From an uncultured Opitutales bacterium (GTDB lineage Bacteria; Verrucomicrobiota; Verrucomicrobiia; Opitutales; Intestinicryptomonadaceae): a DNA stretch of 64,000 bases. The stretch covers positions 8,715-72,714 of the forward strand of contig CALXNZ010000009.1 of NCBI GenBank assembly GCA_944389885.1, in the 5' to 3' direction. Below, piece by piece: positions 1 through 64,000 of the stretch. The notes below the pieces were generated by a model that was not told where the DNA came from, ran no database searches, and worked only from the letters and a program-made list of their open reading frames with translations. Both the position numbers and the translations under genes were made by a program. How positions within the stretch are numbered: position 1 is the stretch's first letter; the number at the start of each line of letters is the position of its first letter.

Positions 1-111
1 CACAAAGTCTTGCGAGAATAAATTTGGCGCAATCGCCAATTTAGACGGCAACGCATGCCATTGGCCATAATCCTAATCTCACTTGGGCACTTTTACCTCC
101 AAAGCCAAGCG

Positions 112-441
112 CTATTCATTACTTCTGGACCAAATTTTTCGAGAGCAAAAATAGACTTCATTTACATCTTTAGGTATATCCAAAGTCGTCTTAAAATTTC
201 CCAAAGATTCAAGTTTGAGCTTTCCCATAATGTAAATTTTATCTCCCTCTCTAATATTATGTATATCATCAAAACCCCATGCGCTCTCGCCGTATTCAGC
301 ATAAATTCGCAGTTTCACATGATATTCATCATCTATTTCTTCGCAGCACGATACTTTCAAGTAGGCAGTGTTGATATTCTTAGATACTATAAAACATGCG
401 CATAAGAATAAAGAAAATATTAGTATAATAATGTTTCTCAT
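112..441 (-). CDS. small hypothetical protein, probable lipoprotein
   Basis: 109 aa ORF with hydrophobic N-terminus and lipobox-like LFLCAC. Confidence 0.55.
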   Translation of the reverse strand: MRNIIILIFSLFLCACFIVSKNINTAYLKVSCCEEIDDEYHVKLRIYAEYGESAWGFDDIHNIREGDKIYIMGKLKLESLGNFKTTLDIPKDVNEVYFCSRKIWSRSNE

Positions 442-599
442 CTGCTATAACCAGAATTGTTCCATTATGGAATTTGGTAAAATATTAAAGAATATTTTCG
501 AGGAAAATTCAACCGCAATGTTGAATCTCTAAAACGCATCCTTCTTTTATTCCCGGTAAAAAGTGTTAAATATTACATATTTTCGTAGAAAAAAGTGTA

Positions 600-628
600 T
601 TGACATTACTGTTTTTTGCTCTTACTTT
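600..628 (+). promoter_or_regulatory. sigma70-like promoter with canonical 17-bp spacer
   Basis: TTGACA (600-605)-N17-TACTTT (623-628), upstream of ATG 653. Confidence 0.45.
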
Positions 629-652
629 AATGCAAATAATAAAATTACGGCC

Positions 653-1975
653 ATGCACAGAGACAAGATAGAAGATTTAATTGCCTGGAAAAATGATAAG
701 AATCGCAAACCGTTAATTCTTAGAGGTGCCAGACAAGTTGGGAAAACTTGGCTAATGAAAGAATTTGGCAAAAAGGCCTATAAGAAAACCGTATATGTAA
801 ACTTTGATAACGAGGACAATTTAAAGGAGGTTTTTAAGCCCGACTTGAATGTGGCTCGAATCATATCAACTCTCGAAATTTTGGCGGGCGAAAAAATAAA
901 TCCGGACGACACATTAATAATCTTGGACGAAATTCAATCTGCCGAGCGGGGATTGAATTCTCTCAAATATTTCAATGAAGACGCGCCGCAATACCACATT
1001 ATGGCGGCGGGATCATTGCTTGGAATGTCGTTAAAGCCAAACGAGTCGTTTCCCGTCGGCAAAGTGAATTTCCTTACGCTGCGTCCGATGTCCTTTTACG
1101 AGTTTCTTCAGGCAAATGGCAAAACCCAATATTTAGAAGCTCTCAAAAATGGGAATTGGGACGTGCTGAGAATGTTCCATGACAAGCTGATTGAGCTTCT
1201 GAAATACTATATGTTTGTGGGAGGAATGCCTGCGGCTGTAAGCGAATTTGCTGATAGCCGAGATATCTTTAAGGTCCGCCAAATTCAAAAAGATATAATA
1301 ACTTCCTATGAAAGCGACTTCGCAAAACATGCGCCAGATAAGCATATCCCGCGAATCAGAATGGTCTGGCAAAACATTCCAAGTCAGTTGGCAAAAGAAA
1401 ACAAGAAATTCATATATTCGGCAATTCGCAGCGGCGCCAGGGCAAAAGATTTTGAAGTTGCCATTCAATGGCTTGTTGACTGCGGATTGATTTTAAAGAA
1501 TTACAACACAGAAACACCCCAGCTCCCACTGTCTGCGCATGAAAATTTCGATATATTCAAATTGTACTTGTTGGATATAGGCCTGCTTGGAGCGCTCTCA
1601 AATCTTGACGCAAAAACCATTATAGAAGGGAATTCGCTCTTCTTTCAAATAAAAGGAGCCTTTGCCGAGCAATACGCAATGCAAGAATTGAGCATAGACG
1701 ATAATTCATGCGCATATTGGACAAACCCTACCGGAAATGCGGAAGTCGACTTTGTAAAACAAATATCTTCAGAAATATTCCCGGTAGAAGTAAAATCTGC
1801 CGACAACGTCAAGGCAAAGAGCCTGAATATATACCGCGAAAAATACTCGCCAAAGCTTGCGATTAGAGCGTCACTTAAAAACTATGGCCTCGAAAATAAT
1901 ATTCTCAGCTTGCCTCTATATGCGCTTGGAAGCCTCTCCAAATATTGCGAGGACAGAATTTCGGGGAAGTTATAA
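653..1975 (+). CDS. AAA+ ATPase (AAA_14 plus DUF4143-type C-terminal domain)
   Basis: GARQVGKT Walker A, ILDEIQ Walker B, GSL motif, C-terminal EVDFV..PVEVKS nuclease-like motif; ATG 653 preferred over GTG 563. Confidence 0.85.
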   Translation: MHRDKIEDLIAWKNDKNRKPLILRGARQVGKTWLMKEFGKKAYKKTVYVNFDNEDNLKEVFKPDLNVARIISTLEILAGEKINPDDTLIILDEIQSAERGLNSLKYFNEDAPQYHIMAAGSLLGMSLKPNESFPVGKVNFLTLRPMSFYEFLQANGKTQYLEALKNGNWDVLRMFHDKLIELLKYYMFVGGMPAAVSEFADSRDIFKVRQIQKDIITSYESDFAKHAPDKHIPRIRMVWQNIPSQLAKENKKFIYSAIRSGARAKDFEVAIQWLVDCGLILKNYNTETPQLPLSAHENFDIFKLYLLDIGLLGALSNLDAKTIIEGNSLFFQIKGAFAEQYAMQELSIDDNSCAYWTNPTGNAEVDFVKQISSEIFPVEVKSADNVKAKSLNIYREKYSPKLAIRASLKNYGLENNILSLPLYALGSLSKYCEDRISGKL

Positions 1976-2191
1976 TCGCGCTATAATTCCCAACGCGTAT
2001 ATTCGTATGGCATTTCGGGTTAACGCAATTATTTGCAAAAAGCGTTAAACAATCCTCTTTTAAGAATTTTGTCCCAAAAATTTTCGCAAGATAGACGCTT
2101 TTATGTTTTATCCTAAAACAGCACAATTAAATTCAAAAAAGTCACCTGGAATAAACAGTGCTAAAAATTTTTCAAAGTCCACCATTTGGCG

Positions 2192-2231
2192 AAGAGGCGA
2201 ACCGCGTTAAACAGAACGGTTCGCTCTTTTA
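2192..2231 (+). terminator. intrinsic terminator-like hairpin with no adjacent gene
   Basis: aagag(g)cgaaccg...cggttcgctctt followed by T-run. Confidence 0.5.
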
Positions 2232-2491
2232 TATTTATGCGTTGATTAATTAATTGCATTCGACAGATGTCTAACGCGGGAACTCTGCAAAGAAATTTAG
2301 TTAATAATTTATAAGCCGAAAATTCTGTGAATGAATACGCAAATGTGCTTACAAATTACTTGAAAGAGACACTTGTTTAACCGCGCTTTGCGTAATAGCA
2401 TCATTACCATTCCCTAAATATCCCCGCTTTTTGCAAGGCGATATTAAACGCATTCCCACAAGCAATATCACCAAAATAGAATCGCAGTACT

Positions 2492-2809
2492 TTAAGGCTT
2501 TTTATGGATTACATAGATATATACAAAATATGATAATAAAACAGATAGTACCCCGGCAGCTATGATTGAAGAAATAAATGCTACTTTTAGGATACTTGGA
2601 TAGAAACAAAAGGAAAATATTGTTATACCAGATGAAATAAGCATCAAGATACTTCCTATAATATTTGAATAATACCATGTTTGATTGTTATATATAGACC
2701 ACTTCGTTCTTACGCCAAACTTCCTGTTAATATGCGTAAACGGCATTATTATTGATATAATTGCAATAATAATTGAGACAGATAAAATTAGATATGATTC
2801 AATGCCCAT
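2492..2809 (-). CDS. SdpI/YhfL-family small membrane protein
   Basis: Three hydrophobic helices and the INRKFGVRTKWS...W motif resembling SdpI N..GIRT.W. Confidence 0.65.
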   Translation of the reverse strand: MGIESYLILSVSIIIAIISIIMPFTHINRKFGVRTKWSIYNNQTWYYSNIIGSILMLISSGITIFSFCFYPSILKVAFISSIIAAGVLSVLLSYFVYIYVIHKKP

Positions 2810-2958
2810 ATTTTAAAATCATAAGAAGTATTAGAGCAATTCGATAAACACGGTGCAAATAACATACCGCATGCAAGGCTAATATCAAGCGAATTGATAC
2901 ACAAGAATATCCTAAACTATTCAAACCCGTGATAAATTGCAACGATAGCTATATGTAT

Positions 2959-4143
2959 TTAAATAGTAGAAGGCCCAAACTTTTTTTGGTAATGCCTTGC
3001 CACAAGAGAAAGCAATGCCCCCAAGAACCCTCCTATAATTATCATTGCAGCAAATGCGGTCGTCACCCTGCCGATACCCGTACACGATACTGCAAGCGAT
3101 CCCATAAGAAATTGCAAGGCCCCCAAAAGCGCCGCAGCCGTTCCGGCGTTCCTGCGTTGACTGTCAAGCACGATTGCTGCAGCCGCAGGCGCCGCAACGC
3201 CAAACATAAACATCATGACAAATATTACCGACTCCACTCCTACAACTCCGGCACCACGATATATAAGGCATGCTTCCATTATAGCCGCAACAAACACACC
3301 CACCCCGCTAAACACGACTGCCGTACGCCTCCTGTGAAATTTTGAAGACAACATTGCACCAACGCCTATGCCTGCGGCATTCAGGGCAAAAATCCCGCTG
3401 AACGATATTGCATTTAACCCGTAAATATTCTGAAAGATATAGGGAGATGTGGAAATATAAACGAACAAAATTATCGACATAGCCCCTTGTTGCAAAATGT
3501 AAAATAATGCCACCTTATCCAAGAGCACATTCTTATAGAGCTTGAAGATGGCAAGCGTAGATAGACGCGAGCGACGCTCCGCCCCAAGTGTCTCTCCCAT
3601 TCTGTATGACAGCGCCATCAAGATTAGCCCCAAGAAAAATAAAATAGCAAAAATAAATCTCCAATCGGCATACAATATCGTTATTCCCCCTGCAATAGGA
3701 GCGGCCACCGGCGCTATGCTATGAACCGCCGCAACAAGCGCCAAAAATCTTGCAAGTTCCATTCCCGAATACATGTCCGACGGAATTGAGCGCGACAATA
3801 CTATCCCACCTGCGCCTGCAACGCCTTGAAAAAAGCGCATCGCTATAAAAAAATATATATTCGTGGCAAATATACACGCCAAAGACGCCAACACAAACAT
3901 CCACATAGATATCAACAGCGGTATGCGCCGGCCAAATTTATCGCTAAGCGGTCCAATCACTACCTGCCCAGCTGCAAGCCCTATCATGCAAACGCTCATA
4001 CTCATCTGTACCCAAAATGGCGTTGTGGAAAACGCCTGCGGCAGACTCGGCAAAGACGGCAGATACATATCTGTCACAAAGGGACCAAATGCCGACAATC
4101 CCCCAAGAGTGATAAGGAATAAAATTCTATTAAGCCTATTCAT
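2959..4143 (-). CDS. Bcr/CflA-family MFS drug:H+ antiporter
   Basis: DMYLPSLP and GPLSDKFGRR motifs, about 12 TM helices; start MNRLNR at 4143 preferred, ORF extends to 4215. Confidence 0.9.
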   Translation of the reverse strand: MNRLNRILFLITLGGLSAFGPFVTDMYLPSLPSLPQAFSTTPFWVQMSMSVCMIGLAAGQVVIGPLSDKFGRRIPLLISMWMFVLASLACIFATNIYFFIAMRFFQGVAGAGGIVLSRSIPSDMYSGMELARFLALVAAVHSIAPVAAPIAGGITILYADWRFIFAILFFLGLILMALSYRMGETLGAERRSRLSTLAIFKLYKNVLLDKVALFYILQQGAMSIILFVYISTSPYIFQNIYGLNAISFSGIFALNAAGIGVGAMLSSKFHRRRTAVVFSGVGVFVAAIMEACLIYRGAGVVGVESVIFVMMFMFGVAAPAAAAIVLDSQRRNAGTAAALLGALQFLMGSLAVSCTGIGRVTTAFAAMIIIGGFLGALLSLVARHYQKKFGPSTI

Positions 4144-4549
4144 CAAAAATTTTGCATTGTCTGCATAAATGGCAAATTGGCAAGGCATTTTGAAAGACGC
4201 AAAAATACCTGCCAAAAATCCTCAATCATCATATTGAGCAACGCCGTCCCCATGCGTCATGCGTTATTAATACAGCATACTTAACGCTAAGAATAATATG
4301 CCCCCAATGCAATCCCGTCACTCTCCAAATTATCCTTATTCCAAAACGATTTCACATTGTCGTATAAAATATTTTTTTCTTATTTAGATTATTATGCAAC
4401 TGTTCCAAGCTTACGCCCATATTTGAATCGCCCGGCATAAAGATTCATTATATCCCGCATGACGGGTATCTTATATTTATGCCACAACAGGACGCAGAAA
4501 AGTCTGCCAAATCCAATTTGCCTTTACAATCGGAACAGAACAAATAAAT

Positions 4550-6058
4550 ATGGGATTATCAAGTCAGTTCTTAAACATATCCGAAGTTATGAATCCATTT
4601 CTTAGGCTATTTTTTATAGCATGCTCAATTATCTTCTTTCACGCCTTATGCAACGGAGCATCGGATACCCAAGAAATACACACATCAAGCATTTCGGACA
4701 AGCCTCCGAATGTATTGGTCATTTTAGCGGATCAATTACGGGCGAACTCCCTTGGATATGCAAAACTCGAAAATGTAAAAACTCCAAATATAGATTCGCT
4801 CGAGAGAATTTCAGTTAATTTTGCAAACGCTGTAAGCGTGAATCCGGTATGCACACCTTATAGAGCCTCCTTTATGACAGGACAATATCCGTCGGACAAC
4901 GGTATTTATTTCAACGACGTGCGCCTCCCATACGACGCCCCTTCAATAGGAAAAGTATTCCGCAAAGGCGGATACGATACCGCATATGTCGGAAAATGGC
5001 ACATAAACGGGGGCGGCAGAAAGAATTTTATCCCTAAAGAGGGGCGGCGCGGCTTTGAATATTTCAAGGTTCTCGAATGCACGCACGACTATTTGAATTC
5101 TAACTATTACGATAACGACGATCCCACTATAAAAACATGGGAAGGCTTTGACGCATTCGCCCAAACTGCAGACGCCATAAAATACATGGATAAAAAAGCC
5201 GCCGAGGAAAAATCCGGCAATGCGAAACCATTTTTTATGGTGATATCATATGGTATCCCCCATTTTCCACACCTTACAGCTCTCGAAAATTATAAGAATA
5301 AATACCCCATAGAGGATTTAAAATTTCCGCCTAACGTGGCAGAAAAACCAAAAGAGAGGGACTTTTGGGAATTGCAGGGATACTACGCCCACATATCCGT
5401 TCTCGACGAATGCGTAGGAAGAATAGTTGAGTCTCTCAGGAAAAACGGCCTCATAAAGAACACCATAATAATATTTACATCGGACCACGGAGAAATGATG
5501 TTGTCGCATTCATGCAAAGCTTGGTGGAAGCACACTTTTTGGAACGAATCGTCAACAATTCCACTTCTTATATTCACGGGAAAAGCCAAAGGAAAAACCT
5601 TAAAACCTATCACCACGCCGGACCTGACAACAACAATTATAAGCCTTGCCGGATTAAAGCCTGACCCTCTCATGGGCAAAGGCAGAGACTTTTCAAAAAA
5701 CGCGATTGGGTTGGATAAGTCGGAAGATGGTTGCGCCCTCGTACAGGGTCTTGCGCCTTTCGATTACGCCCTAAATAATCCCGGCCCTTACAGACAAATA
5801 CGCACAAAAGATTTTTCTTACACCGAACTACTAAGCGGACAAAAATTTCTCTTTGACAGGCATAACGACGTTTACGAAATGAACAACCTCGCGGGGAATC
5901 CTGCCTACGCCGACACGGAAAAAAAGATGTCTAATCTTTTAAGGAGCGAGCTAAAACGCATTGGTGACGAATTTATGCCCGCGGAATACTATCATAAAAA
6001 ATTTAATTATACCGATAAAATAAACAAACACGGCACGATGCCGTATAAGGATTTTTAG
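4550..6058 (+). CDS. Cys-type sulfatase, secreted
   Basis: PNVLVILADQ, CTPYR (CxPxR), YVGKWH and SDHGE motifs; signal peptide; alternative start 4589. Confidence 0.9.
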   Translation: MGLSSQFLNISEVMNPFLRLFFIACSIIFFHALCNGASDTQEIHTSSISDKPPNVLVILADQLRANSLGYAKLENVKTPNIDSLERISVNFANAVSVNPVCTPYRASFMTGQYPSDNGIYFNDVRLPYDAPSIGKVFRKGGYDTAYVGKWHINGGGRKNFIPKEGRRGFEYFKVLECTHDYLNSNYYDNDDPTIKTWEGFDAFAQTADAIKYMDKKAAEEKSGNAKPFFMVISYGIPHFPHLTALENYKNKYPIEDLKFPPNVAEKPKERDFWELQGYYAHISVLDECVGRIVESLRKNGLIKNTIIIFTSDHGEMMLSHSCKAWWKHTFWNESSTIPLLIFTGKAKGKTLKPITTPDLTTTIISLAGLKPDPLMGKGRDFSKNAIGLDKSEDGCALVQGLAPFDYALNNPGPYRQIRTKDFSYTELLSGQKFLFDRHNDVYEMNNLAGNPAYADTEKKMSNLLRSELKRIGDEFMPAEYYHKKFNYTDKINKHGTMPYKDF

Positions 6059-6153
6059 GTCTTGTTTTGCCGCCCGCAAAACGCGCCTTTACCGCACAAA
6101 ATCATGCCCAACTTCCCAAAAAATAAATGATTGGCCGCAAAAGAATTGGCCGA

Positions 6154-7506
6154 CTAAAGCTCTATTATAAACACCTTTGAGTTTCTATGCGACTTCTCGT
6201 ATTTTTCTAATCTCGCCTTTGGAAGCATATCAGGCGAAGTTTCCACAAATCCGCATGAATTAGAAAAGAACGGGGCGCTTTTTGTAGTAAGGGTAAACAA
6301 ACGCTTATACCCCTCTTCCTTTGCGCGCTTTTTCACAAACTCCGCCATTCGCCTGCCTACACCGTGGCCTTGATAAAAAGGCTGCACATGCAAACTCGCA
6401 AGTTCCGCATCGCCGTTGCCATGGTTTATAAGGCTCACGAACGCTATAATGCCTCCATCCATCTCATAGACATAATAAGCATCTATATTCGCGGCAATTT
6501 CCTCAAGAGAGCGATAGACAAGATTCTGCTCTTTTGCCGACACTTTCGACATATTGTATATGGCAGTGGCGTCCTGAATTGTGGCCTTGCGTATCTTCTG
6601 GTATTCGTCGGCGTATATCATGGTTCCGCAGCCGACCTTATCGAAGAACTCGTTGAGCAGACAGGCAAAATCCCTTCCGTCGAGAATATGGGCACGTTGA
6701 GTGCAAGCTGTCTCGAGCGCTCTTACGGCACAACGAACCTTTGACAATACCCGAGAATCGAATTCGGACGGCTTTGTCTCCAATAATTCTTTGATTTCGG
6801 CAACATTTGCAGCTTCAGCTCTTGAAGCCCCTCCTGCCCGAACGCTGCGGGTAAGAGTCAAATAGACAAGCTTGGAAGCCCGCAATCCCACCGCCATATC
6901 GGAAGCCAGAGAATCCGAATTGATTCTATAAAATTTACCGTTTCTATCCGGAGCCAGAGGAGGAACAACCGGCACGATTCCCAGCGTCAGCAAATTTCCC
7001 AGCGTCGAGAAATCTATGCGCTCTATCCTGCCCGCATTCAACTGATTAACGCCCGATATTATCCCGACCTCCGTGGCCCGGATAATATTAGACGAGGCGC
7101 ATCTTATATCCTTTGCCGCAAAAGCGTCGCACACCCGCTGAACAACGGTTGCAGAAGCTTCGCGGGCAAGCGCCAAAGTTGCGTCGTCCACGGGGCCTTC
7201 CCCGCGCAAATCCGATAGCGCAACTCCGCGCGAGTTGCCAAGCTCCTCAAGCTGCGCCGATATTCCGCAGACCACCGCAACATTTATTCCCAGACTGCGC
7301 AGCACCGCAATATCGGTGACTATATTCGTAAAATTCTCGCAGGCTATTATTGCCCCGTCTATTGCTATCACAAAAATCTGATTTCGATACAGCGGCACAT
7401 ACTCCAGGATTCCGCGCAAATCCGAAGCCTTGAATTTTACTTTGTCTGGAGAATCGCCTTCCATGGCGTTTGCGATTATTTCTTTCGCCGGCAGAATAGC
7501 GACCAA
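6154..7506 (-). CDS. argA: amino-acid N-acetyltransferase (N-acetylglutamate synthase)
   Basis: Amino-acid-kinase-like domain (INSDSLA) plus GNAT domain (YQGHGVG, NSKVF); likely start 7464. Confidence 0.9.
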   Translation of the reverse strand: MVAILPAKEIIANAMEGDSPDKVKFKASDLRGILEYVPLYRNQIFVIAIDGAIIACENFTNIVTDIAVLRSLGINVAVVCGISAQLEELGNSRGVALSDLRGEGPVDDATLALAREASATVVQRVCDAFAAKDIRCASSNIIRATEVGIISGVNQLNAGRIERIDFSTLGNLLTLGIVPVVPPLAPDRNGKFYRINSDSLASDMAVGLRASKLVYLTLTRSVRAGGASRAEAANVAEIKELLETKPSEFDSRVLSKVRCAVRALETACTQRAHILDGRDFACLLNEFFDKVGCGTMIYADEYQKIRKATIQDATAIYNMSKVSAKEQNLVYRSLEEIAANIDAYYVYEMDGGIIAFVSLINHGNGDAELASLHVQPFYQGHGVGRRMAEFVKKRAKEEGYKRLFTLTTKSAPFFSNSCGFVETSPDMLPKARLEKYEKSHRNSKVFIIEL

Positions 7507-7510
7507 TAAG

Positions 7511-8068
7511 TTATGCCCTGCTTATATAAGTGGCGTCTTCAGTGCGGACTTTTATTACATCTCCCGTCTTTATAAACAGGGGAACTTGCACCACTACTCC
7601 GTTCTCGAGAGTCACAGGCTTAGTGGGAGCCGAAGATGTGTCGCCCCTAATGCCTTCCGGAGCGTCAGCCACTTTTATTTCCATATTATTGGGAAGCTCG
7701 ACAGAAACCGGCGCCCCGTCCACAAAAAGCACGCTGTACTGCACGCCCTCGACAAGCCATTTAATGTCGTCGCCGATGGTGTCTTTCATTAGGACGGTGT
7801 CTTCAAAAGATTCGGGATCCATGAAGTGGTAATGGTCTCCGTCTATGTAGGAAAATTCCAAGGTCTTGTTTGTCGTGTGGCAGAATTCGACAGAATCCGT
7901 CGAGCGGAACTTAACGGCCGTAGACGAATTTGTGGATAAGTTGCGCAAAACCGTCTGAACAAATCCGGCCTGACGCCCCTGCGTGCGATGCAACATACTC
8001 ATAACGGCATGGGGAGTGCCGTTATACATTATAACTCTTCCTTTTCTTATGTCGGTAGGTGATGCCAT
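7511..8068 (-). CDS. efp: elongation factor P
   Basis: PEGIRGDT, TKPVTLENG and VQVPLFIKTGD..KV motifs. Confidence 0.95.
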   Translation of the reverse strand: MASPTDIRKGRVIMYNGTPHAVMSMLHRTQGRQAGFVQTVLRNLSTNSSTAVKFRSTDSVEFCHTTNKTLEFSYIDGDHYHFMDPESFEDTVLMKDTIGDDIKWLVEGVQYSVLFVDGAPVSVELPNNMEIKVADAPEGIRGDTSSAPTKPVTLENGVVVQVPLFIKTGDVIKVRTEDATYISRA

Positions 8069-8114
8069 ATAATTATTTGTTTATGTTTCCAATAAAGCTT
8101 CAAGAGCAAGAATC

Positions 8115-9179
8115 CTATACCCAGTTCGAATCGCGCCATATAAGGGATTTTGCCAGAGAGCGCGCAAAGAACGGCCCTCTAAACACCATTCCCGTATATA
8201 CCTGAACCAAACTTGCCCCGGCATTCATCATTTTTCCGGCGCTATCCAAATCCACTATGCCGCCAACTCCTATTATAGGAAGCTTTCCGTCGGTCACTTT
8301 TGAAATATACCTGACTATTTCAAGAGACTTCTCAAAAAGGGGCTTGCCGCTCATTCCGCCGGACTTTTCTATATCCTGCCACGGACGCCACGTTGTTGTA
8401 TTTGTGGCACAGATGCCGTCGAGCCCGAGCTCGTCGAGTATTGATATTATGGCGTCTATATCGGCGAAGGTAAGATCCGGGGCTATTTTAAGGATAATGG
8501 GAATGCGCTTCACCCCCAGTTTTTTAGCCCTATCCGAATTTGCCTTTACGACTGCTCCAAGAAGGTTGGGAAGGAAGTCTCTGCCTTGCAGCCTGCGAAG
8601 TTCGGGCGTATTGGGGCTGCTCACGTTTATTGTAAAAAAGTCGGCATAATCCGCGAGGGCGTTAAAGCTAAAAAGGTAGTCCTCGGCGGCATTTTCAATA
8701 GGGGTTATTTTAGATTTTCCTATGTTGATGCCGAGCGGAAATTTTTTTGAGGATTTGCCCCTGCCCATTGATTTGGAAAGCCTTTGGGCGATTTCTTCTG
8801 CGCCATCGTTCGGAAATCCGCAACAATTCACGACGGTTTCCCGCGAAGGATAGCGGAACATTCGCGGCCGCGGATTTCCCGGTTGTTTCAACATTGTCAC
8901 CGTGCCTATTTCTATATGTCCGAAGCCGAATGCGCCAGCGGCTCTCCAACATTCGGCGTCCTTGTCGAACCCGGCGGCCAAGCCCACCCTATTTGGAAAG
9001 TTTAATCCAAAGAGGTTTACCGGATTTGGCGTTTTTATAAAGTTCAAAGCCTCCATAAAGGAACGCAGAGGCGGAACTACGCCTACAACCTGCATGGCCC
9101 GAATTGCCATTTCGTGCATGACTTCGGGATCCTGTGTGAAGAAAACGGGGCGTATAATATTTTCGTATAGGGCGTCCAT
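8115..9179 (-). CDS. pyrD: quinone-dependent dihydroorotate dehydrogenase
   Basis: GLAAGFDK, QPGNPRPRMFR, NVSSPNTP.LR, KIAPD and GGMSG motifs. Confidence 0.95.
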   Translation of the reverse strand: MDALYENIIRPVFFTQDPEVMHEMAIRAMQVVGVVPPLRSFMEALNFIKTPNPVNLFGLNFPNRVGLAAGFDKDAECWRAAGAFGFGHIEIGTVTMLKQPGNPRPRMFRYPSRETVVNCCGFPNDGAEEIAQRLSKSMGRGKSSKKFPLGINIGKSKITPIENAAEDYLFSFNALADYADFFTINVSSPNTPELRRLQGRDFLPNLLGAVVKANSDRAKKLGVKRIPIILKIAPDLTFADIDAIISILDELGLDGICATNTTTWRPWQDIEKSGGMSGKPLFEKSLEIVRYISKVTDGKLPIIGVGGIVDLDSAGKMMNAGASLVQVYTGMVFRGPFFARSLAKSLIWRDSNWV

Positions 9180-9279
9180 CTAAAATAAAAATCCCGTACA
9201 CAATAAAACAATAACGCCTTTCTGCAAGCGTAAATTGCGCGGACTAATTCGCATAAAAATATAACCCGCGTGGGAAAAT

Positions 9280-10683
9280 CTAAGCGAAGTCTTTGGCGAA
9301 TTTTGTATGGATTGAACCAAAAGACCCGTTGCTAAAGAAGACGCAAACCAATTTTTCCGGCATGGACCTCGCATCGGATTCCAGTTTCTCCAACAATTCT
9401 TCATTGGAGTTGAACGCCAAAGTTTTTTCCGGGTTTTCCGCGGCTATCGCGGCGGTATCAATGCGCATGTCAGCGGGAACTTTTGAGGTGTCGGCGAAGC
9501 CTATATAGGCCATATCTGCAAGAGACAGCGAATCCGCAAATTCTTTTTGCAACACCTTGCGCTTTGCGGTATTGCTGCGCGGCTCAAAACAAGCTATGAG
9601 CTTTCTATCAGGATACCTTGCCTTAAGCGACTCCAATGTGAGCCTTATAGCGGTAGGGTGGTGACCGAAATCCTCGTAGGCGGCAATTCGCGGGGTATCG
9701 AGAATCAGTTCCTGCCTTCTCATTACCCCGCCGAAGTTCTCCAAAAAGGACAAGTCGAGGTCGAGGGGATTTTCCAATTCAAGCACATTTGCCGCTCCCG
9801 CCGCAGCCATAGCCGCGTTGCGGGCATTGAACACCCCGTGCAAGCCCCATTTTATGCGGATATTCTTTTTGCCGCAAGATAGCGCAAATTCGGACCCGCC
9901 CAGGTTTTCCGCAAAATCCGAAATCCTCAAGAATGCGGATTTGCCAAACCCAACAGAGAATCTTCGAGTCCACGGGGTTGGCTCCAAGTCGGCTATATTT
10001 GCATCGTCCGAATTCTCCACTATACAGCCGCGCGGCGGAACTATCCGGCGGACATGGGTGAAGGTGCGCTTGACGTCAACCAAATCCCGAAATATATCGG
10101 CGTGGTCAAACTCCAGATTATTTATCAACAAAGTGTGGGGACGATAATGTAAGAATTTACTGCGCTTGTCAAAAAACGCCGTATCGTATTCGTCGCCCTC
10201 TATAACAAAGGGCGCGTTTAAATCTCCAAGATTTGCCCCTCCCTCCGAAAGATTTTTTGGGATTCCGCCTATCAACCAACCGGCATTCAGACCGTTAGCC
10301 CGCAGGAGGCCCGCGGCTATAGAAGTTGTAGTGGTCTTTCCGTGAGTTCCGCAAATAACCAGGCTCTTGCGGCGGCCTATAAGTTTTGAGCCTATTAAAT
10401 CCGGGAGGCTCGTATATTCATATCTGCGGCCGTCCAGGATAAATTCGAGCTCGGGATTCATACGGCTTATAGCGTTGCCAACCACCACAATATCCGGAGC
10501 AAAAGCCTCGATTCTCGAGGGATTCCATCCCTCTTCCGCTCTTACCCCGGCGTTATGCAGGGCGCTTTTCATAGGCTCGTACATGCCGGTGTCGCTGCCG
10601 GCGACATCATGCCCCAACCTCTTCATTAAAATCGCCACATTTCCGGTGGCCGTTCCGCATACGCCGATAAAATATATTCTCAT
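9280..10683 (-). CDS. mpl: UDP-MurNAc:L-Ala-gamma-D-Glu-mDAP ligase (murein peptide ligase)
   Basis: GVCGTATG, GTHGKTTT, EGDEYDTAFFDKRSKFLHY, DFGHHPTAI and FEPRSNT motifs. Confidence 0.92.
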   Translation of the reverse strand: MRIYFIGVCGTATGNVAILMKRLGHDVAGSDTGMYEPMKSALHNAGVRAEEGWNPSRIEAFAPDIVVVGNAISRMNPELEFILDGRRYEYTSLPDLIGSKLIGRRKSLVICGTHGKTTTTSIAAGLLRANGLNAGWLIGGIPKNLSEGGANLGDLNAPFVIEGDEYDTAFFDKRSKFLHYRPHTLLINNLEFDHADIFRDLVDVKRTFTHVRRIVPPRGCIVENSDDANIADLEPTPWTRRFSVGFGKSAFLRISDFAENLGGSEFALSCGKKNIRIKWGLHGVFNARNAAMAAAGAANVLELENPLDLDLSFLENFGGVMRRQELILDTPRIAAYEDFGHHPTAIRLTLESLKARYPDRKLIACFEPRSNTAKRKVLQKEFADSLSLADMAYIGFADTSKVPADMRIDTAAIAAENPEKTLAFNSNEELLEKLESDARSMPEKLVCVFFSNGSFGSIHTKFAKDFA

Positions 10684-10714
10684 AACCGAAAAGTTCCCGT
10701 TCCGAAAAGCAGGG

Positions 10715-11650
10715 CTAATCGTCTTTTACCCCTTTTAGGATTTTGTCGAAGAACGCCAGCCCGTCCTCCCAAGACTTGCGCCTATAAGCATCATCGTGCG
10801 AGACATTCCAAAACGCATGTGTATTCGACGGATACGTTATGAGTTCGCAATGCACCCCAGATTTATCGCAGGCGTCTTTCATCAGAGCCGAGTGCGATAG
10901 CGGCACAGTGCGGTCGCCTTCAGAATGGAGAATTCGCATTGGAGCGGTGTTCTTCCCCACCCAATACAGCGGAGACAATTCCCTCGCCCTGTCGTTCGCG
11001 TCAGGGCCCATTCCGAACAACCTGAATCTGCGAATTTCGGACACGGAGAGATCCGTGACAGGTGCCATTGGAACGGCCGCTTGTATGCGCGGATCCGTGC
11101 CGTCGGCAAAAACTTTTTTGCATATTTTAGAGTCGCATGCGGAAGCCAGCAACGCCGCGAGATGCCCGCCCGCCGAGCCCCCCATTACGCCTATTTTCGA
11201 CGGATCCCCCCCGAATTTAGACGCGTTTTCGCGGAGCCATTTCAACGCCGTCCACGCGTCTTCCGCGCAATCCTCGACCTTATATTTCGGCAGGAGCCTA
11301 TATGTGCAGCACGCCACCACATACCCGCGCGAAGCGAAAGTCGCGGCCATCATTGCAAACTTCTTCTCATTTCCCATGCTCCAGCCCCCGCCATGTATAA
11401 GAAGTATGCAAGGCACAGGCCCTGAAACCTTGGCACGCGAATTCGGATAGTACACGTCAAGCTTGACGTCGGGATCGGGACAGTTCGGGTTAAAGCGGAC
11501 CCCCTCTTTCAAGGAGACATTTTGAGGCTTGTCGAAAGTGACGTATATTTGAGAGCCAAGCCTATCGGGATTTTCAGGAGTCGGAGCGGCGAAAAGCCCG
11601 ATTGACACAAACGCCAAGAATGCCGACGAAAAAAGTTTTATTTTTATCAT
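10715..11650 (-). CDS. secreted alpha/beta hydrolase (HSL/BD-FAE-like esterase)
   Basis: Signal peptide, HGGGW, GGSAGG nucleophile, D..VP and H of the triad. Confidence 0.88.
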   Translation of the reverse strand: MIKIKLFSSAFLAFVSIGLFAAPTPENPDRLGSQIYVTFDKPQNVSLKEGVRFNPNCPDPDVKLDVYYPNSRAKVSGPVPCILLIHGGGWSMGNEKKFAMMAATFASRGYVVACCTYRLLPKYKVEDCAEDAWTALKWLRENASKFGGDPSKIGVMGGSAGGHLAALLASACDSKICKKVFADGTDPRIQAAVPMAPVTDLSVSEIRRFRLFGMGPDANDRARELSPLYWVGKNTAPMRILHSEGDRTVPLSHSALMKDACDKSGVHCELITYPSNTHAFWNVSHDDAYRRKSWEDGLAFFDKILKGVKDD

Positions 11651-11776
11651 AAGGATACAAATTACTTTAGTTCAATGTTCACAAATCCCACCATTTTTTC
11701 AACCGATATTTTAAAAAACTCGACCATAGCTTCAATTTTCCTTGAGAAAAAAAGCATTACAGAAATTATTTTAAGC

Positions 11777-13621
11777 ATGCAAAAAACTCCGCCGGAAATC
11801 AGAATACTATCAGAGGATGTCGCAAACCGCATTGCCGCCGGAGAAGTAATAGACCGCCCCGCTTCCGCGGTAAAAGAACTTGTTGAAAACGCCATTGACG
11901 CAGGAGCCACACGCATAGAAATAGAATTTAGCCACGGAGGAAAAAGCTTCCTAAAAGTGCGCGACAACGGCTGCGGCATGACCCGCGAACAAGCTCTCAT
12001 GAGCCTTGAGCCGCACGCCACAAGCAAAATAAAGAGCGCCGACGATATTTTTGAAATAGGCAGCTTTGGATTCAGGGGAGAAGCAATACCGTCCATTGCC
12101 AGCATATGTAAATTCACCATGCGCACCAGACCGGTTTCCGCGGACACGGGAACACAAGTCGAAATATACGCCGGAGAGATAAAAGACGTCCGCGAATGCG
12201 GAATGCCGTGCGGCACGGAGATATTGGTCGAAAACATATTTTGCAGCGTGCCTGCCCGCAGAAAATTTCTGAAGAGCGACAATGTAGAGGCCTCGCATAT
12301 AATAAAGCTTTGCAGGCTGTACGCGCTGTCTCTGCCGAATATAGCCATTACACTTATAGAAAACTCGCGCGTGGTGTTCCGCTCGGAGGGAGGGCTCAAC
12401 ATCTTAGAGCGCATAGCAAAAATATCCGGCATAGGAGTCGATACCGCAAGAAAGCTCATTGAAATTCCGCCATGCGAAGCCGGAGAAATGAAAGTCAGCG
12501 GGGCAATAATAGCCCCCCCGGAATCTTTTACGACAAGCCGCAACATATGCGCCTTTATAAATTCGCGCCCCGTGGACAGCCGCACGGTTTACTCGGCTTT
12601 GAAGGAGGCCTACGAGGGAAGGCTTGAAAAGGGCCGCTATGCCGGAGCTTATATATTCCTTGAAATTCCGCCGAGGGACGTCGATGTGAACGTACACCCG
12701 GCAAAACGCGAAGTGCGCCTGCGCAACGAGTTTGCGGTCAGAGAATTTCTATGCGCGGCCATATCGAGGGCTCTTGCCAAGTATGGCGCAGAATCGGCAT
12801 ATCGAGACAATTCTTCAAATGGATTTCCCGACCAGCAGGTGCCATTATCCAAGCCGAAGCCGCCCGAGACTCCCGCGAGATTCCTGCCTGTTCCATCGGT
12901 ATTTCCTCCGCGAAGACAATTTGGGCATGGCAGTAAAGATGGCCAGATATCGGCTGAATTTAAATCCTCGAAGGAATTTTCCTCAGCGCTCGGGACCATA
13001 GAAAAAAAGATATCCATAAAGAAGCCTCCGGAAATTACCTGCTCTGCAAAGTCTGAAACTCAAGTGGGCGGCTGGAAATTTCTCGCGATTGCAAGAAGAA
13101 AATACGCCCTATTTGAGACCGATAAGGCCGTAGTTATCATGTCGCTTTCCGGAGCGGCAAAAAGAATAGAATTCAATGAGATAACCGAATCCAAAGAGGC
13201 GCCCGCATCGCAAAGAATCCTAATCCCAAATACGGTAAAATTTGAACGCGGCGATGCAGAATACTTCAAATTAAATATAGATTCCTTCGAGAAATGCGGA
13301 TTTGAAATAGAAGAATTTGGGACGAATTGCTATAGAATATCCGCAATTCCCGATTGGCTGGAGCTTTCTCAGGCGGAAACATTTGTGCGGGACTTTGTGG
13401 AGCTGGCAAGAGAGGAATCAACCGGACTTAAAAAGAAAGCCCTCGATAGCGCAAGCTTTGCGAAAATCGCTGTGCAAAAAATTTCAATACCCGAATCCTA
13501 CCTGACTCCACACGGAGCGATATGCGTATTGAAAAAGCTTCTCAACACGCACGATAACATCACCGCTCCCGACGGATCTCCAATATTTAGAGAAATCCCA
13601 TTTTCCTCAATAATGAAATAG
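11777..13621 (+). CDS. mutL: DNA mismatch repair protein MutL with degenerate C-terminal endonuclease motifs
   Basis: IAAGEVIDRPAS, GFRGEA and DVNVHPAKREV motifs; start MQKTPPE at 11777. Confidence 0.93.
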   Translation: MQKTPPEIRILSEDVANRIAAGEVIDRPASAVKELVENAIDAGATRIEIEFSHGGKSFLKVRDNGCGMTREQALMSLEPHATSKIKSADDIFEIGSFGFRGEAIPSIASICKFTMRTRPVSADTGTQVEIYAGEIKDVRECGMPCGTEILVENIFCSVPARRKFLKSDNVEASHIIKLCRLYALSLPNIAITLIENSRVVFRSEGGLNILERIAKISGIGVDTARKLIEIPPCEAGEMKVSGAIIAPPESFTTSRNICAFINSRPVDSRTVYSALKEAYEGRLEKGRYAGAYIFLEIPPRDVDVNVHPAKREVRLRNEFAVREFLCAAISRALAKYGAESAYRDNSSNGFPDQQVPLSKPKPPETPARFLPVPSVFPPRRQFGHGSKDGQISAEFKSSKEFSSALGTIEKKISIKKPPEITCSAKSETQVGGWKFLAIARRKYALFETDKAVVIMSLSGAAKRIEFNEITESKEAPASQRILIPNTVKFERGDAEYFKLNIDSFEKCGFEIEEFGTNCYRISAIPDWLELSQAETFVRDFVELAREESTGLKKKALDSASFAKIAVQKISIPESYLTPHGAICVLKKLLNTHDNITAPDGSPIFREIPFSSIMK

Positions 13622-13627
13622 ACGAAT

Positions 13628-13660
13628 AAAAAAGCCGCGCGGCATAAACCGGCGGCTTAA
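13628..13660. terminator. hairpin between convergent mutL and purT
   Basis: aagccgc...gcggctt with A-run on the left side. Confidence 0.6.
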
Positions 13661-13669
13661 AGGTAAAAT

Positions 13670-14860
13670 TTAGGACTGCTCAACCTTTACCGAGAGGTCG
13701 TTCAACATCTCAAGAGTTGTCCTGTCAGCGTCTTCTATGGTATCGCCCTGGGCAAGGAGCACCGCCATGCGTCTATGCCCGCGCACTTCCGGTTTCGAGA
13801 ATATGCGGATATCAGTATTTGGCCGCGACAAAACCTTGTCTATGTTAGAATACTCCATGGTGTCTCCCGACCCCTCCACCACCACGGCACGACTCGCGGA
13901 CGGAGCGTATTGTTTTATCTCCACAATGGGAATTCCAAGAATCGCGCGGGCGTGCAGAGCAAACTCGGATAGATTTTGGGAAATCATAGTCACCATTCCG
14001 GTGTCGTGCGGGCGCGGAGATACTTCGCTAAACAAAACTTCGTCGCCGCAGACAAACATTTCTACCCCGAATATTCCATATCCCCCCAATGCGTCGGTAA
14101 TGCGCGCGGCGTAATCGCGGGCTTTGGCAAGGGCAACATCGCTCATGGGCTGGGGCTGCCAGCTGCGGCGATAGTCCCCGTCTATCTGTTCGTGTCCGAT
14201 AGGCGCGCAGAATGACGTTCCGCCGCTATGCCTCACTGTGAGCAGGGTTATCTCATAGTCGAATTTCACGAAGCCCTCCACTATTACGCGCCCGCCGCCG
14301 GCTCTTCCGCCAGACTGGGAATACTCCCAGGCCGAATCTATGTCGGAAGGGCTTTTAACGACGCTCTGGCCATGTCCCGACGAACTCATAATCGGTTTTA
14401 CCACACATGGGAATCCTATCTTTTCAACCGCCGCTATAAATTCACTTTTATTGGAGGCAAAAACATACGGAGATGTTTTAAGCCCGAGCTTTTCGGCCGC
14501 GAGAGTGCGTATTCCCTCTCTATTCATTGTAAAATTTACGGCCGCGGCGGTGGGTATGACGTGGAAACCGCGCTTTTCAAGCTCGACGAGCTTCTGTGTG
14601 GCGATAGCTTCAACCTCCGGCACTATGAGGGACGGATTCTCTTTTAGCACAATCTCTTCAAGCTTGTCGGGATCGAGCATAGATATTACATAGCTGCGAT
14701 CCGCCACCTGCATTGCTGGAGCGTCGGCATACCTATCTACGGCTATTACCTCCGCGCCGAGCCTCTTCAACTCGATTACGACTTCCCTTCCCAATTCGCC
14801 GCTTCCCAAAAACAGCACTTTTGTCGCGTTCTTTTTGAATACAGTTCCTATTTTTACCAT
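13670..14860 (-). CDS. purT: formate-dependent phosphoribosylglycinamide formyltransferase
   Basis: [31 protein letters not shown] and GHRRMAV motifs. Confidence 0.95.
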
Positions 14861-14871
14861 GGTTGTGCCCC

Positions 14872-16782
14872 TTAGTTTGTTTGTTGAAAGAGAGAATTAA
14901 AAGCCTTTACGACGTCGTCCACATCTATCTTAGAAGCCGGAATTCCCCCCTGTGGAGGACAGGACGGCGGCAATACCTCCGCTTTTGGAGAATCGAACAC
15001 AAAACCGTTGCGCAGCGGATTAGTATCCCCGTAAAGCCCGACGACAGGAACCCCGACAGCGTTCGCCAAATGCGCTATCCCGACGTCCGATGCCACCGCG
15101 ATATCGCAGTTTACAAGCGATTCCGCTATGTTGGAGAATCCGCGCAGCTGCGTTTTATCCTCTATTTCCACAGAGTCTATCCCCCTCAATATATGGTACG
15201 CTGCCCGCGAATCCGCGGCATTTCCGTAAACCGCAAACTTGAGATTGTCCGCATTCGCCGACAACTTCGACGCCAACTCCGCCCACGCCTCAACTCCCCA
15301 TGAATCTGACGAATCAGATCCGCATATAAACGCCACCGTAATCGTTCCGTCCTTGTGACTTTCAGCTGAAGGCGGGAAAGCGTCGCGCATGGGAGTGCAA
15401 TCCACCTCGCAATCCATTCCAAATTTTTTCAGGAAATTTTCGTACTCAAACGATATGTGCTCTATTGATGCCGAGGCAGGAGAGCGATAAACCCAAGACG
15501 ACCAAAAGCTACTATTGCTATTTTGAGTTATGGCCACCCTAAACTGGCTCCCCATGAGCCATGCGCAAAAACGCTGAAAATGGGAATCGTCGAATACCGC
15601 GTGAATATCCGACGCAGTCGCGCGCATTTTCCAAAAAAATAAAATCTTTGATAGATTGGATTTCGGAAGCGGATAGACTTTTTCGGCTATTTTACAGCGC
15701 GATAAAAACGAGGCAAACTCCTCTTTGCAGAACAGATGCAAGGACGCGTCAAACCTCGATTTGCGAAGGGCCTTCAGCACAGGAATCAAAGCGGCTACCT
15801 TTGAAAACTCGTCGGGCATGCTTACAGATATTACGCTTCCCCTCGGAATATTTTTCCAACCGCGCAAGGCGCAAAATTCGTCGAAAATTTCATGGCGCAC
15901 GTCGGTTTGGAATAGGTTGTAAGGACGGCAGTTTGATTTCCAACGCTTATGCAGCCACAGCCAATCGTATCGAGCCACGGCGTCAGATTTCAATTTATTC
16001 TCGAGCCAAATGGAAGTCTTTGCGGTAAGATTTTCGGCATTGGTGTACTCTATGGGATCCCCGCATATTTCGGAGCTCCAAAATCCCGTCCTACGGGCGT
16101 AGAATACGAATGCCGGAGACTTTGAACGCTCCGCGAGTATCCCGTGCAAATTTGAAGTGGAACAGACCCTGTCCATAAAGAGTCCCCTCACGCCAGCCCT
16201 GCCCGATTCCTGGTCGAACAATACCGCAACGCAGCCGCCTTTTTGAAGAAAATCGAAAGCGGCTCCGATGCCGTTTCGTCGCGATATCAGATGCAGGCCA
16301 AAACGTTCGCGGCTCTTCTTTACCCATTTTTCCAATCCGCGGGAATCGAAAGGTCTGTAAATGACTCCAGTTTCCGGAGTTTTTCCGCTCCAAATAATGG
16401 GAAACATAGTTATAGTTTCCATCATGGAAAAATGCGGTATGCAAAGCACCGCAGGATAAGGGGACAATGCGTAGTCGGCCAATTTGTCTCTCACATAATC
16501 GCTCAATTTTATCCTCGAGCGCAGATAGTCTTCAGGCAGGTACGGACTCGCCAATACAAAAAGCGCCATTTCGACCATGCGCGCAGACGATTCCATTGCT
16601 ATTTTTGAACACTCCGCATTTCCCAGATTCGGAAAGCAGCGTCTTATATTTCGCTTGGCCAAACGCATGCGTGGGGACGGGAACGCCCATATTGCAAATC
16701 CCGCAAAACGGCATAGAAAACTCAGCACGCAATCCGGCAAACTTGCGAGGGCGCGGCCTAAAAATGTGAGAAAGTAATACAT
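14872..16782 (-). CDS. fusion of lipid A acyltransferase (LpxL/HtrB) and GT9 heptosyltransferase-like domain
   Basis: N-half has HFSMME (HxxxxE), LFDQ and WLWLHKRWK; C-half has [20 protein letters not shown]. Confidence 0.8.
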
Positions 16783-16836
16783 TAAAATTCAGCCGCACAT
16801 TAGCACAATTTGCCCGAATTGCAAAAATAAAACGCC

Positions 16837-17634
16837 CTATCTTTTCATAGCGGAAGCCAAAGAGCCAACGAATTCACCGACCTTATCGAGAGCGGCTGCT
16901 TCTCCTTCGCTCAAGAGGACATCGTGGGCCATATCCACTATCTTGCTTCCCACTACAACTGCATCGGCATGCCTCGCCGCCAAAGAGGCCATTTGGGGAT
17001 TGGATATTCCGAATCCGGCCGCCACCGGGAGAACCGACGCCTTCCTAACTTCCGCTATCCGTTCCACAAATTCTGTCGGAAGGGCGTTTCTTACTCCAGT
17101 GACGCCCATCACGGTGACATAATAGAGAAATCCCGATCCGCATTCGGATATTTTTTCTATTCTGTCCAATGAACTTGTAGGAGCGCCGAGCGGTATAAAA
17201 TCTATGCCGCGCGGTCGGGTATGTATCAGTATTTCATCGGATTCCTCCATTGGCACGTCAACCACGAGCCATGCGTCGATTCCCGATAGCGACGATTCCG
17301 CCGCGAGCTTCTCGAGCCCAAATTTAAAGAGAGGATTCATGTAAGAAAACAGGATAAACGGATTTGAAACCCCGGCTTTACGCAGCCGCGCGGACATTTC
17401 CAAAACGTCGCGCACGGAGGTTCCCGCGGCTCTCCTGCTTGCGGCTTGTATCGATTTACCGTCGGCCATAGGGTCGGAAAACGGCACTCCAAGTTCCACC
17501 ATATCCGCCCCCGCATCGCACACTCTGCGCACAAGCTTTTCAGTAAAGCCTATGTCGGGGTCGCCGCAGCTTATAAATACAACCAAAGCCGCACGATTTT
17601 CCTTCGCGGTCTTTTTAAATATGTGGTTTATCAT
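16837..17634 (-). CDS. trpA: tryptophan synthase alpha chain
   Basis: ELGVPFSDPMADG, GVTG and AGFGIS motifs. Confidence 0.96.
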   Translation of the reverse strand: MINHIFKKTAKENRAALVVFISCGDPDIGFTEKLVRRVCDAGADMVELGVPFSDPMADGKSIQAASRRAAGTSVRDVLEMSARLRKAGVSNPFILFSYMNPLFKFGLEKLAAESSLSGIDAWLVVDVPMEESDEILIHTRPRGIDFIPLGAPTSSLDRIEKISECGSGFLYYVTVMGVTGVRNALPTEFVERIAEVRKASVLPVAAGFGISNPQMASLAARHADAVVVGSKIVDMAHDVLLSEGEAAALDKVGEFVGSLASAMKR

Positions 17635-17635
17635 T

Positions 17636-18844
17636 CTATTTTTCTCCTCTGTTTAAATACTCTACTACGGAATCCATATCCTTATCCCCCCTGCCTGAGA
17701 GGCTTACCAAAATAATTTCGTCCTTTGAAAGGCTGCGGGCATTCTGCATAGCCAATGCAATGGCGTGCGACGATTCAAGCGCCGGAATTATGCCCTCATA
17801 CTTGCATAAAGCCCTAAAAGCCTCGACCGCTTGGGCGTCATCGACAGGCACATACACTGCCCGCCCAGTATCGTGCAAGTACGCATGCTCGGGACCTACA
17901 CCTGGATAGTCGAGCCCGGCCGACACTGAATGCGTATTGGAAATTTGTCCTTCGGAATCCTGCAAAAGGTAAGTCTTATTTCCGTGCAATACGCCAACGC
18001 TTCCGGCGTTTAGGCTTGCGCAATGGCGGCCAGTATGGATTCCTTCTCCCGCAGCTTCTGCCCCGTATAAAGCAACGGACTTGTCGTCTATAAAGGGCGC
18101 AAATATCCCTATTGCGTTGCTGCCGCCCCCCACACAAGCCACAACTTGCGAAGGCAACTTTCCGGTTCGCTCTGCCAACTGATTTTTTGCTTCCCTGCCT
18201 ATCACCGACTGGAACTCCTTAACCATTGTAGGATACGGATGCGGACCCGCCGCGGTTCCTATCACATAAAAAGTGTCGTCCACAGTGGCGGCCCAATTTC
18301 TGAGGGCTTCGTTCATTGCGTCTTTTAGGGTAGCCCCGCCGCCTGGAATCTCGACAGACACAAGATTTGCCCCGAGCATTTTCATTCTCGCGGCGTTTTG
18401 CGATTGTCTGCGAATATCCTCCGAACCCATAAATACATCGCAACTCATGCCGAACAAAGCCGCAACCGTAGCTGTGGCCACCCCGTGCATTCCGGCTCCA
18501 GTTTCAGCTATGAGGCGATGTTTGCCCATTCTCTTTGCTATGAGAGCCTGCCCGACAGTATTGTTTATTTTATGGGCGCCAGTGTGGTTTAAATCTTCCC
18601 TTTTTAACCATATCTGAGCCCCTCCGCAGTATTCGGAAAGCCTCTTTGCATGGTAGAGGGCCGAAGGCCTCCCGACATAGTCGCGAAGTATTTGCATGTA
18701 TTCGGCCCTAAAAGACTCGTCGGCTATGGCTTTTGTATAGGCATCTTCAAGCTCCAACAAAGCCGTCATTAAGGTCTCGGCGACATACATGCCGCCGTAT
18801 TCTCCGAATCTTCCTTTTTCAGTCCTTTGTGTTTTCATAATCAT
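17636..18844 (-). CDS. trpB: tryptophan synthase beta chain
   Basis: [30 protein letters not shown] and SAGLDYPG motifs. Confidence 0.97.
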
Positions 18845-19458
18845 ATTCTTTCAAAAAATTCTTTTAGTTTACTTTTGGATTTCCTTCCCGCTGAAATTTC
18901 CACGCCGCTGTTTACGTCAATACACCACGGATTCACCTTGGCAACAGCCTCTTTTACATTATCGGGACCTATTCCGCCCGCCAGCACTATCCGCCTGCGG
19001 GCTGACAATTCCGCAGCAAGTTTCCAATTAGCGCGCATTCCCGTTCCGCCCGTTAAACCGTTCAAACGCGAATCAACCAGTATCTTGTCGGACGCGGAAG
19101 CGGCGATATCCTCAAGGTCTTGCGGGCTATCAAGCCATGCCGCCCTCCATATCTCGACTCCTAAAGCCTCCTTCAATCTGAGCTCAAACTCCGCGCTCTG
19201 GGCTCCGTGCAGTTGCACAACGGATAGCCCCACTCTTTCAACCGCGTATTTTACGGCCTCAAAATCCTCCTCCACAAAGACGCCAACAGGTTTTACAATG
19301 CCTCTTGTGTGCGAGACTATATCGGCGGCTCTATCCGCACCTACAAAGCGCGGACTTTTTTGGAAAAATATAAATCCAATAAAATCCGCCCCCAAAGACT
19401 CCGCCAATACGGCGTCTTCCTGGGTTGTTATTCCGCACACTTTGACTTTAGGCTTCAT
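18841..19458 (-). CDS. trpF: phosphoribosylanthranilate isomerase
   Basis: KVCGIT, QLHG, GGTG, LAGGI and DVNSGVE motifs. Confidence 0.95.
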
Positions 19459-20248
19459 TTTTTTCTCCCAAGAGTTCCCTAAGCGCCTTGCCGACGTCAG
19501 CCCCGCCGCGCATTATCGATGTTCCAACAAGGACCGCATCGGCGCCGGCACTGCGCGCGCGCAGGATATCGCCTCTATTCCTTATCGCGCTCTCGGCTAC
19601 CTTTATTATGCCGGCGGGCACATTTTTCAAGAGCTCCAGCCCAGCCGACAAATCCGTGGAAAAATCGGCGAGGTTGCGGCAATTTAAGCCTATTATATCG
19701 GCGCCGCAATCCACGAGTTCAAAGATTTCCGAGGAGTCGTGAGCCTCCGCCAGGACGTCGAGGCCAACTGAATCTGCAAACTCTATAAGTTCGGCGATTC
19801 GCTTCTTAGGCAGCATTTTGGCTATGAGAAGTATTGCCGACGCCCCAGCCACTCTCGCCTCGCAAATTTGATATTCGTCAAATATAAAATCTTTGCGTAG
19901 CAGGGGTATTTTTACACACTCCCTGGCCTTTTTTAAATTTTCGATAGATCCCAAGAAATAATTGGGTTCAGTGAGAACGGATAACGCCGACGCTCCAGCA
20001 TATTCGAGCATTGGAGCCAAAACTGAAACATCAAAATCTTCGCGTATGACTCCCTCCGAAGGCGACGCTTTTTTCAATTCAGCTATTACAGCCGGATTTT
20101 CTCCGTCAATCTTCAGGGCATTCCTAAACGACGGCGGATAGGGCATTTTTAGAGATGCCTCCAAAATCTTTTCAAAAGGCACAAGTCTCTTTTTTTTCTT
20201 AAGAGGACCCTCTAATTCTTCTCTTATTTTTTCAAGTATGGATTTCAT
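19448..20248 (-). CDS. trpC: indole-3-glycerol-phosphate synthase
   Basis: IAELKKASPSEG, SVLTE, LRKDFI and VAESAI motifs. Confidence 0.95.
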   Translation of the reverse strand: MKSILEKIREELEGPLKKKKRLVPFEKILEASLKMPYPPSFRNALKIDGENPAVIAELKKASPSEGVIREDFDVSVLAPMLEYAGASALSVLTEPNYFLGSIENLKKARECVKIPLLRKDFIFDEYQICEARVAGASAILLIAKMLPKKRIAELIEFADSVGLDVLAEAHDSSEIFELVDCGADIIGLNCRNLADFSTDLSAGLELLKNVPAGIIKVAESAIRNRGDILRARSAGADAVLVGTSIMRGGADVGKALRELLGEKNEA

Positions 20249-21276
20249 AAACCTTGATTTGAAAACTCCAAAAGTTTTTTGAGTTTTGAAAGGGCCGCCC
20301 CGGAATCTATCGATTCTCTCGCCATTTTTACCCCTACTTCAAAACTTTCCGCCAATCCTGCCGCTACTATCGCCGCCGCAGAATTTATTACGCATATTTC
20401 GCGGGCTCCACCGCCAATCCTATTTTCCAAAACCCCGCGCAATATTTCCGCATTAACGCGGGCGTCGCCTCCGTCTATGTCGGATTCCGGAAAAGAACAA
20501 TCAACATAACGCGAAGCTTCAAACTCGTAAGTTTTGATTCTCCCTTCTCGCAGTTCGCTTACGCGGGTGGGAGCGTATATGCTGATTTCGTCCATATCGT
20601 CGTCTCCGTGCACTACATACGCCCTCCTCACGCCGAGTTCCCTAAGGCACTCTGCCATCATTTCAGTCAAAGATGGCTCGAATACCCCTATTACCTGTGC
20701 AGTAGCCCCCGCCGGATTTACCAAAGGCCCCAATATGTTAAATATCGTACGCACTCCAAGGGCGCGCCTTACTGCTGCGGCATGTCTCATGGCAGGATGC
20801 ATCTTTTGGGCAAACAGGAAAGCTATGCCGTTTTCTTGCAGGCAGTGTTCCATTACGGCCGGATGCACGTCCAAATTGAATCCCAATTCCGCCAAAACGT
20901 CCCCGGAACCGCATTTGCTGGCAACCGCCCTATTGCCGTGCTTTGCCACGCACACTCCGGCTCCGCTTGCTATAAACGCGCAAGTTGTGGAAATGTTAAA
21001 TGTCCCCCTGCTTCCACCTCCCGTACCGCATGTATCAAGCGGAGAAAGCCCGCCGGCGTTTATGAAAGCCGCGCGGGCGCGCATGGCCTGCGCGGCGCCG
21101 ACTATCTCGTCAACGCTTTCACCTTTCATCTTCATGGCGGAGAGAAAAGCACCCAATAACGAAGGATCTACATTCCCCGACATAATCTCGTCAAAGACGC
21201 CCCTGCTCTCTGAACGTCCGAGAGAAATGCCTTCATTTGCGATTTTTTCAAAGGCAGATTTAGTCTTTGAGCTCAT
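20245..21276 (-). CDS. trpD: anthranilate phosphoribosyltransferase
   Basis: DTCGTGG, FNISTT, KHGNR and TIFNILGPL motifs. Confidence 0.95.
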   Translation of the reverse strand: MSSKTKSAFEKIANEGISLGRSESRGVFDEIMSGNVDPSLLGAFLSAMKMKGESVDEIVGAAQAMRARAAFINAGGLSPLDTCGTGGGSRGTFNISTTCAFIASGAGVCVAKHGNRAVASKCGSGDVLAELGFNLDVHPAVMEHCLQENGIAFLFAQKMHPAMRHAAAVRRALGVRTIFNILGPLVNPAGATAQVIGVFEPSLTEMMAECLRELGVRRAYVVHGDDDMDEISIYAPTRVSELREGRIKTYEFEASRYVDCSFPESDIDGGDARVNAEILRGVLENRIGGGAREICVINSAAAIVAAGLAESFEVGVKMARESIDSGAALSKLKKLLEFSNQGL

Positions 21277-21848
21277 TTTGCGTTAACTCCGTCGAGAAAA
21301 TTTGCCAGTATGCGTTTTCCTCCAACTGTCGATATCGATTCCGGGTGGAATTGCACCCCCTCAATTGGAAACTCAAGGTGGCGCAAAGCCATAATCTCGC
21401 CGTCTGGAGAGCGCGCCGAAACCTCGAGGCAGGAAGGCAAAGAAGCCTCCTCCACCGCGAGGGAATGATACCGCACCGCCACCATTGGGTTGGCCATTCC
21501 GCGAAACACTCCGCGGCCGTCGTGCGTTATCGGGCAGGTCTTGCCGTGCAATATGCTTTTAGCCCGCACGATTTTCCCCCCGAAAGCGCAAGCTATCGAC
21601 TGCATGCCCAGACATACCCCGAATATCGGAATCCTATCGGCGAATTTCTGTATGAACTCCACGCATACCCCCGCGCTTTGCGGAGAACTCGGCCCGGGCG
21701 ACACTATAACAGCAGTGGCTCCCAATTTGAATAAATCTTCCGCGCCCATGCAATCGTTGCGGGCAACGAGCACCTCCCTGCCTAATGTCTCCACATAGTG
21801 GACGAGATTGTACGTAAAGGAATCGTAATTATCTATAAACAACACCAT
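21273..21848 (-). CDS. trpG: anthranilate synthase component II (glutamine amidotransferase)
   Basis: IDNYDSFTYNL, SPGP, GVCLG and QFHPES motifs. Confidence 0.95.
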   Translation of the reverse strand: MVLFIDNYDSFTYNLVHYVETLGREVLVARNDCMGAEDLFKLGATAVIVSPGPSSPQSAGVCVEFIQKFADRIPIFGVCLGMQSIACAFGGKIVRAKSILHGKTCPITHDGRGVFRGMANPMVAVRYHSLAVEEASLPSCLEVSARSPDGEIMALRHLEFPIEGVQFHPESISTVGGKRILANFLDGVNAK

Positions 21849-21854
21849 AATAAG

Positions 21855-23378
21855 CTACCTCCCAATAGAGTCAACCGCGAGATTATCTATGCCTCCGGCT
21901 ATTTTTACCGCTTTCGAGACCGCCTGGGCCTTTATGCGGGTTTCCTCCAATTCCGCGTCTGGATTGGAATCGTAAACGATTCCCGCCCCCGCTTGAACCG
22001 TGAGCATATCTCCCCGCATCTGCAATGTGCGTATGGTTATGGCCATATCCATGTTTCCGCCGTACCCTATGTACCCTGCGGCGCCTCCATAGGGGCCTCT
22101 GCGGCAGCTTTCGAGCTCGTTTATTATCTGCATTGCCCTGACCTTGGGCGCCCCGGAGAGTGTGCCCGCGGGAAACACCGCAGCAAGAGCGTCGAAGGCG
22201 TCAACGCCTGGCTTTGCCTCGCCGTTGACGGTCGAAACCATATGCATCACATGAGAATACCTCTCTATGCTCATAAAGTCCGAAACTTGCACGCTCCCGG
22301 CATAACAAAATCTGGAAATATCGTTGCGGCCCAAATCGACCAGCATCAAATGCTCGGCGCGTTCCTTCTCATTGGCCAATAGCTCTGATGCAAGCTTTAT
22401 ATCTTCATTTTTGTCGCTTCCCCTGCTGCGCGTACCGGCTATTGGACGCACCTGCACTTTGCCGTCGCACAGGCGTATGAGCGTTTCAGGAGAAGACCCG
22501 ACAAGGCATGAACCCCCGGCGTCTCTAAAACAAAACATATATGGAGACGGATTTATCAGCCTCAAGGCTCTGTAAGCCGACAACGGCGTAATATTGGCTT
22601 TTACCCCAAACTTGCGCGAAAGCACAACCTGTATTATCTCTCCGCTGCGTATGTACTCCTTTGCCCGTTCAACCATTTCCATATAAGAACTTCCGTCCAT
22701 TTCGGACCTCATGAAAACTTCTCTTGCAGTGTCGATATCGCGCGACTCCGCAATTCCCGCCTTCGACTCCGACCTGAAAAGCTTTATAAGCTCCGAAACC
22801 CTGCTTGAAGCGTCGGCATATGCTTCCTCAAGGGTGTCGAAGTCGTCGGTATGGGCGCAGGCGACTATCTTCGCGGTGTGGTGGATATTGTCGAATATGA
22901 TTACGTCGTCATAAAGCCCAAAGCGGGCGTCGTCCCATTCCATTTCACCTTTAGGAGGCGGAAGCTTTTCAAATAGATTGACACATTCATAGCCAAAGTA
23001 TCCCACGGCCCCTCCGAAAAATCTCGGCAATTCGGGAAGTTCAGCAATTTTCCGCCCCGCCAGATAATCGCGCAACGGAGAAAGCGCTTCCATGCCTTCG
23101 GCATTTTCCGGAGAGCGGATGAGTTTGCCGCTTTTAAACGCGAGCTCTCCAAGGTTTCCCCTGAGGCGAAATTCCGCGCGCGGATTGCAGCCTATAAACG
23201 AATAGCGCCCCCAATTATCGACATTCTCCGCACTCTCGAGCAGGAATGCGGAAATATTTCTCGGGAGCTTTGCAAAAACCGAAACCGGAGTTTCCATATC
23301 CGCCAGAAGCTCTGTGAACACGGGTATTACGTTTGCCCCGCGAGCTAAGTTTTTAAACTGAGTTATATTCGGTGTCAT
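21855..23378 (-). CDS. trpE: anthranilate synthase component I
   Basis: LLESAE, NPSPYM, PIAGTR, EHLMLVDLGRND and PAGTLSGAPK motifs. Confidence 0.96.
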   Translation of the reverse strand: MTPNITQFKNLARGANVIPVFTELLADMETPVSVFAKLPRNISAFLLESAENVDNWGRYSFIGCNPRAEFRLRGNLGELAFKSGKLIRSPENAEGMEALSPLRDYLAGRKIAELPELPRFFGGAVGYFGYECVNLFEKLPPPKGEMEWDDARFGLYDDVIIFDNIHHTAKIVACAHTDDFDTLEEAYADASSRVSELIKLFRSESKAGIAESRDIDTAREVFMRSEMDGSSYMEMVERAKEYIRSGEIIQVVLSRKFGVKANITPLSAYRALRLINPSPYMFCFRDAGGSCLVGSSPETLIRLCDGKVQVRPIAGTRSRGSDKNEDIKLASELLANEKERAEHLMLVDLGRNDISRFCYAGSVQVSDFMSIERYSHVMHMVSTVNGEAKPGVDAFDALAAVFPAGTLSGAPKVRAMQIINELESCRRGPYGGAAGYIGYGGNMDMAITIRTLQMRGDMLTVQAGAGIVYDSNPDAELEETRIKAQAVSKAVKIAGGIDNLAVDSIGR

Positions 23379-23390
23379 TTTGAGTAGGCC

Positions 23391-23454
23391 AAAAAAAAGC
23401 GGCCAGACAAAAGGCCGCCAAAGTTTAAAATGCTTCTTTTAAACTTATGCGACC
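23391..23454 (-). promoter_or_regulatory. trp attenuator with mutually exclusive antiterminator and terminator
   Basis: Terminator GCGGCC-8nt-GGCCGC-U8 (23391-23418); GGUCGC (23449-23454) can instead pair with its 5' arm across a 10-bp AU hairpin (23421-23446). Confidence 0.82.
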
Positions 23455-23480
23455 CCTCGACTGAACCACCAAGCGTTCAT
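23445..23480 (-). CDS. trpL: trp operon leader peptide MNAWWFSRGVA
   Basis: 11-codon ORF with tandem TGG TGG, between the trp promoter and the attenuator terminator. Confidence 0.85.
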   Translation of the reverse strand: MNAWWFSRGVA

Positions 23481-23502
23481 TTGAAATAAATTTTTTGTGA
23501 AA

Positions 23503-23527
23503 ATTATATCTTTCGGAAATTTGTCAA
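23503..23527 (-). promoter_or_regulatory. trp promoter, TTGACA-N13-TATAAT
   Basis: Perfect consensus hexamers 13 bp apart; the -10 box ends 22 nt upstream of the trpL ATG. Confidence 0.65.
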
Positions 23528-23641
23528 ATAAAATTTTAAATGTTTCTGAAGTTGCCGTCCCTTTATTTTGCCGAAAAGAGCAATAAAAAAACTCATGCCT
23601 ACAGCTTAAACAAAAGCTTAACCTTAAGATTTTCCTAAAAG

Positions 23642-23671
23642 AAAGCGGGCCCCCTTTAAAGGGCCGCCCGC
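23642..23671 (-). terminator. GC-rich hairpin after PEP-CTERM gene 1
   Basis: gcgggc-ccc...ggg-cc-gcccgc, followed by a short T-run on the minus strand. Confidence 0.5.
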
Positions 23672-23692
23672 CCCGCAAAAATTGCGATACAA

Positions 23693-25147
23693 CTAAGAGC
23701 GGCGCCTGCGATATGCCGCAAACGCCAATACTGCCATGCCAAACATTGCCGCTACGGAAGCCGGCTCCGGAATGACCTCGAGAGTATATTCGTAAACGCT
23801 CTCACCTTCGTACTCCACTATGTTCTCCACAATTTTGTATCCGTCTTCATAGCCTTCAAACACAAAGGTTGAGAGCTTTTCATCGCTAAGGTTCTCGTCG
23901 AAGAACAGATGGTCTTCGCCCAAAACATAGTTCTTTATTATAAGTTGCGAGCCGTCCGCAATTATCTTGCCTCCTAAAACAAATACACTTGCCCACAACA
24001 CTTGTCCCACATCGTTCTGTCCGAAATCTACTATGCCGTACATTGTTTGGGCGGGATCGCTATACAGATATAAAGCGTTTATTCTCTCGCTGAATCCGTT
24101 AAGCTCAAACACGCCTCCCAACCCACCCGCAGAGGCGGGATTCTTAAGCTGCACACTCGCTTTGTCCCCGATCTGGTCGGACGCCAATAGCCTGAATGTG
24201 GATCCGCTCATAATTTGAACGGCTGTAGAGCAAACCTGGGCTCCATCTTTCATTCCGGACTCCACAACTATGCCGTTTATCAACTGCATGCCGGTCACCG
24301 ACAATTCGTTGCTCTCGCTGCCGTCGAAACGTATGACGCCAGAGGTATAGCCGGCTACGGCCTGTTGCGCATTGTCGAGAGCCAGAAATACATTCCCGCC
24401 TGTCTTTATCTTTGAGCTTATAATTATATCCCCAGTGTGAATGTTATGTCCGTTAACCTCGTCGCTCTTTGCGTTCATTATATACAACGAATTATAATTG
24501 CCATCGGCATCGGGCAAAACCTCGATTTTATAACCGGCGTCGAAATACAAATTCTTTTTGTCGGCCAGATTCTCCACAGGATCTTCTCTCGAGCTTCCGG
24601 ATTTATTGTAGATAAACATATTTCCACTTGTGGTGGACAACAAATTTACATCAATAGCCACATGAAAATCTTCGTCCCACTGGCAATTTTCCAAGACAAC
24701 ATTGGTTTGTGTATTTATATCGTTAGTGTATGGGGTAGTCAAAGTCAGATTGAGGGAGACGTCGTCGGTAGTTCCCGTGATTCCCCTTACCACATATGTG
24801 CCTTTGTGTTTTAATTGGCTTATAGTAATATCCGAAGATACTTCCACATAAGTTGCAGGCTGATAATTCGGATCTTTTCCAAAAAATCCGGAATAATTGC
24901 CCAAATAGGCTCTATCGCCATCTCCCGGAACAAACCCAGCTGGACGTGTATTATAGCTTCCAGAAGAATTTATATCGCCCGAAGGTGCAACAGTCGACCA
25001 ATTTAACGTGTCTTCCCAATTTCTTGAATATTCCTCACCTTCCAACAACTCTTCCGGTCCTCTCGTAAAGTATAGAGTTGTACCGGCAAATGCTGTTGAG
25101 CCAAACAAGAGCATTAATGACGAAATAATTTTAGAAGAAAATTTCAT
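23693..25147 (-). CDS. PEP-CTERM surface protein, paralog 1
   Basis: Signal peptide; C-terminal VIPEPAS, TM helix and RRRRS; beta-rich passenger-like body. Confidence 0.9.
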   Translation of the reverse strand: MKFSSKIISSLMLLFGSTAFAGTTLYFTRGPEELLEGEEYSRNWEDTLNWSTVAPSGDINSSGSYNTRPAGFVPGDGDRAYLGNYSGFFGKDPNYQPATYVEVSSDITISQLKHKGTYVVRGITGTTDDVSLNLTLTTPYTNDINTQTNVVLENCQWDEDFHVAIDVNLLSTTSGNMFIYNKSGSSREDPVENLADKKNLYFDAGYKIEVLPDADGNYNSLYIMNAKSDEVNGHNIHTGDIIISSKIKTGGNVFLALDNAQQAVAGYTSGVIRFDGSESNELSVTGMQLINGIVVESGMKDGAQVCSTAVQIMSGSTFRLLASDQIGDKASVQLKNPASAGGLGGVFELNGFSERINALYLYSDPAQTMYGIVDFGQNDVGQVLWASVFVLGGKIIADGSQLIIKNYVLGEDHLFFDENLSDEKLSTFVFEGYEDGYKIVENIVEYEGESVYEYTLEVIPEPASVAAMFGMAVLAFAAYRRRRS

Positions 25148-25201
25148 AATGAATTTGGGATTTCTTGATGGGGAAAATATTTATACGCTTCGTTAGAATT
25201 T

Positions 25202-25227
25202 ATCTTATTGATATGCCTTTTTGTCAA
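25202..25227 (-). promoter_or_regulatory. promoter TTGACA-N14-TAAGAT
   Basis: Upstream of PEP-CTERM paralog 1; same spacing as at paralog 2. Confidence 0.5.
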
Positions 25228-25500
25228 CTTTTTTTTATATACCTTTACTTAGATTATTTTGTATTGAATTTTTATCGCATCAAAAGTCACGACATACAAA
25301 AATCTACATAAGTCCAAAAAATCGTCTTTTACTATACCTCACGCCATTAGATTTGATATTTGCTATTTCCTTGACAATTTTATTAAAATATAAAAAATCC
25401 GAAATCGAAAGTGTGAGATATTGATTGCCCTACGAGGCATTTAAATCTCGCCACGGTGAAAGTCCAAATGGAGTCGCCGTTTGTAATCAATACCTGTTTT

Positions 25501-25635
25501 ATGAAACCATTCAACTTTACATTGGCTCTTGCAATCTGCCTTATGGCATTCACTTATTTGTTTACAGTACACGCCCAAGCCGCGCAGCTTCCATCTCAGG
25601 AAGCTACGGTATTTGTTTCATTTCCCGTTCCGTAG
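25501..25635 (+). CDS. small ORF (44 aa), putative secreted peptide
   Basis: MKPFNFTLALAICLMAFTYLFTVHAQA/AQLPSQEATVFVSFPVP; Sec-type signal ending AQA; below the ORF-track cutoff. Confidence 0.45.
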   Translation: MKPFNFTLALAICLMAFTYLFTVHAQAAQLPSQEATVFVSFPVP

Positions 25636-25811
25636 CAGCGCATTTTCAATTTATTATATAAGGGCACATTCCCCGGCGCATAAATTATTTCCCTCACAAC
25701 GTTTAGACATAGGCTGTTGTGTAGCTGTTGGCTTTTCAATAAAGAATTAGAAATTTACTTTATCAAACACGGGCCAGATTCTTAGGCGTATTTCACGTTA
25801 TTTTAAGGCAC

Positions 25812-25846
25812 AAAAAAATCGGGCAAATCGCTGATTTGCCCGATTT
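25812..25846 (-). terminator. intrinsic terminator of PEP-CTERM paralog 2
   Basis: Perfect 14-bp stem aaatcgggcaaatc/gatttgcccgattt, 3-nt loop, T-run on the minus strand. Confidence 0.8.
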
Positions 25847-25856
25847 CCCAGAAAAG

Positions 25857-27323
25857 TTAAGCTACGCGCCTGCGATGCTTCACCACTGCCGCCGCCACTG
25901 CGGCGACTCCTATTAGAACCCCCGCCAACGCCGGTTCCGGAATAGCCGCAAGGGTGTATTCGTAAACGCTTGCGCCTTCGTGCTCGACTATATTTTCCAC
26001 AATTTTATATCCGTTTTCATAACCCTCAAAAACGAAGGTTGCGAGTTTTTCGTCGTCGAGGCTCTCGTTGAAGAATAAGTGGTCTTCGCCCAAAACGTAG
26101 TTTTTAATTATAAGCTGTGAACCGTCCACAATTATGTTTCCGCCCAACATATAAGTGCTTGCCCACAACACCTGTTCCACATTGTTTTGGCCAAAATCCA
26201 CGATTCCGTACATCGCCTGGGCGGGATCGCTATACAAATACAAAGTCGCTATTTTTTCGCTGAATCCGTTAAGCTCAAATACGCCTCCCAATCCTCCCGC
26301 AGAAGTTGGATTCTTAAGCAGCACACTCGCGCTATCTCCCACTTGGTCGGACGCCAGCAATCTAAATGTCGATCCGCTCATAATTTGAATGGCGGTCGAA
26401 GACACCTGGGCGCCTTCCTTCATTCCGGATTCCACTACTACCCCGTTTATCAGCTGTATGCCGGTCGCCGATAATTCGTTGCTTTCGCTGCCGTCAAAAC
26501 GTATCACGCCAGAGGTATAGCCGGCTACGGCCTGTTGCGCATTATCGAGGGCCAGAAATACATGCCCGCCTGTCTTTATCTTTGAGCTTATAATTATATC
26601 CCCAGTGTGAATGTTATGTCCGTTAACCTCGTCGCTCTTTGCGTTCATTATATACAACGAATTATAATTGCCATCGGCATCGGGCAAAACCTCGATTTTA
26701 TAACCGGCGTCGAAATACAAATTCTTTTTGTCGGCCAGATTCTCCACAGGATCTTCTCTCGAGCTTCCGGATTTATTGTAGATATACATATTTCCACTTA
26801 CCTTAGAAAACAAATTCACATTTATGGAAAGATGAAAATCTTCGTCCCACTGACAGTTGTCTAAAACCACATTCGTCTGTGTTCCCTGATCGTTGGTATA
26901 GGAATTGAAAGGGCTTAAAACCAAGTTTATTGAGGCGTCCTCCGTAATGGCAGATATCCCGCGCACGACAAAGGTTCCTTGATGCTTTAGCTGGCTTACA
27001 GTCACTGACGTAGAAACTTTTACATAATTCGTGGATTGGTAATTGGGGTCCGTTCCGAAAAACCCAGAATAACTGCCAATATAAGCCCTGTCGCCCTCTC
27101 CGGGCAGAAAACCTGCCGGACTTGTATTATAAGTTCCGGGAGAATTCACTTCACCGGCAGGAACTACAGTTGATCAATTTAACGTATCTTCCCAATTTCT
27201 TGAATATTCCTCACCTTCAAATAACTCTTCCGGTCCTCTCGTAAAGTATAGAGTTGTACCGGCAAATGCTGTTGAACTTAACATGAGCATCAATATCGAA
27301 AGAAGTTTAGCATAGATTTTCAT
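25857..27323 (-). pseudogene. PEP-CTERM surface protein, paralog 2, interrupted by an in-frame TGA
   Basis: ATG 27323 and its signal peptide are in frame with ORF 25857..27149; TGA at 27174-27176 where paralog 1 has TGG; C-terminal IPEPAL, TM helix and KHRRR. Confidence 0.8.
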
Positions 27324-27370
27324 AATAATTTTTGTTCTAATGGTTAGACTTACCTAACTCACAAAAGTTT

Positions 27371-27396
27371 ATTTTAAAAATTTCTGTTTTTGTCAA
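27371..27396 (-). promoter_or_regulatory. promoter TTGACA-N14-TAAAAT
   Basis: Upstream of PEP-CTERM paralog 2. Confidence 0.5.
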
Positions 27397-27788
27397 CTTT
27401 TTCTTTGAATATTTTTTGAATCAGAATGATTTTATTGGATTTTAACATCGAACTAAAGTTAAACGATAAAAAACCAAATGCAACAAAACTTATAAAGTTG
27501 TTGAATTTTAGACTCTTAAGTTAGCCCTATAATAGAGAGCGAGTTTTGAAAAATTTTATGTGGAAGCTATTTTATCAGCTTTCTATATTAGCATTTACTT
27601 ATTTTTTTGCCCAGTAATCTCAAGCCACACGATTACTCAGCAAGCTGTAATGTGATATTTACTCCATACAGCACAAATTTTCTGATTAGTTTATTCCACG
27701 TCAGCCGGCATTTAATAGACGAGATATATAATAACGTCTTGAACAAAACATTTGACCGTAAAAAAAGGTCCATTAAAAACCATGTTAG

Positions 27789-30251
27789 ATGAGGAACTTA
27801 TTTTTTGCACTGTCCATATTAGTTTGCCTCGACACCGTTGCGACTGAAATTAAGCCGCCACTGGAGGCAACAGCCACTGGAGCTATCTTCCAACAAAGCG
27901 ACAATTTGGAATTTACATTGAGAGAGGATCCCCAAAAAACTCTTTCGTGGAAATTATACGACTGGCGCGGAAATAAAATACAAGAAGGTTCGATGCCACC
28001 CGACGGCAGGCTCAATCTTTCGCCGCTGCCCAACGGATACTACAGCATACGTTTGTACGACGGCGATAAGGAATTTGGCGCCGCCAGAACTTTTGCTGTG
28101 ACATTCGACATTTCAAGCCGAAAGAAATCCCCCAATTCCCCTTACGCCCTCGACTCCGCTCAAAGTTGGCTCGCCAGGAGGAATCCCGACAATCCGCACC
28201 AGCCCGATAACGCTTTTGAAATAGTTTCCGATGTCGCGGCAAAATGCGGAGCTTATACTATAAGGGAACGCATGAGTTGGGGGGAAAGCGAATCCTCTAA
28301 GGGAAAATTCAGCTGGGGAAATTATCAGACAAATGCCGATTTGTTATCGCAACGCGGCATAGGGATACTCGGAATGTACCACGACTCCCCTTTATGGGCC
28401 AGGGGAAAAAACACAAAACTCCCCTCAGACCTCACCGCTACTTATTCCTACGCGAAAGAACTGGCTTCCCACTTCAAAGGCAAGATGATAGCTTGGGAAT
28501 TCTGGAATGAAGAGGATATAAGTTTCACGCAAGAATCCGCATGGGAATACGCGGCGAATATGAAGGCCGCCTATCTTGGATTTAAAGCGGGCAATCCGGA
28601 TATTCCCGTGCTTTTGGGTTCGCTTTGCAAACCCTTGGACGCATACGCCAACGCCATCTTTGAATGCGGCTTGGAAAACTATATGGACATATTCAATTAC
28701 CATATCTATATGCCCGTATCAAAATATCCCCGGATAATGCAAAGCCTTCGCGATTTTTCAGAAAAATACGCCTTCTTGCAAAGTCCGATTTGGATAACAG
28801 AAAACGGCACGAACCATGAGGGGTCCGCAAAAGAGAACTCCCCCATGGAGGGAATAAAGTCCCATTCCTTTGAGCAGGAACTAATAGTTGCCGAACAGCT
28901 GCCAAAACAAATGATACTCTTGCAATTTCTGGGCGCGGATAGAATTTTCGGATTCGTCCTTCCGCCCTACAATGAACGCGGCGGGTCAAAAGACTGGGGT
29001 TATATGCGCCGCGATTTTACTGTAAAGCCGGCTATATCGGCATTTTCCACGCTCACGTTTAACCTCGCCGCCGCGACCCCGCTTGGCGAGCTCAAGCTTA
29101 ATAATGGAGTGCGGGCCTTCCTTTACCTCCAGCCCGACGGAACGCAAACCGTAGTTCTATGGAGCAAATCCGAAATAGACAATTTAGAATCGGAAAATCC
29201 AGACTCCATAAAACTCTCCGACAATATTCCCATTCAACTACAAATCCCTCTCGAAGCTTCCGAAGCAAAAGACGCATATTTCGGATTTGATATAATGGGA
29301 TCGCCCTTAGCATTTAATTGCCGCGACGGAATTCTCAAACTGACCGCGACGAGATTTCCCATGTATATAAACGGACTTCGGGGATTGGCTCCCGACATAA
29401 AATTCAAAAACAACAAAACTCCCGGCGCCCCTAATAGGCCCGACTTGGATAAAACCATAGTTTACAGAGCCGAGTTAAACGAAGATTTCAAGCTCCAGGC
29501 AATGAAGCATATGGCATTTCTAAACAAGCCTACCGGCAAAATCGTCCTGGAAATATATAATTTTTCCGATGAGGAAAAAAGCGGCGCCATAGATGCAACT
29601 GGAGGAGATTTCAAGGGATTGCCGGATTCGCTCAAACTTCCTCCCATGTCAAAAACAAAACTTGAGTTATCGGTATCTCCAAAAGAGGAAACTTTGGTAT
29701 TCTGCGGAAGATTCAACGGAAAAAATACGACTCCCTTAAAGATGGCTGTCGCGTCTTTGGGATTTCTCGATTCTCTCGAACGCAAAACTCCGGCAAATAT
29801 AAACGACCCGTCCCGTTGGCGGGCAAACGCATCGGGAAAGATGAAAATAGAATGGGACGAAACGGAAAAGGCGCTGCGCTTTGATGTCGAGTTCCCCGAC
29901 GGCGGGGACCAATGGGTCTATCCTGAATTTGCGTTTAAGGACAGATTTTCAATCGAGGGGGCAAAATACGCCACCGTCGAAGTAAAATCATCTGTTGGCT
30001 CGAAGCTCCTAAAGCAATCCCTTTTAATGTGCGACGCGCAAAGGGAGGGAAATACTGGGGAATCGGAATATTTCTCTTCCAATCTGCCGGACAAGCAATG
30101 GCAGACTTCCACTATTTGCATATCTCCGCAAAAAATAGATGCAAAGCATGTGAAAAAAATCAAATTTGGGCTCAACGTCAGCAACAAAACAAAAAAAGTC
30201 TCATACTGGATACGAAACCTTACTTTTTACTACGGCAAAAAAACGCAATAA
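27789..30251 (+). CDS. secreted clan GH-A glycoside hydrolase (GH39/GH5-like) with C-terminal beta-sandwich
   Basis: Signal peptide; WEFWNEED acid/base, FNYHIY and IWITENG nucleophile motifs. Confidence 0.7.
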   Translation: MRNLFFALSILVCLDTVATEIKPPLEATATGAIFQQSDNLEFTLREDPQKTLSWKLYDWRGNKIQEGSMPPDGRLNLSPLPNGYYSIRLYDGDKEFGAARTFAVTFDISSRKKSPNSPYALDSAQSWLARRNPDNPHQPDNAFEIVSDVAAKCGAYTIRERMSWGESESSKGKFSWGNYQTNADLLSQRGIGILGMYHDSPLWARGKNTKLPSDLTATYSYAKELASHFKGKMIAWEFWNEEDISFTQESAWEYAANMKAAYLGFKAGNPDIPVLLGSLCKPLDAYANAIFECGLENYMDIFNYHIYMPVSKYPRIMQSLRDFSEKYAFLQSPIWITENGTNHEGSAKENSPMEGIKSHSFEQELIVAEQLPKQMILLQFLGADRIFGFVLPPYNERGGSKDWGYMRRDFTVKPAISAFSTLTFNLAAATPLGELKLNNGVRAFLYLQPDGTQTVVLWSKSEIDNLESENPDSIKLSDNIPIQLQIPLEASEAKDAYFGFDIMGSPLAFNCRDGILKLTATRFPMYINGLRGLAPDIKFKNNKTPGAPNRPDLDKTIVYRAELNEDFKLQAMKHMAFLNKPTGKIVLEIYNFSDEEKSGAIDATGGDFKGLPDSLKLPPMSKTKLELSVSPKEETLVFCGRFNGKNTTPLKMAVASLGFLDSLERKTPANINDPSRWRANASGKMKIEWDETEKALRFDVEFPDGGDQWVYPEFAFKDRFSIEGAKYATVEVKSSVGSKLLKQSLLMCDAQREGNTGESEYFSSNLPDKQWQTSTICISPQKIDAKHVKKIKFGLNVSNKTKKVSYWIRNLTFYYGKKTQ

Positions 30252-30281
30252 ATACTTCAAAACACCCGCATTTAACAGCTC

Positions 30282-31298
30282 TCAAGCCGTCTCAAAAAGC
30301 CTGCGGGCCAAATCCCCGGCGCGGCGCGCGGTTTCTTTTTTTGCGGATTCCATTTCGCCTCGCCTGTTCTCCAAATTCTCGTTGGCTATTCTGGAAAGAT
30401 CGGCAAGGTTGTAGAGATAAGCGTCGCCGACTTCAGCGCAATCGGCTTCCATGTTTCGGGGAACGCCCAAATCTACAAGAAACATAGGCCTTCCGCGCCT
30501 TTCCTCCATGGCCTTTTCCACATCGCGCCTGGAAATGAAAGGCCTGTCGGCGAAACTCGCCGATATTACAATATCAAACCGCGACAAATCCGCGATTGCA
30601 CTGTCGAGGGGCATCGCCGACGATTTTATATCGGCCGCCAAAGATTCCGCATTCGCAAGAGTTCGACTGCTTATCACTATGCTTTCTGCTCCGCGCACGC
30701 GCAATGCTTCCGCGACGAGCCTTCCGGCCTCTCCCGAGCCTATGAGAAGTATTCTCGTCAGGGAGATATCGTCGAAAATTCTGCATGCGAGTTCTGAGCT
30801 GACGCTGCCTATGCTTATTTTACCGCGACCGATATCGGTATTTGTGCGAATCCATTTTGCGCATTGGGCGGCTTTTTGGAAAACCGGATTTAAAACAGAA
30901 CCGCAATGTCCGGCATCGCATGCGGCTGCGTAAGCGGCCTTCACTTGACCCAATATCTCCGTCTCCCCCGTCATCTGCGACTGCAATCCCGACGCAACCT
31001 CAAACAGATGCTCCACTGCGTCGCAATTTTTTGCCACATTTAATCCGAACCCGGCGTCCCGCCATGCCTTAGGCATTGCTTCGAGTATTTTTTCCAAAGG
31101 AATATTCTCCCCCACGACATAGAGTTCAACCCTGTTGCAAGTGCTCAATATCAAGGCTTCAGAACACCCCAAAGCAATAAAAACCTCCTCGAGTTTGCGG
31201 CATTCCCCGCCGCGCATTCCGCAAGCCCCTATTATATCCGGGGAAGACGTAATATGGGATATTCCCATTGCGTACAAATTTTTTCCCTGAGCGCGCAT
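30282..31298 (-). CDS. hemA: glutamyl-tRNA reductase
   Basis: LSTCNRVELY, GETEILGQVK, GSGEAG and DLGVPRN motifs; start 31298 avoids overlap with the upstream gene. Confidence 0.9.
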   Translation of the reverse strand: MRAQGKNLYAMGISHITSSPDIIGACGMRGGECRKLEEVFIALGCSEALILSTCNRVELYVVGENIPLEKILEAMPKAWRDAGFGLNVAKNCDAVEHLFEVASGLQSQMTGETEILGQVKAAYAAACDAGHCGSVLNPVFQKAAQCAKWIRTNTDIGRGKISIGSVSSELACRIFDDISLTRILLIGSGEAGRLVAEALRVRGAESIVISSRTLANAESLAADIKSSAMPLDSAIADLSRFDIVISASFADRPFISRRDVEKAMEERRGRPMFLVDLGVPRNMEADCAEVGDAYLYNLADLSRIANENLENRRGEMESAKKETARRAGDLARRLFETA

Positions 31299-31309
31299 TT
31301 CAACCCGCC

Positions 31310-32380
31310 CTAACCTATATTTAGCGAGCGCATTGCTCCGCAAAATTCGGCGAGCATCTCCGATTCTTTTTCAAAGGAAGATATTGATTTTTCAGCCAGC
31401 CCAATGCGGCGGTAAAATTCCCTTGCGCACTCTTGCGGAACTCCAAGTTCGCGCATCTTAGCCGCTACATCAAGCGGATTTACCGAAGTCAGATTTTCCG
31501 CGAGCTTTGCGGACTCCCGCGGAGAGAGCTTTTCAAGGAGCAATATCAGCGGAAAAGTCTGCTTGCCCGAAGCTATATCGGTGCCAAGTGTTTTTCCTGC
31601 ATCTGCCTCGCTCATAAACCAGTCGCATACATCGTCGTATATTTGGTAGGCTATGCCGAGCTGTTTGCCGGCTTCCGAAGCCGCAAGAATCCATTCCTTG
31701 CCAAGTCCGGAGCATGAAGCTCCCAGCCAGCACGACAATTCAAAGAGAACCGCCGTCTTTCCGTAAACAATATTGTAATAACGCCTTCTGGTGACGTTCT
31801 CGAAACTCTTTTTGAGGGTCTGGCGTATTTCGCCCTCGCATATGGTTTTCACCGCGTCTGCAACCCTGCTCGACATTTCAAAATCGCGCTCTTCCAAAGC
31901 CAGCATTATCGTATTGGCAAACATGGCGTCGCCAAGGAGTATTGCCGTGCGCGCCCCGTATTTCTTGCCTGCGGTCATACACCCCCTGCGCATATCGGCC
32001 ATATCTATCACATCGTCGTGGATAAGGGTGGAGAGGTGCGTAAGCTCGACAATCGACGCCCTGTTGATAATCTTATGTTTGTCGAACTTCCCCGCGTGGG
32101 CGGACGCGAATACGAGCATTGGGCGCAAGAACTTTCCCTTAGGGCTTATGCAATCGCGCGCCGCGTCTCTTACTTCCGGCTCAAAACGCAGAACTTGGCT
32201 TCTTACATAAGCCTCAAAAGCGGAAAATAATGGCTTCATTTTTTCCGCCACAGCATTAAAAGGATTCTTCACTGCATCCGACTTTTTCAATCTTTTCAGT
32301 CTCACAACAAAAATTTTTTTCGCAATACTTTTTTCGTTTTTATAGGCATATGCCGGCTTAAAAAAGCCATCTGGAAACAT
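31310..32380 (-). CDS. trans-polyprenyl diphosphate synthase
   Basis: GKFLRP, LIHDDVID..RRG and QIYDDVCD motifs; true start likely 32272 or 32239. Confidence 0.9.
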   Translation of the reverse strand: MFPDGFFKPAYAYKNEKSIAKKIFVVRLKRLKKSDAVKNPFNAVAEKMKPLFSAFEAYVRSQVLRFEPEVRDAARDCISPKGKFLRPMLVFASAHAGKFDKHKIINRASIVELTHLSTLIHDDVIDMADMRRGCMTAGKKYGARTAILLGDAMFANTIMLALEERDFEMSSRVADAVKTICEGEIRQTLKKSFENVTRRRYYNIVYGKTAVLFELSCWLGASCSGLGKEWILAASEAGKQLGIAYQIYDDVCDWFMSEADAGKTLGTDIASGKQTFPLILLLEKLSPRESAKLAENLTSVNPLDVAAKMRELGVPQECAREFYRRIGLAEKSISSFEKESEMLAEFCGAMRSLNIG

Positions 32381-32397
32381 TGCGTTAGCGCCTTATA

Positions 32398-33999
32398 TCA
32401 ATTCACTACGGCCACTATTGTAATATCGTCCGATTGTTCGCACCCCTTTTCAAAATTTAGAATCTCGCGGAGCATTCCCTCCGACATATCGCGCGCAGTT
32501 GCAGATTTAGGAATTCCGGCCAAAAACTCCGCGGAGCGGGTCTCTCCAAAAAACGAGCCGTCCCTTCCGATGGCCTCCGTGACGCCGTCGGTATAAATAA
32601 GTAGGCGGTCGCCATTGCCGAATCTTACGCTTTCCTCCGCGAATTCCGAATCTTCAAACACCCCGAGAACCGAATTAGGCTTAGGTTTTAAAGCAGAAAC
32701 ACTATCGCTCCCGGCCCGCATTATAAAAGGCGGGTTGTGCCCGCAATTTACAAAGTCCAAGCTTTCCGAGCGCGGATCGTATGCCGCCGCAAAAAGCGTC
32801 AAGAAGGTGCACGAGTAATTATTGCGGCACAATTCCTCATTTATGATGTTAACCATTTTCTTAAGGGACGAAGTCACTCCGGCTGCGGCTCTAATAGAAG
32901 TCACGGCCCTTGCCATAAAGAGGGCCGCAGGCATGCCCTTGCCGGAAACATCTCCCACCACAAGGCATATTCTTCCGTCAGGGAGCTTAAAGAAGTCGTA
33001 TAGGTCTCCGCCCACCTCTCTGGCGGGTTTCATTGAGGCATACACTTTAATTTCCCCGTCAGAAAAAGAATTTTCCGGCAGAAAGCTTCGCTGTATTTGT
33101 CCGGCTATTTTGAGTTCGCTCTCGGCGCGCTCCTTTGCGCGCACAGCCTCCTTTACCATGCCTATGTATTCAAACAGCCGCATGCGCATGGTAGATATAT
33201 TGCGATACAACAGGGCAACTTCAGACGTCAACGCCATTTTTGACCCGTCCCCGCGGAGTTTTATATCCTTGCTAAATCCGTTCTCGGCGAGCCTGACCGT
33301 AAAGTCCGAAAGCAGGCGTATCGGACGCGATATTCTACGGGCCAGAAAAAATGTCACCACCCCAACCAGAACAATCCCGCAAAGCATTATGAACAGGAAA
33401 TCGTCGAGACTCTTAAGTATCATCGGCCGTATGTACGACACATTTACATCGGCTCCCACTATATAGAAATGGCCGTTTTTCGACGTGAAAGGCAAGAGGG
33501 CGCTGCGGGCGAGTATCCCAAATTCGGAGTCGTAGCCCTGCGATACCACAGTGCGCTTTGTTCTAAAGGCTTTTAAGATGTCCGGAGTTGGTTTAAGATA
33601 TTCTTCAAAAGGTTTTGGGGAATTGTCCATTATGAAAAAGAATTTCCCATCGGCATTTTGAATAATAATGTACAAATAGCTTATTCCTACGTCTTCGCAA
33701 TAATCCGATATTTTATCCCGCAGATAATTATACTCTTCTTCGGAGACTTTGCGCTCAAACATTCTATCGACGTAGTCCGGAGGCAAAAAGGCTTGCACTC
33801 CGTAGGCGGCCGTTTTCAGACGCTCGTCCACGGAGGAGCGTATTGAATGTATATTCGTATAGCAACCGTAGGGCGAAAAGACCGCCGCAATTAGAAGGGT
33901 GACGACAAAAAACGTCACAAATATCTGAACCCTTATGGATACTAATTTTTTCAGTTTCCTCATTTTACGCGTTGTCTCCAAAAATATTCTCAAATGCAT
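32398..33999 (-). CDS. membrane SpoIIE/PP2C-family phosphatase with sensor and HAMP domains
   Basis: Two TM helices, HAMP region; VGGDLYDF, GDVSGKG, YTDGVTEA and DDIT motifs. Confidence 0.88.
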   Translation of the reverse strand: MHLRIFLETTRKMRKLKKLVSIRVQIFVTFFVVTLLIAAVFSPYGCYTNIHSIRSSVDERLKTAAYGVQAFLPPDYVDRMFERKVSEEEYNYLRDKISDYCEDVGISYLYIIIQNADGKFFFIMDNSPKPFEEYLKPTPDILKAFRTKRTVVSQGYDSEFGILARSALLPFTSKNGHFYIVGADVNVSYIRPMILKSLDDFLFIMLCGIVLVGVVTFFLARRISRPIRLLSDFTVRLAENGFSKDIKLRGDGSKMALTSEVALLYRNISTMRMRLFEYIGMVKEAVRAKERAESELKIAGQIQRSFLPENSFSDGEIKVYASMKPAREVGGDLYDFFKLPDGRICLVVGDVSGKGMPAALFMARAVTSIRAAAGVTSSLKKMVNIINEELCRNNYSCTFLTLFAAAYDPRSESLDFVNCGHNPPFIMRAGSDSVSALKPKPNSVLGVFEDSEFAEESVRFGNGDRLLIYTDGVTEAIGRDGSFFGETRSAEFLAGIPKSATARDMSEGMLREILNFEKGCEQSDDITIVAVVN

Positions 34000-34071
34000 T
34001 ATACGGGCAAGTTAAAAACGCTCGACAATCTAAAAAATACGCGGAAAATACGGCTTAAACACTCACCTAAA

Positions 34072-35607
34072 ATGAAACGTTCGTATATACTATTTTGTGC
34101 GGCGCTTTTATTTACGTTCTCCCTATGCGCGGAAATAAAAATGCCTCGAATATTCTCCGATAACATGGTGCTTCAAAGAGGAGTTCCCGTAAAAGTATGG
34201 GGTTGGGCAAGCCCCGGTTCCGATGTGACAGTTTCCTTCTCCGGACAGACAAAAACCGCCAAGGCAAACGCAAAAGGCGAGTGGCTCGTGGAATTGTCAC
34301 CCCTGCGCGAAAGCGTCGAGGCTTCAGAAATATCGATTTCAGAAAGCGGCGGGGCCCCCAAGCAAATCAAGAACGTGCTCGTCGGAGACGTATGGATATC
34401 CGGGGGGCAATCCAATATGGAATTCGCCGCGAAACGCATGGACGGGGCTAACGATTTCCTCTCCGAATTAAAGGGGCACCCAGTAAGATTTTTTGTCCAA
34501 AAAGAGTCAAAGCCCAGCAAAGTCCCGATGGAGGACACCGGCAAAAACTCAAAATGGTTCGACTGCAAGAGCGACGACGTATCTTGGTTGAGCGCCGTAG
34601 CCTTGATTTTCGCCCGGGACATAAGCGCAAAGACAGGCGTTCCCATAGGCGTAATAGATTCTTCTTTCAGCGGGACAAACATGTACTCCTGGCTGCCCCA
34701 AGAGGTTTTCGACAACGATCCCCTTGTAGAGCACGAACGCGTGAACTGGAAAAACCGCCTCAAAAATTATAACTACCAAAAGGCCCTCGAAAAATGGCAA
34801 AAAGGAGTAGATGAATACGAAGCCGCTGTCGCAAAAGCAAAAGCGGAAGGCAAGCCTGTACCTCCGCAGCATTATTCAACGACTCTGCTGCATAAACCGC
34901 GCCCAGACAGCCCGGACCTGTTTCGCACGCGCTGCGAATTGTACAACGCAAGAATATACCCCATAAAACGCTATGCCGCGCGCGGAATACTCTGGTATCA
35001 GGGCGAAAACGACGGATATATGAAGAAAGGATTTAGGGAATCATTCATGAGCCTAATAAACGCATGGAGACAGTCTTGGGGAAATCCAGATATGCCGTTT
35101 ATATCCGTTCAACTGCCGTCATGGGGTTCGGACGCTCCGTGGGCTGAAATAAGGCAGCAACAATACGAGGCCTGCCGCAATTTAAAGAATACTGGAATTG
35201 TGGTTACCATAGACACCGGCGAAAAAGACGACATCCACCCCACGGAGAAACTCCCTATAGGCCACAGAGCCGCAGCAATCGCATTGCACGACGTCTATGG
35301 ATTTAAGGACATTGCCGCCTACGGTCCAATAATGAAAGACGTAAAGTTTATGGGCAAGCTTGCCCGCATAGAATTCAGCGGAGGAAACTTGGAATGCAAA
35401 GGGGAACCCCGCGGATTTGAAGTTCTATGCGGCGGAAAGTGGATTCCGGCAAAGGCGAAGGTAAAGAAAGATTGCGTTCTGCTGCGCGCGGCAGACTCCA
35501 ATTCCGACATAGAAGGAGTGCGCTACCTATGGGAAACTTTTGCCAAGCCAAATGTATGCCTCTATTCCAACGATATTCCTGCAATGCCTTTCATAAAGGA
35601 AAAATAG
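34072..35607 (+). CDS. sialate O-acetylesterase-family (SASA) secreted esterase
   Basis: FSDNMVLQR, GDVWISGGQSNM, WYQGE and DIHP motifs. Confidence 0.9.
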   Translation: MKRSYILFCAALLFTFSLCAEIKMPRIFSDNMVLQRGVPVKVWGWASPGSDVTVSFSGQTKTAKANAKGEWLVELSPLRESVEASEISISESGGAPKQIKNVLVGDVWISGGQSNMEFAAKRMDGANDFLSELKGHPVRFFVQKESKPSKVPMEDTGKNSKWFDCKSDDVSWLSAVALIFARDISAKTGVPIGVIDSSFSGTNMYSWLPQEVFDNDPLVEHERVNWKNRLKNYNYQKALEKWQKGVDEYEAAVAKAKAEGKPVPPQHYSTTLLHKPRPDSPDLFRTRCELYNARIYPIKRYAARGILWYQGENDGYMKKGFRESFMSLINAWRQSWGNPDMPFISVQLPSWGSDAPWAEIRQQQYEACRNLKNTGIVVTIDTGEKDDIHPTEKLPIGHRAAAIALHDVYGFKDIAAYGPIMKDVKFMGKLARIEFSGGNLECKGEPRGFEVLCGGKWIPAKAKVKKDCVLLRAADSNSDIEGVRYLWETFAKPNVCLYSNDIPAMPFIKEK

Positions 35608-35622
35608 CATAGGCTTAATCCT

Positions 35623-35661
35623 GAAAAAGTCCGACCGCTTAACGGCGTTCGGACTTTTTTT
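35623..35661. terminator. bidirectional terminator
   Basis: aaaaagtccga...tcggacttttt between convergent genes. Confidence 0.75.
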
Positions 35662-35751
35662 CAAGAATCGGAAGTCGATATTTTTGCCGGCGCGGAAAGT
35701 TTTTCCACGCGAAATCCGCATTTCAAGCGGGATAGCCAAAAGATTCTTGCA

Positions 35752-37029
35752 TTAGCCCGGAAAATCTGCGGCGGGAACAGCCTGAACGGGCTCCGTGGGG
35801 ATATCGTCGGAAATCCGGGCAAAACGCACCTTCACAAGGGTATTCTTCAATCCGGGCTTCGATATTTTAACGGCAGCCTTTATATAATTTTGCGTATAGC
35901 CCATATATACGCCGTTTACGGGGCTTTCCAATAGAACCTCGTGTTCGACGCAAGCGTTGCGGCGTATAAAATCTCCAAAAATTCTGTCGCCGAGTTCGCG
36001 CAATTTAGATGCCCGCCTCGCGCGTATGTCTTTTGGGGGAATTCCGTCCATGCCGGCCGCAAGAGTCTTCGGGCGCGGCGAAAATGTGAACACGTGCAAA
36101 TAAGCAAGGGGCGATTCTTTCACGCGATTGAAAGTTTCAGCGAATTCAGCGTCGCCCTCTCCGGGGTGCCCGCATATTATATCCGTGCCAAGCGATATTT
36201 CCGGACACATTTCAAACGCCTTGGAAATCAACCTCAAATAATCTCCGGCCGAATATTTCCTCCTCATTGCCGACAAAACCTTGTCGCAAAGGCTCTGGGC
36301 GGAAATATGCAAATGCGGCATAAGCTTGTGGGACGAATCCCCCGCGCGCTCCAAAATGGCGTCAATAGGCAAATCGGGAGTCGGCTCTATGCTTCCCATG
36401 CGTATGCGCAACAGACCGTCTATTGAATCCAGCGCGTCCAAAAGTTCCACAATTCCACCTTTCGGAGAGGAAAATTTTGCCGTATTTATCCCCGATACTA
36501 TTACTTCACGAACTCCTCTGTCAGCAAACTCCGCGGCCTTGTCCACAATAAGATTAAAATCTTCGCTGCGAGGCAATCCGCGAAGCCTGGGAATTATACA
36601 GTAGGAGCAAAAGTTGTCGCACCCGTCCTGAATTTTTAAATTCATTCTATCCCCCAATGGAGTAGAAAGAATCGGAGCGCCCAAATTGCCCGCGAACTCC
36701 CCCGCCAAAAAATCCACAACCGACATTTTTTCCGGATTGCCAAATACCCATTTTACTCCCGGAATCTTAGAGGCCGCCTCCGAATCCGCCTGGGCAAAAC
36801 AACCGGTCATCAGCACATCGGAATTTGGATTTTTTACCACAAAGGATTTTACGGCCCTCTTCACTTTTGTCTGGGCCAACGCCGTAAGCGCGCAGGAATT
36901 TACCACGCAGAGCTCCGCTTCCGAGCCAAACGGCACAACATTAAACCCCCGCGCGCGGGCTAAATCTTCCAGCTGTTGGGTCTCGTAATGGTTTACGCGG
37001 CAGCCAAGCGTAAAAAAACTTATTCTCAT
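35752..37029 (-). CDS. mtaB: tRNA threonylcarbamoyladenosine methylthiotransferase
   Basis: TLGCRVNHYE, GCDNFCSYC radical-SAM motif, IRMGSIEP and HVFTFSPRP motifs. Confidence 0.9.
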   Translation of the reverse strand: MRISFFTLGCRVNHYETQQLEDLARARGFNVVPFGSEAELCVVNSCALTALAQTKVKRAVKSFVVKNPNSDVLMTGCFAQADSEAASKIPGVKWVFGNPEKMSVVDFLAGEFAGNLGAPILSTPLGDRMNLKIQDGCDNFCSYCIIPRLRGLPRSEDFNLIVDKAAEFADRGVREVIVSGINTAKFSSPKGGIVELLDALDSIDGLLRIRMGSIEPTPDLPIDAILERAGDSSHKLMPHLHISAQSLCDKVLSAMRRKYSAGDYLRLISKAFEMCPEISLGTDIICGHPGEGDAEFAETFNRVKESPLAYLHVFTFSPRPKTLAAGMDGIPPKDIRARRASKLRELGDRIFGDFIRRNACVEHEVLLESPVNGVYMGYTQNYIKAAVKISKPGLKNTLVKVRFARISDDIPTEPVQAVPAADFPG

Positions 37030-37048
37030 ATTCGGCTCGGCACCGCGG

Positions 37049-37930
37049 CTATTTCAACACATGACGCTTATATGCCGCAACCGTATTTTTCATGAGCATG
37101 GCAACGGTCATCGGCCCAACCCCGCCGGGCACCGGCGTTATCTTTGAGCACTTTGAAACAACCCCGTCAAAATCGACATCTCCCACAAGCCTATATCCGG
37201 ACTTCTTCTCGGCGCACGGAACGCGGTTTATTCCAACGTCTATAACGCATGCCCCCTCTTTAACCATATCCGCTGAAACGGTCATAGGCCGGCCTACCGC
37301 GGCTATGAGAATATCGGCCCGCGCGCAGATTTCCCGCAAATTTTCAGTTCTCGAATGGCATATCGACACTGTTGCGTCAACGCCCTTGCGCATCAGAAGA
37401 AGTCCGAGAGGCTTCCCCACTATGATGCTGCGCCCTATGACAACCGCGTTTTTGCCGCGGGTTTCGACCCCTGAACGCTTTATGATTTCCAATATCCCCG
37501 CGGGAGTGCAAGCCACAAAAGCCGAGGCGTCCTCCTGGCAAAGCAGGCCGAGATTCGCGGCGCTAAAACCGTCAACGTCCTTGTCGGGCCGAACCCTGTT
37601 GAATGTGTCGCGTTCGCTCAAATGGGGAGGTAGAGGAGCTTGGACGAGAATCGCGTCCACGTTATCGTCGGCATTCAGCGAATCTATGAGCGAATTTAAC
37701 TCGGGCTGGCTGACGCTCTCCGGCAGAACATGAAGGCGACTCTCTATGCCTATTTCCGCCGATACTTTTTGCTTCTTTGAAACGTAAGACACCGACGCCG
37801 GGTTTTCTCCGACTCTCACGAAAGCCACGCACGGCTTTCGCAAATCGGCGCTCCCCATTGCCAAGAGCTCCGAGCGCAATTCTTCATGCAGCGATTTCGC
37901 TATCGCGTTTCCGTCTATGATTTCCGCCAT
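37049..37930 (-). CDS. folD: methylenetetrahydrofolate dehydrogenase/cyclohydrolase
   Basis: KDVDG, CTPAG, GRSIIVGKP and ITPVPGGVGPMT motifs. Confidence 0.96.
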   Translation of the reverse strand: MAEIIDGNAIAKSLHEELRSELLAMGSADLRKPCVAFVRVGENPASVSYVSKKQKVSAEIGIESRLHVLPESVSQPELNSLIDSLNADDNVDAILVQAPLPPHLSERDTFNRVRPDKDVDGFSAANLGLLCQEDASAFVACTPAGILEIIKRSGVETRGKNAVVIGRSIIVGKPLGLLLMRKGVDATVSICHSRTENLREICARADILIAAVGRPMTVSADMVKEGACVIDVGINRVPCAEKKSGYRLVGDVDFDGVVSKCSKITPVPGGVGPMTVAMLMKNTVAAYKRHVLK

Positions 37931-37935
37931 AAAAC

Positions 37936-38280
37936 CTACCTTTTCTTCCTTATGGAATCCGCTCTAAACACGCTTTCGGAATCTATTTTCAACATAGAAC
38001 CGCGCACGATTACGAATTGTCCCATGAGCTTGTCGAATCCGGGAATCACTATGCGCGACGTATCCAGATACGCCACAAATTTCCCGTTTATGTCGTATAA
38101 CGCAAAATTATAGGGCTGCTCCGACTGCATAGGCGCATATGTGCTGCCGGCATATCTGAGTTCGCATATCATTTCTCTCGGAGCGTCCACCGCCGAAGTA
38201 TTGACGCTTTGGCACGACGAAGCAAATAACGCCGCAAAAAACGCGCCCAACACTGAAAACATCACGCAAACGAATTTCAT
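37936..38280 (-). CDS. hypothetical lipoprotein
   Basis: Hydrophobic leader with ASSC lipobox; probably co-transcribed with folD. Confidence 0.6.
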   Translation of the reverse strand: MKFVCVMFSVLGAFFAALFASSCQSVNTSAVDAPREMICELRYAGSTYAPMQSEQPYNFALYDINGKFVAYLDTSRIVIPGFDKLMGQFVIVRGSMLKIDSESVFRADSIRKKR

Positions 38281-38414
38281 TGTGAATAAAAATTATTTTT
38301 GCCTCCGCCGAATGCAAGCTTTTTAGGGAAAGCCCCAAAATTGTCGATTCCATATACAAAAAAACGACCTATGCAAAAACGCGCAGGTCGCCTTTTGAAA
38401 ATATTTTCGGCTCC

Positions 38415-38663
38415 TTATTTGCGGACGCGGGAGAATTTCTTTTGGAATTTTTCCACGCGGCCTGCGGTATCCACGAAGCGCTTCTCACCGGTATATGCCG
38501 GGTGCGAATCCGCAGTGACATCGCGCGTAATCATGAAATAATCTACGCCGTCTATATTTTCCACCTGCTTGCTCTTCATTGTGGAACGGGTGAGAAAACG
38601 TGTGCCGTTTGAAACGTCAACAAAGCAGACGGGGTGGTAATCGGGATGAATTTTATCTTTCAT
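38415..38663 (-). CDS. rpmE2: 50S ribosomal protein L31 type B (Zn-free)
   Basis: MKDKIHPDY, SHPAYTG and DTAGRVEKF motifs; no CxC/CxxC pairs. Confidence 0.93.
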   Translation of the reverse strand: MKDKIHPDYHPVCFVDVSNGTRFLTRSTMKSKQVENIDGVDYFMITRDVTADSHPAYTGEKRFVDTAGRVEKFQKKFSRVRK

Positions 38664-38686
38664 TGTATGAGTACTCCGCAAATTTA

Positions 38687-38812
38687 TCAGCCCTGCTTTG
38701 CCTTAAAACGAGGGTTTGTTTTGTTTATGATATAGACGCGTCCCCTTCTGCGCACAACCTTACAGTCGGGATGGCGGCTTTTCAAAGACTTTATTGATGA
38801 TACGACTTTCAT
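38687..38812 (-). CDS. rpmJ: 50S ribosomal protein L36 (Zn-free, YkgO-type), missing from the ORF track
   Basis: [41 protein letters not shown], with SD AGAGGA. Confidence 0.95.
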
Positions 38813-38851
38813 GTCTTAATCCTCTTTAACTTAATGAAAAGTCGATTATGA

Positions 38852-38876
38852 AATATAGGGGGACGGTCGTTGTCAA
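38852..38876 (-). promoter_or_regulatory. promoter TTGACA-N13-TATATT for rpmJ-rpmE2
   Basis: Predicted +1 near 38845, about 33 nt before the rpmJ ATG. Confidence 0.5.
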
Positions 38877-39148
38877 CATTTTTTGTTTTATTTTTGCCCG
38901 ATAAAAGAAATAAGCTACAATCATACAATCAATTCCGAAAAAATGCTTCGCTAAAAATGTAAATACCTATATGCATCAATCTCTTATACAATCCAAGAAC
39001 CGCGCTGGAAAACATTTAGGCGCTCGATCTATGCCTTAAAAGCAACCGCATATCCATCATTTTTTAATTTGATAGGATAAAGATAGAGATTTTTACAACG
39101 CACAGGTATGTAGAAGCTCCTATAAAACGGAAACGGCCTGTATAAATT

Positions 39149-39844
39149 CTACATAAGCTTGCGAACCACCATAAAGGCTTCTGCTTCCGTCATGCCGACA
39201 ATCGAGCCCCTGAATATCGCAAGGGCTTTTATCGCTTCCACAGAACGGGCTTCGGGAAAAAATTTCAACTGGCTCTTATAAGCTTTTATCGCCCGCAGTT
39301 TTTTATCGAGAAATCCCCCGCTCACATCGTTGTAGGCATTAGGCAAAAATCCCCCCTCTACTATATCTATATTCCAATGCGTTTCGGAGAGAGTTTCATA
39401 CATATAAATCTCCCTTATATTTCTCCCAACCTCAGTAGTGGAGCGCGCCGCCACTTGCGCGGCATAGACTATATCCCTATGGTCTTTATGGAGATCGTAC
39501 ATGAATGGGATATACATAATATCCGGAGCAACATGTTGAATTACATCGAACACAACCTTGTTTACCGTATGGACGGGAATGTCAGGAACCAATACATTGG
39601 GCAAATCCTTGAAAATTATATTTTTCTCTTTTACCCCGAGTATCTTCATGGCCTTATAGGTCTCGGCCCTTATAATCGGCTTGTTTGGAGCCATTACCGG
39701 ATGCTCATCGTCGATAGACGTGAGGGAAACAACAAAAACTTCGTCTCCGTTGTGGACATGCTTGGCTATGGTAGCGCCGCATCCAAGAGTCTCGTCATCG
39801 TTATGGGGCGCCAACACTAAAACTTTTCTCTTCATAGAGTGCAT
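39149..39844 (-). CDS. PIG-L/LmbE-family deacetylase
   Basis: APHNDDE, HKDH and YETLSET motifs. Confidence 0.88.
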   Translation of the reverse strand: MHSMKRKVLVLAPHNDDETLGCGATIAKHVHNGDEVFVVSLTSIDDEHPVMAPNKPIIRAETYKAMKILGVKEKNIIFKDLPNVLVPDIPVHTVNKVVFDVIQHVAPDIMYIPFMYDLHKDHRDIVYAAQVAARSTTEVGRNIREIYMYETLSETHWNIDIVEGGFLPNAYNDVSGGFLDKKLRAIKAYKSQLKFFPEARSVEAIKALAIFRGSIVGMTEAEAFMVVRKLM

Positions 39845-39860
39845 TCTTTCTCCGTAAAAC

Positions 39861-40592
39861 TTATCGCCAGTTGTCTCTCAGCCATTGGGGGCATATCGCA
39901 TGGCGGAAAAACTTTTTGAAACCTCGCATTTTGCCGTGCAAGGCCTCGTCGGGAGTGGGAGTTCCATGAAATACAACCATCTTCGCCGCCGCGGGCAAGC
40001 GCGGTTCAAGGAAAAAGCACAAGGGGAAAGGTCGCATGCAAACGTACTTAAAACTCGGCATCCATTCCTCCGGCCAAAAGCTTAAAATCCCCGCCTTGTC
40101 CGTCATAGCGCATACATATGCCTGCTCGTGCCTATACGAAGCCTTAACTTCGTCCATGTGCTCTAAAAAATACTCCAATAGCTCCGGATGGGAGCCGGCA
40201 TCGAACCTGTAAACACCGGTTTCTCCTATGCCGTGCTTTACGGAAGGTTTCCAATGTTTTATCAATATTATATCGCCGTCTATCTTAAAATATTCGTCTA
40301 TATTGGACACTATCACAGTGTCGAGATCCAAAAATAAGACCCGCCCTTCCAAGCCGGCGTCCCTGCCGAACAACGCCAGTTTGCGCCAACCGCGCTCTTG
40401 CGGATCGGGCAAAGCCATCTTCGGAAGAGGACGGGCCTCTATCTCCGGCAGAAGTCCGCTTGCGTTGTCGGTAAAACATATAAACTTGAAAGGCAGCGTG
40501 AGATTGCGCCTTGTCATATTATAAAGCTTGTTCACATAATCGGGGCCGTATTTTGTGCCCCATTTCATGCAGACGACGGTGTTTTTTTCCAT
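39861..40592 (-). CDS. GT-A-fold glycosyltransferase-like protein
   Basis: CMKWGTKY..YVNKL family start, FLDLD (DxD), FHG.P.P. Confidence 0.7.
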   Translation of the reverse strand: MEKNTVVCMKWGTKYGPDYVNKLYNMTRRNLTLPFKFICFTDNASGLLPEIEARPLPKMALPDPQERGWRKLALFGRDAGLEGRVLFLDLDTVIVSNIDEYFKIDGDIILIKHWKPSVKHGIGETGVYRFDAGSHPELLEYFLEHMDEVKASYRHEQAYVCAMTDKAGILSFWPEEWMPSFKYVCMRPFPLCFFLEPRLPAAAKMVVFHGTPTPDEALHGKMRGFKKFFRHAICPQWLRDNWR

Positions 40593-40782
40593 TTTATAAA
40601 AGCGTTATCAGACGTTTATCGCGCCATTTCCACAATAAACCTGTAAGACTGTCCATTAACGACTCTTTGTCAAGTCGATACGCCCTTCCCTCTCCCGAAA
40701 AAATATCAAATTCTCTTTATCTCATAAAAGTTTTCGGTGTTTTTTGGTTGAGGCTCGCCCGGCTCTCATTGATAATTTAACT

Positions 40783-42513
40783 ATGAAATTTTTGACTATC
40801 GCGCTTTTCGGACTTTTCGGGGCTACTTATGCCTTAAATGCTGAAGTTAAAGAAACTGCCCTCAAAGCCGAACACAAATACCTTTATCTGCCCATATCGG
40901 CCGGTCAAACGTCGAAAAATTTTGAACTTTCAGATCCGGCGGCAGGGAAAATACTTTTAGACTACAAGGGACAAATCCATACCACAAATCAAGCTCCCGA
41001 TTGGGTTGTTCCCATAGACATATCGTCAAGCAAGGGCAGAGAGTTGAAATTCCGCATGGATACGCCCGACGGGAAAATGCCAATATTGCTTCAAGGAGAT
41101 TATCCACATATGGAAAACAGCCATACTCCAATGTGGAAAGCTACTCGTCCGGCCTTCCATTTTAGCCCGGAATACGGCGCCATGGGGAACCCTCTCGGAT
41201 TAGTATTGCACGGCGGCAAATGGCATCTCTTTTACCAGGCGGATCCTTACGGCATAGAGTTTGGAAAATCTGCTTTCGTGGGGCACGCCGTGTCCGACGA
41301 CTTGCTGAACTGGAAAGAGCTTTCTCCTTTGCTTATACCAGAAAAAAATAAAAGCGGTGGCTTTTCAAGCGTGCAGAGCGGCTCGTTCTATTTTGATTCA
41401 GACAACTCAAGCGGCAAATTTCAAAAATCCGGATTTATTTTTGCCGCTTCAGACGAGACAAACACCATAAGTTTTTATACTTCGCCCGACCTCTCGAATC
41501 TTGAAAAGTTTTCAACTCTAAAATTTACCGGAAAAAATCCCAGACTCTTTAGAGATACAAATTCAAAATTGTGGATTTTGCTAACGGGCGACGGCTCCAA
41601 AATAGAACTGCGAGTCTCGAAAGATTTTATAGAATGGGAAAAAACACAGGAATTTTCCGACTTCGGGGAATGCGCGTCTTTGGTGAAAATGCCCGTGACG
41701 GGCGCAAATGCCCCCTCCCAATGGGTTCTGCTGTTCGGAAATGGAAAATACTATGTGGGAGAATTCACAGATTCAAAATTCCTCCCCCAATTTCCAAAGC
41801 GCGAGCCAAGAATGGCATTTATGGGCCCGGTTGACGACGCAATCACCGCAACTTCTACAAATCCCCGCACAATGTTTATCGCCTCAATGCGCGTCAAAAA
41901 CTTGAACGAAATAAAGGAATCGCACCAGCCCTTTGTAAATTCCATGACGCTCCCCTGGCAGATGGATCTCGTCAAACTATGCGACGGCGAGTTCCAGCTG
42001 CGCCTATCACTGCCCGACGAAATAGGCTCGCGCCTGGAACAGCCCCGCGACGCTCTCGGCACAGACGACATCTATATATCCTCAAATCTCATAACCCTTC
42101 CCGACGCTTACGGAAATCGCTTTGTAATATGCGCAAAAATTAAGAATCAGGGCGCCAACGTCCTAAATATAGAAGTTGGCGCCAACCAAGTGGCAAAATA
42201 TCTCAACGAGCCTCGCATAGACTTAAAATTTCAGCGCAAATCAATCGGGAAATATCCGGTTCAGTTCACCCACTACGACGAAAATATAGATTTCTGGTTC
42301 TTCTTGGATTCTTTCGGAGCGGAACTACTTTTCGACGCAGGAGACCTGCTCCTATTTATTCCCGCCGATCTCCGCGGCCCACAATACGAAATACGCATAG
42401 GCTCCGTAGGCTCTATATGGTCTAACTATATAGGCAAATCCACAATACGCAGGCTGCCCAACAGCGAAATTATAAAGCGTGCAAACGCCCGCCTTAAAAA
42501 ACTTATAAAATAG
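40783..42513 (+). CDS. secreted GH32 (levanase-like) homolog with non-canonical active site
   Basis: RPAFHFSP, WHLFYQ and GHAVSDDLLNW motifs; catalytic motifs altered (see findings). Confidence 0.8.
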   Translation: MKFLTIALFGLFGATYALNAEVKETALKAEHKYLYLPISAGQTSKNFELSDPAAGKILLDYKGQIHTTNQAPDWVVPIDISSSKGRELKFRMDTPDGKMPILLQGDYPHMENSHTPMWKATRPAFHFSPEYGAMGNPLGLVLHGGKWHLFYQADPYGIEFGKSAFVGHAVSDDLLNWKELSPLLIPEKNKSGGFSSVQSGSFYFDSDNSSGKFQKSGFIFAASDETNTISFYTSPDLSNLEKFSTLKFTGKNPRLFRDTNSKLWILLTGDGSKIELRVSKDFIEWEKTQEFSDFGECASLVKMPVTGANAPSQWVLLFGNGKYYVGEFTDSKFLPQFPKREPRMAFMGPVDDAITATSTNPRTMFIASMRVKNLNEIKESHQPFVNSMTLPWQMDLVKLCDGEFQLRLSLPDEIGSRLEQPRDALGTDDIYISSNLITLPDAYGNRFVICAKIKNQGANVLNIEVGANQVAKYLNEPRIDLKFQRKSIGKYPVQFTHYDENIDFWFFLDSFGAELLFDAGDLLLFIPADLRGPQYEIRIGSVGSIWSNYIGKSTIRRLPNSEIIKRANARLKKLIK

Positions 42514-42515
42514 CG

Positions 42516-43286
42516 ATGCGCTTCCAAATCATTGAAAGTTCAAGCGCCGGAAACTGCGCCTTTCTCGACGTGCATGGTGTAAAACTATTAATCGACGCCG
42601 GCATAGGCCCAAAAAAGATAAATTCTTATCTATCTTCAATAGGACTGACGCCCCGCGATATAGACGCAGTTTTCGTTACGCATGAACACATAGACCATTA
42701 TAGGGCTTTGCGCAGCTTAAAAAATCTCCCGGACATCAAGATATTTGCCAACAAACTCACCGCCGAAACTATAAAATATCTCGATTCCGATACAAAACAA
42801 TTAAATTGGAATACCTTTGAAACAGGGCTTACTTTCGATTTCATGGGGATTTCAGTGCGCTCTTTTTCTATACCACACGACACTTCCGACGCTGTCGGAT
42901 ATTCTTTCTCTTGCGGCGGCACTACCTTGGTATGGGCTACCGATCTCGGCAAAGTGACACACTCGGTTTACGACGCCCTCCACTCTGCCGATGTGCTTGT
43001 CCTCGAAAGCAATTATTGCCCTGTCATGCTCGACAATTCTCCTCGCCCCTTTGCCCTTAAACAGCGTATAAAGAATTCCCATGGACACCTTTCAAACTCC
43101 GACGCTATATCAGCATTAAAAAATTTAAATTTTTCAAAGCTGCGCAAAGTATTCTTGGCCCATATATCTCGCCAATGCAACAGTGTCCAGCACATAGCTG
43201 AGCTTCTTGAATCATCGGCCCTCCCACTATCACGCATAGAGATTGTAGCCCCATGCCAATCAAGTTCCATGTTTCAAGATTCTTAA
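42516..43286 (+). CDS. MBL-fold metallo-hydrolase (YycJ/WalJ-like)
   Basis: SSSAGN, THEHIDH, HDTSD, ESNY, GHLSN and AHIS motifs. Confidence 0.88.
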   Translation: MRFQIIESSSAGNCAFLDVHGVKLLIDAGIGPKKINSYLSSIGLTPRDIDAVFVTHEHIDHYRALRSLKNLPDIKIFANKLTAETIKYLDSDTKQLNWNTFETGLTFDFMGISVRSFSIPHDTSDAVGYSFSCGGTTLVWATDLGKVTHSVYDALHSADVLVLESNYCPVMLDNSPRPFALKQRIKNSHGHLSNSDAISALKNLNFSKLRKVFLAHISRQCNSVQHIAELLESSALPLSRIEIVAPCQSSSMFQDS

Positions 43287-43558
43287 TTTTTTTATCCTCT
43301 GTCCTGTATATTAAGGAGACTCCTTTGCTTTTTATCGACGGCTGTAAAAAAATACGCCTCTGCTTAAGACTACAATTCCAGGTGCCCGTCATTTAATCCG
43401 CATTATCTCTCTCTCTCAAGACCTTTATACCCTTCTTAAATCGCTTACAAAAACCGGAGCTTTTAATGAAAACTCCTTAATTCCGCCAAAACCAGACAAA
43501 AAAAGAGCCGCACGATTTATCCCGCGCGGCCTTTTTCATTATATCTATACAGTCGAAA

Positions 43559-44737
43559 TTAGTACTTAACCATAACTGTGAAGTCAACCAAGTGCTGATT
43601 GTAGTTGGCGTCTTCATTTGAAGAATTGCAGAGGTAGCGGTAGTTAGCCCCGAGTGTAATGAATTTGTTGGGTATATAAGACACTCCGAATCTTGCAATG
43701 TAGTTGTCGTCTTCACGATCGTCCCCCATCTGATAGTCATAATTTACATAGGAGAAGCTGCTTGTGAGAGTGACATTTGAAAGTATCGCGTAATTTGCGC
43801 CAACTTCGCAGCCGGTATTGATGGACGACTGTCTTTGGGCACCGTTTCCGAAGTCGCGGAACGCATTTGCGAAGAGTCCGATTTTCTCTGTGAGCTCATA
43901 ATTGAAGTTTGCGTTAGCCGTAAAAGTGACATCGCTGTCATTGCCATCGGGAGAAACCAAAGTATTAGCTCCGCTCGGCGAACGATAGGTTGCCCCAAAG
44001 AAAATGGTGCTGCTCAATTTGGGAAGAAGCTCGCCGCGAACGGTTATACCGCCAAAGTGGTCGTCGCGCTGGTCTCCATAATATATAGCCCCCCAAGGTG
44101 AACCGCCACTGAACTCGACATGGCGATAGGAGTAAGTCAAGCCAACCATAACTTTTTCAGTGACTCTATAAAGGAGGCTTACTGGAACGGAGTAGATATC
44201 GTTATCTGAATATATTTCGCTCCACTGGCTTGTATATTGTGTGCTGTTCCAATTAAAACCAATTTCTCCGTCTATTTTATCTGTGAAGTTATAATTTCCA
44301 ACGATTCCCGCTTTATATGCATCGGAACGAACGAGAGCATCGCTCTGAAGGGTTTCATTGGTATTTTGATAATTCTGGTCGAAGGAAAAATTCGCATTCA
44401 CGCTCCAATTTGCTTCAACATAAGCGGCAGTTGCTGCCACATGGGCGAGATTTGAATTGAATTCTTTATGTTCGGCATAACGAGTAAGGTCTTCAAAGAA
44501 CTTTACATTCGCCTTAAACTTGCTGTTTCTTCCGTAATCTGCTTCGGCCCCGAGACGGAATACGCCGGCGTAGTCATTGATTTTGTCGTGCGTCGAATAA
44601 GTGACATTGCTGTCCCATTTGCCGGTGAAAGCACCTCTAAAGAATACATCGAGCTGATCGCCGATAGTTACCAAGGGTGCCGCATTTACGGCCGCCGCAG
44701 TTGCGGCAATGACTGATGATATAAGTAATTTTTTCAT
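43559..44737 (-). CDS. outer-membrane beta-barrel protein of the EPS-export-associated type
   Basis: Signal peptide, alternating beta-strands, terminal aromatic residue; near wza/wzc. Confidence 0.7.
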   Translation of the reverse strand: MKKLLISSVIAATAAAVNAAPLVTIGDQLDVFFRGAFTGKWDSNVTYSTHDKINDYAGVFRLGAEADYGRNSKFKANVKFFEDLTRYAEHKEFNSNLAHVAATAAYVEANWSVNANFSFDQNYQNTNETLQSDALVRSDAYKAGIVGNYNFTDKIDGEIGFNWNSTQYTSQWSEIYSDNDIYSVPVSLLYRVTEKVMVGLTYSYRHVEFSGGSPWGAIYYGDQRDDHFGGITVRGELLPKLSSTIFFGATYRSPSGANTLVSPDGNDSDVTFTANANFNYELTEKIGLFANAFRDFGNGAQRQSSINTGCEVGANYAILSNVTLTSSFSYVNYDYQMGDDREDDNYIARFGVSYIPNKFITLGANYRYLCNSSNEDANYNQHLVDFTVMVKY

Positions 44738-45002
44738 TTGTTTTTTGGTTTAAATATTACGACTGTTTTGCCTATGGGTTCTCGTTTTTCCCGACATTTC
44801 TAAAAATAAACGCATGCCTGTCAAGTTTTATTTTGATTTTCTTTAGCACAAATATTTTTGCGGTTATATATTTTTTGGCCTTAATTGATTTATCGCTGAT
44901 ATTTCCCGCATTAATTTAATGTTTGATTTTCAAAAATACAATGCTAATACCCATATTTGATAACAATAATAGTTTTTATCCCCGTTCTATTCTAAAAATT
45001 AT

Positions 45003-46721
45003 ATGAGCAATAAAAGCAGCGAAAACCTTTCTTTCCCAGATAAAGGCAATTCTTACACGACAATGTTGGGCTTTCTGCGCAGAGTCCAGAAGCCAAATGG
45101 TACTTGGGTGCTAAAAGTTGTCTGGAGCAGGGTATTCTTGGCAATACTGCTACTCATTCCGATACTCTGGACTATGATGGCATGCGCAATTTATGTTGGA
45201 TTCAAATATCTGCGCGACTATGACGAAATGTCCTTTATTGAATCTTTCGCTGTTCCATTCGACCTCCAGGCCCATAGACAAAAAGTCGGTGAATACAACA
45301 TCAGGAAAGCAAAAGAATTCATCAAAGCAAAAAATTGGCGTGAGGCTTTTATGAACCTTAATATGGGAGTAATGCGCTCTCCCAAAAATGTCGAAGGTCG
45401 CCAGATGCTGTCTGAATTTTTCGTCGCCCTGTGGGGGCGCCCGGATTTGGCTATAAAAAATCTCGAGCAGGGTTTGCTCTACGCAAAAAATAATACTAAC
45501 TATATAAGATTCTACACCCGCATACTACTCGACCAAAATGAGGATAAAAAGCTCATAACGGTCGCGGAAAAACTTCTGAGCGACGGCGACCTGACCAATA
45601 AGGACGTCGAGGCCTACCTGGCTATGGCTATATCTTCCGTATATGCCATGCACGGCAATTACGCAAAATCCAAAGAATTTTTGGTGAAATACAAGCTTGA
45701 TAAAACACTTCCCGGCATTCTCAGGCTGTCAAAAAACGAATGGGAGCAAGGCCATCAAGACGAAGCCATAAAAATTATCTCCGACAATTTCGACTCCGTC
45801 CCCAACAAGGAACCCATATACGCCCTGCTTGTAAATTATTACAATTCCATAGGCGATTATGAAAAAGCCCGCCAATATTCTGTATTGCGTTCGGCTGAAA
45901 ACCCATTCTCCATAGACCAACAACTAAACCATCTGCGCATATTGAAAAAAGACGGGGAATCGGTGAAAGAAAAGGCCAACGCAATATTTGAAAGCTACAA
46001 AAACGATAACCACAATCTTATTTACATAGCAAACTTCGCAGCTGATACCGGCGATATTGATCTCATGCGCCGCATTTACGATACTGCCTTGCAAAATAAT
46101 TACCCAATAGCCCCATACTGCCTTCTCCTGCTCGAAACTATGATAACAATCGGCGACTATAAGTCTGCCGTCGCCTTCTCGGAGGAAATTATAAAAGAAA
46201 AACCTTCATGGATAAAAAAGCATGAAGACGTATTTGCCTGTTTAAGAGCTATATGCTACTATGCAACCGGCAATTTAAATCTCGCCGACATTCTCGTCGA
46301 AGATGTTTTGAAGCGTTCAAACGCCTCTCCAAAAGTACTGATAGCAACCGCGAGACGCCTCGACGCCTTAAAAGACACAAAATATTCCTACAAATTGCTC
46401 GAACAAGCCGTAGATAGATTCCCCAGACACCAGCTCGCCCTCACCCGCCTTATTCAAATAGAGATGAAAATGGGCAACTCCACAAATCTTGACAAACACA
46501 TATTCCGCCTTCTCCAAATGCGCCGTCCGCCGCGCCAACTCGTTGAAAAAGCCAGGGAAGATATGGCCTCCGACAGATTTATTTTTGTATCGAACCGCGA
46601 CAAGTTAATGAATGAAATCGATATTCTTCTGAACAACCATGAAAATCAAAATATGCTTTCAAACGAGGCGCCGGAATCTCGCATAACCGATGACGCCACG
46701 CCGGAAGAACTCGGATTCTAA
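45003..46721 (+). CDS. membrane-anchored TPR-like hypothetical protein
   Basis: N-terminal TM helix followed by helical repeats. Confidence 0.6.
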   Translation: MSNKSSENLSFPDKGNSYTTMLGFLRRVQKPNGTWVLKVVWSRVFLAILLLIPILWTMMACAIYVGFKYLRDYDEMSFIESFAVPFDLQAHRQKVGEYNIRKAKEFIKAKNWREAFMNLNMGVMRSPKNVEGRQMLSEFFVALWGRPDLAIKNLEQGLLYAKNNTNYIRFYTRILLDQNEDKKLITVAEKLLSDGDLTNKDVEAYLAMAISSVYAMHGNYAKSKEFLVKYKLDKTLPGILRLSKNEWEQGHQDEAIKIISDNFDSVPNKEPIYALLVNYYNSIGDYEKARQYSVLRSAENPFSIDQQLNHLRILKKDGESVKEKANAIFESYKNDNHNLIYIANFAADTGDIDLMRRIYDTALQNNYPIAPYCLLLLETMITIGDYKSAVAFSEEIIKEKPSWIKKHEDVFACLRAICYYATGNLNLADILVEDVLKRSNASPKVLIATARRLDALKDTKYSYKLLEQAVDRFPRHQLALTRLIQIEMKMGNSTNLDKHIFRLLQMRRPPRQLVEKAREDMASDRFIFVSNRDKLMNEIDILLNNHENQNMLSNEAPESRITDDATPEELGF

Positions 46722-46891
46722 AAAAACTCTCCCACTTGCCTAAACCTACGGCAAAAACACATTTATACGGATTGGCGAAAATACGTTTGTTTTAGGCAAT
46801 CTTTATTGCCCGTCTTACTTTTATATTGGCGCTGCTAAAATATAAAAATTTAAAGTTGAAAAAGAGGGTTCAATGAACGATAAAAGGCGGA

Positions 46892-48130
46892 ATGTATAAG
46901 GAAAATCTGGCGCATAACCCTTTGACGTACAGGTTGGCCGTTGGTTGCTTTTTTTTCATTCACGGAACGGTGTTTTCCGCGTGGGCAAACAGAATTCCAG
47001 ATATAAAGAGAATGCTGGGACTCAACGACGCCGACTGGGGAACCATTCTTTTCGCCCTGCCATTCGGGCAATTTACAATGATGTGGTTATCGGGACTACT
47101 TGTGGCAAAATTCGGCAGCCGCAATATGGCCAGATGCGGGCTTTCAATATTTCCGCTAATATTGATTCTCGTCAGCCAAGTCGGAAGCTCGACGGAACTT
47201 TTTATAACTTTGATGGCTTTCGGCGCCATGGCAAATCTGCATAATATATCAATAAACACGCAGGCGGTTGATGTAGAGCTCATATACGGACGCAGCATAA
47301 TGGCGTCTTTTCACGGAATATGGAGCGTGGCGGGATTTTGCGGCGGCATAATCAGCGGCATACTTGTTTCAAACCACATATCTGCATTCATACAGTTTTC
47401 GGGCGTTGCAATATTTGCGTATTTTATACTGTTTTTCATATCTCCATTTTTATTGAGCCGCGACATACAACCAAAAATGCCACACGACGAGGAAGACAAA
47501 AAACCGCGCGGATTCTTACACCCCACACCCCTCATATTTGTACTCGGATTCACCGCTTTCGGTTCCATGAGCTGCGAAGGCATTATGTTCGATTGGAGTG
47601 TCATTTATTTTGAAAACATAGTCCATGCCCCAATCGATATGATCCATACCGGTTATATCGCTTTTATGCTAACTATGGCGTCGGGACGATTTGTGGGTGA
47701 CCGCCTAATTATGCGGTTTGGCGCAATGAATGTTTTGGGATTTAGCGGACTTGTTATATTTTGCGGAATGATGTCGGCGGTATTGTTTCCCGGAGTATTA
47801 ACTGCCACTATAGGCTTTCTAATGGTGGGCGCAGGCGTTTCTTCGGTAGTCCCTACATGCTATAGCATGGCGGGAAGATCGCGAAGAATGAAAGCCAGCA
47901 TCGCCATAGCTACAGTCTCAACCATAGGATTTCTCGGATTCCTAATGGGACCACCGCTCATAGGTTATGTAGCATATTTGTCAAACCTGAGAATCTCATT
48001 CGCGATAATGGCTTGCATAGGGCTCCTCGTCACTCTGCTGTCGCACAGTAAACCTCTGCGAGAAGCGGCAACTGGCGTATATAGCGATTCCGAAGAAGTG
48101 GAAAAAGAATTGCTCTCTGCCTCTAAATAG
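46892..48130 (+). CDS. MFS transporter
   Basis: About 12 TM helices; WANRIP, SFHGIWS and GRFVGD motifs. Confidence 0.88.
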   Translation: MYKENLAHNPLTYRLAVGCFFFIHGTVFSAWANRIPDIKRMLGLNDADWGTILFALPFGQFTMMWLSGLLVAKFGSRNMARCGLSIFPLILILVSQVGSSTELFITLMAFGAMANLHNISINTQAVDVELIYGRSIMASFHGIWSVAGFCGGIISGILVSNHISAFIQFSGVAIFAYFILFFISPFLLSRDIQPKMPHDEEDKKPRGFLHPTPLIFVLGFTAFGSMSCEGIMFDWSVIYFENIVHAPIDMIHTGYIAFMLTMASGRFVGDRLIMRFGAMNVLGFSGLVIFCGMMSAVLFPGVLTATIGFLMVGAGVSSVVPTCYSMAGRSRRMKASIAIATVSTIGFLGFLMGPPLIGYVAYLSNLRISFAIMACIGLLVTLLSHSKPLREAATGVYSDSEEVEKELLSASK

Positions 48131-48394
48131 CCAATTTTCAAAAAAACCCCGCGCCCTCCTGACGAAAACCGAAGCCAACTTTTCCTCACCAAGTATCTAT
48201 AATTACTTGCCGTTATAAGAACCCTTTTACGGGACCACGCCTTTAGCTTGATAGGATTCACATCGGTATCACCCAATTATGCATTTTCCATTGGAATAAT
48301 GCCTCCGCTTTGGAATGCCGCCTTTTGTATCACAAAACAAAAACGCTAAAGAATACCATTTACGTCAAATATATGAAGCCGCACATAAGCGCAT

Positions 48395-48427
48395 AAAAAA
48401 ATCCGGGGTTTTAAACTCCGGATTTTT
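48395..48427. terminator. bidirectional terminator
   Basis: aaaaatccgg...ccggattttt. Confidence 0.65.
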
Positions 48428-48434
48428 CAGACTC

Positions 48435-50852
48435 TTATTTAGTTTCCGCGTCTGGAAGAGAGATGTCTTGGCCTCCGTCCTTATCTTCGGCTTCTTGAGG
48501 AGTAGTATAATAATTTTGATAGCTCTTATCGTAGTAATTCATATTATACATTGATACGCTACCGGGATTTACCATATTTATTATGGCGCCCAAAACAGGG
48601 ACATTCGACTCCATCAAGCGCCTTACGTAGCCGCGTATGGCTTTTCTGCGAACCGTGTTGAACTTTATGACGTAAATTACGCCGTCAACGGAAGGCAGCA
48701 GCGATATCGCGTCTGAAACCGCTCCAATCGGCGGAGAGTCTATAAATATGCGGTCGTATTCGCCCCTGAAGCGCTCTATCATAGCCGCGAATTCTTCGCT
48801 ATTCAGCATCTGAGTAGGATTGCGCGGGCGCCTTTCGCATATCAGAACGTCGAGATTGGGGAAGTAATCGTGCAATATCGCGTCGTCGAGGCTGTCACCG
48901 TCTTCAAGATGCCCCACAAGACCCTTAGTTGAAGTAATTCCAAGCGTTTTAGCCATGGCGGGAAGCCTAAGGTCAGCATCGACTATTATTACTTTCTCCC
49001 CATGCAAAGCGCAAGTAAGCGCAAGATTCGTAACTACGAACGATTTTCCCTCAGACGGAGTTGTACTCGTAGAGAGAATAACCTTCGCATTCCGGCTCAT
49101 CGAGTTAACTTTGAGTGTGGAATGCAGCGAACGGAACGCTTCCGCCGTAGCCCTATCGGCATTGGAAGCTGCAACCTGGGCTTTTTCGGAAGAGTTAAGG
49201 CGCTTTACTCTGGGAATTATTCCCAACAGAGGAAGCCCTATTACGGACTCAACGTCATATGCGCTCTTTGTTCTGTCGTCGAGGAAGGCCACAATAAACG
49301 CCATTGCGATTCCTCCGCCTATGCCGGCGAATAATCCCAATATTATATTCAGTATGTAATTGGGGCTGGACGGGCGCGGAGAAATCCCTGCCCTATCTAT
49401 AATATTGGCGCCCTCATTGATTAAGCTGACCTGCGCAGTACGCACATTCATAGCCGCTATCAAGTTTGAGTGCAGACTCTCGGCAACTTCTCTTTCGCGT
49501 TCGAGAGACTTATAGATTATGGCTTTTTGCCCCAAAGCCAATATGGCTTCTTTCTTTTCATTTAGATGCTTTAAGGACGTCTCATAATTTTGTCTGGCGT
49601 TGTCGTAGGAAGAACGAATCTTCTCGTAAGCCGAATCCAGCGCTATACTTAATTCCTTATCTATTTGGTCGAGGCCTTTCCTGCCCTCTTGCATCCGAGG
49701 ATGCTTTTCTTTATAACGCTTCTCGAGAGTGGCAACTAAAACTTGTTGTGTGGATCTATCGGATAGAAGCTTGGCCACTTGGGGTATCTCCGCTATGAAT
49801 GCTAAGTCGCAAAGATCTTTATTTTGGCGCTTATATTCCTGCACGAGTTTCCACTGGGTAGCCGCAGCGTCAAAAATGCGTTTGTCATTTGTGACTATTG
49901 CATTGAGATCGCGCAGCTCGTTGCGATCTATATCGTCCATAGCGTCGAGACTTACGGCCCCGTTGGCTTTTCTGTACTCGACAAGCTTTTTATCCAAATC
50001 TTTCACCTTCGCCTCCTGCTGGGAGACTTTTGTGCGGAGTTCGTCAATGCTTGTGATAAGCTTTTGAACTCTATTTTGGTGGGTGAAATTGATATACTCC
50101 GTGGCAAACAGATTGGCAATTTTTGAAGCCATGACAGCATCAGGGTGCGAGTATGCTATCCTAACGATAAGTGATAGTCTTTCCGGAATAATCTTGCGAT
50201 TATCAGCGAGAATTTCCTCCTCGGTCTTTTGTACGCCGAAAGTAAACATATCGTGATAGGGGGCCATCAAACGCTTTATTTCATCTTCTTTTAGACGCGA
50301 CTTGACGGCTTTTATGACCTCAAAGCTCTCGAGCAACTTCACTTGCGTATTGAAGTCTTCTATACTCATTACGGTATTATTCCGGCTGCGCTGTTCCGAG
50401 CCAGGCCCGTCTATTGGTGAATCCGTATCCCTCAACACCTGCACCGACGCGGTCGAAGTATACATCGGAGTCAACCTGAAAGTGTACAATAGCACTCCGG
50501 CAAATATTACAAAAAACGTCACTATTATATACCAGAATCTCTCGCGGAGAATCATCAGGTAATCTTTCATTGTGCGGTTGGCTGTAGGAGCCGAATTTTG
50601 CGGAGAGGCTCCCTGTCCATAACCGCCGTAATATCCATACGAACCGTACGAGCCGTAGCCGCCGTAGCCACCATAGCCGCCATAGCCGCCGCCGTATGAA
50701 CCATAGCCGCCGTAGCCGCCATATGCTCCATATCCACCGCCGCCGTAGCCTGAGCCGGAAACGATTTTTTTCTTTGACGTCTTTGCTGCCGCGGCCTTTT
50801 CCGATTGAGCCGCATTTTTGGCGGCGGGTTTATTATCGTTGGAATTTTCCAT
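48435..50852 (-). CDS. wzc: Wzc-type polysaccharide co-polymerase / tyrosine autokinase
   Basis: Two TM helices flanking a coiled-coil; EAFRSL, PSEGKS (Walker A), DADLR, DSPP; C-terminal Tyr cluster. Confidence 0.9.
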   Translation of the reverse strand: MENSNDNKPAAKNAAQSEKAAAAKTSKKKIVSGSGYGGGGYGAYGGYGGYGSYGGGYGGYGGYGGYGSYGSYGYYGGYGQGASPQNSAPTANRTMKDYLMILRERFWYIIVTFFVIFAGVLLYTFRLTPMYTSTASVQVLRDTDSPIDGPGSEQRSRNNTVMSIEDFNTQVKLLESFEVIKAVKSRLKEDEIKRLMAPYHDMFTFGVQKTEEEILADNRKIIPERLSLIVRIAYSHPDAVMASKIANLFATEYINFTHQNRVQKLITSIDELRTKVSQQEAKVKDLDKKLVEYRKANGAVSLDAMDDIDRNELRDLNAIVTNDKRIFDAAATQWKLVQEYKRQNKDLCDLAFIAEIPQVAKLLSDRSTQQVLVATLEKRYKEKHPRMQEGRKGLDQIDKELSIALDSAYEKIRSSYDNARQNYETSLKHLNEKKEAILALGQKAIIYKSLEREREVAESLHSNLIAAMNVRTAQVSLINEGANIIDRAGISPRPSSPNYILNIILGLFAGIGGGIAMAFIVAFLDDRTKSAYDVESVIGLPLLGIIPRVKRLNSSEKAQVAASNADRATAEAFRSLHSTLKVNSMSRNAKVILSTSTTPSEGKSFVVTNLALTCALHGEKVIIVDADLRLPAMAKTLGITSTKGLVGHLEDGDSLDDAILHDYFPNLDVLICERRPRNPTQMLNSEEFAAMIERFRGEYDRIFIDSPPIGAVSDAISLLPSVDGVIYVIKFNTVRRKAIRGYVRRLMESNVPVLGAIINMVNPGSVSMYNMNYYDKSYQNYYTTPQEAEDKDGGQDISLPDAETK
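50618..50757 (-). repeat. imperfect Gly-Gly-Tyr codon repeat (low-complexity tract) in wzc
   Basis: 47 aa GSGYGGGGYGAYGGY...YYGGYG containing 15 Tyr; codons vary between units. Confidence 0.9.
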
Positions 50853-50886
50853 CGTAAAAATAATGCGTATGTAGAAATATTATATT

Positions 50887-51495
50887 TTAGAATATTGACT
50901 CTGGAACTTCTATGGTATCGCCGTCGTACACCGGGAAGTCCTTTGCGCTTTTATCGTTGAGAATAGCCTTCAAATCCACTTCAAACACTTTTATGGTTCC
51001 GTCAGGCATTTTGCGCTTTATATTCACGTTGCGGGTATCGGCAAGGCGCGTCGGCCCCATAGCTCCGGCTATCGCCTTCGACAGCGTCATAGTTTCTTCC
51101 GGTGGGAATATTACCTCTCCATTGCGAAACACTTGTCCTATAACATACACTCTCTGTTGGGAATATTCCTCGATAAACAGGCTCACTTCGGCCTTCACAA
51201 GATAATCTTTTTCGTAGAGTTCTTTTATCTTTTTCTGGGCGTCTTGGAGAGTAAGACCTTCCACCTTCACCGAACCTATCAGCGGCAAAACTATCATTCC
51301 GTTATTGCCGACTTTATATATTGTATCCAAGTCCGGCTCCTGAAAGACTCTCATGTTGACAACATCAAGGGGCCTAAGCTTGTAGGACGAACCTTTGTCC
51401 GCATAGGCAAAGTCGGTATTTGCAAATGCGCCGCCACATGCGTAAACGACAAAAGCGCACAGCAAAGACAATGTCTTTATCATTTTTCTAATCAT
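50887..51495 (-). CDS. wza: polysaccharide export protein (Wza-like, Poly_export plus SLBB)
   Basis: YKLRPLD, LPLIG.V.V.GLT, VYVIGQV and GDTIEVPES motifs. Confidence 0.85.
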   Translation of the reverse strand: MIRKMIKTLSLLCAFVVYACGGAFANTDFAYADKGSSYKLRPLDVVNMRVFQEPDLDTIYKVGNNGMIVLPLIGSVKVEGLTLQDAQKKIKELYEKDYLVKAEVSLFIEEYSQQRVYVIGQVFRNGEVIFPPEETMTLSKAIAGAMGPTRLADTRNVNIKRKMPDGTIKVFEVDLKAILNDKSAKDFPVYDGDTIEVPESIF

Positions 51496-51648
51496 AGGTG
51501 AAATAAGTTAGCGGAAACTTTTAGTATTTCAACAATATTTTTAATTTTCCGGGGCAAAGCGATTTTTCAGAACTTTTATGTCGATTATTATTGAAAAGCT
51601 CCCCTTCCTCTCTTTAGGGTGTCGTGCAGATTTTTAATTACGAAAAAT

Positions 51649-53610
51649 ATGAGCGACAATTCAATTCTGCAAACCGCCGCAAACGAAGCCCGCGGATTGG
51701 CTATCGACGCAATCTCGGCCCGCGCATCGGGGCACCTCGGACTCCCTCTTGGTTGCGCGGAAATAGGAGCCGTGCTATTCGGCGAAATTCTGAAGTTTAA
51801 TCCCAAAAATCCATCGTGGCTCGACCGCGACAGATTTGTGCTCAGCGCCGGACACGGAAGCATGTTTATATACGCTTGGCTGCACATTTGCGGATACGAC
51901 CTCTCTTTGGAAGACATAAAAAACTTCCGCATACGCGGCTCTAAGACTCCCGGACATCCGGAATACGGCGTGACTCCGGGAGTGGAAGCCACAGCGGGCC
52001 CGCTCGGTCAAGGCGTGGGCAACGCGGTCGGAATGGCAATCTCAGAAAAAATGGCGGAGTCCCGTTTCAATTCCGATGCCGATAAAATTTTCGACCACAA
52101 AGTTTGGTGTCTCGCCGGCGACGGTTGCATGCAAGAGGGAATATCCCAAGAGGCGATAAGCCTGGCGGGAACCCTAAAATTGGACAATCTCATACTGATG
52201 TACGACTCCAACGACGTCACTTTGGACGCCATGGCGGCAAAGACAATGTCGGAAGACACCGGGGCGCGATTTAAGGCATGCGGATGGAGAGTGCTCAAGT
52301 GCGACGGCCACGATATTGACGCCGTGCGCAAGACCCTAAAGTCCGCGCGGCGCTCTGCGGACGGCAAGCCCACCCTTGTAATCTTCAAAACCACGATAGC
52401 CAAGGGGATTCCCGAAGTGGAAAATTCCGCAAAAGGACACGGCGAAGGCGGCGCAAAATTTGCCGATTCCGCCCGCAAAGCGCTCGGCCTGCCCGATGAA
52501 AAATTCTTTGTAAGCCCTCAAACACGGGAATTTTTTGCGGCCCGCGCAAAGAAATTGGCGCGCTTGAATAAGAAGTGGGATAAACTCTTTGCCGCATGGA
52601 AAGCTTCAAACCCGGGAAAAGCCGACGATCTCGAAGCCTGCCTGACGCGGAGGGGGACGGAATCGGCGGAAGCCGCAGCAGCCCTCGTGCCGGAATTTCC
52701 CGCCTCGGACGCCGCGACAAGAGCTTCGGGCGGCGCAGTGATGAATTTCCTCGCGAAAAAACTGCCTTTCATGGTGACAGGATCTGCGGACTTATTTGGC
52801 TCCACAAAAAATTATCTCAAAGATATGGGAGACTTTTCCGCCGACACCCCATCCGGGCGAAATATTTGGTTCGGAATCCGCGAACACGCAATGGGCGCAA
52901 TATCAAACGGCATAGCATACGACGGCATATTTTTGCCAAGTTGCGCAACATTCCTGACTTTTGCCGGATACATGATGGGATCCATAAGAATAGCCGCGCT
53001 GTCGAGGCTTCCCGTACAATACATATTCACGCACGACTCAATCGGAGTGGGAATGGACGGGCCCACGCACCAGCCCGTAGAGCTTGTTTCACAGCTGCGC
53101 AGCATGCCGCGCCTCGACGTCATACGCCCGGCGGACGCGGAAGAATGCGCCGCCGCTTGGGCTATGGCTCTGTCGAGAAAGGACGGACCCACAGCCCTGA
53201 TTTTGTCCCGCCAAAATCTTCCGGCGATAGCATCGCTATCGGCTTCCGAAAAGAGATCGGGAACCCTGCGCGGCGCATATGTAATCAGGCAGGAAAAATC
53301 GGAGTTGAATAAGATAATAATAGCAAGCGGCTCGGAAGTCTCCGTGGCGCTCAAAGCCGCAGAAGAAGAAAGCGGAACAAGAGTCGTATCTATGCCGTGC
53401 ATGGAAGTATTCGAGAGACAATCCCACGAATACAGGCAATCCGTCCTTCCGGATTACTGCCAGAACCGCATAGCCATTGAGGCGGGAGTCGGAGGGTTAT
53501 GGTACAAATACGCCAAGAAGATAGTATCCACCGACGACTTCGGATTCTCGGCGGATTCTCCCGAACTCTTTAAAGCTTTCAATATAACACCCGAAGCCCT
53601 TCGGGACTAA
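51649..53610 (+). CDS. tkt: transketolase
   Basis: SGHLG, LSAGHGS, GDGCMQEG, GIREHAM and DGPTHQP motifs. Confidence 0.95.
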   Translation: MSDNSILQTAANEARGLAIDAISARASGHLGLPLGCAEIGAVLFGEILKFNPKNPSWLDRDRFVLSAGHGSMFIYAWLHICGYDLSLEDIKNFRIRGSKTPGHPEYGVTPGVEATAGPLGQGVGNAVGMAISEKMAESRFNSDADKIFDHKVWCLAGDGCMQEGISQEAISLAGTLKLDNLILMYDSNDVTLDAMAAKTMSEDTGARFKACGWRVLKCDGHDIDAVRKTLKSARRSADGKPTLVIFKTTIAKGIPEVENSAKGHGEGGAKFADSARKALGLPDEKFFVSPQTREFFAARAKKLARLNKKWDKLFAAWKASNPGKADDLEACLTRRGTESAEAAAALVPEFPASDAATRASGGAVMNFLAKKLPFMVTGSADLFGSTKNYLKDMGDFSADTPSGRNIWFGIREHAMGAISNGIAYDGIFLPSCATFLTFAGYMMGSIRIAALSRLPVQYIFTHDSIGVGMDGPTHQPVELVSQLRSMPRLDVIRPADAEECAAAWAMALSRKDGPTALILSRQNLPAIASLSASEKRSGTLRGAYVIRQEKSELNKIIIASGSEVSVALKAAEEESGTRVVSMPCMEVFERQSHEYRQSVLPDYCQNRIAIEAGVGGLWYKYAKKIVSTDDFGFSADSPELFKAFNITPEALRD

Positions 53611-53615
53611 AAAAT

Positions 53616-53652
53616 AAAAAGCGGGCGGCATCTAACGTCGTCCGCTTTTTTT
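53616..53652 (+). terminator. intrinsic terminator of tkt
   Basis: aaaaagcgggcggc...gtcgtccgcttttttt. Confidence 0.7.
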
Positions 53653-53909
53653 GCGCCCTAAGCCTGGAATTAAAAACATATCGAGAATACCGGGCATTAC
53701 ATAAAGTCGAACCTTCAATATTTACTTTAAGGACTTAATTATCAACCGAACATTATTTTAGTATCCTAACCTAAACGTAAAAAAAGCTTGCATTTCCCAA
53801 ACATAAATGCGAGTGTTTCTAAGTAATTGAATTATCTAATAATCTATCTTGATTACTTCTAAGGGAAAATTATTTGATGATTCGATTAAAAACCAAACAA
53901 ACTATATAT

Positions 53910-55202
53910 ATGAAAAAAATCATAATTAGCTTACTCATTGCAGGCGCAGCTATCGCGGCTAATGCTCAGGACAAAGCTCTTCTTGAAACTCTCGTAAAGA
54001 AGGGTATGCTCACTCAGCAGGAAGCCGCCCAGATTGCAAAAGAATCTGTGGCTGTGACCCCCTGCACCAAAACGACCAAGTCCATAAAACTCTTCGGCGG
54101 TGGCCGTGGATATTATGAATGGTCCCAGGCGAGCGTTCGCAATCCTTCAGACGCTCCCTCGCAAGCTCAGAAAAGCGGTTTCGAGCTCAAACACATTAAG
54201 CTCGGCGTAAAAGCCGACGTTGGTGCAGGTTGGAGCGCTACCGTTATTACTGACTTCGGAACCGAAGGCGCTGACCTCAATTATATAGACAAGGCTGTTG
54301 CTTCCAAGAAAATCGACCTCGACTATATAAACGGTACTCTCGAATTTGGTCTCCGCAAAGTTAACATGGGTTATGAACAAACCACATGCGATTTCGGACT
54401 CCTAACAATAGACCGTTCGGTTGCAACATACTTCTTTACCCGCGGCAATGCTTACGACGATGTGGAAAGAAACTTCGGCAGCCGTACTACCGGCGTATTC
54501 TGGGACGGAAACATCACACAAGTTGACGGCCTCTACTACGGAGTTTCCGTGGTTTCCGGAACTGCACAAGTTGACAATGCTGTAAACGACCTCATCAGCG
54601 GAGTGTCCGACAGCAACAGCTTGAGCTTCTTCGTAAACGCTGGTTACAAGAATGTCGCCGACGTAAAGGGTGAAACAATCAGCTATGATGCCGGAATCAA
54701 CTTCGGCTATGCCCCACGCGGAGCTAAAGCATTTAACGGTCAAGAAGGCAGCATATGGGGCATCAATCCCTACGCAACCCTCAACTGGCGCGGACTCACC
54801 ACCATTGCTGAGTTCTTCTTCCAGCAGGTTGAAGACTATGCCAACAACGACGGCATAACCCGTTCACCGCTCGGCGCCAACCTCACAGTTGCCTACAAAA
54901 TGGATATCGGCGAATGGGGCGCCATCGAACCCGTTGCCCGCTTCTCCTTCATAGCTTCCAACGGACTCGGCGTGTCGCCTCTCTCGCAGCGTTATGATGA
55001 TATTAACTTGTATGATGAAAACTATGCCTTTGACAATGCCATGACAGTATTTGCTGGCGTCAACTGGTACATCACTCCGGCTATCAAGACATCTCTCGGC
55101 TACGAGTACGGCTACTACTATGATAGCGTAAATAACTCCGATAATAAGGGTTATCGCGCATACGACAACACTATCCGTGCGCAAGTACAAGTGTTGTTCT
55201 AA
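53910..55202 (+). CDS. outer-membrane porin (OprO/P-like)
   Basis: Signal peptide; LLETLVKKGMLT coiled segment; beta-barrel ending RAQVQVLF. Confidence 0.72.
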   Translation: MKKIIISLLIAGAAIAANAQDKALLETLVKKGMLTQQEAAQIAKESVAVTPCTKTTKSIKLFGGGRGYYEWSQASVRNPSDAPSQAQKSGFELKHIKLGVKADVGAGWSATVITDFGTEGADLNYIDKAVASKKIDLDYINGTLEFGLRKVNMGYEQTTCDFGLLTIDRSVATYFFTRGNAYDDVERNFGSRTTGVFWDGNITQVDGLYYGVSVVSGTAQVDNAVNDLISGVSDSNSLSFFVNAGYKNVADVKGETISYDAGINFGYAPRGAKAFNGQEGSIWGINPYATLNWRGLTTIAEFFFQQVEDYANNDGITRSPLGANLTVAYKMDIGEWGAIEPVARFSFIASNGLGVSPLSQRYDDINLYDENYAFDNAMTVFAGVNWYITPAIKTSLGYEYGYYYDSVNNSDNKGYRAYDNTIRAQVQVLF

Positions 55203-55231
55203 TTCAAATCATATTTGAAAGCACAAATACG

Positions 55232-55261
55232 GGGCGTCCAATTATGGACGCCCTTATTTTT
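55232..55261 (+). terminator. terminator of the porin gene
   Basis: gggcgtcca-atta-tggacgccc followed by T-run. Confidence 0.75.
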
Positions 55262-55346
55262 ATGCCACTTCCCCTGACATAGCATAATTTTACCGCACCG
55301 ATTACTTCATTTGCGTCATTAAATAATCCTCGACAATCCAAGCCGC

Positions 55347-55378
55347 AAAAAAGCGGGATTGGCAATTGCCAATCCCGC
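55347..55378 (-). terminator. terminator of fba (26-bp perfect palindrome)
   Basis: gcgggattggcaattgccaatcccgc with T-run on the minus strand. Confidence 0.75.
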
Positions 55379-55406
55379 CAAGTTATAAAAGCTGTTTAGT
55401 TGTCGA

Positions 55407-56399
55407 TTAAGCCTTGCCCGCAGAACCGAGCACGTTAACAACTTTGTGCATATAAAGCTTCTTGAGCTCTTCGCGAGCCGGACCGAGATACTTGCGCGGA
55501 TCGAACTCGGCAGGCTTTGTAGCGAACACTTCGCGTACTGCGGCCGTCATTGCAAGCCTTCCGTCGGAATCGATATTTATCTTGCAAACCGCAGATTCGG
55601 CAGCCTTGCGGAGTTGCTCTTCGGGAATGCCGACAGCAGCTTCAAGCTTTCCGCCGTATTTATTGATTATATCAACATACTTCTGCGGAACAGATGAAGA
55701 TCCATGTAGAACTATCGGGAATCCCGGAATGCGTTTCTCGATTTCTTCAAGGATGTCGAAGCGCAAGGGCGGCGGAACAAGCCTGCCATTTTCGTCGAGA
55801 GTGCATTGTTCGGGCTTAAACTTGTAAGCGCCATGGGAAGTTCCTATGGAGATTGCGAGAGAATCGACCCCTGTCTTGCTCACGAAATCCTCAACCTCTT
55901 CCGGGCGGGTATATGAATGGGTTTCATGGGAGACTTCGTCTTCAATTCCCGCGAGAACGCCAAGCTCGCCCTCGACTGTGACGTCATACTTATGGGCGTA
56001 CTCGACAACCTTGGCGGTGAGTTCAACGTTTTCGTCATAGGGATGCGCGGATCCGTCTATCATAACCGACGAGAATCCGTACTCTATGCAGGATTTGCAG
56101 AGCTCGAAGGAATCGCCGTGGTCGAGATGCAAAACTATCGGGATTGAGTATCCGAGTTCTTTTGCATATTCGCATGCCCCTTGAGCCATATAGCGCAATA
56201 TAGTCTGATTGGCGTACTTGCGCGCACCGCTCGACACCTGAAGGATTACGGGCGATTTTTGTTCAACGCAAGCCTGTATTATGGCCTGCATTTGTTCCAT
56301 ATTGTTAAAGTTAAACGCGGGAACGGCATATTTGCCGGCTATAGCCTTCTTGAAGAGTTCGCGCGAATTAACCAGACCAATTTCTTTATAGGATACCAT
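55407..56399 (-). CDS. fba: class II fructose-bisphosphate aldolase
   Basis: HLDHG, MIDGS, EGELG, GTSHGAYK, LHGSS and KINIDSD motifs. Confidence 0.95.
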   Translation of the reverse strand: MVSYKEIGLVNSRELFKKAIAGKYAVPAFNFNNMEQMQAIIQACVEQKSPVILQVSSGARKYANQTILRYMAQGACEYAKELGYSIPIVLHLDHGDSFELCKSCIEYGFSSVMIDGSAHPYDENVELTAKVVEYAHKYDVTVEGELGVLAGIEDEVSHETHSYTRPEEVEDFVSKTGVDSLAISIGTSHGAYKFKPEQCTLDENGRLVPPPLRFDILEEIEKRIPGFPIVLHGSSSVPQKYVDIINKYGGKLEAAVGIPEEQLRKAAESAVCKINIDSDGRLAMTAAVREVFATKPAEFDPRKYLGPAREELKKLYMHKVVNVLGSAGKA

Positions 56400-56566
56400 A
56401 GTCGTCTTTATTTTCGGTTGAAGTCTTTATATAGAATACAGGAACTCGAGAATTACAATCTTTTTTATCCGCCGGAAATTACAGGGCGGTTTGGACGTAA
56501 ACACACAGCCGAAAGAAATCCGAAAAAGTCTTGAAAGCCTCAAAAATGAAACTTTACTCGAGCTCT

Positions 56567-57055
56567 ATGGAAAAACCTCTCGTAAGCATAGTATTGGGAA
56601 GCGCCAGCGATTGGGATACAATGAAGCATTGTGCCGATACGCTCGAAAAATTCGGAGTGCCATACGAAAAAAACATAGCCTCCGCCCATAGAACGCCCGC
56701 CAAAGCCGCCGAAATTGCATCTACAGCCCGCGAGCGCGGAGTAAAAGTCATAATAGCCGCCGCGGGAGGAGCCGCGCACCTTGCCGGAGCAATGGCGGCA
56801 AATTCGCCACTCCCGATAATAGGAGTTCCCATGAAAGGCTGGGCCACCGACGGAATGGACTCCCTTCTCTCCACAGTGCAAATGCCGCGCGGAGTCCCCG
56901 TCTTGACTGTTGCAATAGGCAAAGCCGGCGCGGTAAACGCCGCGGTGGCCGCCCTTCAAATACTGGCGCTATCGGACAATTTATTTAGAGCCGCAATAGA
57001 CGAATTTCGTCAGAAGCAAACCCAGGACGCCCTCGACGCGAAATTTCCTGAATAA
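56567..57055 (+). CDS. purE: N5-CAIR mutase
   Basis: GSASD, SAHRTP, AAGGAAHL and VQMPRGVPV motifs. Confidence 0.95.
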   Translation: MEKPLVSIVLGSASDWDTMKHCADTLEKFGVPYEKNIASAHRTPAKAAEIASTARERGVKVIIAAAGGAAHLAGAMAANSPLPIIGVPMKGWATDGMDSLLSTVQMPRGVPVLTVAIGKAGAVNAAVAALQILALSDNLFRAAIDEFRQKQTQDALDAKFPE

Positions 57056-57058
57056 TAT

Positions 57059-57883
57059 ATGCCGGACGACAAGTCCAATATGATAGGATTCGCCGCGGAC
57101 GAATTGTCCGCGCGCCCTTTGAGAATCCCATTGCCGGAATACCGCAAAGGCGAATGGGCAGTTCTTGCAAAGCCTCCAAATATTCTTTTCGATGCGTATC
57201 TTGGCGCCCCTAAAGTCCGTTCCATAATATCCGCCATTCGCGCAAGACTCGACAAACCCGAATATAAAAGGCTCGAATTATCCGTCCCCTTTGCGGTGAA
57301 TCAAATAGACTTTGAGATATCCGGAGGAGCACTCATGGCTATGTGCGAAGATTCGAGAATGAAACTTCGCAACGCCCTCGGCTCCGACGCATTTAAGTTT
57401 TCATATATCTTATTATGCCGCGCCAATCCGGAGGGCCCCCGCGAAACTTTTGAAACGGAGCTGCCAATGTGGAAACCGGACGGAGAAAAAATTTGGGCTG
57501 TATCGCATCGCAGGGGCAAAAAAGCTTCGACGCTCTTTGAGCCCATAGAAAAATCCGGAGAATGGCAAATTTGGAGGGCGTTCACCACTATGCCGCGCCC
57601 CCACCAAATAAGGCTCCACGCCGCAGAGCGCGGCCTCTTAATATCCGGGGAGAGCCTATACGCAAATATAGACGTGCCGCGCGTTTCAATTCCCAAAGAC
57701 AAAATGAAAAAAAAGCTCCTTGAAGCTAAAGATAAATCCCCCGCCCTATGGGAATACATCGGCCTGCACCTATACTCCATAAAGTGCGAAAGTTTAGGAA
57801 TCAGCGCAACAATTCCGCTTCCCGATAAGTTTTCGACGGCTATCGCAAGGCTGGGATTCCAAGCTGTCCCGTTTAATCTATAA
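57059..57883 (+). CDS. divergent RluA-family pseudouridine synthase-like protein
   Basis: AKP, NQIDFEISG (cf. HRLDxxTSG), HQIRLH and GESLY motifs. Confidence 0.7.
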   Translation: MPDDKSNMIGFAADELSARPLRIPLPEYRKGEWAVLAKPPNILFDAYLGAPKVRSIISAIRARLDKPEYKRLELSVPFAVNQIDFEISGGALMAMCEDSRMKLRNALGSDAFKFSYILLCRANPEGPRETFETELPMWKPDGEKIWAVSHRRGKKASTLFEPIEKSGEWQIWRAFTTMPRPHQIRLHAAERGLLISGESLYANIDVPRVSIPKDKMKKKLLEAKDKSPALWEYIGLHLYSIKCESLGISATIPLPDKFSTAIARLGFQAVPFNL

Positions 57884-57888
57884 TGCGC

Positions 57889-59448
57889 CTACAAGAAAAA
57901 TAGGCAGGCCGAAATAATCGCGGTAGGCAGGGCGGCTCCAAGAAAAAGCCAAAGCGGAGAGACTCCTCCCTTAAAGAACCGCTTTAAAACAGCAATACCG
58001 GCGGGATTTGGAGCGTTCGCTATAACGGTAAGCCCTCCTCCCGCTACGGCTCCGGCCACCACCATATATTTCATAGAATCGCTGAAATCCGGAACTAAAG
58101 ACGCCAGATAGGTTATGGCGGCGTTGTCGTTAAACGCCGTAAGGAACACGGATATTCCAAAGAGCGAATTTGCGCCCATAGCCATCAACACCGGCTCAAT
58201 CCACCAAGCTTGAAGTCCGCCGTGTATTACCAGGGCGGATAAAAACATTCCCACAAGTATTGGGGATTTTAAGCCCATTCCATCATACTGGTATTTTTTA
58301 GTGAGCTCCATAAAGCCCAAGAAGAAGAAAAATGCCACTAAAAACAATACGGGTTGATGCAGACATATTACCGCAAATGTCAAAAAGCAGAGGTGCACAA
58401 CCACTATGGAAATAGGAATATGGCGCCCGCTTTCAGGCGATATATGAGCCTTGCCAAGAGTCCCCATGCGCTTCAATTCCTTTCTGAAAATTATAAAATA
58501 AGCCCCTACGCTTGCAAATATTCCCAGAGCCGCCTTCCAGCCGAAGTTCTCAAACATAAAAGCCATATCCCACTCCCAAGCCTTAACCACCATTAAAACC
58601 GGCGGCGCCGAAAAATGCGTAAGAGTTCCCCCCGCGGATACCGCAGCCAAAAGCAAACCAAGCGTTGCATAACAAAACTTCTTCGACGGATTGAGGGAAT
58701 AAAAACGAGCCCCTAAAAGCGACGCACATATCGTTATCGCCGCAGGCTCCGTCACAAAAGAACCCAACAATGGCCCTATGCACAATATGGCAATCCACCA
58801 CGAAGCGACTCCCCCGCCTATGGCTTTTGAAAACAATCCGACAAATCCCGCAGATGCGTGTATGACAGGCCGCGTTCCCGCCATGCACATAACCACTATG
58901 ACAAAAACGGGTTCCACGAACTTCCGCTGGTCGAACATCAGCGAATTCAAATACGCCCCCAAATCCTGCCAGCCGAAGCACGCCCAAAAACCAATAAAGA
59001 GCGGCACCAGCCAAAATCCAAAAATCAATTCAACCTCTCCCAACATATGGAAAAGCCCCGACATGAAAAAGGAAAAATCCCGCCTGCTTTCGGATATGGA
59101 CTCTCCCCTGCCCAAATGTTCGCGGAGACGGAGCTTGAGTTTTTCGGACAGCTTCACGAAATACCTGTGGGCAAAAGTATGCAGTATTGCCAAAATGAAC
59201 ACTGCGCTCGCAAATAGATTGAAAGGCTGCTCCCTTATTCTCGACAAAAGGGTGGCACATACACCGTCGGCCCTCTCGTAAGCCGAGAGAGGCGGAGGAT
59301 AGGAGAGAACATCTGCCCTCTCCATCGAATATTCGATTTTTGCGGCCGCGCCGGAATCGAGCGCAAAAACGTCGGAACCCGCCAAAAGGAAGACAATCAA
59401 CAATAGAAATCTTGCGCACATCGCATAGGACGGACTTTTCAGTTCCAT
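57889..59448 (-). CDS. putative Na+/H+ antiporter family membrane protein
   Basis: LGEVE..FG, ITEPAA(IT), LTAFNDNAA and GGGLTVIANAPNPAG motifs. Confidence 0.78.
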   Translation of the reverse strand: MELKSPSYAMCARFLLLIVFLLAGSDVFALDSGAAAKIEYSMERADVLSYPPPLSAYERADGVCATLLSRIREQPFNLFASAVFILAILHTFAHRYFVKLSEKLKLRLREHLGRGESISESRRDFSFFMSGLFHMLGEVELIFGFWLVPLFIGFWACFGWQDLGAYLNSLMFDQRKFVEPVFVIVVMCMAGTRPVIHASAGFVGLFSKAIGGGVASWWIAILCIGPLLGSFVTEPAAITICASLLGARFYSLNPSKKFCYATLGLLLAAVSAGGTLTHFSAPPVLMVVKAWEWDMAFMFENFGWKAALGIFASVGAYFIIFRKELKRMGTLGKAHISPESGRHIPISIVVVHLCFLTFAVICLHQPVLFLVAFFFFLGFMELTKKYQYDGMGLKSPILVGMFLSALVIHGGLQAWWIEPVLMAMGANSLFGISVFLTAFNDNAAITYLASLVPDFSDSMKYMVVAGAVAGGGLTVIANAPNPAGIAVLKRFFKGGVSPLWLFLGAALPTAIISACLFFL

Positions 59449-59473
59449 GTTCCGTATTTCTCCCTAACTATTT

Positions 59474-59499
59474 ATAATATGCAGTACATGTAATTTCAA
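59474..59499 (-). promoter_or_regulatory. promoter TTGAAA-N14-TATTAT
   Basis: Upstream of SD AGGGAG and the antiporter ATG. Confidence 0.5.
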
Positions 59500-59555
59500 G
59501 CATGCATCATATAGTATATGTATAAAACATAAAAAATGCCGAATATCCGGCATTT

Positions 59556-59927
59556 TTATTCCGATTTAAGTAAATTCTCGAAGAAATCACCGATTTTGCA
59601 ATCATCATCTGGAATGTACAAGAACGCGTAGCAGCGGTCGCACACGCCTATGTTTTTAGCCTTTTCAAGATAGTCGAGTTCGTCCTTGGGCACGGGAGTT
59701 CCGCAAAAAGAGCATTTGCCGTTTTCTATAGCGGCTATTCCGCGCCCGCCGGAAGCCTCGAGCCTGTCGAAGTGCGATAGCGCAAATGGAGGAACGCGCC
59801 GCCGGTTTTCAAGAATAAAGTCGCGCAACTTTTGTATGTCGTCGGCGGACATTCCCTTGTTGTTTGTGAGGCGTTCTGCTTGGCGTATTTTTATAAGACG
59901 CAAGATAATATCGCGCGTTTCTTTCAT
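59556..59927 (-). CDS. small protein with C4 zinc ribbon
   Basis: Coiled N-terminus, then A.IENGKCSFC...CDRC; second ATG preferred. Confidence 0.7.
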   Translation of the reverse strand: MKETRDIILRLIKIRQAERLTNNKGMSADDIQKLRDFILENRRRVPPFALSHFDRLEASGGRGIAAIENGKCSFCGTPVPKDELDYLEKAKNIGVCDRCYAFLYIPDDDCKIGDFFENLLKSE

Positions 59928-59942
59928 AATATGCCGCATATA

Positions 59943-59968
59943 ACAATATGGAAGTTTAACCTTGTCAA
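59943..59968 (-). promoter_or_regulatory. promoter TTGACA-N14-TATTGT
   Basis: Immediately upstream of the zinc-ribbon gene. Confidence 0.5.
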
Positions 59969-60029
59969 GCTTAGGAATATCTCAGGACGATAAAACTTCA
60001 CAGCATGCGCGATAAGAGAATCGAGCTAC

Positions 60030-60060
60030 AAAAAAGGCGATCCGACAATCGGAATCGCCC
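60030..60060 (-). terminator. terminator of the HU gene
   Basis: ggcgat-ccga/tcgg-aatcgcc with T-run on the minus strand. Confidence 0.65.
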
Positions 60061-60085
60061 CTTGAAAAATAAATCCGAACTAATC

Positions 60086-60358
60086 TTATTTCGCTTTGAA
60101 ATCGGAGCCGGCTTTGAACTTGATGGCCTTGGAAGCCTTAATCTTAATCTTTTCCTTGGTCTGGGGGTTGATGCCGGTACGAGCCTTGCGTTCCACCACG
60201 GAGAAGGTTCCGAAGCCGATGAGCTGAAGCTTCTTCTGCTTCTTTACGCCCGCCTTGATGGCGTCGAGAACGGCATTCAGAGCGCGTTCAGCGCAAGCTT
60301 TGGTAGCTTCCTTGCCGAGGAGTTTTTGTATTTCTACGATGAGTTCTGCTTTATTCAT
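60086..60358 (-). CDS. hup: HU DNA-binding protein
   Basis: MNKAELI, GFGTF, RTGINPQT and FKAGS motifs. Confidence 0.95.
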   Translation of the reverse strand: MNKAELIVEIQKLLGKEATKACAERALNAVLDAIKAGVKKQKKLQLIGFGTFSVVERKARTGINPQTKEKIKIKASKAIKFKAGSDFKAK

Positions 60359-60728
60359 AGTTTTTTATTTTTTGTTTGTTTGAGACAAAATCTACACGTT
60401 GCTGTAGAAAATAAAAAGGGGAACCCCCAGCCAGCGTCGTTAATATTGTGCCGCGCAAAATCATGCAGTTTGCGACCAAAAAATCGAACCCGTCTGCGCG
60501 ACAAAATCAACTTCGTTTGTTAAAGAGCCCTCTTATTTGTTCTAAACGTTAGACATATAAAGGTAGAGGTCAACATAAAATTTAAAAAAATTTTCCGCAA
60601 ACTCGCACCCGCAAAGGCTTGGAGGGGATTTGGCAAATGGAACAAAAATTGAACTTACAAAATTGTTCAATAACTACCGTACTAAAAATATTAGGAAACG
60701 CCCGAGCTCAAAAACGCAAAAATTCCGG

Positions 60729-62084
60729 CTACCATACAAAATCCCTCGCAACAGCCTCCACAATATCCATCTTTCCCGTTCCGCAAAGCGATTCGCGCGC
60801 GGCGTAATTAGCCAAGGCAAGCGCCCAAAATCTATCGGAGTGCCCGTCAGAACTCCTGGGGGCGCAAAAGCGTATTCCGCCGCTGCGCGTTGACATCTTC
60901 TTCACCGCGCGTATATCGGCCCGCACTTCGGGATCGTCGGGGATCCTCAACAATGCGTCTTCAAAACGGCTCCTCAGCGGATAGGCGAGCTCCTCTTTTA
61001 CCCCCTGGGTAAAGCTTACGCCTTCAACGCGTCCCGAACCGTAGCGGGCTATGGCGCGCTCCGCAAACTGTCGCCCCAATCCGCTTTGGTCTATGGCAAC
61101 CCTGCGCAGGTTAGGCAGTCTCAAAAAATTTTCGAGCTCCGCCTCCTGTTCCGAAAACGGCGTATCCGATATTGCAAGTACTCGCCTCGTATAAAGAACA
61201 TCTCCCACGCGCTCAAGCAGCCAGAATACAGACAAATCGCGGCTCCTCCCCACGTCTATGCCCAAAAAAAGAGGATTCCCCGCCCCCTCAAAACATTCCC
61301 AATCCACCCCCTCTTTATAGAGGCAGCGGTTCATCGAATCATAAGATATGAACGCCGACGCGTCATCGGCTGGACAACACATGTATTCCTGCAAAAAGCT
61401 TTCCTCGTCGGCGCAGGACTTCTTAACCAAATCAAAATATTCCGCCTCGTCCATATGCGACACTTCGTGTTCCGGAGGCAAGGCAGCTTTTATTTTTCCC
61501 AAAAGCCCCTGTTCGAGGGCGTCCTGAAGTGTCACTCTATGCAGAGATATATTCTTGGGATTTCCGCCGTTTCTGGCCTCGTCCACAAGCTTGTAAAAGA
61601 AATTATCCGTGCCCCTATGGGTTGAGATTATCTGCAGACTCCCCCCCCAAGTTATGCCGGGATAAGCCACGGCATAAAGCAGGGCGGGATCGGGATGCAG
61701 GGCAAACTCATCGAGAACTCTCGTGCCGCGCTTCCCTGCCTGGGCGTCCGGATTCGACGATAAAGACCATATGCGCGTGCCGTCTGCAAAACCTATGCTG
61801 CGGGCGTCGGCGCTTGAATCCACGTGCGAATTGGACACCTCGGAAATGGCGATCCCAAGTATGTCGGCGAATTTCCTGCAATCGTCTATAAACAGCTTTG
61901 CCTGAAGCTCGTCGCGCGAGCTCACCCATGTGTCGCGCCTGGACAATCCTGCGCAATGCCTCCGCACGAGGGCGTATGCGGTCGTCCAACTCATTCCTAT
62001 CTGCCGCGACTTCTCCATCAATTTTATACGCGACTCGTCCCTTATCCAAGCTACTTGGTACGGTAAAAAAAATTTATCTTCCAT
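60729..62084 (-). CDS. Mu gp28-like terminase large subunit, intact
   Basis: LPYQ, EKSRQIG (Walker A), VLDEFA (Walker B), IST; nuclease acidic residues in GIDVG, AIDQSGLG and HSDRFWA. Confidence 0.9.
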   Translation of the reverse strand: MEDKFFLPYQVAWIRDESRIKLMEKSRQIGMSWTTAYALVRRHCAGLSRRDTWVSSRDELQAKLFIDDCRKFADILGIAISEVSNSHVDSSADARSIGFADGTRIWSLSSNPDAQAGKRGTRVLDEFALHPDPALLYAVAYPGITWGGSLQIISTHRGTDNFFYKLVDEARNGGNPKNISLHRVTLQDALEQGLLGKIKAALPPEHEVSHMDEAEYFDLVKKSCADEESFLQEYMCCPADDASAFISYDSMNRCLYKEGVDWECFEGAGNPLFLGIDVGRSRDLSVFWLLERVGDVLYTRRVLAISDTPFSEQEAELENFLRLPNLRRVAIDQSGLGRQFAERAIARYGSGRVEGVSFTQGVKEELAYPLRSRFEDALLRIPDDPEVRADIRAVKKMSTRSGGIRFCAPRSSDGHSDRFWALALANYAARESLCGTGKMDIVEAVARDFVW

Positions 62085-62100
62085 ATTCCATAACGGATCA

Positions 62101-62448
62101 TCAAATAAGTTTGAGCTTAGCCTCTATTTTTCTCATGGCAGACTCGCTAATTGACACCTCTCCGGAAACCCCATAGGGGTTTTCTCTTGCAGGCTCGCAC
62201 TTTATAGCCGACAATTTCTGAATTACTCCCGCCAAGGCATTCAACTCCGTTGGAGAAAGGCTTCCCGCCGGAGAGCACAACATGTCGAATGCGGCTTCCC
62301 ACGCCTTGTCCAAGGCGGCTTTCGGAATGTCGCTTGAAAAATTTTCCGCTATTTTTTTTGCATTCGCAGAGGCCGACCTTATGCGTTCGATGTGCTCCAG
62401 AAAAGCTCCCCCGCTACCGGAGTCTTTTTCTTTCCTTTTTGCAGCCAC
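62101..62448 (-). CDS. Mu gp27/DUF3486-like terminase small subunit, N-terminally shortened
   Basis: IERIRSASANAKKIAE helix and C-terminal ISESAMRKIEAKLKLI resemble the gp27 family; position directly before TerL. Confidence 0.6.
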   Translation of the reverse strand: MAAKRKEKDSGSGGAFLEHIERIRSASANAKKIAENFSSDIPKAALDKAWEAAFDMLCSPAGSLSPTELNALAGVIQKLSAIKCEPARENPYGVSGEVSISESAMRKIEAKLKLI

Positions 62449-62449
62449 T

Positions 62450-62713
62450 TCAGACCTCCCCGGATTCGAGGTAATCGCGCCCGTCCGCCGAAAGCTTGGC
62501 GCGCAATTCTCCGGCTGACAAAGCGGAACGGGAAAGTGTTATCATACCCTTCTGCGCCAGATAGTCCAATTCCGAAGAAAGTTCTTTTAAGTCCATGCAA
62601 AAGCCCGCCGTTTCCAATCCCACAAGTATTGTCGAACGCGGAAGGCTCGCCGGAGACGCCGCCTCAAGTTGCAGCAATATAGTGCGCCTCAAGCTTAAAA
62701 TATCCATATTCAT
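62450..62713 (-). CDS. Mu gp26-like small winged-helix protein
   Basis: RRTILLQL...ELDYLAQKGMI...KLSADGRDY pattern and position. Confidence 0.65.
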   Translation of the reverse strand: MNMDILSLRRTILLQLEAASPASLPRSTILVGLETAGFCMDLKELSSELDYLAQKGMITLSRSALSAGELRAKLSADGRDYLESGEV

Positions 62714-63123
62714 ATCGAAGATCCACCTTTCATTTTAAGGACAATTCTATCGGTTTTTAAAGAGAGTTCGCATATGCGCTGATTCGCAATTTGAGCCTGC
62801 GCAACGAGAGAACTTATATTTTGGGCATTGCGCCCGGCAAGTTCACGGGCTTCTTCAAATCCACGAATATATTGCTTTTGCATGGTCCGAACTTCGTCGC
62901 GGATTTCCGCGCGCAAATTGCGTATATCTTGGACAGCCTCTCCAAGGCAACGCATTATTTCCGCGCGCACTTTTTCCATTTGCTGATGCGTCACATAAGT
63001 AAGCTTTGGATCCGGTTTTTCCGCATAAAATTCCCTAATGCGCAATGCCAGGCAATACGCGCCTAAAATCGCCGTAAGCGATACGAGCGCAGTGCCTATA
63101 ATTTGAGCGTTTTCAATATCCAT
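62710..63123 (-). CDS. Mu gp25/DUF2730-like protein (N-terminal TM plus coiled coil)
   Basis: Single N-terminal TM then coiled coil; ATGA overlap with the next gene; position. Confidence 0.55.
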   Translation of the reverse strand: MDIENAQIIGTALVSLTAILGAYCLALRIREFYAEKPDPKLTYVTHQQMEKVRAEIMRCLGEAVQDIRNLRAEIRDEVRTMQKQYIRGFEEARELAGRNAQNISSLVAQAQIANQRICELSLKTDRIVLKMKGGSSI

Positions 63124-63272
63124 GCGCCATATTCTAATCACCGGGCCCCAAACCCACAAACCAACTTTTGATATTTTTGAAAAAATACCCCTTTGACACA
63201 AAGCACTTGATTAAAAAATTTTCTTGAAGACGCAGAGGAACAAAATATTCAAACCCTAAGAAAGGTTGTAAT

Positions 63273-64000
63273 ATGGGTAGTATAAAAATTGTGTTGGGTA
63301 TTGTTCTAACTCTATTTCTTGCGTCAACGTCATACGGGAAAACATACACGGTAAAATCTCCGGACGGAATGCTTGAAGCGTCGGTGAGCGACGGCCAGAA
63401 ACTTTTATTATCGCTCAAGGCCGACGGCAAAGCCATTTTTGAGGGATCCCAGATAGGAATGCTCACCGACAAGGGCAATCTCGGAATAGGCGCGGAAGCG
63501 GAATCCTTTACAACGCTCTCCAACAGCGGTTCCATCGAAACGGTCTGCGGATTGCGCAAAGAAGTTCCTGACAATTTTAACCAGATAGAGCTTTCTTTCG
63601 GAAAATATAAACTCCAAGTCCGCGCATATAATGAAGCCGTGGCATATCGTTTTGTGACAGATTTCGGAGACGGAGCTATAACAGTAAAGGACGAAATTCT
63701 CACCCTGCCGTGGATAAAAAACGACTCACAGATAATTTCCCACCCTGTAAGGGGGGATTGGACTTCCTTTGAGGAAAACTACGCCCGCCAAAAAGCGGAA
63801 GATTTAAAGAAATTTCACAGCGCAACAATGCCTTTTATAATACAAAAAGGAGCGTATAAAATAGCCATAGTCGAATCCGGGCTGCTCGATTACCCGGGGC
63901 TCCGCATTGCATGGAAAAAGGATTCGCCATACCCCGCCGCATATTTCGCCAAATGCCCCGAAAAGCTCAGCACAAAAAAATGCGGATTCGAGCTCCAACC
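63273..64000 (+). CDS. GH97 glycoside hydrolase, 5' part (runs off the window; absent from the ORF track)
   Basis: MGSIKIVLGIV signal peptide; SPDG, RAYNEAVAYRF, TSFEENY and LDYPG motifs. Confidence 0.8.
   Translation, partial: MGSIKIVLGIVLTLFLASTSYGKTYTVKSPDGMLEASVSDGQKLLLSLKADGKAIFEGSQIGMLTDKGNLGIGAEAESFTTLSNSGSIETVCGLRKEVPDNFNQIELSFGKYKLQVRAYNEAVAYRFVTDFGDGAITVKDEILTLPWIKNDSQIISHPVRGDWTSFEENYARQKAEDLKKFHSATMPFIIQKGAYKIAIVESGLLDYPGLRIAWKKDSPYPAAYFAKCPEKLSTKKCGFELQ

Follow-up and report, generated by a model that had tools for sequence, protein, structure and literature searches.

Gene transfer agents (GTAs) are hard to distinguish from dead prophages and, to our knowledge, have been characterised experimentally in few lineages only: Alphaproteobacteria, Brachyspira, Desulfovibrio and Methanococcus. 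Recent candidates come from gut Firmicutes, and the Bacillus prophage PBSX packages host DNA. The RcGTA-type agents of Alphaproteobacteria (Rhodobacter capsulatus, Caulobacter) hold phage-derived structural and packaging genes only, are inherited vertically across whole orders under purifying selection, and are encoded in several co-regulated loci, such multi-locus encoding being typical of GTAs (PMC11841831). [quoted passage not shown] Their portal and head module is HK97-like, and they are regulated by GafA and CtrA. In Faecalibacterium, GTA-like operons consist of a structural operon of about 10 kb and a separate small operon, are near-universal in the genus, and have been seen to package host DNA by VLP long-read sequencing (bioRxiv 10.1101/2024.11.15.623857). 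Other related elements are the late region of phage Mu, with the order gp25-gp26-gp27 (TerS)-gp28 (TerL)-gp29 (portal); PBSX, which spans about 28 kb in a single block and has a complete contractile tail as well as regulators and lysis genes of its own; and capsid-forming islands (cf-PICI) and other satellites. The satellites encode terminase, portal, capsid and connector proteins in a compact set that includes no long tail, and have integrase, replication and regulatory modules besides; they are mobile as one unit and differ from strain to strain.

The stretch of DNA analysed here, referred to as the window, comprises 64,000 nucleotides from the genome of a gut Opitutales bacterium of the CAG-312/'Merdousia' group. 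At positions 60729-63123, on the minus strand, it holds four intact and tightly coupled genes in the order orfA-orfB-orfC (TerS-like)-TerL. This cassette is probably the packaging operon of a domesticated, vertically inherited particle system derived from a Mu-type phage, which appears to be split into at least three chromosomal loci with a common promoter and operator. Judging from its genes, the particle system is most likely a GTA-like device. The cassette and its neighbours are:

orfA, 62710-63123, minus strand, 137 aa
orfB, 62450-62713, minus strand, 87 aa, in ATGA overlap with orfA
orfC, 62101-62448, minus strand, 115 aa, GTG start 1 bp past the orfB stop, GGGGAGG before the start
TerL, 60729-62084, minus strand, 451 aa, after a 16-bp gap to orfC
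hup (HU), 60086-60358, minus strand, 370 bp downstream of the cassette, PF00216 match
GH97 gene (PF14508), divergent, 149 bp upstream of the cassette

The preliminary description of this region had reported the four coupled ORFs, and both their spacing and their reading frames were re-confirmed; the two neighbours that it named were borne out by the Pfam matches given above. It had also found no other phage gene in the 64 kb, and a tblastn search with the proteins of both Mu-like prophages of the genome and of the other particle loci returned no more matches there. Its host-like composition holds roughly, but the cassette has 51.5% G+C and the genome 47.1%, a difference of about 4 points from the genome mean that places the cassette at the 95th percentile among the 2.4-kb windows of the genome. 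The gene hup is single-copy in this genome (tblastn) and can be regarded as a conserved downstream neighbour and putative chromosomal anchor of the cassette, being at most a candidate member of the system.

TerL is the terminase large subunit, a predicted ATPase plus RNase H-like nuclease, and matches Terminase_6N and Terminase_6C in Pfam as well as the PHROG large-subunit families phrog_5909 and phrog_2. The Walker A and B motifs and the three acidic nuclease motifs noted earlier are indeed kept. Across 29 stand-alone orthologues, 149 of the 451 residues are invariant, among them all catalytic motifs: the deviant Walker A (KSRQxGxS), the Walker B (VLDEF), the STHRG coupling motif and the three nuclease Asp motifs.

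The names gp25, gp26 and TerS previously given to the three small proteins stand by position, but not by homology. Neither orfA nor orfC matches any Pfam, PHROG or NCBIfam family, DUF2730 (Mu gp25) and PF11985 (Mu gp27) included, and their membership of these two families was rejected. The orfA product (58-73% identity in 14 congeners) has a short N-terminal tail, one transmembrane helix, an R-x-R at the junction and a cytoplasmic coiled coil, which would give it the position and topology of the Mu gp25 releasin (PMC9239132), with homology to gp25 below detection; BLASTP also revealed no similarity to the prophage protein at the equivalent position. It is possibly a membrane-tethered protein with a link to lysis or release. 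The orfB product matches phrog_436 (function unknown; 1.8e-9) and, weakly and under the family cut-off, the NCBIfam phage family VpaChn25_0724 (1e-5). It is 30% identical to a 95-aa protein in the equivalent position of the prophage on contig C15, and its identity among congeners is 40-59%. It looks like a small phage protein with a winged helix and might be a source of DNA specificity, which would contradict random packaging.

The assignment of orfC as TerS-like is based on its position and two short motifs. The protein has a conserved core of about 100 aa with a C-terminal SEExLxKIEExLKLL motif, and only a short basic tail ahead of the core. This C-terminal motif and an AFxEHIExxRxA motif (E 1e-4) are shared with the 182- and 201-aa TerS proteins of the prophages, of which the one on contig C15 matches PF11985 (Phage_Mu_Gp27) weakly, with 23.1 bits under a 28-bit cut-off. 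Residue 14 of orfC aligns to residue 55 of the prophage TerS, the first ~50 residues being missing from orfC, and homologues of 107-131 aa occur in the equivalent position of the clusters of five other families. The shortened N-terminus recalls the small terminase of RcGTA-type agents. Since orfC is without these N-terminal residues, a trait of GTA-type TerS proteins, packaging without sequence specificity is proposed for this system, which would provide a second case for studying how packaging specificity is lost through TerS truncation.

The preliminary description had taken the rest of the phage to be cleanly excised. This proved wrong: the structural genes are retained and have been relocated to other loci, and a search of the genome for solitary portal, capsid and tail loci succeeded in finding:

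head/stub-tail locus, contig C2 of the host genome, 181114-188485
fibre-like locus, contig C8 of the host genome, 1468-3778

The locus on contig C2 encodes a portal, the scaffold-like p252, cement and capsid proteins, two neck-position proteins, the tube-fold p126, p51, the baseplate-hub-fold p569, and p211. The portal belongs to Portal_Mu (PF06074, 9.3e-54), and further products of the locus match phage cement and major head proteins, the latter as phrog_1005. The structural model predicted for p126 (pLDDT 91.8) resembles tail tube proteins, and that of p569 (pLDDT 83.7) resembles baseplate hub or central spike proteins, namely those of eCIS, MuSo2 and Mu gp44. In the fibre-like gene the N-terminus is conserved and the C-terminus changes fast, a pattern typical of adsorption proteins. 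No tape-measure or sheath gene was found in the system of the CAG-312 family, nor was any endolysin or conserved lysis module found for it. A locus at C12:65955-66600, with a holin-like gene and an overlapping i-spanin/o-spanin-like pair behind a weaker copy of the operator motif described below (26.8 bits), was rejected as a member, given that its motif is weak and that it is poorly conserved: homologues of the i-spanin-like gene were detected in 2/30 congeners, without the motif there.

The element is a derivative of a Mu-type phage rather than a Mu-like phage. As in the Mu late region, a membrane-tethered small protein, a small protein, TerS and TerL follow each other, to which the contiguous cluster regarded below as ancestral adds portal, scaffold and capsid genes; the portal is of the Portal_Mu type and the hub resembles Mu gp44. 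Unlike in Mu, the Opitutales loci lack transposase, repressor, Mor/C, lysis, sheath and tape-measure genes, and the genes are chromosomal, fixed in position and split. In holding phage-derived structural and packaging genes only, the system is like the RcGTA-type agents, from which it differs in its Mu-type portal and head module, pointing to an independent origin, and, in the CAG-312 family, in the stub tail without a tape-measure gene. The modelled proteins match those of RcGTA (6tba chains) only weakly.

The three loci are connected by their promoters, for which the window offers two features ahead of orfA:

candidate operator or activator site TCAAAAATATCAAAAGTTGGTTTG, 63157-63180, minus strand, in the -35 region upstream of orfA
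-10 box TAGAAT, 63131-63136, minus strand, 7 nt ahead of the orfA ATG

The -10 box is the TAGAAT that had been noted before, and is now located. The site TCAAAAATATCAAAAGTTGGTTTG combines a TTTG with two TCAAAA(G) units in direct repeat, spaced by one helical turn, and is kept upstream of orfA in 15/15 congeners examined. The operator TCAAAAnnnnTCAAAAGTnnnTTTG precedes all three loci and is followed by about 20 nt, a -10 box, 7-8 nt and the ATG; the identical 17-mer lies upstream of the portal gene on contig C2, and a version with one change upstream of the fibre-like gene on contig C8. When the whole genome was scanned with a PWM, the sites of the three loci ranked top with 36.8, 34.4 and 33.8 bits, followed by a weak fourth with 26.8 bits and by others of at most 20.3 bits. 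The motif pattern occurs 104 times in 30/31 congeners, compared with 4 times for the reversed control, and has zero copies in the one congener without the system. In at least 13 congeners, a copy stands some 60-110 nt ahead of the start of the fibre-like gene. TAGAAT, TATAAT or TATAAA stands 7-10 nt ahead of the ATG in all orthologous cassette loci, with equal -10 spacing at the portal genes and several fibre-like genes.

Encoding in several loci is a further likeness to RcGTA-type agents, and the common architecture of operator and -10 box suggests that the three loci may be regulated in coordination as well. With the -10 box only 7 nt ahead of the ATG, and a transcription start predicted from its position, the cassette mRNA would be leaderless or nearly so. 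A -10 box with a candidate activator site in place of a -35 box is also reminiscent of the MuC-dependent promoters of Mu (PMC12867686). The Mor/MuC activator family (PF08765) is absent from all 31 congeners and no candidate activator was found, but the operator provides a handle for finding the regulator. In contrast to the regulation of RcGTA by GafA and CtrA, control would here be exerted through a direct-repeat operator and leaderless-type promoters. The operator appears to be specific to the CAG-312 family, since the PWM detected nothing of at least 18 bits in the contiguous clusters of other families, except for one site of 18.1 bits past the last gene of a cluster (L114); it is also weak or absent near the cassette of Intestinicryptomonas porci.

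The distribution of the three loci argues for domestication over decay, as the preliminary description had favoured. The cassette is present in 23/24 congeners, with intact reading frames in all 23, which answers the question of whether it is strain-specific, and all 29 stand-alone TerLs fall into a single clade (SH-aLRT 100), separate from the TerLs of the genome's own prophages. The cassette adjoins hup in 25/28 loci, with hup in the same orientation and 226-495 bp downstream of TerL in 23 of them and in the opposite orientation in 2. The head locus is flanked by purH on one side and galE/galK genes on the other in most congeners. The capsid tree accounts for the family labels with as few changes as possible. 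The sole congener without the cassette (G001) is also devoid of the capsid gene, the fibre-like gene and every copy of the motif, and its site upstream of hup is empty and without remnants. The three loci and the motif are hence present together or absent together across genomes, and the system is dispensable, as one congener has lost all of it.

Selection on these genes is purifying. With pS saturated at ~0.74, pN is 0.27 for TerL, 0.25 for orfA, 0.17 for the capsid gene and 0.25 for the portal, and the reference values are 0.14 for purH and 0.23 for galK; closest-pair omega is 0.047 for TerL and 0.015 for orfA, and the pairwise identities of the cassette follow those of purH. Purifying selection holds for all three loci, each of which is conserved, intact and single-copy. 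Like GTAs, they consist of phage-derived packaging and structural genes in the chromosome that are vertically inherited throughout the order. They show no replication, integration/excision or lysogeny genes, as judged by BLAST of their flanks against host genes, and being spread over three or more places they could not transfer as a unit.

Other families of Opitutales hold the same genes in one contiguous cluster of ~12 kb, with equal gene order, host genes on both flanks and a position that is conserved within families. The cluster is also found, in one copy each, in genomes of 0.8-1.0 Mb. A single contiguous cluster is therefore the probable ancestral state, and the split arrangement belongs to the gut family CAG-312. 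The size of the ancestral clusters (~12-15 kb) is a further resemblance to RcGTA-type agents. In IMG/VR, one viral contig only has a related capsid gene (46%); this contig represents a complete phage, whose TerL is different and which has a 1344-aa gene, presumably for a tape measure.

From these observations the following mechanism can be proposed. An activator would bind the direct-repeat operator in the -35 region, turning on all loci together and yielding leaderless mRNAs. A procapsid would be built from the portal, scaffold, cement and capsid proteins. TerL, together with a TerS without its N-terminal domain, would start packaging unspecifically with respect to sequence, and host DNA would fill the heads by headful. 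Neck, tube, hub and fibre proteins would then finish a short-tailed particle, and a subpopulation of cells would release particles that deliver DNA to related cells in a GTA-like manner. The fuller reading, to which about an even chance is given, is that of an old Opitutales GTA which arose independently from a Mu-type phage, has been kept by many lineages, including planktonic ones with genomes of 0.8-1.0 Mb, and in CAG-312 became a regulon of at least three loci with a direct-repeat operator, leaderless promoters and a TerS without its N-terminal domain.

A domesticated particle with another function is unlikely, though still a serious alternative: it could be a PBSX-like killer or a defective particle that packages host DNA without injecting it, or it could serve regulated lysis and DNA release, and the cassette would remain its packaging arm. 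The genomic signatures speak for the upkeep of a co-regulated particle system and say nothing on the role of the particle, and a tail made of only a tube-fold protein and a hub, without a tape measure, would fit one that does not transfer DNA. A similar caveat on delivery is shared with PBSX and other defective GTA-like Bacillus prophages, whose particle genes are likewise fixed in the chromosome, and applies to the gut GTA-like operons (bioRxiv 10.1101/2024.11.15.623857). However, killing or lysis would not call for a terminase, TerS, portal and DNA-holding capsid to be conserved under strong purifying selection, as they all are here, and the fibre-like gene evolves in the way of adsorption proteins. 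The Opitutales system also differs from PBSX in being split, about half its size and reduced in its tail.

A phage satellite or capsid-forming island resembling cf-PICI, which would exploit a helper for its tails, lysis or replication, is quite improbable. Possible helpers exist, given that the genome's two Mu-like prophages (contigs C15 and C17) have paralogous orfA-like, orfB, TerS and TerL genes and long tails, and the domesticated set has neither a long tail nor lysis genes. Nevertheless, a system encoded in at least three loci cannot move as a unit. BLAST of the flanks against the host gene set recognised no integrase, replication or repressor homologues beside the loci, in contrast to the modules carried by satellites, and the contiguous versions are flanked by host genes. 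The fixed positions at hup and at purH/galE across species and the single copies in genomes of 0.8-1.0 Mb also oppose a satellite, as do the system's own tube, hub and fibre-like genes. Moreover, TerL and capsid copies of the prophage type are patchy, being found in only some genomes, whereas the domesticated system is found in nearly all.

Still less probable is that the cassette alone acts as an anti-phage module, with its terminase or nuclease competing with, or cutting, the DNA of incoming Mu-like phages. The nuclease motifs of TerL are intact and related phages infect the same hosts, but a comparison of the four cassette proteins with the PADLOC defence models gave no match at E <=0.01. 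Because, in addition, the operator is common to the head and fibre-like loci and the cassette was lost along with them, a role in particle assembly is preferred over that of a stand-alone nuclease. Satellite and anti-phage functions had both been offered in the preliminary description and gain no support here, the data favouring its first option, a dispersed GTA-like system of which the cassette is the packaging locus. Terminase genes with no phage around them may at first sight suggest a neutral prophage remnant or an assembly artefact parting the cassette from a complete prophage, a reading that is scarcely credible and already contradicted by intact frames in 23/23 carriers, pN far under saturated pS, invariant catalytic motifs and a conserved promoter, as well as by the location of the cassette within an 83.7-kb contig and its identical arrangement in 28 other assemblies, one of them the single-contig genome G018.

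Full-text searches of the literature yielded no description of a GTA from Opitutales or Verrucomicrobia. If the GTA-like reading is true, the PVC superphylum would have its first GTA, through which genes would often be exchanged in a lineage of gut commensals. Natural gene exchange would come into view for gut Verrucomicrobiota, which have a cultured relative in Intestinicryptomonas porci. The system would constitute an independent domestication that involved another type of phage and another phylum, and its genomic signatures are unusually clear: retention throughout the order, streamlined genomes included; a natural 'before and after' series from a contiguous cluster to a split regulon; a natural knockout species in which all parts were lost together; and a short operator common to all parts. 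The Faecalibacterium operons are likewise found in gut commensals, but belong to another phylum and another phage ancestry. Unlike them and RcGTA, the system in Verrucomicrobiota is known from its genes alone. For annotation, the case implies that a 'lone terminase' can belong to a particle system whose other parts are scattered over the genome.

Motif-like sites of the form TTGACA...TATTATCAATACC also precede a gene for a tyrosine recombinase in the host genome (C22:39226-40287, PF00589) and were not counted as operators. This recombinase is multi-copy in some genomes and is probably an unrelated mobile element.

The terminase cassette consists of four genes on the minus strand of the window (C9:8715-72714, in an assembly of 2.21 Mb and 27 contigs). 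In window coordinates, these are:

62710-63123, minus strand: orfA, 137 aa, the first gene of the cassette
62450-62713, minus strand: orfB, 87 aa, with an ATGA overlap with orfA
62101-62448, minus strand: orfC, 115 aa, with a GTG start 1 bp past the orfB stop, behind GGGGAGG
60729-62084, minus strand: TerL, 451 aa, after a 16-bp gap

The preliminary description, which saw four coupled ORFs between hup and a GH97 gene in phage-free surroundings, was correct in all measurable details. The hup gene (PF00216) lies 370 bp downstream and a divergent GH97 gene (PF14508) 149 bp upstream, and no homologue of the genome's other phage proteins occurs within the 64 kb besides the cassette itself. Of the gene labels, TerL is borne out by matches to Terminase_6N and Terminase_6C in Pfam and to terminase large-subunit families in PHROGs, whereas the names gp25 and gp26 reflect position only: orfB matches phrog_436, which has no function assigned, and neither orfA nor orfC matches any family in Pfam, PHROGs or NCBIfam. 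The G+C content of the cassette is 51.5%, against 47.1% for the genome. Directly downstream of hup, a protein of 127 aa containing two pairs of CxxC is encoded on the minus strand (59556-59939); Pfam gives no match for it, and PADLOC just one to Cas10 at chance level (E 7.5e-4, 16 bits).

The cassette is widespread rather than strain-specific, since a full-length TerL with no internal stop is found at 60-71% identity in 23 of 24 congeners, and each of the 14 congeners inspected carries all four genes in an unchanged order. In a tree of 88 TerL sequences, the 29 stand-alone copies form a single clade (SH-aLRT 100, stem 0.35), with the TerLs of the genome's own prophages placed outside it. The Walker A and Walker B motifs and the three nuclease aspartates, whose integrity had been noted for the single copy, are unchanged in all 29, as is the coupling motif. 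The association with hup, a single-copy HU gene in this genome, also extends to relatives: the cassette adjoins it in 25 of 28 loci, at a TerL-to-hup distance of 226-495 bp, and shares its orientation in 23. Descent is vertical, the pairwise identities of the cassette giving the same species groups as purH. Synonymous sites are saturated between species (pS ~0.74), and pN reaches 0.27 (TerL) and 0.25 (orfA), compared with values of 0.14 (purH) and 0.23 (galK). The genes are under selection: omega, for which a value well below 1 had been proposed as a test, amounts to 0.047 for TerL, 0.015 for orfA, 0.115 for orfB and 0.37 for orfC between the closest pairs. These results rule out decay, strain specificity or mis-assembly as an explanation of the cassette.

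Two long-tailed prophages, both starting at contig ends, are present outside the window (C15:1-23255 and C17:1-24568). Each is equipped with a small membrane protein, an orfB-like protein, a TerS (182 or 201 aa) and a TerL of its own, so the stand-alone cassette is a third, separate copy; its TerL is 60% and 53% identical to theirs. Each prophage also encodes a portal (485-503 aa), an F-like protein, a capsid protein, a DNA methyltransferase-like protein, tail proteins and a presumed tape measure of 909-1000 aa. Part of both tail modules (C15:14742-19040 and C17:15843-20141) encodes identical proteins, and the early regions are probably cut off by the ends of the contigs.

The solitary portal, capsid and tail genes, for which a search had been suggested, are found elsewhere in the same genome. 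They came to light through the genes that stand beside TerL in other Opitutales families and match genes on contig C2. Here, a head/stub-tail locus has purH on one side and, on the other, a UDP-sugar pyrophosphorylase-like gene, which is followed by galE and galK (flanking gene names as read from the sequence):

C2:181114-188485, minus strand: head/stub-tail locus, ten genes in this order
gene 1: Mu-type portal (PF06074, 9e-54)
gene 2: p252, 252 aa, scaffold/protease-position protein
gene 3: cement protein (PF09956)
gene 4: major head protein (phrog_1005)
genes 5 and 6: p149 and p159, neck-position proteins
gene 7: p126, predicted tail-tube fold
genes 8 to 10: p51, p569 (predicted hub/spike fold) and p211

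The two folds come from AlphaFold models on orthologue alignments. For p569 (pLDDT 83.7), the fold is that of a baseplate hub or central spike, with matches to eCIS, Afp8/PVC8, MuSo2, Mu gp44 and the R-pyocin hub; for p126 (pLDDT 91.8), it is that of a tail tube. The capsid gene occurs in 22 of 24 congeners at 71-82% identity, compared with only 32-43% for the prophage capsid genes, and the purH and galE flanks are retained in most congeners.

These loci have a common promoter architecture. Upstream of orfA, all 15 species compared share the layout ATCAAAAnnnTCAAAAGTnnTTTTG, ~20 nt, TAGAAT/TATAAT/TATAAA, 7-10 nt, ATG; the TAGAAT pointed out 7 nt before the first ATG is therefore a conserved promoter, the short spacing of which suggests a leaderless mRNA. 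The 17-mer TCAAAAATATCAAAAGT stands at equal spacing ahead of the C2 portal gene (TATAGT, 7 nt, ATG), and a site of this type also precedes the portal genes of congeners. A weight matrix built from 23 sites was scanned against the whole genome, with the following scores:

C2, portal gene: 36.8 bits
window, orfA: 34.4 bits
C8:3848: 33.8 bits
C12:66759: 26.8 bits
all remaining sites: 20.3 bits or less

With no more than one mismatch allowed, TCMAAANNNNCMAAAGTNNNTTTG is found in 30 of 31 congeners, 104 times in total, compared with 4 occurrences of the reversed control. Downstream of the C8 site are encoded a 688-aa protein and a 77-aa ORF. The former resembles fibres in combining a conserved N-terminus (~200 residues, in 21 of 24 congeners) with a variable C-terminus, and the motif lies ~60-110 nt upstream of this fibre-like gene in at least 13 genomes. 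An activator acting at the direct repeats would switch on the loci. The promoters resemble those of the MuC-dependent late genes of Mu, where a -10 box is likewise combined with an activator site upstream (PMC12867686); no Mor/C homologue was found in the 31 congeners.

In other Opitutales families, the same genes form a single block, taken to be the ancestral state, in the order (orfA-like)-orfB-orfC-TerL-portal-p252-cement-capsid-p149-p159-p126-(fibre-like)-p569 and a gene of ~200 aa. This contiguous block of ~11-13 kb is bordered by host genes on either side at a position conserved within families, and the fibre-like N-terminal domain opens a 450-1168-aa gene between p126 and p569. The capsid gene, nearly always single-copy, is present in 118 of 301 Opitutales genomes and 43 of 121 genera, a count that includes a few prophage-type copies, the weakest matches (~40% identity). 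Most matches in this sample come from families with genomes of 0.7-1.1 Mb; outside Opitutales, the gene is sporadic (9 genomes of other orders in a 301-genome sample of the class). In the capsid tree, the domesticated type is a clade (support 98) separate from prophage capsids. Placing the 15 family labels on the tree takes 14 changes, and no smaller number would be possible.

The head locus likewise begins at the portal in other genera of the window's family, so the split is older than the radiation of that family. The cassette and head locus are just 3-16 kb apart in three genomes (G010, G015 and G018). A second TerL clade from other Opitutales and Verrucomicrobiota (L027, L068, L073, L082), separate from the stand-alone one, shows neither a portal nor a capsid gene in its vicinity wherever the flanks are readable. 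The clear case is L027, from G025, where portal and capsid are on a different contig; at L082 both are absent within 10 kb, and the contigs of L068 and L073 are short. The cluster seems to have split more than once. The only IMG/VR contig found with related capsid (46%) and portal (41%) genes, IMGVR_UViG_3300005325_000105, is a 35-kb phage contig with a differing TerL (29%), a p126-like tube protein and a presumed tape measure of 1344 aa, and hints at the sort of phage from which the particle system arose.

One relative, G001 (1.6 Mb, 95% complete), represents a natural knockout, with no TerL, capsid gene, fibre-like gene or copy of the motif. Its hup site (C2:114898-116279 of that genome) is empty, without cassette remnants, and a 222-aa lipoprotein gene that borders the cassette in many species is the immediate neighbour of hup, at ~400 bp. 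The parts of the system are retained or lost jointly.

The sequence of orfC points to a packaging role as a small terminase. It shares the motifs AFxEHIExxRxA and, C-terminally, SEExLxKIEExLKLL with the prophage TerS proteins, and residue 14 of orfC falls opposite residue 55 of the latter. Only a basic, low-complexity tail, short and variable in length, stands in for the missing N-terminal segment, which reads as helix-turn-helix-like. In the clusters of other families, the homologues are generally short as well (107-131 aa). A comparable loss of the N-terminal DNA-binding domain from the TerS of RcGTA, the gene transfer agent (GTA) of Rhodobacter capsulatus, has been proposed to cause non-specific packaging and to be a defining trait of GTA-type small terminases (PMC6854486). 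Here, orfB could confer packaging specificity. GTAs typically occupy several loci and resemble remnant phages (PMC11841831).

We consider it very probable that the loci form a domesticated, co-regulated, multi-locus particle system with the cassette as its packaging arm, and lean slightly towards transfer of host DNA in the manner of a GTA. Delivery of DNA by the stub tail is uncertain, because a tape measure and a sheath are absent in the window's family. No published account of a GTA from Opitutales or Verrucomicrobia turned up in full-text searches, and GTA-like packaging in recent gut work concerns only Ruminococcaceae and Oscillospiraceae (bioRxiv 10.1101/2024.11.15.623857). The split state, the hup anchor, the common operator with leaderless-type promoters, the species in which all parts are lost together and the comparison of TerS with resident prophage paralogues are new.

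No endolysin was found, and the sole lysis-like locus is not conserved. It lies outside the window behind the weaker operator copy on C12 (26.8 bits):

C12:65955-66785: operator copy, then three ORFs
ORF 1: 59-aa membrane protein
ORF 2: 102 aa, transmembrane helix and coiled coil
ORF 3: 103-aa lipoprotein (VAQSAC lipobox), overlapping ORF 2 in another frame

The arrangement looks like a holin followed by overlapped i-spanin and o-spanin genes; homologues occur in just 2 of 30 congeners, without the motif. In topology, orfA resembles the Mu gp25 releasin, with few outside residues, one transmembrane helix, basic junction residues and a cytoplasmic domain (PMC9239132), and has no match to that family. 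In G003 and G014 (L175 and L183), a protein of 157-181 aa is encoded downstream of the fibre-like gene and the small gene next to it. It has a hydrophobic stretch rich in glycine (MEILGATGAGAAVGGALTW...) and could be a holin-like release factor; in the source genome it is absent from this position. Finally, a tyrosine recombinase (PF00589, 354 aa) is encoded at C22:39168-40287 behind a partial operator copy, TTGACA and the palindrome GGTATTATCAATACC. Similar sites occur at four further loci (L172, L176, L177 and L182). The recombinase is present in two identical copies in G003 and probably belongs to a small mobile element with an operator-resembling upstream region.

Follow-up and report, generated by a model that had tools for sequence, protein, structure and literature searches.

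A short Mu gp27-type small terminase subunit in a candidate gene transfer agent-like element of gut Opitutales

The gp27 protein of phage Mu, represented by the family PF11985, is the putative small terminase subunit (TerS) of Mu-like phages. A shortened TerS of this type is encoded beside the large subunit (TerL) in a gut Opitutales chromosome, and the question raised by this locus is what such a pair is kept for and whether it still selects the DNA to be packaged. The window, meaning the whole stretch of 64,000 nucleotides that was analysed, represents ordinary chromosome with the trp operon, purE, fba and a GH97 gene. Its host belongs to the gut Opitutales family that holds 'Coraliomargarita sp. 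CAG:312', Ca. Merdousia and Intestinicryptomonas porci (the CAG-312 family). A preliminary description of this DNA had proposed that TerS lacks its DNA-recognition domain, as expected for non-specific packaging. The answer favoured here, which we consider reasonably probable as a whole, is that a gp27-type TerS devoid of this domain serves in a Mu-derived head and packaging set fixed in the chromosome, which would package DNA in the manner of a gene transfer agent (GTA), without choice of a pac site.

The short reading frame and its kinship with Mu gp27

In the ORF listing of the window, positions 62101-62448 of the minus strand form a 115-aa ORF with a GTG start. Read along this strand, the junction with the preceding gene runs ...GGGGAGGTC TGA A GTG GCT GCA AAA AGG..., where the TGA of the 87-aa gp26-like ORF (62450-62452) is followed by a single base (62449) and then by the GTG of TerS (62446-62448). 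Upstream of this GTG the frame stays open for about 30 codons (145 aa from stop to stop), contains no ATG, GTG or TTG and overlaps the gp26-like gene, so that an N-terminal extension of TerS is impossible. The sequence itself therefore bears out the preliminary description of a 115-aa, GTG-initiated ORF one base pair past the gp26-like stop with no room for an extension. TerL begins 16 nt after the TerS stop. The features of the module are collected in Table 1.

Table 1. Features of the terminase module and its 3' neighbour, with positions counted from the first letter of the window
Feature	Position	Strand	Basis
hup (HU), host gene, synteny anchor outside the element	60086..60358	-	Pfam Bac_DNA_binding; synteny
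Intact Mu-type TerL, 451 aa	60729..62084	-	Terminase_6N/6C, phrog_5909
TerS, Mu gp27-type, without HTH, 115 aa	62101..62448	-	ORF, hhalign, orthologues, dN/dS
C-terminal helix and motif of TerS, residues 102-115 ..SESAMRKIEAKLKLI, candidate TerL-docking segment	62104..62145	-	I108, E109, L112 and L114 near-invariant; docking by analogy with RcGTA gp1
Conserved helical core of TerS, residues 15-81: F..H(L/I)ERI..A, W50, F54, NxLAGVIQKL	62206..62406	-	Alignments; AF2 helices
Basic, disordered N-tail of TerS, residues 1-14 MAAKRKEKDSGSGG, in place of the phage three-helix domain	62407..62448	-	AF2 pLDDT ~50, no secondary structure
Shine-Dalgarno-like GGGGAGG, 6 nt 5' of GTG	62455..62461	-	Direct sequence reading
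gp26-like 87-aa protein, phrog_436, NF050184 VpaChn25_0724 family, possible winged helix	62450..62713	-	Family matches; weak MarR/SlyA/FabT PDB matches
TM + coiled-coil protein in Mu gp25 position	62710..63123	-	Synteny; dN/dS 0.05-0.12

A frameshift or readthrough that would fuse the gp26-like protein to TerS, and thereby give back an N-terminal winged helix, was considered and rejected, as the frame relation of the two genes varies (same, +1 or overlapping). Such a fusion is also disfavoured by the HTH-bearing phages, which likewise have a separate gp26-like gene.

The 115-aa protein finds no match in Pfam, PHROGs or NCBIfam, and PF11985 (Phage_Mu_Gp27, formerly DUF3486) gives none even at E<=10. 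Against the gathering threshold of 28 bits for PF11985, canonical prophage TerS score 135-145 bits, the HTH-bearing prophage TerS L072 scores 30.2, a 182-aa TerS of a prophage in the same genome as the window (contig C15), a close relative of L072, 23.1 and the HTH-less relative L067 18.1, the last touching the profile at positions 51-167 only. A word-based homologue search for TerS recovers two near-identical proteins only. The kinship emerges from comparison of profiles. Aligned as two independent sequence sets, 25 family orthologues and 36 TerS of Mu-like prophages match with hhalign at 97.5% probability (E 6.6e-12), and the alignment pairs the whole TerS core and C-terminus with template columns 51-184 of 185. 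A second run reached a probability of 98.4%, which is not independent since its query alignment shares four HTH-bearing TerS with the target set. Within the same genome, BLASTP aligns residues 55-182 of the C15 prophage TerS with residues 14-115 of the window TerS, including the corresponding motifs GAFLEHIERIRSA/GAFAEHIEKMRRA and KIEAKLKLI/IEEKIKLL; the family HMM scores this genome's prophage TerS at 39.5 bits. Moreover, the short TerS and PF11985 members have two motifs in common, F..H(L/I)E..I..A and, at the C-terminus, IE..LKLL.

By profile comparison, the window protein is thus a gp27-family TerS that lacks the first ~50 profile positions. As it falls below the curated Pfam threshold, it is a divergent truncated derivative of gp27 and no regular member of the family. 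The alignment to gp27/DUF3486 that had been drawn by eye fails as a direct Pfam search and holds with profile methods, and the homology whose lack would have spoken against the proposal exists at that level. The gp27 length of 180-190 aa given in that description was correct, the median of 95 distinct related TerS being 185 aa. Set beside Mu gp27 and PF11985, the window TerS has the same place between a gp26-like gene and a Mu-type TerL, homology from position ~51 to the end and the same C-terminal '(S/T)xExLxxIExxLxLL' helix. It differs in the loss of profile positions 1-50 and ~30 residues of the central helix, in its length (115 aa versus the median of 185 aa, under the Pfam threshold) and in its setting, a vertically inherited chromosomal module rather than a transposable phage.

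What has been lost is best seen in predicted structures. The AF2 model of the window TerS, built from a 32-sequence alignment (pLDDT 73), is disordered at residues 1-12, continues with helices at 13-36, 43-57 and 66-81, and ends in a disordered linker and a helix at 102-111. The model of L072 (pLDDT 83) opens with a three-helix bundle at 14-56 (pLDDT ~90), followed by helices at 58-81, 85-106, 112-167 and 171-183. Compared with it, the short TerS is predicted to miss the N-domain and, in addition, ~30 residues of the long central helix. The N-domain of canonical TerS gives weak HTH_WhiA and HTH_32 matches, and it may reasonably be taken for the DNA-recognition (HTH-like) domain of gp27; this label derives from predicted architecture and these weak matches and not from a solved gp27 structure. 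Of the earlier statement that an N-terminal helical/HTH region is missing, the helical part stands, as the three-helix domain predicted in L072 is absent here, and the HTH identity is reached by way of weak matches. The long central helix is likely the oligomerisation element; since most of it has gone as well, oligomerisation of the short TerS is not assured. Profiles run against PDB sequences found no solved gp27-type TerS. Foldseek searches with the TerS model against PDB and BFVD, and with the L072 model against PDB, returned nothing below E 0.5; these are uninformative because the two extended helical monomers were modelled at low pTM (0.35 and 0.49).

Spread of the short form and its chromosomal setting

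Of the 46 species genomes of the family, which represent four genera, 43 encode a TerS orthologue, nearly always as a single copy. At each family locus examined, it starts at or overlaps the gp26-like stop and has no HTH, so that the orthologues share the truncation point and the HTH-less core start, as the preliminary description had wished to see checked. Their N-tails vary from 0 to ~250 residues of low complexity, often rich in K, R and A, and lead into the same F..H(L/I)ERI..AK core. Short tails are mostly net positive, long tails are roughly neutral and some orthologues have none.

Further relatives were sought by a profile search of 1.84 billion representative proteins, which yielded 199. 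Among the best 150 of these 199, the median length is 129.5 aa and 111 have at most 30 residues before the core. Thirteen relatives with longer tails were read individually; the extension is of low complexity in 12, and the HTH type occurs only in P0131. The TerS of ordinary Mu-like phages are of a different size: the 95 distinct proteins, drawn from genomes and IMG/VR contigs and encoded beside related TerLs (53-60% identity), have effective lengths of 160-223 aa and keep the N-domain. Equally short TerS, which could have made the truncation commonplace, are in this comparison confined to compact Verrucomicrobiota elements (L066, L067, L075, L080, L083, L089, L090, L154, G055 and G288). A tree built from 151 TerL sequences unites the 29 from the family in a single clade (SH-aLRT 100). 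The remaining short-TerS elements branch next to it as a grade, and 108 sequences with long or unclassified TerS group apart in a clade of their own (97); the label 'short TerS' needs to change only 2-4 times on this tree. As judged from these sequences, the truncation is an old trait of one compact Mu-derived element lineage in several Verrucomicrobiota. Since the HTH-less form predates the CAG-312 family, it is not tied to domestication in that family alone.

In some orthologues (L042, L044 (=G021), L038 (G037), L050 and L097), the N-terminus is extended by 100-250 low-complexity residues in which G, A, S, K and C abound. Internal repeats occur in part of these long extensions, for example KAAQGKVVPEKVALGKAAPVK..., and the extensions diverge much faster than the core (dN/dS 0.40 vs ~0.15). 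A metagenomic variant, P0002, from an ENA contig of 1150 nt, has 152 aa, of which the C-terminal 83 are 84% identical to TerS, and its first 69 residues have 50% identity to an unrelated gene at G000:C3:129805-129999. Because of this resemblance of its N-terminal part, P0002 was treated as an assembly chimera or a rearrangement disrupting the gene in one strain.

The module itself is syntenic in 16 of 16 widely sampled family genomes, in the order TM/coiled-coil protein, gp26-like protein, TerS and TerL. The cultured strain Intestinicryptomonas porci Cla-KB-P66 also carries it, on contig NZ_JALBUT010000010.1 (L056). The longest ORF of the TM protein starts from TTG at 63201, and its relatives align from Met27, that is, from 63123. 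The gp26-like gene is syntenic in all sampled relatives; its profile meets winged-helix proteins of the MarR/SlyA/FabT type in the PDB at E 0.08-1, which is not significant, and a Pfam search leaves traces of RecX_HTH and LexA_DNA_bind. In 14 of these 16 genomes, the gene on the other side is hup, which lies 3' of TerL with the same orientation at a distance of ~370 bp (60359-60728 here). In compact elements from other Opitutales, hup is not an immediate neighbour. HU takes part in Mu transposition as a host factor. Downstream of hup, a 127-aa protein (59556-59939, minus strand) shows a C-terminal CxxC...CxxC zinc-ribbon-like motif with weak Pfam traces. The flanks of the module contain no integrase or replication genes, the neighbours being host genes (GH97, hup); likewise, neither a portal nor a capsid gene stands beside the module and no further phage genes lie nearby in the window.

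All four ORFs are intact in every family locus examined. For close species pairs with unsaturated dS, dN/dS is 0.05-0.07 for TerL and 0.14-0.16 for TerS, and in the same pairs 0.05-0.12 for the TM protein and 0.11-0.34 for the gp26-like protein. The Walker-type, coupling and nuclease motifs of TerL are invariant in 33 sequences.

The head genes are found elsewhere in the genome (2.2 Mb, 27 contigs). At C2:181114-188485 lies a Mu-type head cluster without TerL, which comprises a portal, a scaffold/protease-like protein, a PF09956 decoration protein, the major capsid protein, three small head-completion-type proteins and proteins of 569 and 211 aa. One copy of the high-identity (59-82%) capsid is present in 44 of the 46 family genomes. 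Nothing in the set was recognised as a tail or lysis gene. Family searches with the ~570-aa and ~210-aa proteins gave no matches; the 569-aa protein is conserved at ~30% identity in compact elements of other Opitutales. The distance between the terminase and capsid loci varies. They are adjacent and divergent in G036 and G043, and in G024 16 kb of one contig separates them. In G018 a single contig carries them at 96 kb and 1.72 Mb, and in the genome of the window they fall on separate contigs, with a distance of at least ~83 kb between them. In G045, a member of the same genus with a reduced 1.6-Mb genome (95% complete), TerL, TerS and capsid are all absent together.

Outside the family, compact elements are patchy: among 300 genomes of the class, only 2 more, both of the same order, have them. 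In other Opitutales (G048 and G288), all genes stand in one ~11-kb cluster in Mu late-gene order. Contiguous head and terminase clusters of ~11 kb without recognisable tail genes are found in G048, G288, G055 and L154, and the neighbours of the G288 cluster are MnmE, exonuclease III (Xth) and an aminotransferase; neither an integrase nor replication genes accompany it. A MAG of an unrelated member of the Verrucomicrobiota (G049, L089/L126; C8:~25600-28100) has a TM protein, a gp26-like protein, a 127-aa HTH-less TerS and TerL in succession, with no portal behind them. As this is a second stand-alone module, it suggests that the terminase module was separated from the head genes on more than one occasion.

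In the genome of the window, full Mu-like prophages on contigs C15 and C17 contain two additional TerL paralogues (60% and 53% identity). The 5' neighbours of these TerLs are proteins of 182 aa (C15:4761-5309) and 201 aa and their 3' neighbours are Mu-type portals (PF06074), and both prophages also carry gp26-like proteins beside the HTH-bearing TerS. The prophages span C15:~4000-23000 and C17:~5200-24600, with TerL, portal, capsid and long tail modules, and the ORFs of the two tail regions are identical in length. Each contig begins within its prophage, probably as a result of repeats that broke the assembly. A search of this genome for the Mu transposase family PF09299 gave no match, and since the control genomes gave none either, this result carries no information.

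Proposed packaging without a pac site and its alternatives

Synteny, purifying selection, intact TerL motifs, dispersal of the particle genes over at least two loci, loss of terminase and capsid together and the lack of integration or replication genes indicate a domesticated, no longer self-transmissible and hence GTA-like element, a reading that is well supported by the genomics. A GTA is recognised by particle genes that are inherited vertically under purifying selection, and here they occur in 43-44 of 46 genomes with dN/dS of 0.05-0.16. Replication, integration and lysogeny genes are lacking, and the set is not a self-transmissible unit. [quoted passage not shown] The genomic signature is that of a Mu-derived set kept for a function requiring the packaging of DNA into heads. 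Inherited, as the sequences indicate, from parent to offspring, this packaging and capsid set is a candidate for a new GTA.

The mechanism envisaged is as follows. A TerS without the sequence-reading domain would still assemble with TerL and activate it. Its C-terminal helix, predicted at residues 102-111 with a near-invariant motif shared with the TerS of HTH-bearing phages, would dock onto TerL, by analogy with RcGTA gp1. With no pac site to be selected, the terminase could start on any DNA, and the heads would fill with arbitrary chromosomal DNA. The loss of pac specificity would in this way lead to random packaging of host DNA, as the comparison with RcGTA lets one infer. The conserved gp26-like neighbour, a possible winged-helix protein, may bind DNA and might restore specificity. 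The basic N-tail may additionally provide a weak, non-specific electrostatic contact with DNA; this idea is ranked low because some orthologues have no tail, and the tail as a replacement DNA-binding element was set aside in view of tail-less orthologues and long tails that are roughly neutral.

Among the alternatives, the one that touches the mechanism most closely keeps packaging sequence-specific, with recognition supplied in trans by the gp26-like protein, the TerS core or a host factor such as HU, so that a defined locus is packaged. The gp26-like gene does lie directly 5' of TerS in all sampled genomes and is under selection (dN/dS 0.11-0.34), its profile has the weak winged-helix matches and HTH-type traces described above, and hup stands 3' of TerL in the sampled family genomes. 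Yet the PDB matches are not significant, and gp26-like proteins are no replacement for the lost domain, because the HTH-bearing TerS of the C15 and C17 prophages have them too. Nor would specific self-packaging bring any gain to particle genes that are dispersed over two or more distant loci. We regard this alternative as unlikely. The split also bears on the proposal that the element is a satellite of the cf-PICI type, with its own heads and terminase, tails taken from Mu-like helpers and a short TerS that redirects packaging. The ~11-kb clusters without tails in G048, G288, G055 and L154, the patchy spread outside the family and the two Mu-like prophages in the same genome as potential helpers would suit such a satellite. 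With its loci separated by at least ~83 kb here (96 kb vs 1.72 Mb in G018), the element cannot package itself, and against a satellite speak the lack of integrase, replication or regulatory genes at the flanks, the position beside hup fixed across four genera, the single clade of family TerLs, and the TerL identity of the 80 best IMG/VR matches, which is 60% at most. It is accordingly given a rather low probability.

Two simpler explanations fare worse. That the protein is not a terminase subunit at all, merely an unrelated small helical protein in the TerS position, accords with the lack of a direct family match, of a significant structural match and of a solved gp27-type structure for comparison. 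It is very improbable in view of hhalign probabilities of 97.5-98.4% over the whole core and C-terminus, the two motifs held in common with PF11985 members and the conserved slot between the gp26-like gene and TerL. Least credible of all is that the module is an inert prophage remnant and the short ORF a decayed fragment of TerS. A remnant would account for hup instead of a portal after TerL, for the absence of phage genes nearby in the window and for the foreign 5' part of P0002. It is at odds with the occurrence of the module, its four ORFs intact in every locus examined, across four genera (43 of 46 genomes), with dN/dS well below 1 and invariant catalytic motifs of TerL, and with a matching, conserved capsid cluster that was lost together with the module in G045.

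Relation to known systems

The closest parallel to GTA-like packaging by the Opitutales set is the GTA of Rhodobacter capsulatus (RcGTA). Its small terminase, gp1, is devoid of the N-terminal domain for DNA binding, binds DNA without sequence specificity and requires a conserved helix at its C-terminus to interact with TerL (Sherlock et al. 2019; PMC6854486). [quoted passage not shown] They differ in that no sequence kinship can be detected: the TerS family is another one, as is the TerL lineage (Mu-type here), and the hosts are Alphaproteobacteria in one case and Verrucomicrobiota in the other. Non-specific DNA binding and essentiality, which have been shown in RcGTA, are only inferred here. 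The principle of a GTA small terminase without a DNA-binding domain has been published for RcGTA (PMC6854486). New here, as a well-supported genomic prediction, is the same TerS architecture in an unrelated family (Mu gp27), in a different phylum and in a family-wide Mu-derived element. An undescribed GTA of Mu-phage origin in gut Opitutales, with HTH loss from TerS convergent with RcGTA gp1, is a possibility that we put forward tentatively.

GTAs are difficult to distinguish from prophages, and few independent lineages of them have, to our knowledge, been described. Literature searches found no GTA of Mu-like phage origin and no description of this family-wide Mu-derived element. With the GTAs of dispersed genes (RcGTA, BaGTA, VSH-1, Dd1 and VTA), the Opitutales set shares phage-derived genes inherited vertically under purifying selection, more than one locus and the lack of replication or integration genes. 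It differs from them in its ancestor, a Mu-like phage, in that tail and lysis genes were not recognised, and in being known from its genes alone.

If the favoured reading is true, human- and animal-gut Verrucomicrobiota harbour a Mu-derived GTA lineage, which would represent an independent GTA origin in a new phylum. It would also be a second, unrelated case of domestication accompanied by a TerS without DNA-recognition domain, and would back the RcGTA-based proposal of HTH-less 'GTA-type' TerS as a discovery marker. Loss of the HTH from TerS could then serve as a general mark, searchable in sequences, of a change from selfish packaging to packaging without specificity. Moreover, a route of chromosomal gene exchange would be at hand in a poorly studied gut clade, one or more members of which are in culture. 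Should the reading prove wrong, the locus would remain a clear case of a terminase pair retained over the long term while detached from capsid genes.

The comparison with satellites is of a different kind. The cf-PICIs have their own genes for capsid, TerS and TerL, and tails are all that they steal (bioRxiv 10.1101/2022.09.08.507074). Like them, the present element is a compact set (~11 kb when contiguous) with TerS, TerL, portal, capsid and connectors and no obvious tail. Unlike them, it has no integrase, AlpA or replication module and occupies a fixed syntenic locus, and in the CAG-312 family the gene set is split, so that it is no mobile unit. A satellite would be recognised by an integrase, a regulatory and replication module and variable presence; the flanks hold no such genes, and the position is fixed. 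Among the contiguous sets, that of G048 (L124; UBA1116) has one peculiarity. After its ~590-aa protein follows a 509-aa protein (ORF 9745-11274, minus strand), the N-terminal part of which resembles the ~200-aa protein of the other elements and which continues into a long extra C-terminal region.
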